From Macrostomum lignano (taxonomy: Eukaryota), in contig NIVC01002036.1 of the NCBI GenBank assembly GCA_002269645.1, positions 62,001 to 126,000 of the forward strand: a DNA stretch of 64,000 nt, in the 5' to 3' direction. Shown here one piece after another: positions 1-64,000 of the stretch. Below the pieces are notes generated by a model. That model saw only the letters and a list, made by a program, of their open reading frames with translations. It ran no database searches and was not told the origin of the DNA. The stretch's first letter is position 1. The number at the start of each line of letters is the position of its first letter. Both the position numbers and the translations under genes were made by a program.

Positions 1-20
1 CTGTTGAAATGATATTGCAG

Positions 21-3000
21 AGCCCCAGCTTCCTGTCATCGAAGGTGAGACCGGCTCCAACACAGCCACCACCAGCGCTGCTAACCCGAACTCAACTAAC
101 CCGAACTCAACTAACTTGACTAACAAGCAGAGTGAAGCGAGCTCTAACCACCAGATTAAAACTCAGCAGACAAAGGTGAATCATCTCTACCAGCAGCCTT
201 CCGGGATGCGTCACGATTCCAGTGCAATAAAGCTTGACAAGTCAGCGAAGCAAACAGCACAGCAGCAGAAGCAGCAACTGCAGAGTCGGTCGCTGCCAAA
301 CTTTGGCTTTGGCGAGTTGCACCGGCTTGGAGCTCGGAGACTCGACAAGACGGCGGTGTCGCTGACGCCGGAAATTCGGTCAGTGCGGAAATCGCAGGAC
401 GTCGGTCTGCGTCCCAGCAGAAGCGTCGCGTCGTTTCTAAAAGCATCGGATGCAGCCAGCAAGAGCGGCAGTGAGCACCCTGTTCGCCTCACATTTGGCA
501 CCGCCAGTTTCGGTTCTGATGGCTACAGCTATGCTAGAAAAGCAGCCGAGTCGGCCACTGCTGACTTGACAGGCCTTGTGGAAAAGTGGGAAGACTGGGA
601 GTTCCAGCAATCTCAGCTGCAGGCTACGAAGATCGGTATGCCCCGGAATCAGATGGCTTGGATTTCAACAACTCGGTACAGTTAGGCCTCACTTCATTTA
701 CTGCTTCAACTTTTCCCGTCTTTATAAAGTGATCGCTCCCACAAAGCCGAAGAAATATGGAAACAGAGAGGCTACAGGTGATCCATCTTGGCTAATGCTG
801 ACTCAGTGGTTTCAGCACGGCAGAGAAATTTCCTTCCAACAGCAACTAAAGCATTACCTGAGAAGGCATTCATTTCTACCCTTTAGTAGAAAACTACCTC
901 TTTTCGTCTCAAGATCTTTCGTTATAGCTCATGCGTGCACTACTTAAAGTAATACATATAGTGAATCACACTTTTAGTCTAATCTCATTACCTAAAACAT
1001 ATCGCATTTTTCAGTCTCAGCTAACCGTCAGATACAGTAAAAAAGTAACTCATCAAGTTTTATTTGACATTCTTGCACCACGAGTATTTATCACTAAGGA
1101 AGTTATCTAACATTAAGCCTTATCCTCACTACTCAGAGACTCAAGAGGAACCTGCGCAGCCTCCGGAGGCGCCGGTCGTCAAGCCTCAGCAGACGCGGCG
1201 CCGAATTCACCCGACGATGCCGACGCCGCCGCCCCCGGTGACCGCCGACGAGGTGCCGCCTGTGCGGACGCAGCGGACGCCGAGACAGAAGCGCGAGAAG
1301 CCGCCGCGAGAGGCCGCCTTGAAGCTTTGGAAGCCGCAGGCGGAGTCCTCCGAGGAGCTCGACGAGGAGCCGCCGCCGCCGCCCACTCCGCCGCCGCCGA
1401 CGCCACCGCCGCCAGCGAAGTCGCCGACGCCCACGCCGCCACCGCTGCCACCGCCGCCGCCACCCCCACCGGCAGCAGCTCCGCCGCCTCCGAGGCTTTT
1501 AAAGGTTCGGACGATCGCGCGTTAGCTGAAAGCTTGCACTTGAGTTTTCTGATGCTTTAGAAAATTGTAATTGAGTACACCTGCTCTGAGGGGCAAATGT
1601 GCAACCGACAGCTCAGCCTGCGCTGCAGGCTGCGCACGGCTGTTCAGTCCAAAGACTGGAGGGGGTCACCACACACACCCTCAATTACCCCAGCTAATGC
1701 TGGCACCCATTTTACAGCTGGGTGAACTGAAGCAATGCAGAGTTAAGTGTCTTACTTAAGGACACATATTGTTCCGAGTAGGTCGAGAATCGAACCCCCG
1801 ACCTTTCAGTCGTGAGTCCGACGCTCTAGCCACTAGGCTGCAACCCTTTCTGATAAAAACACGCTCGTACTGCTTGCTATTTTATTTTTATCTTTAACTT
1901 CATCAAAGTGAAGCTGAGGCAACGTTTCAATGGATTCTGTTTTTTATGCATCCATTGGATTTTCTGAAAGCAAATTCCCTTTAAAAGCAAGTTTTACTCC
2001 GAAGCAGACCCGACTAAAGGTCTAATTTACTGCATTGCACAGTGTAGAGTTTCCATGTCCTGGAGAGACAAACTGCAGTAATGTTTACACACCAGCTGCA
2101 TCCTTATTGCCCATCGCCCATCTCTTCAACCATCCACAGTCGGAGACGAAAAGCTTCGTTGGCGGTTCCCCAATCGCGCTGGATCTACCGCGGAGTCCCG
2201 AGACCGCCGTCTCCATGCAGAGACAGAAGCCGAAGAGAAGGCCAAGGTTGGTGGTCCTTGTAGTTCTGTAGTGAGCCATTTTAAACTGTTTACAAGATCG
2301 GTTGAACAGGACTTCTGTTCAGGCCTGAGAAGAGTAGAACTATGATAAATGCCTACAATTTTTATCAAAAAGTGCACTGAGAATTCACTATATGTTTTGG
2401 ATACCCAAAAGCTATCCTGAGTAGATGACAGATGTTCTGCCATGCAAAACAGCTCAAAATCAGCCAGAACGATGACACAATAGGCTGTTCTGACAAGTGA
2501 GGCCCGTGCTGAGATGTACATGTAGCACTCCATGCATGGAGAGTCCCATGGGGCTGAGTCAGTGAGAGGTTTCTAAGAAAAAAGCCTGTGTAGCAAAGTC
2601 ACTCCCACCAGCGCTGAAAACTCTGGATTACACTTTTTGGGAAAGAAATTTTCATAAAACTTATGCACAGGCGAAAGCTTCCTTTGTCCTGCCAGAAAAT
2701 GCACTTTTTCCAAATCAATCATCTGTTATGCGGAGTTCTTTGCTTCTCTTGCTGCACCGCGAAGGGAAAAAAAGCCGCGCCCTTCTGCATTGATCGACTG
2801 GGAAGGCTCTCAGGTCTGCTTGCGCGAGGCCCAGTAAAACAGAAGAAGAGATGGACGCCCAGGGAGAAAGATGGCAGAGTTGGAGACAAGAAGTGCCTCT
2901 GAATGAGGCTGCCCAAACTCACCTCCACTTCCCAGTTAATTGGTTCAGTGGAATAGTGAAAAAGACGACTTTTGTACTAGAAAATTCTGCAACACTGGCT

Positions 3001-6000
3001 CTGGGCGCTTTTACTCACTTTGCTTCACCGTGTTCTGGCAGCATGTCCTCATTGAAGTCGAAATGGCGCACTGGCGCAATGATTTCCAGGATGCAGACGT
3101 CGCCGAAGAAGGCACCGACCGTGGCGTCGCCGCCTCAGCCAGCAGAGGAGCCAGCGGTCAGCCGGCCCAAGGACAGCCTGGACTACCTGGCCAAGTACTG
3201 CATCGTGCACGCGCACAGAATCCCAGCCTACGAGTCCGCCTTCAAGCGAGCCGCGGTCAAGCAGCGATTCCGCTACGACCCCTACCGGGAGATTGTTCGA
3301 GAGGCCGCCGAAGCTGCCGGTGGTGCCAGCGGCGGGATGATGTTCCGAGCGACTACTGAGCAGACCGCCGATGCAGCGCCGGATGGCGAGGCGGCGGAGG
3401 GCGGCGGCGAGCGCGAACTTTCCTCGCTAATAGCGGAGGATCGCGACGGCGACAGAGCAAAGTCGGCGAGTCGACTGTCTACTGAAGAAATTTACCGGCT
3501 GCAGCAGCGGCGGCAGGTGGGCACGATCCCGTCCGGCGACCGGCTCTTCGAAGCCATGAGGCAAAGACTGGAAGCCTCTCTGCCGCCAACTGTGCCGGTG
3601 AGAACTATGCTCAAATTCCTGTTTGCACTGAGCAAGGCGGGGATTGTAGCCTAGTGGTTGGAGAGTCAGACTCGCGACTGAAAGGTCGGGGGTTCGATTC
3701 TCGGTCTACTCGAAACAATTTGTGTCCTTGTGCAAGACACTCAACTCTGCTTACTTCAGTTGACCCAGCTGTAAAATGGGTGCCAGCATTAGCTGGGGTA
3801 ATTAAGGGTGTATGGCGTCCCAGTCCTTGGACTGAACAGCCGTACGCAGCCTTCAGGTGCGCCATTAGGGCAGGTGAAATCAATTAATCTTGTTAAAATT
3901 GAAATCAAATCAACCTTATTTCTTACTTCAAGGGTGCCAACTCGGCTGACTGCGAGCTGGCAAAGTTGAAGTTCGTTTTAGACTCGCTGAGTGAACGTCT
4001 GGCCAAGGTTAACGAAGAAATGGGACAGATCAGTGGTGAGAAACTCGCATAAATATGATATGAACTAATCCTGCGGTCGAACGGTTCAAACATTTTTGCG
4101 AGATTTTGCTATCCCCCCCCCAACAGACACGCAGACTCACCTGCTGGCCGGCATGGCCAGAGACAGGTACTGGGACAGCCTGCCGCTGCCAGACGACCAA
4201 GCGGTGCCGTCGAAGCCGCAGAGCAGCGTCGACGCTCAGCCGAAGCTGAACAAACGACGCCAGCAGAGGAAGCCGGGCGTCAAGATCGACCGCGATGAGG
4301 CGCTGCGCATCAAGAGGCTGATGGCCAGTCTGCCCGATGAGACAGTGGTGCAAATGCTCACTTCGAAGCAGCTTAGCGAGGTAAGTTTTTAGTGCATTGT
4401 CGCGAAGAGCTGGGTCAAAAACTTTAGCAACCGAGCCAGGTACGCATTATTAAGCGCGCATGAGTCTAGCACAAGCGCGCAGTCTAGCTACATGAGTCCG
4501 GGCACAAGCGCGCAGTCTAGCTACATGAGTCCGGCACAAGCGCGCAGTCTAGCTACATGAGTCCGGGCACAAGCGCGCAGTCTAGCTACATGAGTCCGGC
4601 ACAAGCGCGCAGTCTAGCTACATGAGTCCGGGCACAAGCGCGCAGTCTAGCTACATGAGTCCGGGCACAAGCGCGCAGTCTAGCTACATGAGTCCGGGCA
4701 CAAGCGCGCAGTCTAGCTAAATGAGTCCGGGCACAAGCGCGCAGTCTAGCTACATGAGTCCGGGCACAAGCGCGCAGTCTAGCTACATGAGTCCGGGCAC
4801 AAGCGCGCAGTCTAGCTACATGAGTCCGGGCACAAGCGCGCAGCTGCATGCTGCAGCTTGAAATTAGAATAATAGAACACAAAAGGCTTGTTCAGCTCTC
4901 CCATCAAGTCAGTGCAGGTTCTCATTTGACAGTTGGAGCCTCCTCACTATAGGGTGCATCGAGTTTGACACTTTCTGGCCGGCAAGGGTATGCCGAAGTC
5001 CGAGTCTACTGGATTCACTTCTGCCAGGCTGTCGTCCGCAAGTTGAAGAAACATGGTCTCCGTTGTTGCCCGAAGTGCCGGTCGGCCTGTCAGGAGAAGT
5101 GCAGCCTGCTCTTTCTCGCGTTCATCAGTACATCGGCACCTTCTGGCTGCAGCTTTCAGTGCACTTCTGTCGTAAAAATTGCCTCCCAGCTAAATTTATA
5201 CAGCTTGAATAAAGCACGCAGGAGTGATAATAAGAGCTGCAATTTCGCTTTCGCCCGTAGTGCTTTACCAAAATCAAAGTCAAAGAAACTTTTGCGAACC
5301 CCGCCAACCCGCAGCTGAAGTCCAGCAAGCCGATCCGCCAGCTGGACTCGCGGCTTCGTCATTGCCAGCATCGAGCCGAGCAGCTGACTGGCCGAATCGC
5401 CGAGACCAAGGAGGAGATTCGCCGGCTGACGCTGTTCGGCAACACGGTCTTCGTCGAGGAGCAGCTGGAGCCCAGCCGCAGGCAGGCCGCCGGGGGTGCC
5501 GACTTTCTTCGAGAGCAGTCGCTTCTCTACCAGAAGCTGCACCCGGCTATCGATCTGGAGCTCAACATCGACCTGGTGGAGGAGGCCCTCCAGGACATCA
5601 ACGGGCATCTCATCACCAAGAAGGAGATGCAGTACGTCTATCACATTCTCAACCTGCCAGCCAGGACGCGAGTCAACTTTCGACTGTTCAGCGTGATAGC
5701 GGCGCTCAGCGAGAAAGTCGTTCAGCTTGAGTGAGTTTTGAGCTATGAATTATGAAGATGGCCAGATGCAGTGAGTGAAAAAATGTTACGCATTTCCATT
5801 TCAGTGTGTAATCTTACCTAGACTTGGGTTGGAGCAAAGTAGCTACGCTTGCAGGAGGCTAAAGTCGCCAAATGGGATGTCAAGGCACTTGGGGGGGCTG
5901 CTGAGATGTCAAGGCTCATGGGGGGAGCTGCTGAGATGTCAAGGCTCATGGGGGGAGCTGCTGAGATGTCAAGGCTCATGGGGGGAGCTGCTGAGATGTC

Positions 6001-7142
6001 AAGGCTCATGGGGGGAGCTGCTGAGATGTCAAGGCTCATGGGGAGAGCTGCAGAGATGTCAAGGCTCATGGGGGGGGGGAGCTGCTGAGACGTCAAGGCT
6101 CATGGGGTAGTTGCTGAGATGTCAAGGCTCATGGGGGGAGTTGCTAAGATATCAAAGCTCTTGGGGGAGTTGCTCAGATGTCAAGGCTCTTGGGGGGGGG
6201 GGGGTTGCTGAGATGCTAAGGGTCAAAACCTACATGTAGTTTATTAAAAAATTCTTATTACTTTCTTTGCTGCCAGCCCGCATATCAGCCACCCATTATT
6301 CCATCTATCCATTCAGACCCATAATCCGCAAGATGGTGAACAAAATGAACTTTGACGCGTTAGACTACAAGCTGGAGAAGTGCAAGGAGATGTTCTTCCT
6401 GCTGGACGACCTTGATGACAAAGCGCCTACCGGATCGATCACGGTTGACAGCTTGGCCATCGAACTGCTGGCCGGAAATCTCAAGGATGAGAATGTTGGA
6501 TCGGTGAGAAACTTTCTGGCTGCATATCTAGCGTAGCAGGTCGGGCCACCCTGTCAAACTGTCGGTGTTGGACCGAGTTCCACCTGTCACTCACAGTTCA
6601 GTCTGTCACCTGTCACTCACAGTTCAGCCTGTCACCTGTCACTCACAGTTCAGTCTGTCACCTGTCACTCACAGTTCAGTCTGTCACCTGTCACTCACAG
6701 TTCAGTCTGTCACCTGTCAGTCACAGTTCAGTCTGTCACCTGTCACTCACAGTTCAGTCTGTCACCTGTCACTCACAGTTCAGTCTGTCACCTGTCAGTC
6801 ACAGTTCAGTCTGTCACCTGTCACTCACAGTTCAGTCTGTCACCTGTCACTCACAGTTCAGTCTGTCACCTGTCACTCACAGTTCAGTCTGTCACCTGTC
6901 ACTCACAGTTCAGTCTGTCACCTGTCAGTCACAGTTCAGTCTGTCACCTGTCACTCACAGTTCCCAATAGAAATACTGACAGTGCTTTTATCTCCGAAAC
7001 GCTCAACCAGGTGATCAAGAAGTTCAATCGAGAGAAGCGAGGCTACATTGACTTCCTGGACTACTTAACCTACGTGCCGCTGTTCCTGGAAATTCACGAG
7101 AGAATCGTGGCGGATCCGCTCAAGACTGAGGCGGCTTGGTGA
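21..7142 (+). CDS. Uncharacterised multi-exon protein with Pro-rich linker and C-terminal EF-hand-like domain (5' end upstream of window)
   Basis: Phase-consistent GT-AG model: 21-635, 1137-1504, 2140-2246, 3042-3516, 3933-4035, 4127-4380, 5315-5730, 6317-6503, 7011-7142(TGA). C-terminus has EF-hand-like helices/loops (DLDDKAPTGSITVDSL; FNREKRGYIDFLDYLTYVPLFLEIH). The first three exons are less certain than the last six. Confidence 0.8.
1575..1846 (-). mobile_element. tRNA-derived SINE, copy 1
   Basis: Reverse complement starts GGGTTGCAGCCTAGTGGCTAGAG (A-box) ... GGTTCGATTCTC (B-box); body homologous to 3639-3876. Confidence 0.85.
3639..3876 (+). mobile_element. tRNA-derived SINE, copy 2
   Basis: GGGGATTGTAGCCTAGTGGTTGGAG...GGTTCGATTCTC head, then core GTGTCCTTGTGCAAGACACTCAAC...GACCCAGCTGTAAAATGGGTGCC; clearly alignable to copy 1. 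Confidence 0.85.
4455..4845. repeat. 33-bp minisatellite (intronic)
   Basis: GTCCGGGCACAAGCGCGCAGTCTAGCTACATGA in tandem, about 11 copies. Confidence 0.95.
5871..6215. repeat. 30-bp minisatellite (intronic)
   Basis: GGGGGAGCTGCTGAGATGTCAAGGCTCATG in tandem. Confidence 0.95.
6580..6962. repeat. 26-bp minisatellite (intronic)
   Basis: TCACAGTTCAGTCTGTCACCTGTCAC in tandem. Confidence 0.95.
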
Positions 7143-7692
7143 AAAGAACTTACAATTTTTTTTCAAAACCGACATCTAAAAGGAGAGCAGAAACTAATTT
7201 ATAACTTTTGCACCGCACTTCCAATTATTTTTTTCTGATTTGCACTTTCCCTTTGTCTCTTTCACTCGAATATTTCCTCTGAATTGACGAAGCAATCTAC
7301 AGATTTTGCCCTGCGGATGATCAATAAAGATGTGTTTTTGTCGGAGTTGGATGCGTTAGCGCAGAGATTCTGTCTGTTCCGTGATATTGTCACTGTCACT
7401 ACAAAGTACGAGTTTACATGAAATTGTTTGTTAACTGTAAGCTATAGACGTAAAATTTTATAGAAATTTAATGTATTTAGCAAGAAAGATAAGTGGGATG
7501 AGTGCAGAGCCACTAAGATATCTTGATACTGTGCACTAAACAAGACCCAAAATTACGTATGGTGTCTCTGCAAACATGCAGAGTAACAATAGAGTTTTAA
7601 AAGATAGAAATACGAGCGCGAGTGAGCAGTTATAACAAGAAGCTCAGTAGTAACGAAATGGCCTACCGTGCGAATTTTTCTACTTTCTCTAT

Positions 7693-7770
7693 CAGGGGTC
7701 AGCAAACTCCGGCTCGCAAAATCTCTATCCGGCCCTCGGGTCTTTGAAACATCATATTAGCAATCCGGCC
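7693..7770 (+). mobile_element. Possible hAT (Charlie-like) left-end fragment
   Basis: CAGGGGTCAGCAAACT resembles hAT CAGGGGT...CAAAC termini; no matching right end seen. Confidence 0.35.
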
Positions 7771-7789
7771 TGCTTAAGGTTTGTGCCTC

Positions 7790-8380
7790 TTCTATGCTCT
7801 CTTCTCTATAGTCTCCTCTCCTCTCCTCTCCTCTCCTCTCTTCTCTATAGTCTCCTCTCCTCTCCTCTCCTCTCCTCTCCTCTCTTCTCTATAGTCTCCT
7901 CTCCTCTCCTCTCCTCTCCTCTCCTCTCCTCTCCTCTCCTCTCCTCTCCTCTCCTCTCTTCTCTATAGTCTCCTCTCCTCTCTATAGTCTCCTCTCCTCT
8001 CCTCTCCTCTCCTCTCCTCTCTTCTCCTCTCCTCTCCTCTCCTCTCCTCTCCTTTCCTCTCCTCTCCCTTTTCTCCTCTCCTCTCCCTTCTCTCCTTTCC
8101 TCTCCCTCTCTCTCCTTTTCTCTCCCTTCTCTCCTCTCCTCTCCTTTCTCTCCTCTCCTATCCCTTCTCTCCTTTCCTCTCCCTTCTCTCTTTTCCTCTC
8201 CCTTCTCTCCTCTCCTCTCCCTTCTCTCCTTTCCTCTCCCTTCTCTCCTTTCCTCTCCCTTCTCTCCTCTCCTCTCCCTTCTTTAGATCTCCTCTCCTTA
8301 CCCTTCTCTCCTCTCCTTTCCCTTCTCTCCTCTCCTCTCCCTTCTCTCCTCTCCCTTCTATCCTCTCCTCTCCCCTCTTC
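7790..8380. repeat. (CTCCT)n / CT-rich low-complexity tract
   Basis: Visible pentamer repeat degenerating to a polypyrimidine tract between convergent genes. Confidence 0.95.
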
Positions 8381-8505
8381 TCATTGTGCAGTAAGTTTTT
8401 TTGCGTCATCAATGCTGCCATCGAATATTGTGTGTGCAGTGGGCAAGGTAATCATGGCGTTGGTTACGAGTATGATCTGCAGCTGTGTTGTTGCAGTGCC
8501 ATTCT

Positions 8506-10386
8506 TCACGCGGCATTCATCGCCTTATCAGTTTCAACGCGGCATTTTGTGAACGCGATCGGTCGATAGTCAGCAATGCAGCAGCCATGGGGCGATCCGA
8601 ATTCCACTTCACCAAGTCTGGGCACGGACCGGCGCATGGTGACCCGGCTGTCATTGCTCGACTGTTTGCTTCGACGAAGTCGATCCGACAGTCGCCTGTT
8701 TAGAAAAATGGTTTGCTGCGCGAAAAATGAGCTTAAAATTTTTCGACGAAGCTCGAAGTGCTCGTGCAGCAGGCTGATCTGCTGGGTGAGCAGGGCGACG
8801 CCAAAGTTCAGGATGAAAATGCCAACAAAGAGGAACACGAGGATCTGCGGCCACAGGGTGACGTAATCGCTGATGCCGGGAAATCCGGCCAGACTGAACG
8901 CGTACCGCAGTGACCGGCCGATATATTCCACCGCGCACGTCCAGGAGTAGACGGAGCACTCGATGTACGGCTGGCTGAGCAGCATCGTGGCGCAGATCAG
9001 AGCCAAGGGCAGCACAACTAGAAATGTTAGATTCATTGCCGCGTTCATGCAGAGCAGAACGTTTAGAAACAGTTGATAAAACGTTGCCATGTCCATGATG
9101 AAGAACAGCTGCAGGGTAAACATGTAGACGTAATTTAGCATGACCACCGCCTGAAGCCGGGACCCCTCGACAAACAGCTGCCCATCGACCTCATAGTAGC
9201 TTCTTGAATCGCTGAAGAAGTTGTGCTCCTGCATTATGATGAAGGCCTGCGTCAGCATGAAAAGAAACATGAACGAATCAAAAACACCGCCGCCTCTCAA
9301 AGAAACTGCGCTCTTAAGACATTGCAGCACACCCAGGCGCTTTCGTACCAGCAGTGGCTGGCTGAGAAGTTCAAAGATTCTGGCAACCAGCCACCACAGC
9401 CAGCCTGCAACACTAAAGACCTGCAGGCCGATTCTAACGTAGAAAACATACCTGAATGCAGCAACAAGATTTGGCGACAATAACTGAATGTAAGATTGGT
9501 TAGAATTTGCACTGTCCGGGATGAGCACTTGGACCTGGGAGTCAAAAGTATCCTTTGTGAATATCCGCACAGTCAGTGTGGACAGTAGGATGGCATACAT
9601 GAGCAGGTACCAAAACAGTGCGATAAGGGACTCCCAGAGGCTAAAACCAAAGTCACCGATACTTTTAAAGAAGGCCTGGGTCACCGAGCTGTTGAAAAAG
9701 CAGATATACTTTGCAGGAATTTCTTCGGCCACGTAAATTTGAGAATATCTCAGATACTGCATGAACGGAGACTTTAGGAAGCGATCTCCACCAGAGCTGG
9801 AGTAGCGGCTGAGGTCGACCTCCTCGACCAGCAGGCTCGGGTCGGTCGGGTGCTCCCGCTCTCTGATCAGGTATCCGGGCGCATTGGCGAACGCTGTCGC
9901 CAGGTGGAAGCAGTCCCTGGCCGCCGCGTACTCCAGCGGTGTCAGGCAGTCGGCCGTCAGCTCCTCGCTCAGCAGCCGAGCGCACGCGTCCGGATGCCGG
10001 CGCGACAGTCTGGCGAAGAGCCGAGCGAGCTGCGCCTCGTCAGTCGGGCTGGCCAGGCTGGAGCAGCAAAAGTCCACCAGGAGGAACAGGGCGCAGCGGG
10101 CGCGGTCCCACAGACCGAGGCTGTCGACCAGCTCGACTGCTCGGCTGGCCAGCTCGTCGTCCCGAGCGAGCAGCACGAGGCAGAACGGCGACAGCTTGGG
10201 CTGCCGATCTGCCTCCGAGCTGTTGTCGGCGACGCCGTCGCAGAATCGGCAGTCGCTGTGCCGCAGCAGCTCCGGACGCTGCTGCAGTTCGTTGAAAAAT
10301 TTCCTATATTGTTTTGTGTACAAAATTTCCATGGCCTCTTTCACTTCTGAGGATGTGGCACTGCAGACATTCTTGATCGTTGTCAT
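8506..10386 (-). CDS. Divergent TRPV-like 6-TM ion channel, paralog A (intronless CDS, 626 aa from ATG 10386)
   Basis: Ankyrin-like TPLEYAAARDC motif followed by EVDLS (cf. TRPV TPLKLAA...YDLS), multiple hydrophobic segments, pore-helix-like SLRYAFSLAGFPG, S6-like FILNFGVALLTQQ (cf. TRPV LLLNMLIALMGET). Family assignment is by motif recognition only. Confidence 0.7.
   Translation of the reverse strand: MTTIKNVCSATSSEVKEAMEILYTKQYRKFFNELQQRPELLRHSDCRFCDGVADNSSEADRQPKLSPFCLVLLARDDELASRAVELVDSLGLWDRARCALFLLVDFCCSSLASPTDEAQLARLFARLSRRHPDACARLLSEELTADCLTPLEYAAARDCFHLATAFANAPGYLIREREHPTDPSLLVEEVDLSRYSSSGGDRFLKSPFMQYLRYSQIYVAEEIPAKYICFFNSSVTQAFFKSIGDFGFSLWESLIALFWYLLMYAILLSTLTVRIFTKDTFDSQVQVLIPDSANSNQSYIQLLSPNLVAAFRYVFYVRIGLQVFSVAGWLWWLVARIFELLSQPLLVRKRLGVLQCLKSAVSLRGGGVFDSFMFLFMLTQAFIIMQEHNFFSDSRSYYEVDGQLFVEGSRLQAVVMLNYVYMFTLQLFFIMDMATFYQLFLNVLLCMNAAMNLTFLVVLPLALICATMLLSQPYIECSVYSWTCAVEYIGRSLRYAFSLAGFPGISDYVTLWPQILVFLFVGIFILNFGVALLTQQISLLHEHFELRRKILSSFFAQQTIFLNRRLSDRLRRSKQSSNDSRVTMRRSVPRLGEVEFGSPHGCCIADYRPIAFTKCRVETDKAMNAA
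9800..10278 (-). repeat. Left arm of 479-bp inverted repeat (within channel A CDS)
   Basis: Reverse complement matches 11560-12038 at 476/479 nt by manual comparison. Confidence 0.97.
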
Positions 10387-10539
10387 GGCAGCTGGGGTTC
10401 TTCTCGGCAATCAGGCCGCTCGGGACTTTGCAAGAGGAGTTCCTGGGCTTCCACCTGCGCTCGCAGCTTTCAGTTTTGTACCCGCTGTGAGCTGAAATTA
10501 TGTAGAGTGCCGACTAGCTAATCTGCTGGCCTCATCTGT

Positions 10540-10553
10540 GTTGCCATGGGGAT
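10540..10553 (-). promoter_or_regulatory. X-box (RFX)-like motif upstream of channel A
   Basis: GTTGCCATGGGGAT (minus strand ATCCCCATGGCAAC); one perfect half-site. Confidence 0.4.
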
Positions 10554-11229
10554 GGAGCCAGATGCGATGCAGTTGAGCACTGTCAATGCTCTTAGCTTAA
10601 CTATTTGGATTGCTGATTTCTACATTAATTAGCTCAAAGCAGATAAAATCGTGACTGATAAATTCCCCAGTAATTTGCTTATTAATGGGACTGAGTCTGT
10701 TTACCAATCAAATACAGCCGCTGTCAGTTTATTGTAACGCGAGCATTTGGGTAACAGCAAAGTACCTGGTAATAAAGCAGAACCGATCGGAGGGGTAGAG
10801 TGTGCAACTAGGATGGAGGTTGAGTGGTGCTTACCGTGCATGTCAAATATTAGAATTTAGGGCCAGAATCAGGCAGTAAAGGCGTCCGACTCTCTCAGAG
10901 TGTGCGGACTCAGTGCTGAACACTGCTGGCCTCCTCGCTGGCTGCAGATCCGCCGTCGCTTCGATTTTGCGGCAGCGCCCAAAGACTCCATGCTAGGGGT
11001 GTTCGGGACGGGTTAACCCCGAGCCCGGTACCCCTACCCGAACCCCGAACCCCGACCCGGTTGAACAAGAATTACTTCTGACAAATGTATCGGTCCTGTT
11101 CCTTTGAGTAATTAGATTACGATATACAATACAATGGAAACAAAAGTCATTTGCCCGGCTGTCAATTTACCTGTCAATGGCAACATCAAAGTTGACAACA
11201 GCATAATTCAGCTAATAAAGTAGATCTGC

Positions 11230-11243
11230 ATCTCTATGGCAAC
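11230..11243 (+). promoter_or_regulatory. X-box (RFX)-like motif upstream of channel B
   Basis: ATCTCTATGGCAAC, about 185 bp before ATG 11428. Confidence 0.5.
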
Positions 11244-11427
11244 CAGAGTTAGTGAATGGCTAGGAATGAGCCATAATTAATGTTGGAGCTTCCGGTCGAT
11301 AACAATGCAGGCAATCTGATTGCATGGACGTCAATTAAATAATGAGTATCTTGAGCATTCGACAAAGCCTGCGCAGCAGAACTCAGCCCCAAAAACAGCA
11401 CCAAAGCCAAAGCAACTCGACATCAAA

Positions 11428-13275
11428 ATGTATTGGAGAGTTGAAGCAATCGAGGAAGTCGGTCACGAGTCCAAAAACCTACCAAAGATGTCAAAAGATC
11501 CAGACATGGTACTTCTGTACTCCGGACAATATCCGAAGTTCGCTGAAGCTCTCAAACACCGTCCGGAGCTGCTGCGGCACAGCGACTGCCGATTCTGCGA
11601 CGGCGTCACCGACGACAGCTCGGAGGCAGATCGGCAGCCCAAGCTGTCGCCGTTCTGCCTCGTGCTGCTCGCTCGGGACGACGAGCTGGCCAGCCGAGCA
11701 GTCGAGCTGGTCGACAGCCTCGGTCTGTGGGACCGCGCCCGCTGCGCCCTGTTCCTCCTGGTGGACTTTTGCTGCTCCAGCCTGGCCAGCCCGACTGACG
11801 AGGCGCAGCTCGCTCGGCTCTTCGCCAGACTGTCGCGCCGGCATCCGGACGCGTGCGCTCGGCTGCTGAGCGAGGAGCTGACGGCCGACTGCCTGACACC
11901 GCTGGAGTACGCGGCGGCCAGGGACTGCTTCCACCTGGCGACAGCGTTCGCCAATGCGCCCGGATACCTGATCAGAGAGCTGGAGCACCCGACCGACCCG
12001 AGCCTGCTGGTCGAGGAGGTCGACCTCAGCCGCTACTCGCACTCATTGAGCGGCAGTCGGTACAACAAGTCGCCATTCATCCAGCTCATCAAGTTTGCGC
12101 AACCTCTGTTAGGAGACACGCTGCAGCCAGGGTTTTTCTGCTTCTTCAGCAGCCCCGTTGCTGCCGCATATTTTCGCAGCTCCTCGAATCTGATGCCAAG
12201 CGGCTACACGGCTGTCATATCGCTCGTATTCTTCACATTTCTGCTGTTCAGCGTCCTGTCCACCTTGATGGTCCGCATCTTCACACGGGACACCTTCAAT
12301 GCCACTGAGCAGGTGCTGCTGCCGGTGCAGTTTAACTACAGCCTGTTCTACCTGAGCGCTGTCCCACCTGACACTCTGCTTGCCTTTCGCTACGTGTATT
12401 ACGCCCGATTTGTCATTCAAAGCCTCAGCGTTCTGTTTTGGTGTGCTTGGTTTGGCGCCATTGTGACTAACAATAACAGCCTGCCGAAGTCGCTGCAGGT
12501 CAACAGGTTCCCCCTGCAGTTGCTGGCTGGCGCGCTCAGCATGAAGAAGTACTTACTGGAGGGCATCGTCAGCATCTTTCTGCTGTGCCAGCTGCTGCTA
12601 GTCGGCTTGGAGGTGATTTTCTTCTCCGACAAGAGCAGCTATTACCAAGTTGACGGTCGCTGGTACGTGGATACTTCAAGGCTGATGCTATTCTTCATTG
12701 TGAACACTTCGTTCATGATGTTGATAATGGTGATGTTCCTGTGCAAATTGTCCTGCTGCAATCTGACAATTTTCTACCTGCTTTACTGCATGAACTCTTC
12801 AACTAAGCTGTTGCTACTAGTTGGGCTACCGCTGCTCCTGGTTGGGCTCACAATGCTGCTCACCCAGCCCTACCTGCTGTGCGAGCACAACTCCTGGTCC
12901 TGCGCTATCGAATACGTCGGTCGAACGTTTCGCTACACGTTCAGCCTGAGCCAGTTTCCCGGCTACAGCGACTACCTGGTGCTGTGGCCGCAGGCTCTCG
13001 TCTACCTGTGCATTGTGGTATTCCTGCTCAACTTTGGCATTGCCCTGCTCACCCAGCAGATCACGCTGCTGCAGGAAGACGTTCAGTTTCGACAGGCCGT
13101 GCTGGCCAACTACTTCGTGGCGCAGTACGCCACCGTCATCTGGCGATTTAAGCGGCACTTTGGCCTGAGAACGGCGCAAGGCGGGGCGAGCGACTTCGTG
13201 GCGCGCAGCGTTCGAACTCGGGTTTCAGGAAAGAATGGGACGGCGCGGAGCCACTGCTGCTGCCTGAAGAACTGA
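11428..13275 (+). CDS. Divergent TRPV-like 6-TM ion channel, paralog B (intronless CDS, 615 aa from first in-frame ATG)
   Basis: Colinear homolog of paralog A: TPLEYAAARDC, TM segments, TFRYTFSLSQFPG, FLLNFGIALLTQQ. Confidence 0.7.
   Translation: MYWRVEAIEEVGHESKNLPKMSKDPDMVLLYSGQYPKFAEALKHRPELLRHSDCRFCDGVTDDSSEADRQPKLSPFCLVLLARDDELASRAVELVDSLGLWDRARCALFLLVDFCCSSLASPTDEAQLARLFARLSRRHPDACARLLSEELTADCLTPLEYAAARDCFHLATAFANAPGYLIRELEHPTDPSLLVEEVDLSRYSHSLSGSRYNKSPFIQLIKFAQPLLGDTLQPGFFCFFSSPVAAAYFRSSSNLMPSGYTAVISLVFFTFLLFSVLSTLMVRIFTRDTFNATEQVLLPVQFNYSLFYLSAVPPDTLLAFRYVYYARFVIQSLSVLFWCAWFGAIVTNNNSLPKSLQVNRFPLQLLAGALSMKKYLLEGIVSIFLLCQLLLVGLEVIFFSDKSSYYQVDGRWYVDTSRLMLFFIVNTSFMMLIMVMFLCKLSCCNLTIFYLLYCMNSSTKLLLLVGLPLLLVGLTMLLTQPYLLCEHNSWSCAIEYVGRTFRYTFSLSQFPGYSDYLVLWPQALVYLCIVVFLLNFGIALLTQQITLLQEDVQFRQAVLANYFVAQYATVIWRFKRHFGLRTAQGGASDFVARSVRTRVSGKNGTARSHCCCLKN
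11560..12038 (+). repeat. Right arm of 479-bp inverted repeat (within channel B CDS)
   Basis: Matches 9800-10278 inverted; mismatches at 11608, 11614, 11981. Confidence 0.97.
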
Positions 13276-14082
13276 GTTTCAAAGTTCCAAGGTTGCTGCG
13301 GGTTTGCGGAGTTTTATTCATCTTTTACTTTCCAAAGACTGCTCAAGTAGAAGGACGGGAAACGATGTTTCTTGGAAAAACTGTAGGAGGCAGGTTTTAC
13401 CGAAAAAATACATTACGGAGATTGGAAGCTTTTTTTCTCAGCACAAAAACTGATAGCTACTGCTTTTGATAGGAGGAAGACCCAATGTTTATCATTTGAT
13501 ATGCTGTGTCTTGCCTTTCTTACAGCTCTATCGATATTCATAAAGCTTTTCGTTTAGAAAATTTATATTTTCTGTGTTAATTTTATATCCTACGTACCAA
13601 TGGCTGAGCAACGAAATGTGTAGCAGAATGATAAAACAGATTCATAAAACCATATATGAGTCCAGTTGTACCGTTTTTGATATTTTAGGCACAGGAAATT
13701 TGCGTGACCTTCTCAAACGATTAACAGCCAGAAGCCGAGTCTCGAAGGCACTTCGTTTCTTTAAATCTGTAAGTGAGTATCTATCATCACACCTGACTCT
13801 TTGATTTCTTGATGACTGTTTTTGGCGCCAGCGAATTTCGAAGAGAGGTTTACTACAGTTTTGTTTAAATATACCATGGAGCTGAAGTCGAAACCAAGCT
13901 ATTTATAGATTTGAACAGAATATTCCAACTATCGATGGAACACCTGCCATAGACATGAGATCTATTGGAATCCATTCAAACTGCCGAACCAGAGCGTTCA
14001 AGTCAGGCGGAACTCATCGGTTTTTGCATCTCAGATGCTTCTAGTTGTCGAGCAAAACCAGCTGCTTGGTGAAACTCTAACG

Positions 14083-14367
14083 ATGTCGGAGCCGCTGCCC
14101 AGCTTCCTATCCGAATGGGATCTGGCCGAGATGAAGGAGGCCTTCTCCATGCTGGACAACACGGGCACGCTGCGAATCCCGGCCAGCATGTTAGTCAACG
14201 CGGCACTGCAGGTGGCCGAGTGTCCGGACCCGAAGCAGGTGTTCCAGCATGTGCAACAGACGCGGCTGTCGCCGCAGGGCAGCATCGATTTCAACAAATT
14301 TGTCGGCTTCATGTGCGGCATGGTGCCGTACGAGCGACCAAGAGATCGCCTCATCAGCTGTCTCAAG
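14083..14367 (+). CDS. Calmodulin/myosin-light-chain-like N-lobe exon 1a
   Basis: MSEPLPSFLSEWDLAEMKEAFSMLDNTG...GSIDFNKFV...RDRLISCLK, phase-0 donor GTTAGA at 14368. Confidence 0.75.
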
Positions 14368-14687
14368 GTTAGAGTGAGAAATGCTTTGTCCAATCAGTGA
14401 ATGGCTGATGCACCGTTTCATTTAGTCACGTGGGGACATTCCAATACAGCACGCACACACTTATGCACTTCTTTCGAGGACCACTAGCAACATATTAATT
14501 AAAACGCTACACTCCACGAGCGAATATTTTTTAATACTAATTACCTGGAAAAAATATACTGCGGAGATAGGAAACAACCAATGATTGCATTCAAGGGCGT
14601 CGCCATGGATTTTATGGTGGGGGGGGACAAAGCCAAGAATTCAACATGTACATGTACATGACTAAATTCTGGCACTCCTTTTAGCGC

Positions 14688-15070
14688 CGCAGGCACTCAT
14701 TTTAGCGCAGCAGGCACTCATTTTAGCGCCGCAGGCACTCATTTTAGCGCAGCAGGCACTCATTTTAGCGCCGCAGGCACTCATTTTAGCGCAGCAGGCA
14801 CTCCTTTTAGCGCAGCAGGCACTCATTTTAGCGCCGCAGGCACTCATTTTAGCGCCGCAGGCACTCATTTTAGCGCCACAGGCACTCATTTTAGCGCCGC
14901 AGGAACTCATTTTAGCGCCGCAGGCACTCATTTTAGCGCCGCAGACATTCCTTTTAGCGCAGCAGGCACTCATTTTAGCGCAACAGGCACTCATTTTAGC
15001 GCCGCAGGCATTCATTCTAGCGCAACGGGCGCTCATTTTAGCGCCGCAGGCACTCATTTCAGCGCCGAAA
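14688..15070. repeat. 21-bp minisatellite
   Basis: GCAGGCACTCATTTTAGCGCC in tandem. Confidence 0.95.
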
Positions 15071-15801
15071 GCGCTATATTTTGGTGGCCCTGAAGAAAAA
15101 TGATTGATTATCACAATGACTCACAAGGTGGGGTGGGGGGTTACAAAGCATTTGGCCCCCCAGCCCCCCAGAGCTTTTACAGAGATTGCACAGCATGTGA
15201 CTCTGTTGTATTTATAGAGTTGTGTAGTGAAAACCTCAATTTCATATTGTTTCCCTTTTATTTCATAAATCATAAGCTATCCAGCTGAAATTTTTGTTCT
15301 GTTCCTTCTTGAATCAAGTGTTGATTTATTTGCAATAAATACTCTTAAGCCTTAATCTTATTGTAGGTATCCGTGCATTTCAATGCATACTAGTAGGTAT
15401 TCTGATTCCTAGACCTGTTTAAGTAATTAAATTCAGACAATTTTTACCCAATATAATTTTCATATTGTTGTTGACCTAGTCTTTAGAAAGTTATCCTTTA
15501 AATTGGCCTTCAAAAATTTACACGACCTTGAGTCGATGCAATTAGTTAAGGACACCTGACAAATGCTTTCGGTTGGGAAGAATTCCTACGCTTTGAGCGC
15601 TTTCTCGCGGATGCATGCTTGCTGGTAAATACGCTGAAGTGCGTTCGCGGTGTTTTCTTTTGGAGCGCTGCCGATGAACTGTCTATGGCCGAACCCAAAA
15701 CTTCAAGAGTTGATCTGCGAGTTTTGTAAGCGTTTCGTTTTCACAGCAACTCTATCAAATAACGTTTGGAATTAAGAGAGACAGCGCTCCGTGTGTAAAC
15801 A

Positions 15802-17140
15802 ATGGCGAGCACAGAGCCGGATGCTGAGCAAGCCAACATTGGCAACAACTTCTCTAGAGAGCCGCTGTTCAAAAGCATGTCCGAGTACGAGCTGGCCGAT
15901 TTGAAGCAGAGCTTTGCCATGTACGACCTGGCCGGGGACCTGTCCATTCCCGGGCTGTGCGTGGCCAGAGCCGTCCGCTACCTGGCCTGCAGTCCCAACA
16001 TCGGCACTTTGCTGGATGCCATCCGAGACTTTGGCATCCAAGACTCGGACCAGGTCAGCTTCGAGGACTATGCCGGCTTGGTGAACAGCTTGACCCCGTT
16101 TGACTCTCGGAGCAGATTGGTGCAGTGCCTGCAGGTGAGGCTGGGGAGCCTGCGGCCGCGTAGAGTAGGAAGAGATTATGGAGCAAGTAAGTACATGTAG
16201 AGGTGAGTAGGGAGTGAGTAGGCAGTGAGTAGGCAGTGAGTAGGGAGTGGGTAGACAGTGAGTAGACAGTGAGTAGGCAGTGAGTAGGTAGTGAGTAGGT
16301 AGTGAGTAGGGAGTGAGTAGGCAGTGAGTAGGCAGTGAGTAGACAGTGGGTAGACAGTGAGTAGGGAGTGAGTAGGCAGTGAGTAGGCAGTGAGTAGGGA
16401 GTGAGTAGGCAGTGAGTAGGCAGTGAGTAACAGTGGGTAGACAGTGGGTAGACAGTGAGTAGACAGTGAGTAGGCAGTGAGTAGGGAGTGAGTAGGCAGT
16501 GAGTAGGGAGTGAATAGGCAATGAATAGGGAGTGAGTAGACAGTGAGTAGGCAGTGAGTAGGCAGTGAGTAGGGAGTGAGTAGACAGTGAGTAGGCAGTG
16601 AGTAGGGGGTGAATAGGCAATGAATAGGGAGTGATTAGGCAGTGAGTAGGGAGTGAATAGGCAATGAATAGGGAGTGAGTAGGCAGTGAGTAGGCAGTGA
16701 GTAGGCAGTGAGTAGGCAGTGAGTAAGGAACCGTGGCTCGCGCACTTTCCCCCGGATAGCCCTGAACAACTCACTACAAAGCGCTTTGAGTTTCACCACA
16801 AGCCGGCTGCATGGACTTTGAACAGCTGATCAGATGCCGCCAAAATTTACAATGCTGCTTGCATTTCTTGCAGTTTTATCGATGTATACTTTATTGCTGC
16901 TTAAATTTTATGTTGCGCAAAGCATCTGTGAGACGGTTTTACAATTGTCATCCGCAATCGCTCCTGCAGGTGCTTGCCCTGAACACGCGCACCATCAGCC
17001 GGGACCTGCTGAGGCGTTCGCTGATGTCGTTCGGCGCCACCATGCCGGAGGAAGAGATCGACGAACTGCTGGCCGGCGTGCCGGCCGACGCCGACGGAAA
17101 CATCGACATTCACCGCATGGCCGACTTTCTGCTCTCCTAG
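15802..17140 (+). CDS. Calmodulin/myosin-light-chain-like gene: N-lobe exon 1b (15802-16134) plus C-lobe exon (16970-17140)
   Basis: SEYELADLKQSFAMYDLAG...QVSFEDY...RSRLVQCLQ|GTGAGG; acceptor CTGCAG|VLALNTRTISRDLLRRSLMSFGATMPEEEIDELLAGVPADADGNIDIHRMADFLLS*; both junctions phase 0. Confidence 0.85.
16203..16725. repeat. 11-bp minisatellite (intronic)
   Basis: AGTGAGTAGG(C/G) in tandem. Confidence 0.95.
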
Positions 17141-17362
17141 ACCCGGGAAACTTAAACGAGAAAGAATTAGTTAAAAAAGAAAAATTCGTATTTACATATT
17201 TGTAATCAATGATCCTGTTAAACAATTTCTGATTAAAGTGCACACCAAAGAAACAGCTGTCGTAACTGAAATTAAATTTACTTTAGTTCAATCGCTTAAA
17301 ATTTTAACTCTTAGACTGGCATGACACCAATAAAATACACGTATACTAGAATGCTCCTTCGT

Positions 17363-17435
17363 GGTCCTGTGGTGTAGTGGTTATCACGTCTGCTTTACAC
17401 GCAGAAGGTCCTCAGTTCGAACCTGGGTAGGGCCA
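17363..17435 (+). tRNA. tRNA-Val (anticodon TAC)
   Basis: Acceptor GGTCCTG/TAGGGCC, anticodon stem TCTGC/GCAGA with loop TTTACAC, T-arm CTCAG-TTCGAAC-CTGGG, 73 nt, followed by a TTTTT Pol III terminator at about 17440. Confidence 0.95.
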
Positions 17436-18960
17436 AACATTTTTGCCGCCGTTTGTTATTTCTATTTTACGTTTGCTTAACAGTTTCTTAGCACTCAAAC
17501 TTGAAAATAAATTTATCCGTGAGTACGACGATAAGCTCTTTACAACTGAGATACTAACGTGTTGAAAATAAAAACACTTTTATGGCTACTCATTCCTAAG
17601 CTTATAACAGCCTGTCCAACCTATAGAGTATAAGTAAACGTAATGGCAGTTGTAGTAAACCAAGTAGTAACTAGTAAGTAGTAAACCAAATCTTGAAATC
17701 TAAAAGCAGCTGCAATATCCAGGTGAATTGTAGCTGAGATGCAAACAGCTTTCTGTTAAATTAGTACAAATATTATTTGCTAATTTGCTAGAAAAATTGG
17801 ATGTTGGACACAATACTTATTTTTTAAAGTCAGTTGCCGATATGTATAGAAAAACAGTTTTTGTAAATTTTTATATATCAGTAAATTCTACTTACAGTAG
17901 AATGATTTGCTTGTTGTTTTTCAATATAAAATCAAAACAAGAAAAGCAATTAGAAGACAAAAATATAATTATTGTTTAAGCTTTTTTATATAAGTTGAAA
18001 GCCGTCTGAGAAGACACGAACTGGCATAATTTATTTGATATAAAAACAAAGCAATATGAAAAATGTAAGCAGATGAAGCAGATAGAGAAAACAACAAACA
18101 GTTTTTTTAAATCCGCGTTTCAGAAGGTAATTCTAACAAAGCGAAGAGTCTGCGTTGCAACCAGCATAAACTATACATAAAAATTGCAGCATTAGGCACT
18201 GCAGTCAATTATGAGGCGACAGACTGAAATTGATAGAGGCGAAAATTTTAAAAGGATTGACAGAGGCCAACGCGAGTTTTAACCTGGTTAAAAAACCTGA
18301 AAAAACGAAATTTGGCCGGACTCGAGACAGGCGTTATTATTTTGTCGTGGAAATAGCAAGCAAGAGAGACTTAAGGCGGTAGAAATCACAGAATAAATAT
18401 TTCAGAATTGCACTTTAATCACGGACAGCAATTCAACCGACGAGGCGTATATTTGGTTAAAAATTAGCTTAAATATATAATGCAACTTCTTACATAAAGT
18501 TTAACGCCGATATGTATCGAAAGTTAACTTTATGGAGCTGTATGTTGCTTAGATTTATAGATTTGAAATTTTCGATTAAATTAAGAAATAGCTGCAACTC
18601 ATGGCGTAAATTTAAAATGATGACTAGTGTTATCTTTATAAAAAATTTTAGCTACTGCTTTGCTTCACTTCAATTTACGCCAGATCACAACGGTGGTCAA
18701 AATAGCCGATATGTATCGTAGTTAACGTAATTAGCTCAACAGGAAACTAGCTCATTTTTTGGCCTCTGAGAAACTGTAAAGAAACCGGCTGTCCAGAGAT
18801 AAAATTGAAACCCTTTTTCGCATTCAACAAAGCAAGGAATAAAGGAATTAAAGCGAAAACCATTATACCTGTTACAGTATTAAACAATAAAATTTATGCT
18901 GCTAGCCTTGCGATTGACAGATAAAAAATATTTAGATAAACTTTGTCCAATGCGATGCTT

Positions 18961-19935
18961 TTACGACTCTGAAGCTGAAGCAGTCACCGTTTTCTGCCTC
19001 TGTTGTTGTTGCTGCTGCTGCTGCTGCTGCTCGGCCTCGTACCTTTGCCTAGCCTCGAGTTCTGCCTCCTGCTCCAGCCTCTCTTTCTCCTCCTCCTCTT
19101 TGATGCGGTGGAACTCACGAATTATATAGCCGTACTTTGGCGTTGTGATGCCCAGAAACCAGGCTACTCGCTCGCCGCAATAGTCAGCTGAGCGGAGCAG
19201 GCCGCGACCGAGCCGGCAGCTGTAGTACCTGCGGGTCAGATGATGAGGTTAAGTCAAGGTAATGTCATATCATATCAAGGTCCTGTCATATCAAGGTCAA
19301 GCCAATTCAGGGTCATATCAAGGTCAAGCCAATTCAGGGTCATATCAAGGTCAAGCCAATTCAGGGTCATATCAAGGTCAAGCCAATTCAGGGTCAGATC
19401 AAGGTCAAGTCAATTCAGGATCAGATCAAGGTCAGGTAAAATCAGGGTCAGCTCAAGGTCATGTCAAATCAGGGTCAGATCAAGGTCAAGTCAAATCAGG
19501 GTCAGATCAAGGTCATGTCAATTCAGGGTCTGATCAAGGTCAAGTCAATTCAGGGTCTGATCAAGGTCAAGTCAATTCAGGGTCTGATCAAGGTCATGTC
19601 AATTCAAGGTCAGATCAAGGTCAGGTAAGTCAAGACCAGGAGTTGTCAGCATACGGGAGCGCAGATACGCCCAGCACAGCTCACCAGAACCAGGGCAGCC
19701 AGGTCAGGCTGTGCGGATCGATTATGCGCTGCGAGTTGGCCGAATTTTTGCCGCCGCGTCGGGTGTGCATCGGCCGGCGAGCGTCGTCGGGCCCGACAAG
19801 CTCGTCGTTGTCAGAGCTAGAGTACTCTTCTAGCACGCCGTCGCTGAAGTACACCAGGCGCTTTGGCTGCTTATTGGGACGCTGCTGCTGCAGCTCCAGC
19901 CTCACATCCGACGCTGAGGTAGCGGAATCTGCCAT
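18961..19935 (-). CDS. FAM177A1: FAM177A-like protein (exons 19685-19935, 18961-19228)
   Basis: KRLVYFSDGVLEEYSSSD...IDPHSLTWLPWFW|YYSCRLG...DYCGERVAWFLGITTPKYGYIIREF matches the FAM177 signature (RRVIHF..GETMEEYS; DFLGEKIASVLGISTPKYQY); phases consistent. Confidence 0.9.
19262..19635. repeat. 27-bp minisatellite (FAM177 intron)
   Basis: TCAAGGTCAAGCCAATTCAGGGTCATA and variants. Confidence 0.95.
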
Positions 19936-20063
19936 CAGTCAGTCAGTCAAGCTGAAAATTGGGAAAATCAGACGGGCTTATCAATTGGCCTTGAAGGTTT
20001 TATCAATTGTTAGTCCATTACGTACGAGTGTAATAAAAGGAATAGCGGAGCTGGACACGAGAG

Positions 20064-20138
20064 GGGATCCGTGGCCTAGCGGTAAACGCGTGCGACTGTG
20101 GCGCCAAAGGTCTTGGGTTCGAATCCGCGACGCTGGCC
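20064..20138 (+). pseudogene. tRNA-like sequence (pseudo-tRNA or SINE head)
   Basis: A-box TGGCCTAGCGG and B-box GGTTCGAATCC present, but acceptor, anticodon and T stems pair poorly. Confidence 0.55.
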
Positions 20139-20209
20139 GCGTTAATTTGGGGTCGAACGCGCAGACTGGGACTTGCGCAATACAACGCTAATGAGAGCGG
20201 ACACTCAGT

Positions 20210-20420
20210 TCAGTGTGTGCACTGCCTAGTGACAGACCGTGTGTGCACTGCCTAGTGACAGACCGTGTGTGCACTGCCTAGTGACAGACCGTGTGTGCAC
20301 TGCCTAGTGACAGACCGTGTGTGCACTGCCTAGTGACAGACAGTGTGTGCACTGCCTAGTGACAGACAGTGTGTGCACTGCCTAGTGACAGACAGTCTGT
20401 GCACTGCCTAGTGACAGACC
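20210..20420. repeat. 26-bp minisatellite
   Basis: GTGTGTGCACTGCCTAGTGACAGACC in tandem. Confidence 0.95.
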
Positions 20421-21204
20421 AGCACTCACAAAGCTTCCAAGAATCAAACTAATGAATGAGAGAAAACAATAAGAAGAGGCGGTTTTCGTCAGTGAACAAA
20501 GCGGTGAAAGGCGGGTATTTTATTCAATTAGATGCAGCATCACAGAAGCATCAGAGACGCAAATTACCTGTCTAGACATTAGAGCACAATGGAACAGAAG
20601 TACAAAGAATACTGCTTGCTGAAAGTCGACCAGATATTGTCAAAATTGAAGGCCATGTATTACAATTTAAGCAATTATGCAAAAAGTACAAAGAGAAACA
20701 CCGAGAGCATAGTGAAACATTTTCATAGTAAATATAAATTAGTAACCTATAGTGTACTACTGCATAACACGCAGAGAATGTGGGAACAATCCAAGTGAAC
20801 TCGCGAGCACAAAATCAAGGAATCCAAGGGGCACAATTGTTCAAGGCGAAAGAGCATCGAGAGGCAGGCAGGGAAGCTCAACTGAGACCTATATTTACAG
20901 CAACAATTGAACTATTAAAATCTATATCAAGATTGAGTAATTTTGCTAGATGAATGACACAGTAAACTTCTTTTGCCTGAACTATTTACTCAATTTACCG
21001 ACATGTATCGAAAGTAAATTTCTGTGTAAGTGAATTGATACACTATTAAGGCCACGGAATGGAATCAGCATCTAAGCCGATATGTATCGAAAGCAGTTTT
21101 TTTCTAACCAGGAATAATCCAGCAGTGATTTAAAAATGACTTTCCGAGAAGAGTTATACCAATCTACCGATATGTATAGAAAACATTTACAAGCCATCGC
21201 CGTA

Positions 21205-23428
21205 TCAACGCAGAGTAGAAGAAGCGCAAACGCAGCCGCAGGCGGCCGGGCATTCCAGCCGGCCAGCCCGGAACCAGGAGCGCAGGTGGTCCGGGTGGCC
21301 GCCATGGCCGCACGCCAGGCACACCAGCAGGAGGCCGCTGGTTGGCCGCCAGCAGATCGAGCAGGCGATGCGGAAGCCGCTGCTGGCGGCGGCCAATGAG
21401 CGGCAGGAGTCGCAGGGACCGCGGCGGCCGCAGCGATGGCAGGCCAGCTGCAGTTGAACATGAGGCGGCGGGTGATGCGGCTGCGGCTGCGGCTGACTGG
21501 CCGGGGAAATGGACGCGGGGTCCAAGTCCACGCTGAACACCCACTGCTTGAGCAGCTGCGCCCGGGCTTCGTGCAGGCCCCAGCTGTACAGCAGGCTGGA
21601 GTACCGCGTCAGGTGACTGTTGATGAGGCGGGCCAGGCGGCTGTTCAGCAGCCTGCGGCGGTGGGGATGGTGGGATTATTGGAGGGTGTGGGATTATTGT
21701 AGGGTGTGGGATTTATGGAGGGTGTGGGATTTATGGAGGGTGTGGGATTATTGGAGGGTGTGGGATTATTGTAGGGTGTGGGATTTATGAAGGGTGTGGG
21801 ATTTATGGAGGGTGTGGGATTATTGGAGGGTGTGGGATTATTGTAGGGTGTGGGATTTATGGAGGGTGTGGGATTTATGGAGGGTGTGGGATTATTGGAG
21901 GGTGTGGGATTATTGTAGGGTGTGGGATTTTTGGAGGATGTGGGATTTATGGAGGGTGTGGGAATTATTGTAGGGTGTGGGGTTATTGTAGGGTGTGTGA
22001 TTTATGGAGTGTGTGTGATTTATGGAGGGTGTGGGATTATTGTAGGGTGTGTGATTTATGGAGTGTGTGTGATTTATGGAGGGTGTGGGATTATTGGAGG
22101 GTGTGGGATTTATGGAGGGTGTGGGATTTATGGAGGGTGTGGGATTTATGGAGGGTGTGGGATTATTGGAGGGTGTGGGTTTATTGTAGGGTGTGTGATT
22201 TATGGAGGGTGTGTGATTTATGGAGGGTGTGGGATTATTGTAGGGTGTGTGATTTATGGAGGGTGTGGGATTATTGTAGGGTGTGGGGTTATTGGAGGGT
22301 GTGGAATTATTGTAGGGTGTGTGATTTATGGAGGGTGTGGGATTATTGCAGGGTGTGTGATTTATGGAGGGTGTGGGATTATTGCAGGGTGTGGGGTTAT
22401 TGGAGGGTGTGGAATTATTGTAGGGTGTGTGATTTATGGAGGGTGTGGGATTATTGCAGGGTGTGGGGTTATTGGAGGGTGTGGAATTACTGGAGGGTGT
22501 GGGATTATTGGAGGGTGTGGGATTTATGGAGGGTGTGGGAATTATTGTAGGGTGTGGGGTTATTGTAGGGTGTGTGATTTATGGAGGGTGTGGGAATTAT
22601 TGTAGGGTGTGGGGTTATTGTAGGGTGTGTGATTTATGGAGGGTGTGGGATTATTGTAGGATGTGTGATTTATGGAGGGTGTGTGATTTATGGAGGGTGT
22701 GGGATTATTGCAGGGTGTGGGGTAACTGCAGGGTGCGGGATTATTTAGGGCGTATGATTATTTTAGGGCGTATGATTATTTTAGGGCGTAGGATTTTTTA
22801 GGGTGTGGGATCACTGTAGTGTGGGGTCACTGCAGTGTGTGGTCACTGTATAGGGTGTGGGATCACTGCAGTGTGCGGTCACTGTATAGGGTGTGGGATA
22901 ATGGGATTACAATCAGTAAGGCACTCAAACCTGGAGTGCTCAAAGTGCCGCATGATGGTGTCGCTCTCTAGACTAGCAGGAGGTTCAACCGGGGTTCGCA
23001 CATCATTGTCGGAGACGGACTTGACCCGCGATGACTGCTGGTTCAAGCGGGCGATGGAGGCTGAAGCGGTCAGATTTTTGCGAGAAGATTTAATTTCAAC
23101 CGGTATTGCACATTGAACTATTTTCGAAACATGGCTACTGAAAATAGCCTGTCAGTAGTGTGTTTAGGAAAGTACCGTAATAATTTATAGTTTAAAGATA
23201 ATAAAAAAGCGCCCACCAATCTGCGCTGATGGCGACTGATTCTGGCATTTTTCAGAGGCAGAGGCAAAAAACAGGAAATAACAAGTAGCGCGAGCGCAGC
23301 AGCATACCGGTAGCTCGAGATCACAGACCAGCTGAGATTGACACGGATTAACAGACAGACAGCCAGATAGACAGACAAACAGACAGAGAGACGGACAGAC
23401 AGGGACAGATAGAGAGAGAAAGACAGAA

Positions 23429-23459
<31 letters not shown>

Positions 23460-23466
23460 GACGACG

Positions 23467-23498
<32 letters not shown>

Positions 23499-23501
23499 AA
23501 G

Positions 23502-23533
<32 letters not shown>

Positions 23534-23562
23534 AGATAGACGACAGAGACAGAGAGACGGAC

Positions 23563-23616
<54 letters not shown>

Positions 23617-23637
23617 GACAAAGACAGAGAGACGGAC

Positions 23638-23678
<41 letters not shown>

Positions 23679-23723
23679 AGGACAGACAGACAGATAGACA
23701 GACAGAAAGACAGACAGACAGAC

Positions 23724-23764
<41 letters not shown>

Positions 23765-23815
23765 TAGACAGACAGAAAGACAGACAGACAGACAGACAGA
23801 GACAGAGAGACGGAC

Positions 23816-23872
<57 letters not shown>

Positions 23873-23891
23873 GACAGAGAGACGGACAGAG

Positions 23892-23936
<45 letters not shown>

Positions 23937-23955
23937 GACAGAGAGACGGACAGAG

Positions 23956-23996
<41 letters not shown>

Positions 23997-24015
23997 GACA
24001 GAGAGACGGACAGAG

Positions 24016-24077
<62 letters not shown>

Positions 24078-24098
24078 GACAGAGACAGAGAGACGGAC

Positions 24099-24140
<42 letters not shown>

Positions 24141-24161
24141 GACAGAGACAGAGAGACGGAC

Positions 24162-24211
<50 letters not shown>

Positions 24212-24236
24212 GACAGAGACAGAGAGACGGACAGAG

Positions 24237-24277
<41 letters not shown>

Positions 24278-24310
24278 TAGACAGACAGAAAGACAGACAG
24301 ACAGACAGAG

Positions 24311-24367
<57 letters not shown>

Positions 24368-24418
24368 TAGACAGACAGAAAGACAGACAGACAGACAGAC
24401 AGAGACAGAGAGACGGAC

Positions 24419-24461
<43 letters not shown>

Positions 24462-24518
24462 CCAGGACAGACAGACACTAGGACAGACAGACAGACAGAC
24501 AGACAGACAGAGACAGAG

Positions 24519-24557
<39 letters not shown>

Positions 24558-24576
24558 GACAGAGAGACGGACAGAG

Positions 24577-24637
<61 letters not shown>

Positions 24638-24638
24638 G

Positions 24639-24678
<40 letters not shown>

Positions 24679-24699
24679 GACAGAGACAGAGAGACGGAC

Positions 24700-24749
<50 letters not shown>

Positions 24750-24856
24750 GACAGAGACAGAGAGACGGACAGAGACAGACAGACAGACAGACAGACATAC
24801 AGACAGACAGACAGACAGACAGACAGATAGACAGACAGAAAGACAGACAGACAGAC

Positions 24857-24917
<61 letters not shown>

Positions 24918-24968
24918 TAGACAGACAGAAAGACAGACAGACAGACAGACAGAGACAGAGAGACGGAC

Positions 24969-25013
<45 letters not shown>

Positions 25014-25032
25014 GACAGAGAGACGGACAGAG

Positions 25033-25085
<53 letters not shown>

Positions 25086-25104
25086 GACAGAGAGACGGAC
25101 AGAG

Positions 25105-25145
<41 letters not shown>

Positions 25146-25164
25146 GACAGAGAGACGGACAGAG

Positions 25165-25222
<58 letters not shown>

Positions 25223-25243
25223 GACAGAGACAAAGAGACGGAC

Positions 25244-25289
<46 letters not shown>

Positions 25290-25330
25290 GACAGAGACAG
25301 AGAGACGGACAGAGACAGACAGACAGACAG

Positions 25331-25411
<81 letters not shown>

Positions 25412-25462
25412 TAGACAGACAGAAAGACAGACAGACAGACAGACAGAGACAGAGAGACGGAC

Positions 25463-25493
<31 letters not shown>

Positions 25494-25582
25494 CTAGGAC
25501 AGACAGACACTAGGACAGACAGACACTAGGACAGACAGACACTAGGACAGACAGACAGACAGACAGACAGACAGAGACAGAG

Positions 25583-25629
<47 letters not shown>

Positions 25630-25648
25630 GACAGAGAGACGGACAGAG

Positions 25649-25713
<65 letters not shown>

Positions 25714-25732
25714 GACAGAGAGACGGACAGAG

Positions 25733-25785
<53 letters not shown>

Positions 25786-25804
25786 GACAGAGAGACGGAC
25801 AGAG

Positions 25805-25845
<41 letters not shown>

Positions 25846-25907
25846 GACAGAGAGACGGACAGAGACAGACGGACAGACAGACAGACGACAGAGACAGAGA
25901 GACGGAC

Positions 25908-25953
<46 letters not shown>

Positions 25954-25994
25954 GACAGAGACAGAGAGACGGACAGAGACAGACAGACAGACAG

Positions 25995-26067
<73 letters not shown>

Positions 26068-26118
26068 TAGACAGACAGAAAGACAGACAGACAGACAGAC
26101 AGAGACAGAGAGACGGAC

Positions 26119-26149
<31 letters not shown>

Positions 26150-26238
26150 CTAGGACAGACAGACACTAGGACAGACAGACACTAGGACAGACAGACACTA
26201 GGACAGACAGACAGACAGACAGACAGACAGAGACAGAG

Positions 26239-26285
<47 letters not shown>

Positions 26286-26304
26286 GACAGAGAGACGGAC
26301 AGAG

Positions 26305-26357
<53 letters not shown>

Positions 26358-26376
26358 GACAGAGAGACGGACAGAG

Positions 26377-26417
<41 letters not shown>

Positions 26418-26436
26418 GACAGAGAGACGGACAGAG

Positions 26437-26490
<54 letters not shown>

Positions 26491-26511
26491 GACAGAGACA
26501 GAGAGACGGAC

Positions 26512-26557
<46 letters not shown>

Positions 26558-26614
26558 GACAGAGACAGAGAGACGGACAGAGACAGACAGACAGACAGAC
26601 AGACGGACAGACAG

Positions 26615-26685
<71 letters not shown>

Positions 26686-26726
26686 CACAGACAGACAGAC
26701 AGACAGACAGACACACAGACAGACAC

Positions 26727-26757
<31 letters not shown>

Positions 26758-26862
26758 CTAGGACAGACAGACACTAGGACAGACAGACACTAGGACAGAC
26801 AGACACTAGGACAGACAGACACTAGGACAGACAGACAGACAGACAGACAGACAGAGACAGAG

Positions 26863-26901
<39 letters not shown>

Positions 26902-26916
26902 GACAGAGAGACGGAC

Positions 26917-26989
<73 letters not shown>

Positions 26990-27008
26990 GACAGAGAGAC
27001 GGACAGAG

Positions 27009-27061
<53 letters not shown>

Positions 27062-27080
27062 GACAGAGAGACGGACAGAG

Positions 27081-27121
<41 letters not shown>

Positions 27122-27183
27122 GACAGAGAGACGGACAGAGACAGACGGACAGACAGACAGACGACAGAGACAGAGAGACGGAC

Positions 27184-27229
<46 letters not shown>

Positions 27230-27270
27230 GACAGAGACAGAGAGACGGACAGAGACAGACAGACAGACAG

Positions 27271-27339
<69 letters not shown>

Positions 27340-27390
27340 TAGACAGACAGAAAGACAGACAGACAGACAGACAGAGACAGAGAGACGGAC

Positions 27391-27421
<31 letters not shown>

Positions 27422-27510
27422 CTAGGACAGACAGACACTAGGACAGACAGACACTAGGACAGACAGACACTAGGACAGACAGACAGACAGACAGACAGAC
27501 AGAGACAGAG

Positions 27511-27557
<47 letters not shown>

Positions 27558-27576
27558 GACAGAGAGACGGACAGAG

Positions 27577-27621
<45 letters not shown>

Positions 27622-27640
27622 GACAGAGAGACGGACAGAG

Positions 27641-27681
<41 letters not shown>

Positions 27682-27700
27682 GACAGAGAGACGGACAGAG

Positions 27701-27754
<54 letters not shown>

Positions 27755-27775
27755 GACAGAGACAGAGAGACGGAC

Positions 27776-27821
<46 letters not shown>

Positions 27822-27862
27822 GACAGAGACAGAGAGACGGACAGAGACAGACAGACAGACAG

Positions 27863-27947
<85 letters not shown>

Positions 27948-28000
27948 TAGACAGACAGAAAGACAGACAGACAGACAGACAGAGACAGAGAGACGGACGG

Positions 28001-28033
<33 letters not shown>

Positions 28034-28122
28034 CTAGGACAGACAGACACTAGGACAGACAGACACTAGGACAGACAGACACTAGGACAGACAGACAGAC
28101 AGACAGACAGACAGAGACAGAG

Positions 28123-28169
<47 letters not shown>

Positions 28170-28188
28170 GACAGAGAGACGGACAGAG

Positions 28189-28249
<61 letters not shown>

Positions 28250-28268
28250 GACAGAGAGACGGACAGAG

Positions 28269-28333
<65 letters not shown>

Positions 28334-28384
28334 TAGACAGACAGAAAGACAGACAGACAGACAGACAGAGACAGAGAGACGGAC

Positions 28385-28415
<31 letters not shown>

Positions 28416-28520
28416 CTAGGACAGACAGACACTAGGACAGACAGACACTAGGACAGACAGACACTAGGACAGACAGACACTAGGACAGACAGACAGACAG
28501 ACAGACAGACAGAGACAGAG

Positions 28521-28559
<39 letters not shown>

Positions 28560-28574
28560 GACAGAGAGACGGAC

Positions 28575-28639
<65 letters not shown>

Positions 28640-28658
28640 GACAGAGAGACGGACAGAG

Positions 28659-28711
<53 letters not shown>

Positions 28712-28730
28712 GACAGAGAGACGGACAGAG

Positions 28731-28771
<41 letters not shown>

Positions 28772-28833
28772 GACAGAGAGACGGACAGAGACAGACGGAC
28801 AGACAGACAGACGACAGAGACAGAGAGACGGAC

Positions 28834-28875
<42 letters not shown>

Positions 28876-28916
28876 GACAGAGACAGAGAGACGGACAGAG
28901 ACAGACAGACAGACAG

Positions 28917-28993
<77 letters not shown>

Positions 28994-29044
28994 TAGACAG
29001 ACAGAAAGACAGACAGACAGACAGACAGAGACAGAGAGACGGAC

Positions 29045-29079
<35 letters not shown>

Positions 29080-29168
29080 CTAGGACAGACAGACACTAGG
29101 ACAGACAGACACTAGGACAGACAGACACTAGGACAGACAGACAGACAGACAGACAGACAGAGACAGAG

Positions 29169-29215
<47 letters not shown>

Positions 29216-29234
29216 GACAGAGAGACGGACAGAG

Positions 29235-29279
<45 letters not shown>

Positions 29280-29298
29280 GACAGAGAGACGGACAGAG

Positions 29299-29339
<41 letters not shown>

Positions 29340-29358
29340 GACAGAGAGACGGACAGAG

Positions 29359-29407
<49 letters not shown>

Positions 29408-29433
29408 TAGACGACAGAGACAGAGAGACGGAC

Positions 29434-29479
<46 letters not shown>

Positions 29480-29520
29480 GACAGAGACAGAGAGACGGAC
29501 AGAGACAGACAGACAGACAG

Positions 29521-29605
<85 letters not shown>

Positions 29606-29658
29606 TAGACAGACAGAAAGACAGACAGACAGACAGACAGAGACAGAGAGACGGACGG

Positions 29659-29691
<33 letters not shown>

Positions 29692-29780
29692 CTAGGACAG
29701 ACAGACACTAGGACAGACAGACACTAGGACAGACAGACACTAGGACAGACAGACAGACAGACAGACAGACAGAGACAGAG

Positions 29781-29827
<47 letters not shown>

Positions 29828-29846
29828 GACAGAGAGACGGACAGAG

Positions 29847-29907
<61 letters not shown>

Positions 29908-29928
29908 GACAGAGACAGAGAGACGGAC

Positions 29929-29997
<69 letters not shown>

Positions 29998-32900
29998 GAG
30001 ACGGACAGAGACAGAGAGAGACAATTTAAGGCTAATGCTTGGGCAATTCGGGCACAGCACCGAAGGATGCAGACACGCACTCAGCTAACAGTGCACACCA
30101 ACTTACCCACGCTGCAATCTGTGACAGTCTTATTTATGACAGGGAGGGAAGGCGGTGAAAATGCGGGCAAAATATTGATAGTAGTGCAAGTACGAAGAAT
30201 ACGAGCTATATAAAGCAGCGTATAAATGTGAAGTTTTGGTTAGTCAGACAACACAAAATCATGCGATTAAAAGCGAGTGTCACGAGATAGGAAACTTAAA
30301 AGCAGTCAGTAGATACTACTCGCAGATCTAACTAGTGCGGCAATTTTTTAACATAATAAAAATCATTTTTTAACACAACAGGAACTGGCACTCTGTTTAC
30401 TCTATTTGTGTCGCTTTTCAGTTTGAAGGCCAAGGTTAGCATTGGGATTAAGGCTACCATTCTTGGTGGAGATTAGGGGCGATTGTTGGTGGAGATTAGG
30501 GGCGATTGTTGGTGGAGATTATGGGCGATTGTTGGTGGAGATTAGGGGCGATTGTTGGTGGAGATTATGGGCGATTGTTTGTGGAGATTAGGGGCGATTG
30601 TTTGTGGAGATTAGGGGCGATTGTTGGTGGAGATTATGGGCGATTGTTGGTGGAGATTAGGGGCGATTGTTGGTGCAGATTAGGGGCGATTCTTGGCGGA
30701 GATTAGGAGCGATTGTTTGTGGAGATTAGGGGAGATTGTTGGCGGAGATTAGGGGCGATTGTTGGTGGAGATTAGGGGAGATTGTTGGCGGAGATTAGGG
30801 GCGATTGTTGGTGGAGATTAGGGGAGATTGTTGGCGGAGATTAGGAGCGATTGTTTGTGGAGATTAGGGGCGATTGTTGGTGGAGATTAGGGGCGATTGT
30901 TGGTGGAGATTAGGGGAGATTGTTGGCGGAGATTAGGGGCGATTGTTGGTGGAGATTAGGGGAGATTGTTGGCGGAGATTAGGAGCGATTGTTTGTGGAG
31001 ATTAGGGGCGATTGTTGGTGGAGATTAGGGGCGATTGTTGGTGGAGATTAGGGGAGATTGTTGGCGGAGATTAGGGGCGATTGTTGGTGGAGATTAGGGG
31101 AGATTGTTGGCGGAGATTAGGAGCGATTGTTTGTGGAGATTAGGGGCGATTGTTGGTGGAGATTAGGGGCGATTGTTGGTGGAGATTAGGGGAGATTGTT
31201 GGCGGAGATTAGGAGCGATTGTTTGTGGAGATTAGGGGCGATTGTTGGTGGAGATTAGGGGCGATTGTTGGCGGAGATTAGGGGCGATTGTTTGTGGAGA
31301 TTAGGGGCGATTCCTAATGCAGATAGGAGAGCGCAGAGACTGAAGTTTAATAACTTTATGACAGCTCAAGACGCCTGATAAATTCTAACCGGAAATTGGT
31401 GCAGCAGCTCAAAGCTCAGCGATTAGGAACAGAAAGAAAAATGAAACAATTTGAGTCTCTCCGACAGACCCAGAGCCTGCCAGCCAGATCTGCATAGCAA
31501 CAGAACTGACGCCAACCTACCCAGGTTTGACTTGGCCGCCAGAGCGGCAGGCATGGTCTGATAGTGGTCCGGGTGCTGCAATAATATTTAGCATTAACTG
31601 GCTATTGAAGTTAGCGGGACCCGGCTTACACTTCTTACAGTAAGCGGTAGTGCAGTTGAAGCAATCAGCTATATAAATATGAGAATCATTAAATTTTAAT
31701 GACAAAGTGCAATAATTTTCTGAAGCTATAAAATTGAAGCCGTGTCAGAATCAGCGCTGGTTAATATTTCATCCATAAATCACGATTGGAAGTCCGCTAA
31801 AGACGGAGTATTGATCCGAAAATCGATTGAATCAATTGTAGCAGGTAAAATTTGGGCGGCAGGGTTAGAATGGCCTGACACTGGGCAAACTCACCGATTC
31901 GAGGCGAGGGCTGACTCAGCAGCGTTGGCGTGAATTTGAGATCATTGCACAAAAAATAGAAAAAAACATCTTATCATGTCGCTAATTTTCATGTGTAATT
32001 TTAGGCCTAATACGCATTTGTTTCTACTATTAACGATTATCAGTAGGCTGAAACGAACATTGCTACCGGAATTAAATGTTAATAAGTAAAAATGCTCTGA
32101 ATTAAATCGCATAAGCACGGGTTGCCACGCACACAAACTGCCGCTAAGCACAATCACCGATGTGCCATTGGGCGACTCCAAGGTAGTCAGACTGGCGGCC
32201 GGGGGGTGCAAGTTCAAGTTGAACGATATTTGCCGCTGCTTCCGCTGGATAATTGGAATCGCCTGCGCCAGCAACCAGCCGAATTATAAATATGCGCACG
32301 GTATAATAACTATCGATACATATCGGCAAAGTTGATGTTAAATTGTGAGACAAAGTTTCAAATGATTTTGAAATGATATTCTAGATGATTTTGAGATGAT
32401 ATTCCAAAAGATTTTGAGATGATATTCCAGATGATTTTGAGATGATATTCCAGATGATTTTGAGATGATATTTCAGATGATTTTGAGATGATATTCCAGA
32501 TGATTTTGAGATGATATTCCAGATGATTTTGAGATGATATTCCAGATGATTTTGAGATGATATTCCAGATGATTTTGAGATGCACCAGCAGTAACTGTTT
32601 CAGGCATTATCGATGCAATTCCCCAGATAACTCGCAGGCAATCCTTGCTCAAGATGCCCAACTTACCAGGCCTTCGCCATCGTCAATGGCAGCGCCGGAA
32701 GCCGCGGTGTTGCTGGACAGTGTCCGGCCGCCCAGACCGGACACCTGCTGGTAGCTGCCAGCCGACTGTTCCAGAACCTGCAGCGAGCTGATGGACGTCT
32801 GCGATTGGAAATGCTGCGGCTGTTGCTGCTTCTGCTTGAGCACGGCCAGCTGCTTCTGGAAGGAGTCGCACCAGCGGGAGTGCAGAGCTGACAGGTAGTA

Positions 32901-35900
32901 GGCGGCCATGCCCAGAGTCTGCACGTCGCCGAGTCGCTGCGGCCCGGCCAACAGACGGCGCAGGCGGTTCTCGTTCAGGACCCCGACTGGCCAGGGCCAG
33001 GCCTCGCCCGGCACCGCCGATGGGCCGAAATGCGACGCGGACAGGGCGGCCAGGACGCTCCACAGGGCGACAACGTCTGGCCGGCGATCGGCGTACGCGC
33101 CGGCGGCCTCGACGGCGTTCTGCCTGCAGGCGGCCGCGATCGAGTCGCCCGGCCACAGGCGGTAGCGCTGGGCCAGAGAGCGGCTCACCTGGGGGGGCGG
33201 GTTGGGGGAGTCTCTTATTCTCACGACAACTCTCAAGGACAACTCTCAAGCATTTTTTCGCCAGCTTCCAGCTAGTAGTTTGAATTAAGCAAGCACTAAC
33301 AGTTCTGTTGCCACATGGCCCTCACCGGAGACAGTCGCTCAACATCCAGCAGCTGCACCCTGGCTGAAATGCCGCAGTGCTGATGGCGCTGGTGGCGCTG
33401 GTGGCCGGCGCTGCTGCCGTCCTTGCCGGCGCCGCGATTGCGCGTGGCGCGGGCATCCAGCTGCCTGCGAGATTGATGATTGAATTTTTATAGTAAGCGA
33501 GGGGATAAAATCCTCATCAGATTGAGGATCTGGAAGGGTGGTTGGATATCTGGGAGGGTATTTAGGGATCTGAGAGGGTATTTAGGAATCTGAGAGGGCA
33601 TTTAGGAATCTGAGAGGGATCTGAGAGGGTATTTAGGGATCTGAGAGGGCATTTAGGGATCTGAGAGGGCATTTAGGGATCTGAAAGGGTATTTAGGGAT
33701 CTGAGAGGGTATTTAGGGATCTGAGAGGGTATTTAGGGATCTGAGAGGGCATTTAGGGATCTGAGAGGGTATTTAGGGATCTGAGAGGGTATTTAGGGAT
33801 CTGAGAGGGTATTTAGGGATCTGAGAGGGTATTTAGGGATCTGAGAGGGCATTTAGGGATCTGAGAGGGTATTTAGGGATCTGAGAGGGCATTTAGGGAT
33901 CTGAGAGGGTATTTAGGGATCTGAGAGGGTATTTAGGGATCTGAGAGGGCATTTAGGAATCTGAGAGGGATCTGAGAGGGTATTTAGGAATCTGAGAGGG
34001 ATCTGGGAGGGTATTTAGGGACCTAAGAGGGTATTTAGCGTTCTGAGAGGGTATGTAGGGATCTGAGAGTAGTTAGAATAGCTCACTTATAGAAAGTCCG
34101 CAGCAGGCTGCTGCAGCAACCAACTCCGCTGACGCCGCCTCCGCCGACGTTGCCGGGCCCGCCGCCGACTTTGCCGACTGCAGCCACTGAACTGGCGGAC
34201 TGGCCGGCAGAGGCCAGCAGGTGGTGGTGCAGGGACTGCCGGTGCGCCACGCCGTGGCGCTGCAGGCTGAGGCCGAACTGGTCGCCCCCGATGGCGGTGA
34301 TCAACTCGCTGAAGGCTCTCGGCGTGCTGGCAGACGAGCCGGCGGCGGCCTCCCTGGGCGGCTGGGAGCGGCAGAAGCAGACCAAGACTCCGCCGCCTGG
34401 TGAGAATCTGGCGCCGCAGGTGCGCGGGAACGGGATGTTCTGGTCTGGGAGCTGGGGATGGGGGGCAGCAGAGGTAAACAAATGGAGTCAAGGCAGAGCT
34501 GAAGCTGCCCAGTTATACAGCAGTCTCTCTGAGACTCGCTCTAAATTGCTGTTCAAATTAGCCAACTCTAGAATCACCCCAAGAATCACTCCGAGAATCA
34601 CCCCGAGAATCACTCAAGAATCACTTTAAGAATCACCCCAAGAATAATCCGAGAATCACTCCGAGAATCACCCAAAGAATCACTCCAAGAATCACCCAAA
34701 GAATCACTCCGAGAATACTCTTGAGAATCACCCGGAGAATCACTCCGTCACTCCCAAGAATTACTCCCGAAATAACCCAGATAATCACTCCCAAGAATCA
34801 CCCCGAGAATCACTCTCGAGAATCACCCAGAGAATCACTCTCGAGAATCACCCAGAGAATCACTCTCGAGAATCACTCCCGATAATCACCAAGAGGATCA
34901 CTCCAACAGTCACTCCCGAGAATCACTCCCGAGAATCACCCAAAGAATCCCTCCAAGAATCACCTCGAAAGTCTTTGTCGAGAATCACTCCCGAGAATCA
35001 CCATGAAAGTCACTGTCGAGAATCACTCCCGAGAATCACCATGAGAGTCACTCCAAGAATCACTCCCGAGAATCACCATGAGAGTCACTGTCGAGAATCA
35101 CTCCCGAGAATCACCATGAAAGTCACTCCAAGAATCACTCCCGAGAATCACCATGAGAGTCACTCCAAGAATCACTCCCGAGAATCACCATGAGAGTCAC
35201 TGTCGAGAATCACTCCCGAGAATCACCATGAGAGTCACTGTCGAGAATCACTCCCGAGAATCACCATGAAAGTCACTGTCGAGAATCACTCCCGAGAATC
35301 ACCATGAAAGTCACTGTCGAGAATCACTCCCGAGAATCACCATGAAAGTCACTGTCGAGAATCACTCCCGAGAATCACCATGAAAGTCACTGTCGAGAAT
35401 CACTCCCGAGAATCACCATGAAAGTCACTGTCGAGAATCACTCCCGAGAATCACCTTATAATCCGGCGCTCCCAGGTGGCTGGTGGCCCGCCGGCCAGCC
35501 AGAATGTCATCGGGCAGCAGGTTCGGCAGCAGGTGAGACGGCGGCAGGGTCTCGCAGAAGGACACGAGCTCCCTGAGGCCGCTCTCAACCAGCCTGGCGT
35601 CCCTCTGCCGGCCAACGAAGCCCTGGCTGAACTGGCTGAAAGTCTCGTACACCGCGGCATTCAAGGCGTCGGAGAGCTGGGAGCAGAGGTCCGGCTGCAG
35701 CGACTGCGCGGTCTGGGGCAGCAGGCGGACTTCGGGCAGGCTGCCGGGCGCGGCAAAGTTGAATTCAACGCAGACCCGGGTGGCGTCGAAGGTGGCTTCG
35801 AATTGGAACGGGCCTGCAGTTGGTAATTAGTAGGCAGCGCGTTGCTAGGCAGTCAGCGAGTGTTCTGACACTGACATTGAAGCTCGCACCCACAGTCCAA

Positions 35901-38900
35901 ACTCTCAGACCACTGTTGGGAAGTTCCACAGATGTCCTCAAAAATGTCCCATAGATAACCTCAAAGTCTCAAAATCCCACACAGATGACTAAATTTTCAA
36001 CATATCACAAAGTTTATAAAAATATCAAAATCTCATAAAGATGATCACAATCTGGAAATCTCACAAAGACTATCAAAATCTCACAATCTCACAGATGATC
36101 AAAATTTCAAAATCTCACACAAATGATCAAAGTCTCAAAATCTCACACAGATGACCCTAAAGTCTCAAAATCTCACAACAACAACAGAATACGCGATTAG
36201 CGTCACAGGGCGCGCTTCAAGGCCAGGTCGCGAATGAACGCCACGCCGCCGGCCGAATCCGGGGCGCCGGCGTCAGCCAGCAGGCAGTTAGCAGCAGCAC
36301 CTCCTGCACCGGCTTTGGGCAGTACGACTCGGCGCGGATGATGTGGCCTGCCAGCAAAATCTCACACAGATGCTCAAAATCTCACCCAGAAGATCACAGT
36401 CTCAAGCTCACCAACATCGCCGCCGCTGTCCAGCTCTGCAGAGCCGGCAGGCGCAGTTGCGGCCCCATCGCCGGGCTGCACAAGTTTCAGCCGGTCGGAC
36501 AAAGACTCAGCCAGGCGTCGAACCTCGGACCGCAGGCTGACTGGCTGAAGCAGCAAGTTCTGCTGCTGGGCTCCGGCCGAAGCCGCCACAGACGGGGTCG
36601 CAGCGGACGAGGGGCTGCTCAAGCCGACGCCGGACAGCGACGCAGATTTTGGTGCGGAGCCGCCGCCGCCGCTCTGCTGCGCTGCCGATTTCGGCGCCAA
36701 GATGAGCATCGGCCGGGTGACGCCGCCGTTCTCCAGTCCCGGATCGGCACCGTCATCCGCGGCCTCGCCGCCGCAGGCGCGAGAGTCCAGACTGGCAGGC
36801 GCGGACGGGGCGGCAACTGCGGACGATGTCGGCGTGGCCGAGCCCGCGATGTCAGTGGCAGCGTCTTCGCTGTCCTCCACCAGCTGCTGTTCAGCGGCGG
36901 CGTCGCCACGCTCCACGGCATCGGCCTCGTTGGCATCGGCGTCCTCGCGGTCGTCGCCGGCCGAGACGGAGCCGCAGAGGCGCAACAGGCTGTTGTTGAT
37001 TGGCCAGAGCCGCAGGGTGCCGTCTCTGGAGAGGCTGACCAGCGAGCAGCTGCCGCCGGGGCTCGCCTGCAGCCAGTCGAAGCCGTAGATGGTGTCCTGA
37101 TGGCCGACGAAGCTGAACACCTGGACGAGGCTGTTGTTTTGGTTAGTCCACAGTGTCAGCGAATCGGCCCGTCTGGAAATGGACGTTGCGCATTTGAAAT
37201 GCATTGAAAATAATTTTATAAATGGTGCTGGAAAGCTTTGACATGTATTAAAAACTGCTCTGTTAGACGCTACCGATATGTATCGATAGTAACTTAAAAT
37301 GAACAGTGCTAGATATCGCCGATATGTATCGATAGCACCTTAATAAACAGTGCCAGGTGTCGCTGATATGTATCGATAGTAACTTAATAAACAGTGCTAT
37401 ATTTCGCCTATATGTATCGATAGTAACCTAATAAACAGTAGGTGTCGCCGATATGTATCGATGGTAACTTATTAAACAGTGCTGGATTTTGCCGATATGT
37501 ATCGATAGTAACTTAACTCTCTTAAGGGAGTTGCATACGCTACCCCCTACCCAAAATTGCAAAGCTGAAAGCAATGGACAGAACCTGTTAGCTCCGGTCA
37601 CAGCGGCGAAGCCACCGCGAAACGGCGCGAATCTCGCCCGATGAAAGGCCATATCGTTGGTGATACCCTCGGCCAGCATTCGCAGTCCGGCTGGCTCGGT
37701 CTCCGAGTCCCACAGTTTGGCTCGGGAATCCTGCGAGCAGGTCAGTAACAGGTCCCCAGACCAGTCTAAGTCGCGTATTTTGCTCAGGTGAGCAGTCTGG
37801 TATTTCAATGGCAGTCTGAGAAGCGGCTCGGAGTTCGGACGCTCCTTGCGCAGGTCCCAGATGCGGACATCCGGGTCGTGCGACGTAGCCAGCTGGTGCT
37901 CGTTGGAGTCCGACCAGCGGACCTCGGAGGCGCCAAGGACGCTCTGTAGGATAACAACTGGCCGATTGGAGGCGCGCAGATCCCACACGCAGCAGGCCTG
38001 AGAACAACAAAATTCTGATTAGAAGGGGGTTCGATAACTGGACAGCCGCTAACTAACCGCGACTAACTCTGCTTAACTTGCAAGCAGGTGGACAAACTTT
38101 CACATTGCAAGCTTGAGAACCCTGCTACTCCAAGAGTCAGGCGCGTCATACATGCAGAATTTGCAGATCCCCGATAGAGTGGCGCTCACCTGCGCTCCGT
38201 CAATGCAGCAGGTGGCCAGCAGGTTGGGGCCCAGCCGGCTCCAGTCCTGCGAGCTGATGCTGCGCGAGTGGCCGCGCAGGCTGGCCAGGCAGGCGGGCGA
38301 GGAGCCGCCGCTGGCGCCGCAGTCGAACACCTGGCAGACATTGTTGCGCTGCAGTTGGGGCGGCGGGAGGGAGTTTTATAGGGATCTCTAATGGGAGATT
38401 AATATCTGGGTAATGGGATCTTTTACCTGGATGATGGGATCTCTTATTGGAGATTAACACCTGGATGATGGGATCTCTAATTGGAGATTAACACCTTGAT
38501 GATGGGATCTCTAATTGGAGATTAACACCTGCATGATGGGATCTCTAATTGGAGATTAACACCTGGATGATAGGCTATTTAATGGGAGATTAACACCAGC
38601 ATGATGGGATCTATAATGAGTGATACACCTGGATGATGATTGCTACATGATAAATAAGTTAAAAAAAGTTATTTGACTTTGACAGTGATGCATCTAATGG
38701 ATGAGCACAGTGAGCAGGCCAGTCACGTGACTAAAGCCAATGAGCTAATCGAACTCACAGCCGCCATGAACAGCTTGGAGCTGCTGGCATCTTGCAGCTT
38801 CTGCCAGACGGTGCAGTGCACGTCCCATTTGGTGTCGCCTTGGATTCGCTTGACAATTTGCTGATCATCAAAATCGTAGAGGACAATCTCTCGCTTGCTG

Positions 38901-39077
38901 CGGTTGTTCAGGGGGGAGTTAATATTGGCAGGCAGCCAATGTAATGCTAATACAATCTAAAGTCTCTTACCATCCTAAAATAGCCAATTTTCCCGATGAG
39001 TCAACAGACACTGATGACGAGTTTGACAGGCTGACAGATGTAAGTTCAATGCATTTTGTGGCTAGGTAACTGTCCAT
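21205..39077 (-). CDS. WDR59: GATOR2 complex subunit WDR59 (WD40 + RWD + C-terminal RING-like zinc finger), about 1222 aa model
   Basis: Phase-consistent exons: 38971-39077, 38759-38897, 38190-38348, 37585-37997, 36412-37172, 35455-35813, 34087-34451, 33326-33464, 32667-33188, 32158-32262, 30107-30128, 22931-23060, 21205-21652 (3669 nt). Signatures: [81 protein letters not shown]...[12 protein letters not shown]...CPAACGCVC. The three small middle exons are less certain. Confidence 0.92.
21670..22745. repeat. ~18-bp minisatellite (WDR59 last intron)
   Basis: GGAGGGTGTGGGATT(T/ATT)AT variants. Confidence 0.95.
23350..30022. repeat. (GACA)n satellite, ~6.7 kb, with higher-order structure
   Basis: GACA units with recurring variants (GAGACAGAGAGACGGAC; CACTAGGACAGACAGA clusters). 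Confidence 0.98.
30462..31312. repeat. 23-bp minisatellite
   Basis: GGAGATTAGGGGCGATTGTTGGT in tandem. Confidence 0.95.
32360..32580. repeat. 23-bp minisatellite
   Basis: AGATGATTTTGAGATGATATTCC in tandem. Confidence 0.95.
33545..34075. repeat. 20-bp minisatellite
   Basis: GGGTATTTAGGGATCTGAGA in tandem. Confidence 0.95.
34570..35454. repeat. 13/38-bp GAGAATCAC-based minisatellite
   Basis: GAGAATCACTCCCGAGAATCACCATGAAAGTCACTGTC, running up to the WDR59 donor at 35454. Confidence 0.95.
35930..36400. repeat. Degenerate TCAAAATCTCACA repeats
   Basis: Multiple imperfect copies in a WDR59 intron. Confidence 0.7.
37270..37515. repeat. ~44-bp minisatellite containing CCGATATGTATCGATAG
   Basis: Six imperfect tandem copies. 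Confidence 0.9.
38390..38640. repeat. ~34-bp minisatellite
   Basis: GATGATGGGATCTCTAATTGGAGATTAACACCT variants. Confidence 0.9.
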
Positions 39078-42019
39078 TATCATGCATTAATTGTAACAAT
39101 ATCAATAAATAATATTGCGTTGTTACTGTACCACAAAAAAATTGCTTGTATTTTTTATCAAAGTTAAATTGCATCAAAATTATTAGGGTTTTATGAATGA
39201 GATTAGGATTCCTATCTAATGTATAAGTTTAGATCAATTCAGTATTTATTATTTCTATAATTGGTAGATATTCTATCATAGTTATTGAGACTTATTAGAT
39301 TAGATTAGACTAGCAATCTTGTGCCCCTCTTTGGGTTGGCCAAAAAGAAAGGGACACCAATTATTTGTGAATCATATATACCTTACCATCTTAGCAAACC
39401 CCCCATAAGCATTGACTTCTTAGCCTTGAAAAGCCTTTTTTCTGAAATCAATCACATATACATACCTAGATACTGATAAATTGATATGGAAACTATTTTT
39501 TAGGCTATAAGGAAGGACAATGCCTAAACATTTTCTTCAGTATACAAGCTAGTGCCTTAAGTGGATATAATGGGCCTTATGCCAAAAAATCTTGATAGGC
39601 TCTTCACAGCAATTATCCATTGGGGATACTTGCAATATAAAAAAATTCAAAAAATTGTTATCACTTGCTTTGGTATATAATAATATATATAGAAAAGCTA
39701 TAGTCTTAAGTTAAAGTATGTATAATGCATATAAGAAGACTTAAAAAGTTTATACCTCATGCTATAATAAAGTGATTTCATTTGCTCTTCAGACAATTTT
39801 TTCTAGCAGATAAATAAATTGAGTCCCAGTTCCATAGTTCTGGCCTATTATAAATTGCAATATTCGTACATAAATGAAAACAAACATAATTTACTTCTTT
39901 GAGTAGTTAATATACAAATAGTATGCTATAACCTTGCATTACAAGGCAGCGTGGTGTGATAGGCTACATCAACCCCCCTCCCTGGCTTAGCGAGCCGGCT
40001 AGCTTGGTGCACACCCACCCCACCTCAGCTAGACAGAGGCTGGGGGGTTTCCAGTGCAGCTGCACTGGTGCTACCAGTTGCGTATAGTCTGACTGCCACA
40101 ACAAACAATAATAGATAAAAAGGTGGCAAATGGGCAATCTCCTAGTTTAATTAATTAAATTATTTGCAATTTTTAATTAAGTCATTATGAGGTCATGATA
40201 AATATCAAGCAAGCAAGTCAATAAGTCAGAAAGTCAGTTAAGCAAGTCAATATTAGTGTGCCATCTAGTAGTTAAAGTACTAAGACATATCCAATCATGG
40301 CCTTGTTTGTGCTATGCTTGACTATGTTTAGCACCTAATGGCCCTCACAGTAAACACCTTGGTGAGGTGATACTTTCAATGAAAGAACTTATTAATAGAT
40401 TTATCTATCTCTATCTCACTTATAAGGCTACCAAGCTTTATGGGATAGTTGAGCAGATACTGACACTGACAGTGACAGTGGCAGTCTAATAGGATAGTCA
40501 ATGCAATACTATTATTCAATCTGGTATATAGGTATATTGTATGCCTAGAGGTAGACAAAATCTAGCAACTAAGTGATAATAAGATGAGTGTAAAGAAGCT
40601 GCACTTTCTAATGGCCTTTTATATCCTAAAGGTAGGATATGCTTAGACATGACTATAAAAACTAGGTTTTATCTCAATGTTGTAGTCACATTACTAGAGC
40701 TTTTGGGTATCATCTATAGACTTTAATAGAATTTAACAGTAGGCTAAAGGTAGCTAGCTAGCAATTGTTGCTATGCTGTCTGATATGAATAGCATTAGCT
40801 CATATAATATAGGATGACATCAATGTCACAAAGCTTGGCTGCAGGCTCAAGTTAGTTTCAAGTACAGTAGAAGTTGGTACTCTAATTCTTCTAGCCATTG
40901 TGCTATTTTATTGTATCACTAAATTAGTTGAAAAGTTTAGAAAAAATTAAAAATAATTTTATACAGTAAACAATGAGATTGCTGGCAATCTATATATATC
41001 TAAGTCTATGTCTATCTTGTTTGTATAGTCATTTATTATTATTAAATAAAATGCAAATGAAAAATAACTTACTATTGTATATTAATAACCCCTAAGTCTA
41101 ATCACTATCAATATTAATAAATATGAGAAAATATAGACCTACTTTTACCCATGTAACAATTTAGAGCTATGGCTATATTGGGTCATGCACCAATGAAATG
41201 ACTAGAGGATACTACTTAATAAATACAAAGTTTTTTTCACCTAGTGAGCTTTGGGCTGGAATTTTGTAATACCTAAAGTATATTATAATTAAAGTAATAT
41301 AATTATTTAAAGTAGTATAATTAAATTATTAAATTATTAAATTATTATTAAATTATTTTAATTAAATTAAATAATTAAAGTAGTATAATTAAGGTATTAC
41401 TTTTGTAATACCTATAATTTAATAGAATTAAATTTTATTGTATCGATTATTTAGAGACTTCCAAGTTCCAAGGCATTATTAACATTGATGCTCCTAATAT
41501 TTTGTGTTATGACTCTGTCATACATAAAGTTAGCCTAATAGATAAAATAGGGCAAGTGTTGTAAAATGTCTCTAACATCAAATGATTTATAGGAAGAGAA
41601 ACTATGGGCATAAGTTCTGCTAATACAAGTAGCTAAGCATTAATAAATAGATGCACTACAGTGCAGTTGTGCAAAAGTACCAATAAAATATAATAGAATT
41701 GCTCAAATCACCAAGATAAAAAAAACTGGAGAAACTGGCAGGAAATAGCAGATATATGTAGGTCAGAAGTGATGGGTAGGTGGGTCAAGTGATCATTGGC
41801 CCAATTGTTCAATTGTATTATTCCTTCTTAATCTTATGCAATTGTATATGTACATTTAGTATAACCTCTTTCAAATGGAAGAGGATTTTATATCTCTATT
41901 CTGGTTGGATGGTAAACAGCGCTTACCATAGACTATTCCCTTTAGCAGAATGGTTTGCTTAGTCTATGGCTATTCCAGTTTAATAAAAAGACATAGACTA
42001 AAAATAAGGCCCAAAACTA

Positions 42020-43658
42020 AGAATGAGTACTGAAGCACAGACAGTTACTACAGTGCACCATACTTTCAAGCACCTCAAGCTCTCTCTAGGGACTGCTTCA
42101 AGCAGCTACTTGGTCTTTTCTGTTTCTACGATTGCACTGAAAATCCAATTGTCAATGGTCCTCTCTTTAAGATCCATCCATTGCTGCAGGCTTTGAGAGA
42201 TGCTTGCATTAATGTGTATAGGCCCGAGGAGGATATGAATGTAGATGAGTCTTTGGTGTTGTACAAGGTCGCCTGCACTTCAAACAGTATATTCCAACAA
42301 AGTGGGCTAAGTACGGAATAAAGCTATATTGTGCATGTGAGGCCAAACAGGCTACCTATACAACTTTTGCATTCACTCAACCCTAGAGGAGAACTGCTGG
42401 TTTGATGAACAGTTGCAGGGAGACAATCTGTCCTTCAGCGAGAAGATTGTTGTTGAGCTCTGCTACAACTTGCTACACCAAGGCTACTGCATCTTTGTTA
42501 ACAAATGGTTTGGTTCCTATCAGCTGTCAGAGTACCTGCTGACTCAAGGAATCCACCTGACTTGTACCATCCAGGCCAACCAAGGTATGCCAATTGAGCT
42601 CAGACTAGAGGTCGGACGGGATTGAAATCTTCGGGCGGGATCGGGATCGGGAATAATTTTTTTCTCAGGATCGGGATCGGGATCGGGATTTCCAGAATCG
42701 GGATCAGGTCTTTTAGTGTATTGTCCATGTAAAGTTAAACAAAATTGAGAAAAGATTGTCATGATCAAGAAGTAAAACACAACGAAATTGATATAAAGTT
42801 TTGTAACCAACAAAGTAAATAATGTAATGAGTACAAGTTAAAGCAAAATACCTTCAAGTAATCACTAATTCTATAAATTATTTAATCAAAAGACCTGTTC
42901 CCAAATCTCGAGTTTTTTAGGGTCGGGATTCTCGTCCCGTGGGAATTCAATTTTTTTCGGGATCCCGAGATTTCGGTATCGGGATCGGGATCCCATCCGA
43001 TCTCTAGCTCAGACAGCTGCTCATTCCACCTAACAATGTTGCCTTCATGTATAAAGACGGGGTGCTGGCTGTCAAGATTGTTGAACGAAAGGAAACTGGC
43101 TTGAAGACTCTGTATTTGCTGGACACAAAAGAGGCAGCTGGGAGGGTTCAAACCAGACACGTGGTTTGTGGAGGAGCAGAAACAGTGGTGCATAAGAGCA
43201 GGTCAGTTCTCACCTATAATTGGTGCATGGGTGGTGTTGATAGAATGGAAAGTCATCTACAGCCTTATCTGCCAGGAAGGAAAACTGAAAAGTGGTTTTT
43301 GAAGCTTGGCTTGTACCTATTTTTTCAAATGATTTGCAACACTTAGATTGTGTATAGCCAGTGCAGTGGAGAGAAGATTTTTGCCAAGTTTCTTAAGGCC
43401 AGCATTTGGGAGCTAGTGGAGTATACTGGAAGGAGCATGAAGCGCCCGGCCACTACCATCCAAGCCGCTTCAGGTGGCCCAGTCAGTCTGCACTTTCCGA
43501 AGAAGATTGTGGTGCAGGACAGTCAGCCAAGACCAACAAAGCGCTGTTGTGTCTGCTACAGAGCTGGAAGCAGCAAGTGCATGGTTTATTGATGCCCTGA
43601 GTGTCCAGGGGAACCAGGGCTCTGCTTGGAAGCCTGCTTTCAGCAGTGGCATACCTGA
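42020..43658 (+). mobile_element. Decayed piggyBac (PGBD4-like) transposase pseudogene
   Basis: Y*STD, LSRDCFKQLL, FKIHPL, MNVDESLVLYK, FKQYIPTKWAKYGIKLY, YNWCMGGVDRM, RKTEKWF, and C-terminal Cys-rich KRCCVC...CPEC...LCLEACFQQWH; frameshifts and stops; split by a MITE. TIRs/TTAA not identified. Confidence 0.9.
42606..43006. mobile_element. hAT-type MITE 1 (401 bp) inserted in the piggyBac transposase
   Basis: TIRs TAGAGGTCGGACGGGAT / ATCCCATCCGATCTCTA; exact 8-bp TSD GCTCAGAC (42598-42605, 43007-43014). Confidence 0.92.
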
Positions 43659-45026
43659 TTTTCGACTATGATTTGGACTAAGTCTGCCTTTATGAATCTA
43701 TATGTATTTGAAGGCAACATATTCACTTGAACTTAGTCAAAATATAATGAAAGTCAGTATATTTTAATGTAGTTTATGTTTACTGAGTTATTATGTTTAT
43801 TTAAAGTTTAATGTTGTTTAAACACATATCACAATGTTTTTTTGCATTTTGGAGTACTTTTACATCTAAATGTACAATCTGTACAATGTACTTACTTTTG
43901 TTTTACTTTGTTAAAATATATTTTTGAATGAATTTCTCTTCAATTGAGTTGCTTCTAGACTGTAAATGATCTGTAACAGATTTCAACCAACTGCAGTATA
44001 AAAGGCAAACAACTTAGGCTAGAGCCAAATACAATGGAGCAATTAGTTTTTCTCAAATCTGTCTTTGCCAGTGACAATTTAGCCCATTATAGTAAGTAAC
44101 CAAAGTAAAATACCCATTAATGATCTTGTTTCTAATGTTTATAAATATTAAGCTTCAATTTAATTTAGGCACAATATGCTATTTCAAAAATTCATCCTAA
44201 TACCAGTTTGCACCAGGGCAGCAGAAAAGTAAGTATTTTGTTGTTGGAAATCAGATTAAGCAATCATCCTATATACTAATATACTAAGATACTTAATATA
44301 CATTAATATATATAATGTAATATTATAATATTAATGTTTATATTATATTAATATTCAATTATATAATAATCTGGTTGTCATTACAAGCCATATTCATTAC
44401 AAGCCAGACCACCTAATGCACTTTGTGCATTGACTGGCTGTTTGTTCCTCATGCTTGGCACTTTGTGCCTCGCACGTTCATTCTGCTCCGCTTATCCCAC
44501 AACCCCACAACTGGGTTTATGGGTTTCACAGAGCTTACTAGGGAACTAGATATAAATCCTAAGAAGAAAGAATGCAAGTTAAGAATTTCTGGCATAAATT
44601 TGGTTAGAAATTATAATTAGGCCAAGGTAAATAGTTTGTGTAATAATTCTACTGGCATGTTGTAATGGCCATAAAAAACTAGCATATATACATTGACAAA
44701 AAATCATCATTGACATTTGCTGTTTGTTTTATGTTCCAGCATATTAATTTATATTTACATGATCTCCACTATGATAGGCTAGAAAAGAGGTTAGGATAGG
44801 CCAACTTGCCAACAGAAACCTGTAAAGACAGAATGACTAACTAAAAGTGGCTAGAAAGCAAAATAATCAGCAAGAGACATTAGGGCCTATAGTTGCTTTA
44901 ATTAATAAGTAGCAATATTAATAAAACTCTTTGATTTATTGTTGGCTCAACTTGGCTGTTAAATTTTGACAGGGTAGGGGTCTAGGACTCTAGGTCTACG
45001 TCTACAATTAAGGTCTAATGATTGCT

Positions 45027-45039
45027 GTTGCCTGGCAAC
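45027..45039. promoter_or_regulatory. X-box (RFX)-like palindrome
   Basis: GTTGCCTGGCAAC at the edge of the CpG-retaining block. Confidence 0.45.
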
Positions 45040-47572
45040 CTGAATATACAGGAAACAAAATAAAAAAGTTAAAAACTGAAAATTGAAGCAGAATGAAAGC
45101 ACTCGTTTAATAAATCGTAACACGAAAAGACAATAGTATGTACTTTAACTGACATTGACAATAGCTAGTAGTAGTAGTAGTAGTAAGTTGGCTCAGGCAA
45201 GAAGCCTGTTTGGCCAATATATTTCTGTGTATTTAAGATATTTTAGCATTTAATTATTTAATTACGATTAAGTGAGTTTTGCAATATGGTATTTGAAAAA
45301 CGCGGAAATTTTATTAACGAAACTTGGACGATTAACGAAGCGAAAGAAAAAGCAAGAGTATTGCGTGAAATTTATGTTTGTAGTTGGCTTCTATGAAAAA
45401 ACTGCATTTAAAAATGTATCTAGGTTTAACAAATCTGTTTTTTTAATTCGGTGTTTAATTTTAAAATGTAATTATCTTAAAACTTAATTAGTATTTTACA
45501 GTTATTAACAAAACATTTAAGTAACAATTACAAATTTATTTCGGTCTTTGTTCAACAACAAATCTTCGCAGCTGCTGCTGCAGTCGTGCAGTCGTGCGAA
45601 TGTAGAACAACATGCTGAGTCAGCTTAGGTCTCTTTTCACTCTCTCGTTCATAATTAATTTTATTTTATCGTATTTTAAGCGAGGACTACTCAGGTAGAA
45701 AAACAATAAACTACATTTCTTGAAATTCTTTTAGGAAGCAGGTTTTGCTTAAGAATTTCTGCATTATTTATGCAACGGAGAATGGTGGCCAGGCATAGCC
45801 ATAGGCTTACTTACTTAACAATTTACATTTTTTCACTCTTACAGTAAAAATATTTTTGCTTTAGATAGGAGAAAAACCTAACATTCATCTTTTTATATGC
45901 CTAACTTATAGCTTACTATTAATATTATTATATATTAATAATTCATAGAGCTTAAATTTTGCTTAGAAAATTAAATTAGGATTCTATTCTATAGGGCCTA
46001 AACTAAATTTTTGTTTATAAAGAATAAGCTTTGCAACAGGGACAGCAAATGCATTGTTATCATCATTGGATAGGGCTCATAATAATGCTCATATTAGCTG
46101 GCCTGCCTGGCCACTCATATTTAACTATGTAATCGTAACCCATAGCATAGTGTGGATCATGCTAAGTGCACGCGAGAAACGACCCAAAGCTAATTCCCAA
46201 AAGCACACCGACAACAAGCGAATGCACGCCAATGCACGCGTTCGGCATAAATTCAAATTCAAATTGAAGACAAAAAACGTATTTTAAATTGCATTGTGTA
46301 AAACAAAGCAACAAACGATGTACAAAAGAAATGATATATCTTTAAAAACGTGTATTTCTCATACATTAATTTATTTAGCAGTCTTATACACTGTTTATTT
46401 ACAATAGTTTTTTTTTCAAAAGTTAGGCCTAAATACAATAATACGTATTTTATGTCTGCTTACCATTGCATTGGCAGCTTTGCCGCATCAGGTACCAGGC
46501 ACGCGGCACGCGGCGCATGCCAGGCACGCCAGTGTATTTATGTAGTGTGCATTATGCATGCCAAATGAATGCCACTTACCTAATCGCACGCCGGTGCATG
46601 CCACTTTTGAAAATGCATGCGGGAAAATTCTCGCGTGCACTACATGATCAGATGATCTACACTATGGTCTAGATCGTAACTATAGCCAGGAAGCCAGCTT
46701 GTAGGCAAAACTCTGTTCTTAAAAGATGTTTAAATTTTATTTTGTATTTCTTTAAAATTGAAATATTATGATTAAAAAAATATTATATTTACGAAAATTA
46801 CATTTTTAGGGCCTAACTCCTTTTGTATGAGTTATAATATCTTATTATAAAAAAATTAGCTTTATAAGCTATGTTATGTAGAAGGGCCTATCTTACTAGC
46901 TATACTTTTTTCTTTTTAAAAAGTTGTTTTGTCTGCTACCTATTGACAGACAAAATGATTGTGCACTTGCTTAAATAATTTATAGTAAAATTAGCAAGTC
47001 TAGTGAGCAATGCAGGAAAGTAGAAAAAAATAGAATAAATTGGTAAAAAGGATAATATGTTTGATTAAGAAAAACATTAAAAAATAGAAGTTTTCATAGA
47101 ATAAAGATAAAAATTTTGCTTTAAATAAATGTTTTTATAAAAAAATCAGTCAATGTTGACAAAAATTATATACATTTAAAGTTTTTAATTTTTCTTCTTC
47201 TAAATTTCATGTTTTTGATTTTTTTTCTATAAGTGTATATTCTTAAAAAGTGACAACACATAAAAAAGAGAAAGGTGTTATAAACAATGTTGATGAAAAT
47301 AGATAGAAATGACAATAAATTTTACTTTTTATTTAATAGAAGAAATTAATAATTTCTTTTTAAAGTTTATTTTTTTAATTAGGTAATAAATAAATTAATT
47401 GAGTTAATTTATAAGTTATATTATCTATAAATTGGAAAATCTGACTTTTTGAAAAAAAATGATTATAGTACCTTATGGGAAAATGCATTATGGAAGTATA
47501 AAAATATGACACTAAAAATGCTATAACCTTTTTATTATTTGACCAAAATTCAGAAGTGAGGTATCTTTTTAC

Positions 47573-47980
47573 TAGGGGTTGGACATGATCACAATTGTGA
47601 TCACAATTTCGTGAATTCACGACCATTTTTTTCACGATCGTGATTTCCTTGAAACCCATTCACAACAGTCATGAATTTCCACTTTATTACATTTTTATTA
47701 GAAGTATAACTTTTCTACTTGGTTTACTAAAATATGTGAACACACATGTATAAAAGAGTAATAAATTTTAAAGTTGTTGACTTGATAGCATTACCAAGTA
47801 GCTATTATCAATTTATAAATATTTCTTTTCTTGTTTTGTTATTTTCAACACTTGTAACTTACGAGCTCAAAATACGTGTATGCAAATATAAATTCATGAT
47901 CATGATTACAATCACGCCCAACTTTGAAAATTTCACAAAATTTCACGCCTGACCAAAATTTTTTGCTCGTCCGACCTCTA
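47573..47980. mobile_element. hAT-type MITE 2 (408 bp)
   Basis: TIRs TAGGGGTTGGAC / GTCCGACCTCTA; exact 8-bp TSD CTTTTTAC (47565-47572, 47981-47988). Confidence 0.9.
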
Positions 47981-48478
47981 CTTTTTACTCATACAAACAA
48001 GATCTATTATACTGCATAGAAATTTAAAAGTTTTAAAATCTCACTAGAGCCCCTAGTAAAATGACTGATTATCCCTATTTTTCTTTTTTTATATATAGTC
48101 TATTTTTTAGTCCCTGATAAAATACTATAGTTTAACCAATGGCACATTGGTGCAGAGAAGAAAATAAAGTATACATGTGCAACTGCTGGCAAACCTAGCT
48201 GATCTGACTACTAAAAATTGTGGTTGACCAGGGATAAGTTGCAAAATTGTCTTCTAAAAAGAATATAAACATAAGCCTAATACTAATTAAATAACAAGGC
48301 ATTTATCCTTATTAAGTCATAATTATTCTTGCCATTTATCCAAAATTATGTTAATTTTTGCTTTCTTTCATAGCTAAGTTGCATTTTTGGTCAAAAGTAA
48401 ATTTTATGGCCAGTGTAAATCAGGACTTTGTGCATGTATAAATATGGGGGTGTATTTCCTTGGGCTACTAATCACTTT

Positions 48479-49164
48479 AGCAATAAGACATTTTGGCAAA
48501 TCACTTGGTGACAATGTTAGGCTATTTTGGCAAAGTTTCTAGTTATAACTAATTTATGGACTTAGACTTAGACCCAGACTAATATGTCATTTTGATAATT
48601 TATAAACCTAGACTATCTCTTTAATGGACTTAAATCAAACTTAAAATTTAACATGTTAAAATCAATAAAAAGTTCTAAATTGGATATTTGTCCAGGTCTG
48701 AGTCTATATAATATAGCCTATAAATTAGCCAATTTTTTTAAATATCAATTTAACAAAATAAAGATGCAGCTATTGCTTAATACTCAAAATAGACTAACTA
48801 TTTCATTATATTTTATTTTAATGACTTTTATTCAATTTGAAATCATAAGGCTTTTTACATACTATTTTAACATTTTTTTAACAAAGTATGTGGCAAACAT
48901 TTTTCATTTCACTATTATAGTAAAAATTATTTGACTTTATGACCTTATTTATGGTTCATTTTACTCTCAAAATAAATGAAAAAGAAATATAAATGATTCA
49001 TCAAATCAAGACTTTTTCTTAACTTCATATATTAGGCTTTCTGCCAAAATGTCTCCCTCTTTGTTGCCAATATGGCAATTCATTTGTTATTATTTGAAAT
49101 TCATTTGGCAAATTCATTTGTCCCAAAATTGTCACCAGTGTCTGTGCCAAAGTGTCTTATTGCT
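48479..49164. mobile_element. Old inverted-repeat element (MITE-like)
   Basis: AGCAATAAGACATTTTGGCA...GGTGACAAT mirrored by ATTGTCACC...TGCCAAAGTGTCTTATTGCT; no TSD found. Confidence 0.55.
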
Positions 49165-49365
49165 CTCTCCTTGAATATCCAGACAAATGTTTTTGATAAT
49201 GTCTATTTTTATAAACTTATAATACTCTTGTGGCCTTAGGCTTATTTATAAGTCATATATATAAGATAGGCCCTATTCTTGTAGTTTGATAAAAAAATGC
49301 TCATGGTTAATAATTATATAATCTAGCAAATCCACATAGTCTAGGCTCTAGCTTTGTCTATCTAT

Positions 49366-49775
49366 TAGGGGTCAGATAAGATCTTGATCTCAATCTTTAT
49401 CATTGAGATCTTGGAACTTTTCTTAATCTTAATCTTGGTTTTAAGATGAAAAAGTAGAGATTTATAAGAATGACCATTTGTGATTAAGATATTATCATAT
49501 TTATATTTGATATATTTGGTACATAAAGTTATTAATAATCTGTATTAAATAATCATTTCGAGTTATTTTTCCTTCTATAATTGTCAGTGTACATATTTAA
49601 CAAATAGAAAAATTAGCATTAACAAACCATTTTTAATATATGGAAGATAGAATAGTGTAAAATTGCCACTAGGTACTAATTATTCTTAATCTCATCTTGA
49701 CTGAATCTTTATTATCTTAAAGGTATAGATCTAAGGTCTTGAAAATCTTAAAAATGTAACATTGTCTGACCCCTA
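49366..49775. mobile_element. hAT-type MITE 3 (410 bp, older)
   Basis: TIRs TAGGGGTCAGA / TCTGACCCCTA; TSD CTATCTAT vs CTATCTAG (7/8). Confidence 0.8.
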
Positions 49776-50394
49776 CTATCTAGTTCTATCATATTTATAA
49801 TATTAGTACTAATCCATTTCTTAAGAAAAAATATAAGTAATAATAAATATTTGAGTTGCTACTTACTAGTTGGCCAAGTATTACCACTATTATGTATCTT
49901 TATATTTATCTACTATTATTCCTAAGACCTATATTTCATGCTATATATCTTATTAGTATTTTTAATATATAAAAACTTAAACTTATCTATTCAGTATTGA
50001 CTCCTAGGCCTCCTTAATACTAGAAAAACTGGTATTACATTAATATATTTGAGGGTTATGTCATAAGTTTGAAGATAAACTTTAAAGAATTATTATAATA
50101 GAAGTTCAAACAAAAATAAATGTATACAATTCTAGTCAGTGATGTACACTATATATGTATGGGTTTTCAGCTTTCATGCAATGGTTCATTATTTATATAT
50201 TATGTAGATGTCCCTTAATATCACGATGGAAAAGATAAAGTTGTCAGGGGCATTGCAATTTGTATACTCAAAAGTGGCAAGCAGAAATTCTTTGAGTTGC
50301 AAGCAGTCTTTGGGAACAATCAATCTGCTTGTTGGGTACTAAAAAGAGTTGGAACATAACAATAATAATTGATTGCATGTACCCTAATCGGCAA

Positions 50395-50577
50395 ATGTGC
50401 AATTGAAAGCTCAGCTGCAGCTATTGCACAACCATCTGAAGGCTGCATATCGCTGTTCAGTCCAAGGACTGGGGGGGGGTCGCCACACAAGTGGGATCTT
50501 GTTCCAGTGGGATCTGGAATCGAACCCCCAACCTTCAAGTTGTAAGTCCGACGCTCTAACCAGTAGGCTACAAACCC
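50395..50577 (-). mobile_element. tRNA-derived SINE, copy 3 (internally deleted)
   Basis: Head GTAGCCTACTGGTTAGAGCGTCGGAC...GGTTCGATTCC and tail CAGTCCTTGGACTGAACAGCG match copies 1 and 2; the central core is missing. Confidence 0.75.
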
Positions 50578-50647
50578 CTATTATAAAATTTCTATATAAG
50601 CAGTTTTGCATACAGAGAAATATCTGCATACATTGCACTGCTGCACA

Positions 50648-53600
50648 ATGTCCCGCTCCACACCTTACCGGCGCACTATTTCGGACACAGTAAACTGGCG
50701 CCAAGAGCAGGCCCTGGGCGCCACCATTTTCATCCTGCGAGAGATCGGCCCGACCGGCTTCCTGCTGCAGGAGGACGGCTCGCCCAAGCACATCAAAGTG
50801 CTGATCGGCGATCCGCACCACTGCAGCTGTTCGGAGTTTCGTCGGGACCGCGACCTCTGCCGGCACATCTGCTGGCTGCTGCTGCGGAGGTTTCGCATCG
50901 ACCGGGACGACCCGCTGAGTTGGCAGGCTGGCCTGGTGGAGCGCGAGATCAACGGCCTGCTGACTGGCGCCAGGAGGAGACGGTCTGCTGCTGCCGCTGC
51001 TGCTTCCACTGCTGCTGCTTCTGGAAGCAGCAATGGCGGAGCCGCCGATGCCGAGGATGGCAGCAAGAGACCCAACCCGGCTGCTTCTGCTGGTGAGGGA
51101 GGCCTTGACTGTATGAATTTTTAAGGTCTGCAATCACACACTAATCAGTCTGCAATCACACACTAATTAGTCTGCAATCACACACTAATCAGTCTGCAGT
51201 CACACACTAATCAGTCTGCAATCACACACTAATCAGTCTGCAATCACACACTAATCAGTCTGCAGTCACACACTAATCAGTCTGCAATCACACTAATCAG
51301 TCTGCAGTCACACACTAATCAGTCTGCAATCACACACTAATCAGTCTGCAATCACACTAATCAGTCTGCAATCACACACTAATCAGTCTGCAATCACACT
51401 AATCAGTCTGCAATCACAGACACTAATCAATCTGCAGTCACACACTAATCAGTCTGCAATCACACACACTAATCAGTCTGCATCACACAAATCAGTCTGA
51501 ATCACACAAACTCCCATGGCTGTCATCACTGGCAGAAGCTGCCCAGAGACCCATCAGCGAGGAGGACGTCTGCCCCATCTGCCAGGAGGAGCTGCTGGCC
51601 AGCCGCCTGCCCGTCACCTACTGCCGGCTCACCTGCGGCAACTCAATCCACATGCGCTGCATGCACGTCTGGACTACGCATCAGAAGAAACAGCAGCAGG
51701 GCGCAGCCGCCGCCAACGTCAACATCGCCTGCCCGATGTGCCGTGGCGACTTCGCGCCCTACGCGCTGCTGATGCAGGAGCTGGGTAACGCGTCCGCAGC
51801 CAAGCAGGCGGTGGTGACCGCTCACAAAATCGCCTGCTCCGGCTGCGGCGAGGCTGCCGTGCTGGGTGAGTCGCTGTGCTTTGAGTGCGGGAGCGGGACA
51901 GTCTGATGCTGCTTTGGCTGCTAGTGGCCTCACGTTCTTATGTCTGCTCTGTTTATATTATCTTCCAATAGGTCCCCTTTTATTCTTGCTCCCTTCTATT
52001 ATTCCTCTCCACCTCTTCCCACTGTGCCTCTCTCACTCCCTCTCCCTCTCGTCTCCCTCCCCCTCGCCCCCTCTACTTTCCTCTCTCGTCTCCCTACCCC
52101 TCCCTACTCCCTCCCCCTCCATACCTCCCTCTCCCTCTTGCTCTCCGTCTTCCTCTCTCCCTACCTCCTCCCTCTCCTCTCCCCTCTTCTGTTTCCACCT
52201 CCCTATCTCCCCCTCAGCCTCTCCCTCTCCCCCTCAGCCTCTCCCTCTCCCCCTCAGCCTCTCCCTCTCCCCCTCAGCCTCTCCCTCTCCCCCTCAGCCT
52301 CTCCCTCTCCCCCTCCTTACTCTCCCCCTCCCCTCTTCTCTCTTCCCATCTCCTTCTTTTTCTACCTCCATTTTCTTCTCTGCCTCTCTTTTTCTTTCGC
52401 TCCCATTCTTCCCATGACTCTTCCTTCTCCCTTTAAAGAAATTGTTCTCCCTCCTCTTCCTGCCGCCTGAAGTTTTGCCCTATTATCCATAGTTTAGTCT
52501 TGTTCACTTATTTAGTCTCATATTTACTCTATTCCTGCTCCCTCATTGCCGCTCTGTATGTTGTCCAACTTTCCCTCATTGCCGCTCTGTATGTTGTCCA
52601 ACTTTCCCTCATTGCCCTCTGTATGCTGTCCAACTTTCCCGCAGGCAAGCTGTACCGCTGCTCGGTGTGCCGCGACTTTCATATGTGCCAGCGGTGCTTC
52701 AACTCGCCGCATGTGCATCCGCAGCAGCACAATAGCCAGCGACCGGCTGGCGGCGCCTCTGTCTCGATGTTTCAATTCCGCGAGCGTCCCGGACAGCAGT
52801 GGCGTCCGGTTGACCGGCTGGCCGGCATCGGCGTGCCGCTGTCTGTGGCCGGCCTGCTTCAGGTTGGCCGGAACTGCTCTGTTAGAAGTTCACATCCATG
52901 ATCCCATAGATCCCAAATAGATCCATAATCCCATTGATCCCAAATAGATCCATGATCCCATTGATCCCAAATAGATCCATAATTCCATAGATCCCAAATA
53001 GATCCGGAATCCCATTGATCCCAAATACATCCATGATCCCATTGATCCCAAATAGATCCATGATCCCATTGATCCCAAATAGATCCATGATCCCATTGAT
53101 CCCAAATAGATCCATAATTCCATAGATCCCAAATAGATCCGGAATCCCATTGATCCCAAATACATCCATGATCCCATTGATCCCAAATAGATCCATGATC
53201 CCATTGATCCCAAATAGATCCATGATCCCATTGATCCCAAATAGATCCATAATTCCATTAATTCCAAAAAGATCCATAATTCCATAGATCCCAAATAGAT
53301 CCGGAATCCCATTGATCCCAAATACATCCATAATCCCATTGATCCCAAATACATCCATAATCCCATTGATCCCAAATACATCCATAATCCCATTGATCCC
53401 AAATAGGTCCATGATCCCATTTATCCCAAATAGATCCATGATCCCATTGATCTCAAATGCATCCATAGTCCCATTGATCCCAAAAAGATCCATAATTCCA
53501 TAGATCCCAAATACATCCATGATCCCATTGATCCCAAATAGATCCATAATTCCATAGATCCCAAATAGATCCATGATCCCATTGATCCCAAATAGATTCA

Positions 53601-54881
53601 TGATCCCATTGATCCCAAATACATCCATGATCCCATTGATCCCAAATAGATCCGGAATCCCATTGATCCCAAATAGATCTGGAATCCCATTGATCCAAAT
53701 AGATCTGGAATCCCATTGATCCCAAATAGATCCGGAATCCCATTGATCCAAATAGATCTGGAATCCCATTGATCCCAAATAGATCCGGAATCCCATTGAT
53801 CCCAAATAGATTCATGATCCCATTGATCCCAAAAAGATCCATAATTCCATTGATCCCAAATACATCCATGATCCCATTGATCCCAAATACATCCATGATC
53901 CCATTGATCCCAAATAGATCCGGAATCCCATTGATCCCAAATAGATCCATGATCCCATTGATCCCAAATAGATCTGGAATCCCATTGATCCCAAATAGAT
54001 TCATGATTTCATTGATCCAAAAAGATCCATAATTCCATAGATCCCAAATACATCCATGATCCCATTGATCCCAAATAGATCCGGAATCCCATTGATCCCA
54101 AATAGATCCAGGGTCATGAAAATTCTAGACCGCAAGTTCCGTTACGCTAGCGGTATTTTCTGATACGTCTCGTGTAAAAAAGTACAGGCAGCACTTTTGC
54201 GATTCCTCTGCTCCCATGCCGCAGTCCCGTCCGGGCGACTTCGGCGAAGCTGACTACGAAGCGCTGATGGCACTGGACGCCCCGGTTGCTGGCAGCCACC
54301 TGACCGAGTCGGCGCTCGGCCGCCTCCGCCACTGGACGGTGCAGCGGGGCCACACGCTGACCCGGCCGGGCCGCCAGTGCCCGCTCTGCCTCATGGCCTT
54401 CCTGCCCGGCCAGCAGGTCCGCCAGCTGGCCCCCTGCCGTCACGTGATGCACAGCGGCTGCATCGACCCCCTCCTGCTGCACCGGTCCTGCCTCTGCCCG
54501 TTGGACAGCATCGAGGTGAAGCCGCCTGAGCCCCAGCAGCAGCGGCAGCAGCGGCAGCAATCTCAACAGAATAATTTCTCAGCATCGTCGGGTTCGACGC
54601 AATTTCAAGTCCAAGGCCTCCAGCTGAGCGGCAATCGTCTGCTGTCGTCAGCGTCCTCGACAAGTTCGACTATCGCTCACCTGCCGCCTCTGCCGGCCGC
54701 GGCTGCCAGTCAGCACAGCAGGCGGAGCCGACCGGCGGCGGCACCAGTCGCTTTCGGTCGCGGCGGCGGCGGCGGCGAAGTCGGAGGTCGAAGAAGTCGC
54801 AGCTCGGATGGGCGCCGGCAGAGCGGCGGCAGTGGTGGTGCATCCGGGTTGAACCTAGAGCTGACAGCGCTGCATCTCTGA
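50648..54881 (+). CDS. ZSWIM2: E3 ubiquitin ligase ZSWIM2 (SWIM, RING, ZZ, RING); exons 50648-51092, 51536-51865, 52645-52862, 54225-54881
   Basis: WRQEQALGATIFILREIGPTGFLL...GDPHHCSC...LCRHICWLLL; CPICQEELL...CGNSIHMRCM; YRCSVCRDFHMCQRCF; DYEALMALD...CPLC...CRHVMHSGCIDPLL...CPLD; phases consistent. Confidence 0.93.
51125..51510. repeat. ~22-bp minisatellite (ZSWIM2 intron 1)
   Basis: CTGCAATCACACACTAATCAGT in tandem. Confidence 0.95.
51990..52470. repeat. CT-rich low-complexity tract
   Basis: Polypyrimidine tract with CCTCTCCCTCTCCCCCTCAG repeats. Confidence 0.9.
52890..54110. repeat. 27-bp minisatellite (ZSWIM2 intron 3)
   Basis: GATCCCATTGATCCCAAATAGATCCAT variants. Confidence 0.95.
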
Positions 54882-55690
54882 TGAATAGTAACCATATTTC
54901 ATCTTTTAGAGAAATTTCCTAAATTGCGACGCGAGAATTCGCTACTTGCCTACTGGTTATGTCAACTTATTAGTAGACTATATCGCGCATGTTTTATATG
55001 TGATTTGAGATTTCAATTTTTTAGTAACGGCCTTAGCGCAGCGCTAGTCTTTTTAAAGTTTTTTTTTCAGATTTGAGTGATAACTTTTTTGCCAAAAGCA
55101 GCAAAACTTTACTGTTTGAATTTTTTAAATAAATACTCAAAGTTTTCTTTTTGATTTCCTAGCCTTAGTGTGACTTCAATTTTTATAGCGCACCTGTGAT
55201 ACGCCTTAGACTGTAGCTTTTTCGCGGTATCGTATCTTTTTGCTTGTTCAGATTGAGATATTTCTATTGCTAACTGTTATTTTAATAAACAGAGTGTCTA
55301 TTACGAGCATATACTAACTATTGCAGCTTACCACTAGTCCATGTCCACTTGTGATTATTAAATGACGAAAGCCTAAGGTCGGTCTTGCTATCAGTGCCAC
55401 AACGCATTCTCTCTCCCTTCCCATCTCTCCCTTCTCTTCACTCCCTTCCCATCACTCCCTTCTCTTCACTCCCTTCTCACCATTCTCCCCTGTACTCTTT
55501 TTACTTCGTACCTTCCATCCTCTCCACTCACTTTCCATATCTCTCGCATGCCTCACTTGCGCAATGATCCCCCAATCCTCCATGCCCTGAAGTTCCAGCA
55601 GCGCAAAAGTCGCTCTGTCACAGCTGGCAAAACTCTCAGTTCCAGCAGCGGCCACGCAGCACCTGAGCAGCCCCGCCGCGCCACCCCGCC

Positions 55691-58600
55691 ATGGACGAAG
55701 ACCGCCGGGCCAGGAAGCGCAAGAAGGACCGGAAAAAAGACCGGAAGGAGAAACGGCACAGGCGGCATCACCGAAGCCGGAGTCGCAGCTCCAGCAGCGA
55801 CAGCGGCAGCGGCGGCGGCTTCTACGGCGATCGGCGTCGCATTCGAGATCGCGAACGAACTCGCGACAGGCCGTCGGCGTCTTCGTCGCAGCTTCAACAG
55901 TCCCCTAAGCCAGCCGCGGGCGTCAGCGTCGGCCTATGGTCGGAGATCTCCCGCACAACCGGCTGCTCCCCGGTGGTGCCGCCGACCAAGCCGTCGGCCG
56001 CCGCGGAGCCCGTCGAACCTGATCGTAAAGAGTTGGCGCCGTCGAGACTGGTGCAGCACAAGTCGTCCTCGAAGCCGAAGTCTTCAGGCGACAGCGGCGA
56101 CTCTAAGAAGATGCGACCGGCTGCGCCGAGGACGCCGCCAGGTCCGCCGACGCCCGAGGAGGCGACAGAGTCGAGGCCTGCGGCGGTGACGACGGCGGCT
56201 CAGTCGGAATCAAAGCCGGTGAACAGCCGGCTGCCGCCACCGCCCGCCGAGTCCCGGCCGGCGCTGTGCCAGCGGAGAGGCCAGGATGCCCGGGATTTGG
56301 TGAGTGAGGCGGCGGATGTGTGATATGGGATTGAGTGAATGTGTGATATGGGATTGAGTGAATGTGTGATATGGGATTGAGTGAATGTGTGATATGGGAT
56401 TGAGTGAATGTGTGATATGAGTGTGAGTGAATGTGTGGTTGGGGTGTGAGTGAATGTGTGATATGGGATTGAGTGAATGTGTGATATGAGTGTGAGTGAA
56501 TGTGTGATATGAGTGTGAGTGAATGTGTGGTTGGGGTGTGAGTGAATGTGTGATATGGGTGTGAGTGAATGTGTGATATGGGTGTGAGTGAATGTATGAT
56601 ATGGGTGTGAGTGAATGTGTGATAAGGGTGTGAGTGAATGTGTGATATGGGTGTGAGTGAATGTGTGATATGGGTGTGAGTGAATGTATGATATGGGTGT
56701 GAGTGAATGTATGATATGGGTGTGAGTGAATGTGTGATATGGGTGTGAGTGAATGTGTGATATGGGTGTGAGTGAATGTATGATATGGGTGTGAGTGAAT
56801 GTGTGATATGGGTGTGAGTGAATGTGTGATATGGGTGTGAGTGAATGTATGATATGGGTGTGAGTGAATGTGTAATATGGGTGTGAGTGAATGTGTGATA
56901 TGGGTGTGAGTGATGTGTAATATGGGTGTGAGTGATGTGTAATATGGGTGTGAGTGAATGTGTGGTTGGGGTGTGAGTGAATGTGTGATATGGGATTGAG
57001 TGAATGTGTGATATGAGTGTGAGTGAATGTGTGATATGAGTGTGAGTGAATGTGTGGTTGGGGTGTGAGTGAATGTGTGATATGGGTGTGAGTGAATGTG
57101 TGATATGGGTGTGAGTGAATGTATGATATGGGTGTGAGTGAATGTGTGATAAGGGTGTGAGTGAATGTGTGATATGGGTGTGAGTGAATGTGTGATATGG
57201 GTGTGAGTGAATGTATGATATGGGTGTGAGTGAATGTATGATATGGGTGTGAGTGAATGTGTGATATGGGTGTGAGTGAATGTGTGATATGGGTGTGAGT
57301 GAATGTATGATATGGGTGTGAGTGAATGTGTGATATGGGTGTGAGTGAATGTGTGATATGGGTGTGAGTGAATGTATGATATGGGTGTGAGTGAATGTGT
57401 AATATGGGTGTGAGTGAATGTGTGATATGGGTGTGAGTGATGTGTAATATGGGTGTGAGTGATGTGTAATATGGGTGTGAGTGAATGTGTAATATGGGTG
57501 TGAGTGAATGTGTGATATGGGTGTGAGTGAATGTTTGATATGGGAGTGAGTGAATTTGTGGTATCAGAGTCACTAAATGTGATTGATTTCCCCTCATCGA
57601 GCCGCATGCCCCGCCGTCACCACAGGTGTACCTGGAGCGCACTCTGTACGATTTCGAGATCCTGGCCCAGGTGGGCGAAGGCGCCTACGGCCAGGTGTAC
57701 AAGGCCCGCGACCGGCAGTCCGGCGAGCTGCGCGCGCTGAAGCGAGTCCGGCTGGAGAAGGAGAAGGAGGGCTTCCCCATCACTGCGGTGCGGGAGATCA
57801 AGATCCTCAAGCAGCTGCACCACCCCAACATCGTCAGCCTGAGCGAGATTGTCATCGACGAGGAGTCGGCCTTCTACCTGGTGTTCGACTACATGGATCA
57901 CGACCTGTTCGGCTTGCTGGAGTCCTCCGGCACGGAGTTCCACGAGCGGCACATCGCCAGCATGATGAAGCAGCTGCTTGACGGGCTGCACTATTGCCAC
58001 GGCAAGCGGTTCCTGCACCGCGACATCAAGTGCTCCAATATTCTGCTGAATAACTGCGGACAGATCAAGCTGGCCGACTTCGGTCTGGCCCGGCTGTACG
58101 CCTCCGAGGAGCGGCCGTACACCAATCCGGTCATCACGCTGTGGTACCGGCCGCCGGAGCTGCTGCTTGGCGAGCTGCAGTACTCATCCGCTGTGGACAT
58201 CTGGTCCTGCGGCTGCATTCTCGGCGAGCTGTTCACCAGGAGGCCCATGTTTCACGCCAGCAGGGAGTCCGAGCAGCTTGAGGCGATTAGCCAGGTGCGA
58301 TGATCATGACTCATTAGGGAATTGCTCACGATGGCCAATGACTCCTTGGAGAATTGTTCACGATAACTAATGACTCATTGGGGAATTGCTCACGATGGCC
58401 AATGACTCATTGGAGAATTGTTCACGATAACTAATGACTCATTGGGGAATTGCTCACGATGGCCAATGACTCACTGGGGAATTGCTCACGATAGACAATG
58501 ACTCACTGGGGAATTGCTCACGATGGCCAATGACTCACTGGGGAATTGCTCACGATAGACAATGACTCACTGGGGAATTGCTCACGTTGTTTGATTCTTT

Positions 58601-59194
58601 GTATTGATTGGCTTATTGAGTCGACACGGGGAATCGCTCAGGATGACTGGTGGCTCCTGGTGAATTTATTTGTCCAGGATATTGGTCGATGGCTCAGAGG
58701 GTAGGTAATTCCCCGAGAATGCTGTCCAGCATTGCACCTTAATTGGCATCGCTCGTACCCGTGTGCAGGTGTGCGGCACCCCCACCCCAGCCGTGTGGCC
58801 GTCCGTCATCCGCCTGCGCGATTTCGGCACCTTCAAGCCTCGCCGGCTGCACCGCCGCAGGCTGCGCGAGGACTTCGCCCAGCTGCCAGCCAACGCGCTG
58901 GACCTGCTGGACTCCATGCTGCAGCTGGACCCCGAGAAGCGCTGCACAGCCAGACAGGCCCTGGACGGCTCCTGGCTGCGCAGTGTGAACCCCGCGGCCA
59001 TCGAGCCGCCAAACCTTCCCACGGATCAGGACTGCCACGAGCTGTGGAGCAAGCGAAAGCGGAAGCAGCAACAGCAGCAGCAGAAGCAGCAGCCCTCGTC
59101 CGGGATGCGCCGGTCATCCAATCTGGCCGAGTTGAAGCGGACAGCGGCCTCTTCTGTAGGGATCAGCCTTGCCGCCGCTAGGGAGAAAACGTGA
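55691..59194 (+). CDS. CDK12: CDK12/CDK13-family kinase; exons 55691-56299, 57626-58294, 58769-59194
   Basis: RS/K-rich N-terminus; [46 protein letters not shown]...[15 protein letters not shown]-terminal [13 protein letters not shown] extension typical of CDK12/13. CDK12 versus CDK13 cannot be separated. Confidence 0.88.
56318..57560. repeat. 23-bp minisatellite (CDK intron 1)
   Basis: TGTGTGATATGGGTGTGAGTGAA in tandem. Confidence 0.97.
58305..58590. repeat. 32-bp minisatellite (CDK intron 2)
   Basis: GACTCACTGGGGAATTGCTCACGATGGCCAAT variants. Confidence 0.9.
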
Positions 59195-60651
59195 ATTGTC
59201 TGCAATGCTGTGTATATGTATTTTTAACTGTATTCCTCCTGCTCGCTACTGACTACTGTCCATGTTGTCTGTCAGTAGGCTGTAAATCATCGGTTTTTTT
59301 CAATGTCATTCTCTTATTTAGAATGGTATTTTTAATCCAATCATAAGTTTACTCTGTTGCCACTCTGTTGTTCTGCAGTGCTAAAAATGCGAATTCGAGC
59401 TGATGAGTCACTCCCAGCCTAAATTAAATAATCCGACTGTATTTGTTGTTCTTGATTTTTAAGTGCTTGTGCTTTTTATTGTTTTCTGCTTGTAAATTTC
59501 GATCGCGCAACACCTGCAGTTAGTATAGAAGACTAGCCCGCGAGCCCCCCTGCGGGTGGAATCGCAGATCACTATAGACCGAATAACTAGATGGACACTC
59601 GCGAAAAATGCTTATGAGTCTACTGCGCTTTGCAGTAGTAAAATTAGAGTTTTTTTTCCTAATTTAAATCAGAATTTATCAGAACGATCGGCACCAGATT
59701 TCAAAGAAAACGGTCAGTTGCACTCGTGAGACTCCAGGCGAGCGGCCAATCCAGTCATTCTACCAGTAGGGCGTCAGTCCAATTGTTTAGTCAAGCATTA
59801 GTTTTACGGAGCAATTCATTAACGCTGGGATACGAGTACACGCGATAATGCTAAGCGACTGTGTGACTTTCCGTAGAAAATTATGTAATTTGTGTTTAAC
59901 ATATTTTGAGCATCGCAAATATGAAATATATAATTCTGTTTTGCTTGCGAGTCAATGCACAGAGGACTGATTATGCTAAAAAATCGAGAAAATGCTAATT
60001 TCTCAACTATTGATAGCTGCAATAATAGAAGTGTATTTTTGTTCAAATTTTATTTATTTATTAGTGCCATCAGCTGAAAACTCGCGGGAAGACTGCAGTT
60101 TCATTTAACAAGCAAATTGCAACAAATTTGATAAAAAAATGAGCAAAGCACCTTTGAGAAGACACGGTTGTAACCAGTGCAACAAAGACTACTTTAGTAA
60201 CAAGGAATGCTTAAGCTGTGCGCATTTTTGCCCTCACTAGTCGTTTCTTTAAAAGGGCCTGTCAACTTGTGCTGCATCATTCTGCTCACAGTGACACCAG
60301 GAAGCTGGATTTGGTTTATTTTTTACAAAAATTGGACCTAGGATAGGAGAGAAGTTTACATAATAGTCCCTAATTGTCTCCTTGCTTGTTCTGCCTCTTC
60401 CAGGTCTAATTTTTGTAACTTTTTTTTGCCAAACCCTGCTTCCTGATGTCACTGTGAACATGGTGTGTTATTTGTGTACATAGGGTACTCGGGCTCCACT
60501 TTATGAGCTCAAGTTGACAGGCCCCGTCCTGCCGCATAAAGGGGCGTCGTTTTGAAAACGACCGTCTGGTTCGGTTTGCCTGAGCCCCATTTTGACGCAG
60601 CGGCATTTCGCTACCTGGGGAACCCCTCCCGGCTACGCCCCTGGTCGAGAA

Positions 60652-61882
60652 TTAGTTCTCCCCATCGGCGGCGCCGCCGGGCACCGGTCTCCGACGCACC
60701 GCGGCGGCGGCGGCGGCATCGCCCTGACTGCTGGAGGCTTCGGCTTCCCGCAGCTTCTGCCGCTGGGCTGTGGCAGCGGCCTCGAGGACTTTCTGCTGCT
60801 GCAGCAGCTGCTGCTCGTCATCCTCGGCCGGCGGGTCCTCGGGGCAGCAGCGGTCGCACAGGCAGACCAGGCAGAGCACCAGGCCGACCCCGACGGCCAC
60901 GGCGGCGCACAGGATGACCAGGTAGGCTACGTGGGTCGACATGCCGATCTGCGGCCCGGTGAGGCGGGTGTGCAGGTCCCGCACGGACAGGGCGCCCCGG
61001 ATCAGCCAGGCCATGCAGCGGACGTGCGGCGCGGTTGGCGACCGGTACCATGGCAACGGGGCGACGCCGGAGTGGCCGCCGCCGGGTCGGGCGAAGCGCA
61101 GCCACACCGCGGCCAGCTGGTCGTCGCTGGCGCCGGCCGGGATGGAGGACGGGTCGAACTGGCGGAACGAGCCGTCCGGCGTGTACAGGTAGATGGTGGG
61201 CAGCTGGGTGATGAGGAACATGCCGGCCAGCACCTGGGGACAGTGGGGGCTGATTGAGTATTTGGACTTGAGGCTTTGCTATCTATTATCCCAATTTTAA
61301 GGAATCCCCCGATTTTCTCTCAATCTTGTTCATTCTTCTGAATCCCAATTTTCAAATCTGACCTCTTAAATTTCCTTTATTAATAAATAATGAATTCCAA
61401 TCTCGGCGCATTTCGAATCCGTAACTCTCAATCGTTATCATAAATTCCAAATCAAATTCACAAATCTCCCTTTTAAATCCCAAATCCCCCTTTTATGCCC
61501 CAAACCCCCTTTTAGATCCTAAATCCCTATTTTAAATCCAAAATACTCATTTTATATCCCAAATGCTCTATCCTAAATCCCAAGCGAACGCGAAAACCCA
61601 GTACCCAGTACCGCAACCCACCTCCTCCTTAGCAATGTCCACGTGCCCGACGCTCAGGCCGTCGACCTCGCCAGCACGCCTGGCCAGCAGTTGCCACGCG
61701 GGGCGCAGCCGCCGGCAAGCCGGGCACCATGGGGCGAAGAATTCGATCAGCCAGGTGCGATTCTCGGCCAGCCGATTCAGCCAGTTGGAGTCGCCAAGCT
61801 CCTCCGACTCGGCCTGACAACCGGGTAGCAACGGATCACAGAAGGCCAGCGCCAACAGCAGCGCCAGGGTCAGAGGGCGCAT
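60652..61882 (-). CDS. TMX1: Thioredoxin-related transmembrane protein, TMX1-like (exons 61622-61882, 60652-61233)
   Basis: Signal peptide MRPLTLALLLALAF, WLIEFFAPWCPACRRL (CPAC active site), FLITQLPTIY, single TM AYLVILCAAVAVGVGLVLCLVCLC, acidic/charged tail. Confidence 0.85.
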
Positions 61883-62829
61883 TTCTGTCGGCTGCAAGAA
61901 GTTCAAATTTCTATACAAAACTGCGCTTTATTTATTTGGTAAACCGGGTTTGAAAAACTAAGAAATCCCCCGAACATATGCTTAATAAAGTAGTGAGTAG
62001 TGAGTAATCCTTATAGCCATTTTATATAAATTGACCAAATAATTTAGTCAGCCTAGCACAGTTTATTTATAAATTTGTCAGTCATGATTCATAATTCAAT
62101 TTCCACCGCATTTAGGTAAAAATAGTTGTAATGTTGGCAAAATACTACTCACACCAGGCGGTACAAGTAATCAGCGCATAAGTAGGCATTGGCATGAATT
62201 CGCAGTTAAATATTATTTTATTAGCTAATACAATATTTCAAAGCTGATGCTTGAGTCGAAATTGAGATGGTAATTTTGTTTAGATATACTAATAATACTA
62301 CTAGCTTGCGCGCGGCTGAGTAGTGCAGAGCGAGGGCAAGCCTTGAAGAAAAAGAAATGATGTCGAATAAAAATTCTAGGAAACGACACAAAAAAGCGCT
62401 GGTTAATAAATGTAATGGGAATCACAGATCGAAGCAGAGGACGGAATGTACTAAATGTATAAAATATAAAATATAAAATCTATGCAGGCAAATGTACACA
62501 TACCAGCCGTGTTAACTCAGCAATTCAATCATGTTTCAGTGCCGGTCCGCACAGAACATTTTATTGAGTTTCTTACAAATAATTTCAGCCGAACAAAATG
62601 CACTGGAGAGCGGATTTTACAGTACATACTACTTGATATTCTCGTAGCAAACTAGTAGTATAAATAAATAAAAGTGAATTCGATGTTAGAAAATAACTAA
62701 TTCGGACGGAGACAGAAAGAAGCTTTAACTGATAACAAAGCACACTGAAAAACTGATCAACATTTGAGCACTAAGCGCCAGTCAATGGCGATGCAGTAGT
62801 ACAAGTAATTACAATAGCGAACTTTTACA

Positions 62830-62843
62830 GTTTCCATGGCAAC
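62830..62843. promoter_or_regulatory. X-box (RFX) consensus
   Basis: GTTTCCATGGCAAC, near-perfect palindrome, between the coiled-coil gene stop and the TMX1-like start. Confidence 0.5.
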
Positions 62844-62871
62844 CACACTACACTAAACAGCCAAGCAAGCG

Positions 62872-63294
62872 TCAGTTGCTAGCGGCAGCGAGCTGCAGGT
62901 TGGTTTCCAGCTCCTCCAGTCTCAGCCGCAGGGATCTCAAACTGCTGTGAGACCGCTGGTACTGCATAGCAACCTGCTCAGCCGCCTGGTTCAGCTCACG
63001 CTGCAGCTGCTCCTTGAGTCCGGCTCCGTTCGAGTCTGCCGCAGCCACTGCCGCTGAGTCCGGCGGCTCCCCTCGGGCAGCGGACAGGTTCCTGCGCAGG
63101 CTGCTCAGGTGCACCTGGACTCGCTGCTGGCGCTGATCCCGACCACCTCCACGGAGAACCTGCTGCTGCTGCTCAAGCTGTCTGTTGTCGGTGTCTGGCA
63201 GGTCCAACCGACCGGCGTCCAGGTCGTCTTTGAAGGTACGCAGGGCGCCCACAACTCGACGCTCGCGATCGATCAGCTCCTCCTGGGACAGGAT
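62872..63294 (-). CDS. Last exon of an unidentified coiled-coil protein (gene continues beyond window)
   Basis: Acceptor CCACCCAG| then open frame ILSQEELIDRERRVVGALRTFKDDL...LRSLRLRLEELETNLQLAAASN*; GC3-rich codons. Confidence 0.7.
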   Translation of the reverse strand: MLSQEELIDRERRVVGALRTFKDDLDAGRLDLPDTDNRQLEQQQQVLRGGGRDQRQQRVQVHLSSLRRNLSAARGEPPDSAAVAAADSNGAGLKEQLQRELNQAAEQVAMQYQRSHSSLRSLRLRLEELETNLQLAAASN

Positions 63295-63379
63295 CTGGGT
63301 GGGCGGTAGAATTGGATCGCGTGAGATTTATGATTTTAGATGGGCAATTTCCAGCCAAAGCTGCATGGCTTAAACATGG

Positions 63380-64000
63380 GCAGATATCCCAGTCTGGGGA
63401 TTTAAATGGGAGCACATATCCCAACCTGGGGATCTAAATGGGATCAGATATCCCAATCTGTGGATCTAAATGGGATCAGATATCCCAACCTGGGGATCTA
63501 AATGGGATCAGATATCCCAACATGGTGATCTAAATGGGATCAAATATCCCAATCTAGGGATCTAAATGGGATCAAATATCCCAATCTAGGGATCTAAATG
63601 GGATCAGATATTCCAACCTGGGGATCTAAATGGGAGCAGATATCCCAACATGGGGATCTAAATGGGATCAAATATCCTAATCTAGGGATCTAAATGGGAT
63701 CAAATATCCCAACCTGGGGATCTAAATGGGAGCAGATATCCCAACCTGAGGATCTAAATGGGAGCAGATATACCAACCTGGGGATCTAAATGGGAGCAGA
63801 TATCCCAACATGGTGATCTAAATGGGATCAAATATCCCAATCTAGGGATCTAAATGGGATCAGATATCCCAACCTGGGGATCTAAATGGAAGCAGATATC
63901 CCAACATGGGGATCTAAATGGGATCAAATATCCCAATCTAGGGATCTAAATTGGATCAAATATCCCAATCTAGGGATCTAAATGGGATCAAATATCCCAA
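63380..64000. repeat. ~32-bp minisatellite (intronic)
   Basis: GGGATCTAAATGGGATCAGATATCCCAACCTG variants running to the window end. Confidence 0.95.

What the first reader, a model, noticed from the sequence alone, without database searches (positions are those of the whole stretch)
9800..12038. Head-to-head channel paralogs share a 479-bp, 99.4% identical in-frame block while the rest is deeply diverged
Seen: 9800-10278 is the reverse complement of 11560-12038 with only 3 mismatches (A/T, N/D, R/L), all amino-acid-changing and none synonymous. The block runs from RPELLRH to DLSRYS (about 160 codons, the ankyrin-like cytosolic domain). Immediately outside it the proteins are only moderately similar and synonymous sites differ heavily (e.g. 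the pore region). Inference: recent or ongoing arm-to-arm gene conversion in a palindrome keeps a shared assembly/ligand domain identical while the TM and pore domains diversify, as would suit a heteromeric sensory channel pair.
Basis: partly seen in the sequence, partly recalled or inferred. Interest (0 to 1): 0.8.

Follow-up and report, generated by a model that had tools for sequence, protein, structure and literature searches.

The report
Gene-conversion tract in flatworm membrane-protein paralogs
Two neighbouring, oppositely oriented and otherwise very different copies of a flatworm-only membrane-protein gene share a 479-base stretch that one recently copied from the other, which is an ordinary process (gene conversion) seen here in an unstudied gene family.

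Summary
Window 9800-10278 is the reverse complement of 11560-12038 with 3 mismatches in 479 nt. It lies in frame in two head-to-head intronless ORFs, p1 (8506-10386, minus strand) and p2 (11428-13275, plus strand). Outside the block the two are saturated at synonymous sites (pS about 0.7) and about 41% identical in protein.

The window is Macrostomum lignano assembly Mlig_3_7, contig NIVC01002036.1:62001-126000.

Non-allelic gene conversion is well supported:
- pS is 0.009 inside the block and 0.71 outside.
- The longest identical run is 366 nt, against at most 30 nt in 2000 permutations.
- Quartet topology flips from (p1,p2)|(p3,p4) in the block to (p1,p3)|(p2,p4) in the membrane body, each 1000/1000 bootstraps.
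- pN/pS inside the block is no lower than outside.

- A third paralog on other contigs (P0001) shares a nested 401-nt sub-tract at 95% identity with the same 3' end, so this is not only palindrome arm-to-arm exchange.
- A fourth paralog (P0085) has a normally diverged block, so the domain is not intrinsically ultraconserved.
- No Pfam, PDB or fold evidence supports "ankyrin".
- "Channel" rests only on six hydrophobic segments and non-significant Foldseek hits to TRP channels.

This is a known mechanism in an orphan family, of modest interest.

The parts
8506..10386 (-). p1: intronless ORF of 626 codons counted from the first ATG (the frame is open from 10410). It is a member of an orphan Macrostomum family of predicted six-pass membrane proteins. 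It is not annotated in the NCBI or UniProt M. lignano proteomes.
   Evidence: ORF. 54% amino-acid identity to p2 and 60% to P0001. Exact look-ups found nothing on record. Only P0001 was found in 5.8 billion proteins.
11428..13275 (+). p2: intronless ORF of 615 codons counted from the first ATG (the frame is open from 11320), head-to-head with p1. Not annotated.
9800..10278 (-). Converted tract, copy in p1. It covers 160 codons (RPELLRH to DLSRYS) and encodes most of the N-terminal cytosolic all-helical domain.
   Evidence: 476/479 identical to the other copy. pS is 0.00-0.04 per 30-codon window.
11560..12038 (+). Converted tract, copy in p2.
11638..12038 (+). Older nested sub-tract that is also shared with the third paralog P0001 (p3, on L001-L003) at 95% nucleotide identity. 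The equivalent in p1 is 9800-10200. It has the same 3' end as the p1/p2 tract but starts 26 codons further in (PKLSPF).
   Evidence: blastn gives 95.0% over 401 nt, window 11638-12038 against L001 10241-10641. pS is 0.067-0.076 in this core against 0.71 outside it. Codon listing.
10279..11559 (.). Spacer between the two tract copies. It holds the diverged 5' coding ends of both genes (10279-10386 and 11428-11559) and the 1041-nt shared upstream region (10387-11427), presumably a divergent promoter region.
   Evidence: Sequence read. Identity between the two sides is at chance level beyond 10333/11505. No Rfam match. The promoter function is inferred, not tested.
8788..9624 (-). p1 membrane body: six hydrophobic segments (residues about 255-533) with a loop of about 40 residues between the fifth and sixth. 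It is not homogenised with p2.
   Evidence: Kyte-Doolittle scan. pS 0.5-1.0 and pN 0.26-0.61 against p2.
12214..13050 (+). p2 membrane body (residues about 263-541), not homogenised.

Best explanation
The block is a non-allelic (interlocus) gene-conversion tract: a non-reciprocal, homology-directed copying of one gene's sequence into its paralog during DNA repair.

The genes belong to a four-member, Macrostomum-restricted family of predicted six-pass membrane proteins. I call them p1, p2, p3 (P0001) and p4 (P0085).

At least two events are needed. An older one homogenised about 400 nt (codons PKLSPF to DLSRYS) between p3 and the p1/p2 locus, and about 5% divergence has accumulated since. A recent one copied 479 nt (RPELLRH to DLSRYS) between the adjacent inverted genes p1 and p2, leaving 0.6% divergence. 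That is less than the 3-4% synonymous divergence between this contig and its homeologous contig.

The shared 3' border lies at the junction between the N-terminal helical domain and an indel-rich linker. I infer that the tract persists as a self-reinforcing island of homology. Once the flanks had diverged beyond what recombination can use, later events could only start and end inside the island, and each event reset its divergence.

What is shown: the tract, its borders, the synonymous-site contrast, the topology conflict, and the absence of extra protein-level constraint.

What is inferred: the repair mechanism, the order and direction of the events, and the reason for the borders.
For: 1. 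Synonymous-site contrast. In the core (134 codons) pS is 0.009 for p1-p2, 0.067 for p1-p3 and 0.076 for p2-p3. In the next 360 codons it is 0.71-0.72.

2. Run length. The longest identical run is 366 nt, against a permutation maximum of 30 nt.

3. Phylogenetic conflict. The quartet is (p1,p2)|(p3,p4) in the core and (p1,p3)|(p2,p4) in the membrane body. Each holds in 1000/1000 bootstraps, on codon positions 1+2 and on all positions.

4. Constraint does not explain it. pN/pS in the core is 0.57-0.61 against p3, compared with 0.39-0.56 outside. The fourth paralog in the same genome has 52% amino-acid identity and pS 0.57-0.60 in the core.

5. No embedded RNA family. The open antisense frame is what a GC3 of 0.88 predicts, because stop codons in the codon-aligned antisense frame need sense codons that end in A (my reasoning).

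6. Independent sequence. The same block-limited similarity is seen against p3 on three separate contigs. The phenomenon therefore does not depend on how this one contig was assembled.

7. The tract length (about 0.4-0.5 kb) and the separation of the inverted copies (1.3 kb) fit what is generally known of conversion between close paralogs (my own knowledge).
Against: - Only one genome and one assembly were available. There are no orthologs, no population data and no raw reads. 'Ongoing' conversion and the age of the events therefore rest on divergence alone.
- The high GC3 of the tract (0.88, against 0.63-0.75 downstream) looked like GC-biased conversion. The unconverted p4 has the same GC3 (0.88) in this domain, so that argument fails.
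- Direction of transfer is unresolved.
- The 'island of homology' reason for the shared 3' border is an inference. Selection against converting the membrane body would give the same pattern.
- Mlig_3_7 is known to contain chimeric scaffolds and to have heavy multi-mapping of reads (PMC10733133). Polishing could have exaggerated the last few percent of identity between p1 and p2.
Confidence: 0.8

Rival explanations
1. Conversion happens, but the tract is kept identical by selection because the N-terminal domain mediates co-assembly or ligand binding in a heteromeric channel made of p1, p2 (and p3), while the membrane and pore parts diversify.
For: The tract coincides with one structural unit, the N-terminal helical domain, and ends at the linker before the first hydrophobic segment. 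Three paralogs share it. The divergent head-to-head arrangement would allow co-expression (inference). N-terminal domains drive assembly in many tetrameric cation channels (my own knowledge).
Against: There is no sign of stronger constraint in the tract: pN/pS is about 0.6 against p3, and all three p1/p2 differences are replacements. p4 carries a 52%-identical version of the domain. Channel identity itself is unproven. p1 and p2 are not even annotated as genes, and no expression data are available.
Confidence: 0.12
2. Assembly or consensus artefact. The identical block arose from read mis-assignment or polishing between similar copies in a difficult neopolyploid assembly.
For: 93% of read pairs multi-map in Mlig_3_7, and 36% of the assembly length lies in chimeric scaffolds (PMC10733133).
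Against: Polishing cannot turn about 50%-identical sequence into 99.4%-identical sequence with codon-exact borders. Three mismatches remain. A fold-back artefact would make the whole arms identical, and they are not. The same tract borders recur against p3 on three independent contigs.
Confidence: 0.04
3. Extreme conservation of a functional DNA or RNA element or of the protein domain, with no conversion: for example an overlapping antisense gene, a structured RNA or a small-RNA target.
For: An antisense frame is open across the block in p1, p2 and p3.
Against: p4 in the same genome is saturated in this block (pS 0.57-0.60). pN/pS is not reduced. There is no Rfam match. The open antisense frame follows from GC3 of 0.88. 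The topology conflict cannot come from constraint alone.
Confidence: 0.02
4. Reciprocal exchange rather than conversion. Crossing-over within the inverted copies flips the 1.28-kb spacer and swaps promoters and 5' coding ends between the two gene bodies, and the block is the recombination substrate and product.
For: 479 nt of 99.4% identity in inverted orientation is a competent substrate. Because the block is in the same frame in both genes, either orientation of the spacer leaves two intact ORFs (inference).
Against: A crossover does not by itself create identity, so conversion or a very recent duplication is still needed. The pre-block 19 codons give no signal of swapped ancestry (0.54-0.60 identity in all three pairs; my count). 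No second haplotype or homeolog could be read.
Confidence: 0.02

Closest known systems
Interlocus gene conversion between closely spaced inverted paralogs, for example the head-to-head Drosophila Hsp70Aa/Ab pair (my own knowledge), and partial-gene conversion tracts in Caenorhabditis and mammalian paralogs (PMC3966223 and PMC2720389, listed; I saw only the titles and abstract openings, not the full papers)
   Same: Short physical distance and inverted orientation. A contiguous tract with synonymous sites homogenised. Discordant phylogenies inside and outside the tract.
   Different: Here the partners are ancient paralogs that are saturated at synonymous sites everywhere else. The tract covers only about 25% of the coding sequence and coincides with one domain. 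A nested older tract with the same 3' border is shared with a third, dispersed paralog.
Arm-to-arm conversion in large palindromes, such as the human Y-chromosome ampliconic palindromes (my own knowledge)
   Same: Inverted copies a short spacer apart that exchange sequence non-reciprocally.
   Different: True palindromes have arms that are near-identical along their whole length (kilobases to megabases), including non-coding DNA. Here only 479 nt are identical, and the rest of the 'arms' are about 51% identical.
TRP-type six-transmembrane cation channels
   Same: Six hydrophobic segments. A loop of about 40 residues between the fifth and sixth. A cytosolic N-terminal helical domain. A length of about 620-650 residues. 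The best Foldseek hits are TRPV1, TRPC1/4, TRPM8 and polycystin-2.
   Different: No Pfam or PDB sequence match even at E=10. The fold hits are not significant and come from a model with pLDDT 41. I saw no TRP-box motif after the last segment when reading the alignment.

Membership tests
Interlocus gene-conversion tract | A contiguous segment far more similar than its flanks, beyond chance | tested here: met
   476/479 identical, against about 51% identity in the flanks. Longest identical run 366 nt, against a maximum of 30 nt in 2000 permutations.
Interlocus gene-conversion tract | Synonymous sites are homogenised, not only the protein | tested here: met
   pS is 0.009 (p1-p2) and 0.067-0.076 (against p3) in the core, and 0.71 outside.
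Interlocus gene-conversion tract | The phylogeny of the tract conflicts with the phylogeny of the flanks | tested here: met
   (p1,p2)|(p3,p4) in the core against (p1,p3)|(p2,p4) in the body, each 1000/1000 bootstraps.
Interlocus gene-conversion tract | Similarity is not explained by stronger purifying selection on that segment | tested here: met
   pN/pS is about 0.6 in the core and 0.4-0.56 outside. p4 has 52% amino-acid identity and pS 0.57-0.60 in the core.
Interlocus gene-conversion tract | Across related species the tract clusters by species or locus while the flanks cluster by paralog | not testable with these tools
   No other Macrostomum genome or proteome member was found. The homeologous contig NIVC01000907.1 could only be read 10 kb around an annotated gene.
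Interlocus gene-conversion tract | The tract is real in the DNA and not an assembly product | tested here: inconclusive
   No reads were available. Indirect support comes from the three retained mismatches, the diverged flanks, and the same borders against p3 on three independent contigs.
GC-biased gene conversion signature | GC3 is raised specifically in converted copies | tested here: not met
   GC3 in the core is 0.87-0.89 in p1-p3, but also 0.88 in the unconverted p4.
Large palindrome with arm-to-arm conversion | The inverted arms are near-identical along their whole length, including non-coding flanks | tested here: not met
   Identity is at chance level beyond 9800/12038 and beyond 10333/11505. 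The gene bodies are 51% identical in nucleotides.
Ankyrin-repeat domain | A match to ankyrin profiles or to the ankyrin fold | tested here: not met
   No Pfam hit at E<=10 for any of the four proteins. The domain model (pLDDT 57) is all-helical, and its Foldseek hits are generic helical repeats with E>=0.5 and no ankyrin.
TRP / six-transmembrane P-loop cation channel | Six transmembrane segments with a re-entrant loop between the fifth and sixth | tested here: inconclusive
   Six hydrophobic segments and a loop of about 40 residues were found by hydropathy. The re-entrant pore helix and selectivity filter were not established.
TRP / six-transmembrane P-loop cation channel | Sequence-profile membership (Pfam ion-channel families or a solved homolog) | tested here: not met
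   Pfam found none. PDB profile searches found none at E<=10 apart from one spurious N-terminal hit. Exhaustive HMMER against 1.84 billion representatives found only family members.
TRP / six-transmembrane P-loop cation channel | Fold similarity to solved channels | tested here: inconclusive
   About 45 of the top 50 Foldseek hits are TRP channels or polycystins, but at E 0.1-2 and TM 0.10-0.17, from a model with pLDDT 41.

The most novel reading that the evidence does not exclude
The tract is not just a by-product of recombination. It is a selectively maintained common N-terminal module that lets otherwise anciently diverged subunits (p1, p2, p3) co-assemble into heteromeric channels. In addition, its inverted, in-frame position in the head-to-head pair allows occasional homologous inversion of the 1.28-kb spacer. 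Such an inversion would swap promoters and leader peptides between the two channel bodies while leaving both reading frames intact.
Probability: 0.1. Interest if true: 0.6.

Novelty: new member of a known kind. Interest (0 to 1): 0.3.

Why it matters
This is a clean textbook-quality example of domain-limited concerted evolution. Paralogs that are saturated at synonymous sites still exchange one 0.4-0.5-kb segment, with nested tracts that share a border.

For Macrostomum lignano genomics it has three practical consequences:
- It flags two intact, unannotated genes.
- It warns that trees built from the N-terminal part of this family will be wrong.
- It adds a case of non-allelic exchange in a neopolyploid genome where copy discrimination is already difficult.

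It does not open a new mechanism. The functional reading (a heteromeric sensory channel) remains speculation until the family is shown to be a channel and to be expressed.

Tried and rejected
1. GC-biased conversion. The block has GC3 of 0.88 against 0.63-0.75 downstream. I rejected this as evidence because the unconverted paralog p4 has the same GC3 in this domain.

2. Exon-boundary explanation for the tract borders. p4 has four GT-AG introns (after residue 64, in codon 167, in codon 351, after residue 484). The tract's 3' border aligns inside p4 exon 3, and one p4 intron falls in the middle of the block. Only the 5' border of the p3 sub-tract lies within about 6 codons of a p4 intron position. 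Rejected as an explanation.

3. Antisense overlapping gene. The antisense frame is open in p1-p3, but this is expected from the codon composition. Rejected.

4. Embedded RNA. There is no Rfam match at E<=1 in 8000-14500.

5. Family assignment. Pfam, PDB sequence and profile searches, exhaustive HMMER and two AlphaFold models with Foldseek gave nothing significant.

6. More relatives.
- The metagenome scan found none.
- The word-indexed search with an N-terminal alignment returned only the p4 fragment and even missed P0001, so its negatives are weak.
- Literature searches for the locus tags, and for gene conversion or TRP channels in M. lignano, found nothing on this family.

7. Reaching the homeologous p1/p2 pair. 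This failed because look-ups need an exact annotated protein and give only 10 kb of flank.

8. The three-out-of-three non-synonymous differences. This is not significant (P about 0.4 under neutrality).

9. Direction of transfer. An unrooted quartet and symmetric distances (p1-p3 0.043, p2-p3 0.048) do not resolve it.

Full report
**1. The observation**

Window 9800-10278 and the reverse complement of 11560-12038 differ at 3 of 479 positions. The repeat finder reports the same inverted pair, extended to 534 nt at 95%. The block sits in frame in two long ORFs that face away from each other:
- p1, 8506-10410 on the minus strand, with its first ATG at 10386.
- p2, 11320-13275 on the plus strand, with its first ATG at 11428.

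The block covers 160 codons, from RPELLRH to DLSRYS. On the 3' side in gene orientation, identity falls from 100% to chance level within a few bases. On the 5' side it falls after a short moderately similar stretch. The three differences are all replacements (A/T, N/D, R/L). About three quarters of sites are non-synonymous, so this has a probability of about 0.4 under neutrality and means nothing. The longest identical run (366 nt) exceeds every one of 2000 codon-position-preserving permutations, whose maximum was 30 nt.

**2. Where the window comes from**

A cyclin-dependent-kinase exon at 57626-58303 is identical to a Macrostomum lignano protein. Locus L006 is contig NIVC01002036.1 of assembly GCA_002269645.1 (Mlig_3_7). 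It matches window 45691-64000 at 100% over 18,310 nt. The window is therefore NIVC01002036.1:62001-126000.

A second contig, NIVC01000907.1 (L004), is collinear at 90-93% identity with many indels. Its pS against the window is 0.03-0.044 in the two neighbouring genes. This fits the published picture of three homeologous subgenomes in this neopolyploid (PMC10733133), although it is somewhat more diverged than the about 2% SNP rate reported there.

The window is packed with mini- and microsatellites.

**3. The gene family**

p1 and p2 are 54% identical overall. A search of 5.8 billion proteins found one relative, P0001 (M. lignano BOX15_Mlig004730g1, 639 residues). An exhaustive HMMER scan of 1.84 billion cluster representatives found only P0001 and a fragment, P0002. 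A cluster look-up showed that fragment to belong to P0085 (BOX15_Mlig006035g7, 646 residues). The family therefore has four known members, all from M. lignano.

- **p3 (P0001)** is intronless. It lies alone between a CUB-domain gene and an ADAM-type metalloprotease gene, on three contigs.
- **p4 (P0085)** lies on NIVC01000092.1 and has five exons with four GT-AG introns.
- **p1 and p2** are not in the NCBI or UniProt proteomes under any start codon that I tried. Both ORFs are intact, and their long-term pN/pS against each other is about 0.56. I therefore treat them as unannotated genes rather than pseudogenes.

**4. What the proteins are**

- No Pfam family matches any member at E<=10, apart from two chance-level hits.
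- Profile searches of all PDB sequences found nothing meaningful.
- Hydropathy gives six hydrophobic segments, with a loop of about 40 residues between the fifth and sixth.
- A full-length AlphaFold model is poor (pLDDT 41). Its Foldseek hits are almost all TRP channels and polycystins, but at E of 0.1 or worse and TM-scores of 0.10-0.17. This is a lead, not a result.
- The N-terminal domain modelled alone (pLDDT 57) is all-helical. It hits only generic helical repeats and no ankyrin.

So 'channel' is plausible but unproven, and 'ankyrin-like' failed the tests available.

**5. Evidence for conversion**

Nei-Gojobori counts in 30-codon windows give pS of 0.00-0.04 between p1 and p2 inside the block and 0.5-1.0 outside.

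*The third paralog.* p3, which lies on other contigs, is 95% identical in DNA to both p1 and p2 over 401 nt (window 11638-12038). In this core pS is 0.067-0.076, against 0.71 in the following 360 codons. This sub-tract ends at the same 3' codons as the p1/p2 tract but begins 26 codons later, at PKLSPF. In those 26 codons p1 equals p2, while p3 is saturated (pS 0.68).

*The fourth paralog.* p4 is normally diverged in the core (52% amino-acid identity, pS 0.57-0.60) and in the body (38-42% identity).

*Topology.* Quartet analysis with bootstrap gives (p1,p2)|(p3,p4) for the core and (p1,p3)|(p2,p4) for the membrane body. Each holds in 1000 of 1000 replicates, with or without third codon positions.

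*Constraint.* pN/pS in the core against p3 is about 0.6, no lower than outside.

Together these results exclude constraint as the cause. They show a mosaic history: at least one older exchange involving p3, and a recent one between the adjacent inverted genes.

**6. Checks that weakened or removed supporting arguments**

- *GC-biased conversion.* The block is GC-rich (GC3 0.88, against 0.63-0.75 downstream). I first read this as a footprint of biased conversion, but p4 has the same GC3 in this domain, so it is a property of the domain.
- *Exon boundaries.* The tract borders do not coincide with p4 intron positions, so an exon-boundary explanation fails.
- *Antisense gene.* The open antisense frame across the block follows from the rarity of sense codons that end in A.
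- *Embedded RNA.* No Rfam family matches the region.

**7. Mechanism and borders**

The most likely mechanism is homology-directed repair of a break in one copy using the other as template. It would be favoured by the 1.3-kb distance between the inverted copies, and in inverted orientation it carries no risk of deletion.

The common 3' border lies where the helical domain meets a linker that differs by indels among the paralogs. I infer that the tract is a self-maintaining island. Flanks too diverged for strand invasion or branch migration confine every new event to the island, and each event resets its divergence. Selection against homogenising the membrane body would give the same picture, and I cannot separate the two.

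The p1/p2 event (0.6% divergence) looks younger than the split between this contig and its homeolog (pS 0.03-0.044). The p3 event (pS about 0.07) looks somewhat older. These are rough orderings only.

**8. Artefact**

A fold-back artefact would make the whole arms identical, and they are not. Polishing cannot create a codon-exact 479-nt identity out of about 50%-identical sequence. The same borders recur against p3 on three independent contigs. Polishing could still have removed a few true differences between p1 and p2, given the heavy multi-mapping reported for this assembly. Only long reads can settle this.

**9. Comparison with the known, and verdict**

This is interlocus gene conversion between paralogs, a well-known process. 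Closely spaced inverted pairs are a classic setting for it.

It is not a palindrome of the Y-chromosome kind, because only a quarter of each gene is shared.

Two things are mildly unusual. The background is extreme (synonymous saturation everywhere else), and the tracts are nested with a shared border across three loci.

The adaptive reading, a common assembly domain for a heteromeric sensory channel, is not excluded but has no support in the data. I rate the finding as a new member of a known kind, with modest interest.

Noticed in passing
L001-L003, positions 9887-12270 (p3 locus on NIVC01001640.1, NIVC01001641.1 and NIVC01001776.1): The three subgenome copies of p3 have 0-1 differences in the 1920-nt coding sequence, and only one variable site in about 2.4 kb. 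The flanks immediately outside differ by 1.0-4.7%. Neighbouring genes of the window show pS of 0.03-0.044 between homeologs, so 13-18 synonymous differences would be expected here. This suggests homeolog-to-homeolog homogenisation of this gene as well.
   Followed up: partly
window 8506-10386 (minus strand) and 11428-13275 (plus strand): Both intact ORFs of about 620 codons are absent from the NCBI annotation of this very assembly and from UniProt M. lignano proteomes. They are probably missed genes, possibly with low or cell-type-restricted expression.
   Followed up: partly
L005 10001-14921 (p4, BOX15_Mlig006035g7): p4 has four canonical introns, whereas p1, p2 and p3 are intronless. In the membrane body p2 is slightly closer to p4 than to p1 or p3 (0.379 against 0.41). 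Either the intronless state arose more than once, or evolutionary rates differ between lineages. A retrogene origin of the intronless copies is possible.
   Followed up: partly
window 14035-14400 (plus strand): A 121-codon ORF 760 nt downstream of p2 has a weak EF-hand pair match (PF13499, E=0.0044, below Pfam's cut-off). It is not on record as a gene. A calcium-binding neighbour of a putative cation channel could be coincidence.
   Followed up: partly
window 23351-30009: A 6.6-kb (ACAG)n microsatellite with AT skew near 1. In addition there are more than 20 separate minisatellite arrays (periods 11-44 nt) across the window, including 7812-8382 directly downstream of p1 and 14671-15067.
   Followed up: no
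window 38000-50000: An AT-rich block (GC 0.27-0.41) sits between GC-richer gene regions. Part of it (45384-46103) matches the homeologous contig at 83%. Its nature is unknown.
   Followed up: no
window 52894-54110 against L004/L006: A 27-nt minisatellite (about 45 copies) lies inside the span of the SWIM/ZZ/RING-finger gene model. It differs in length between the homeologous contigs.
   Followed up: no
window 11686-11706 / 11782-11802 (and 10036-10056 / 10132-10152): Inside the block, a 21-nt direct repeat at 76% identity is spaced 96 nt (32 codons) apart, giving LASRAVE against LASPTDE. This may hint at an internal 32-residue helical repeat, or it may be chance.
   Followed up: no
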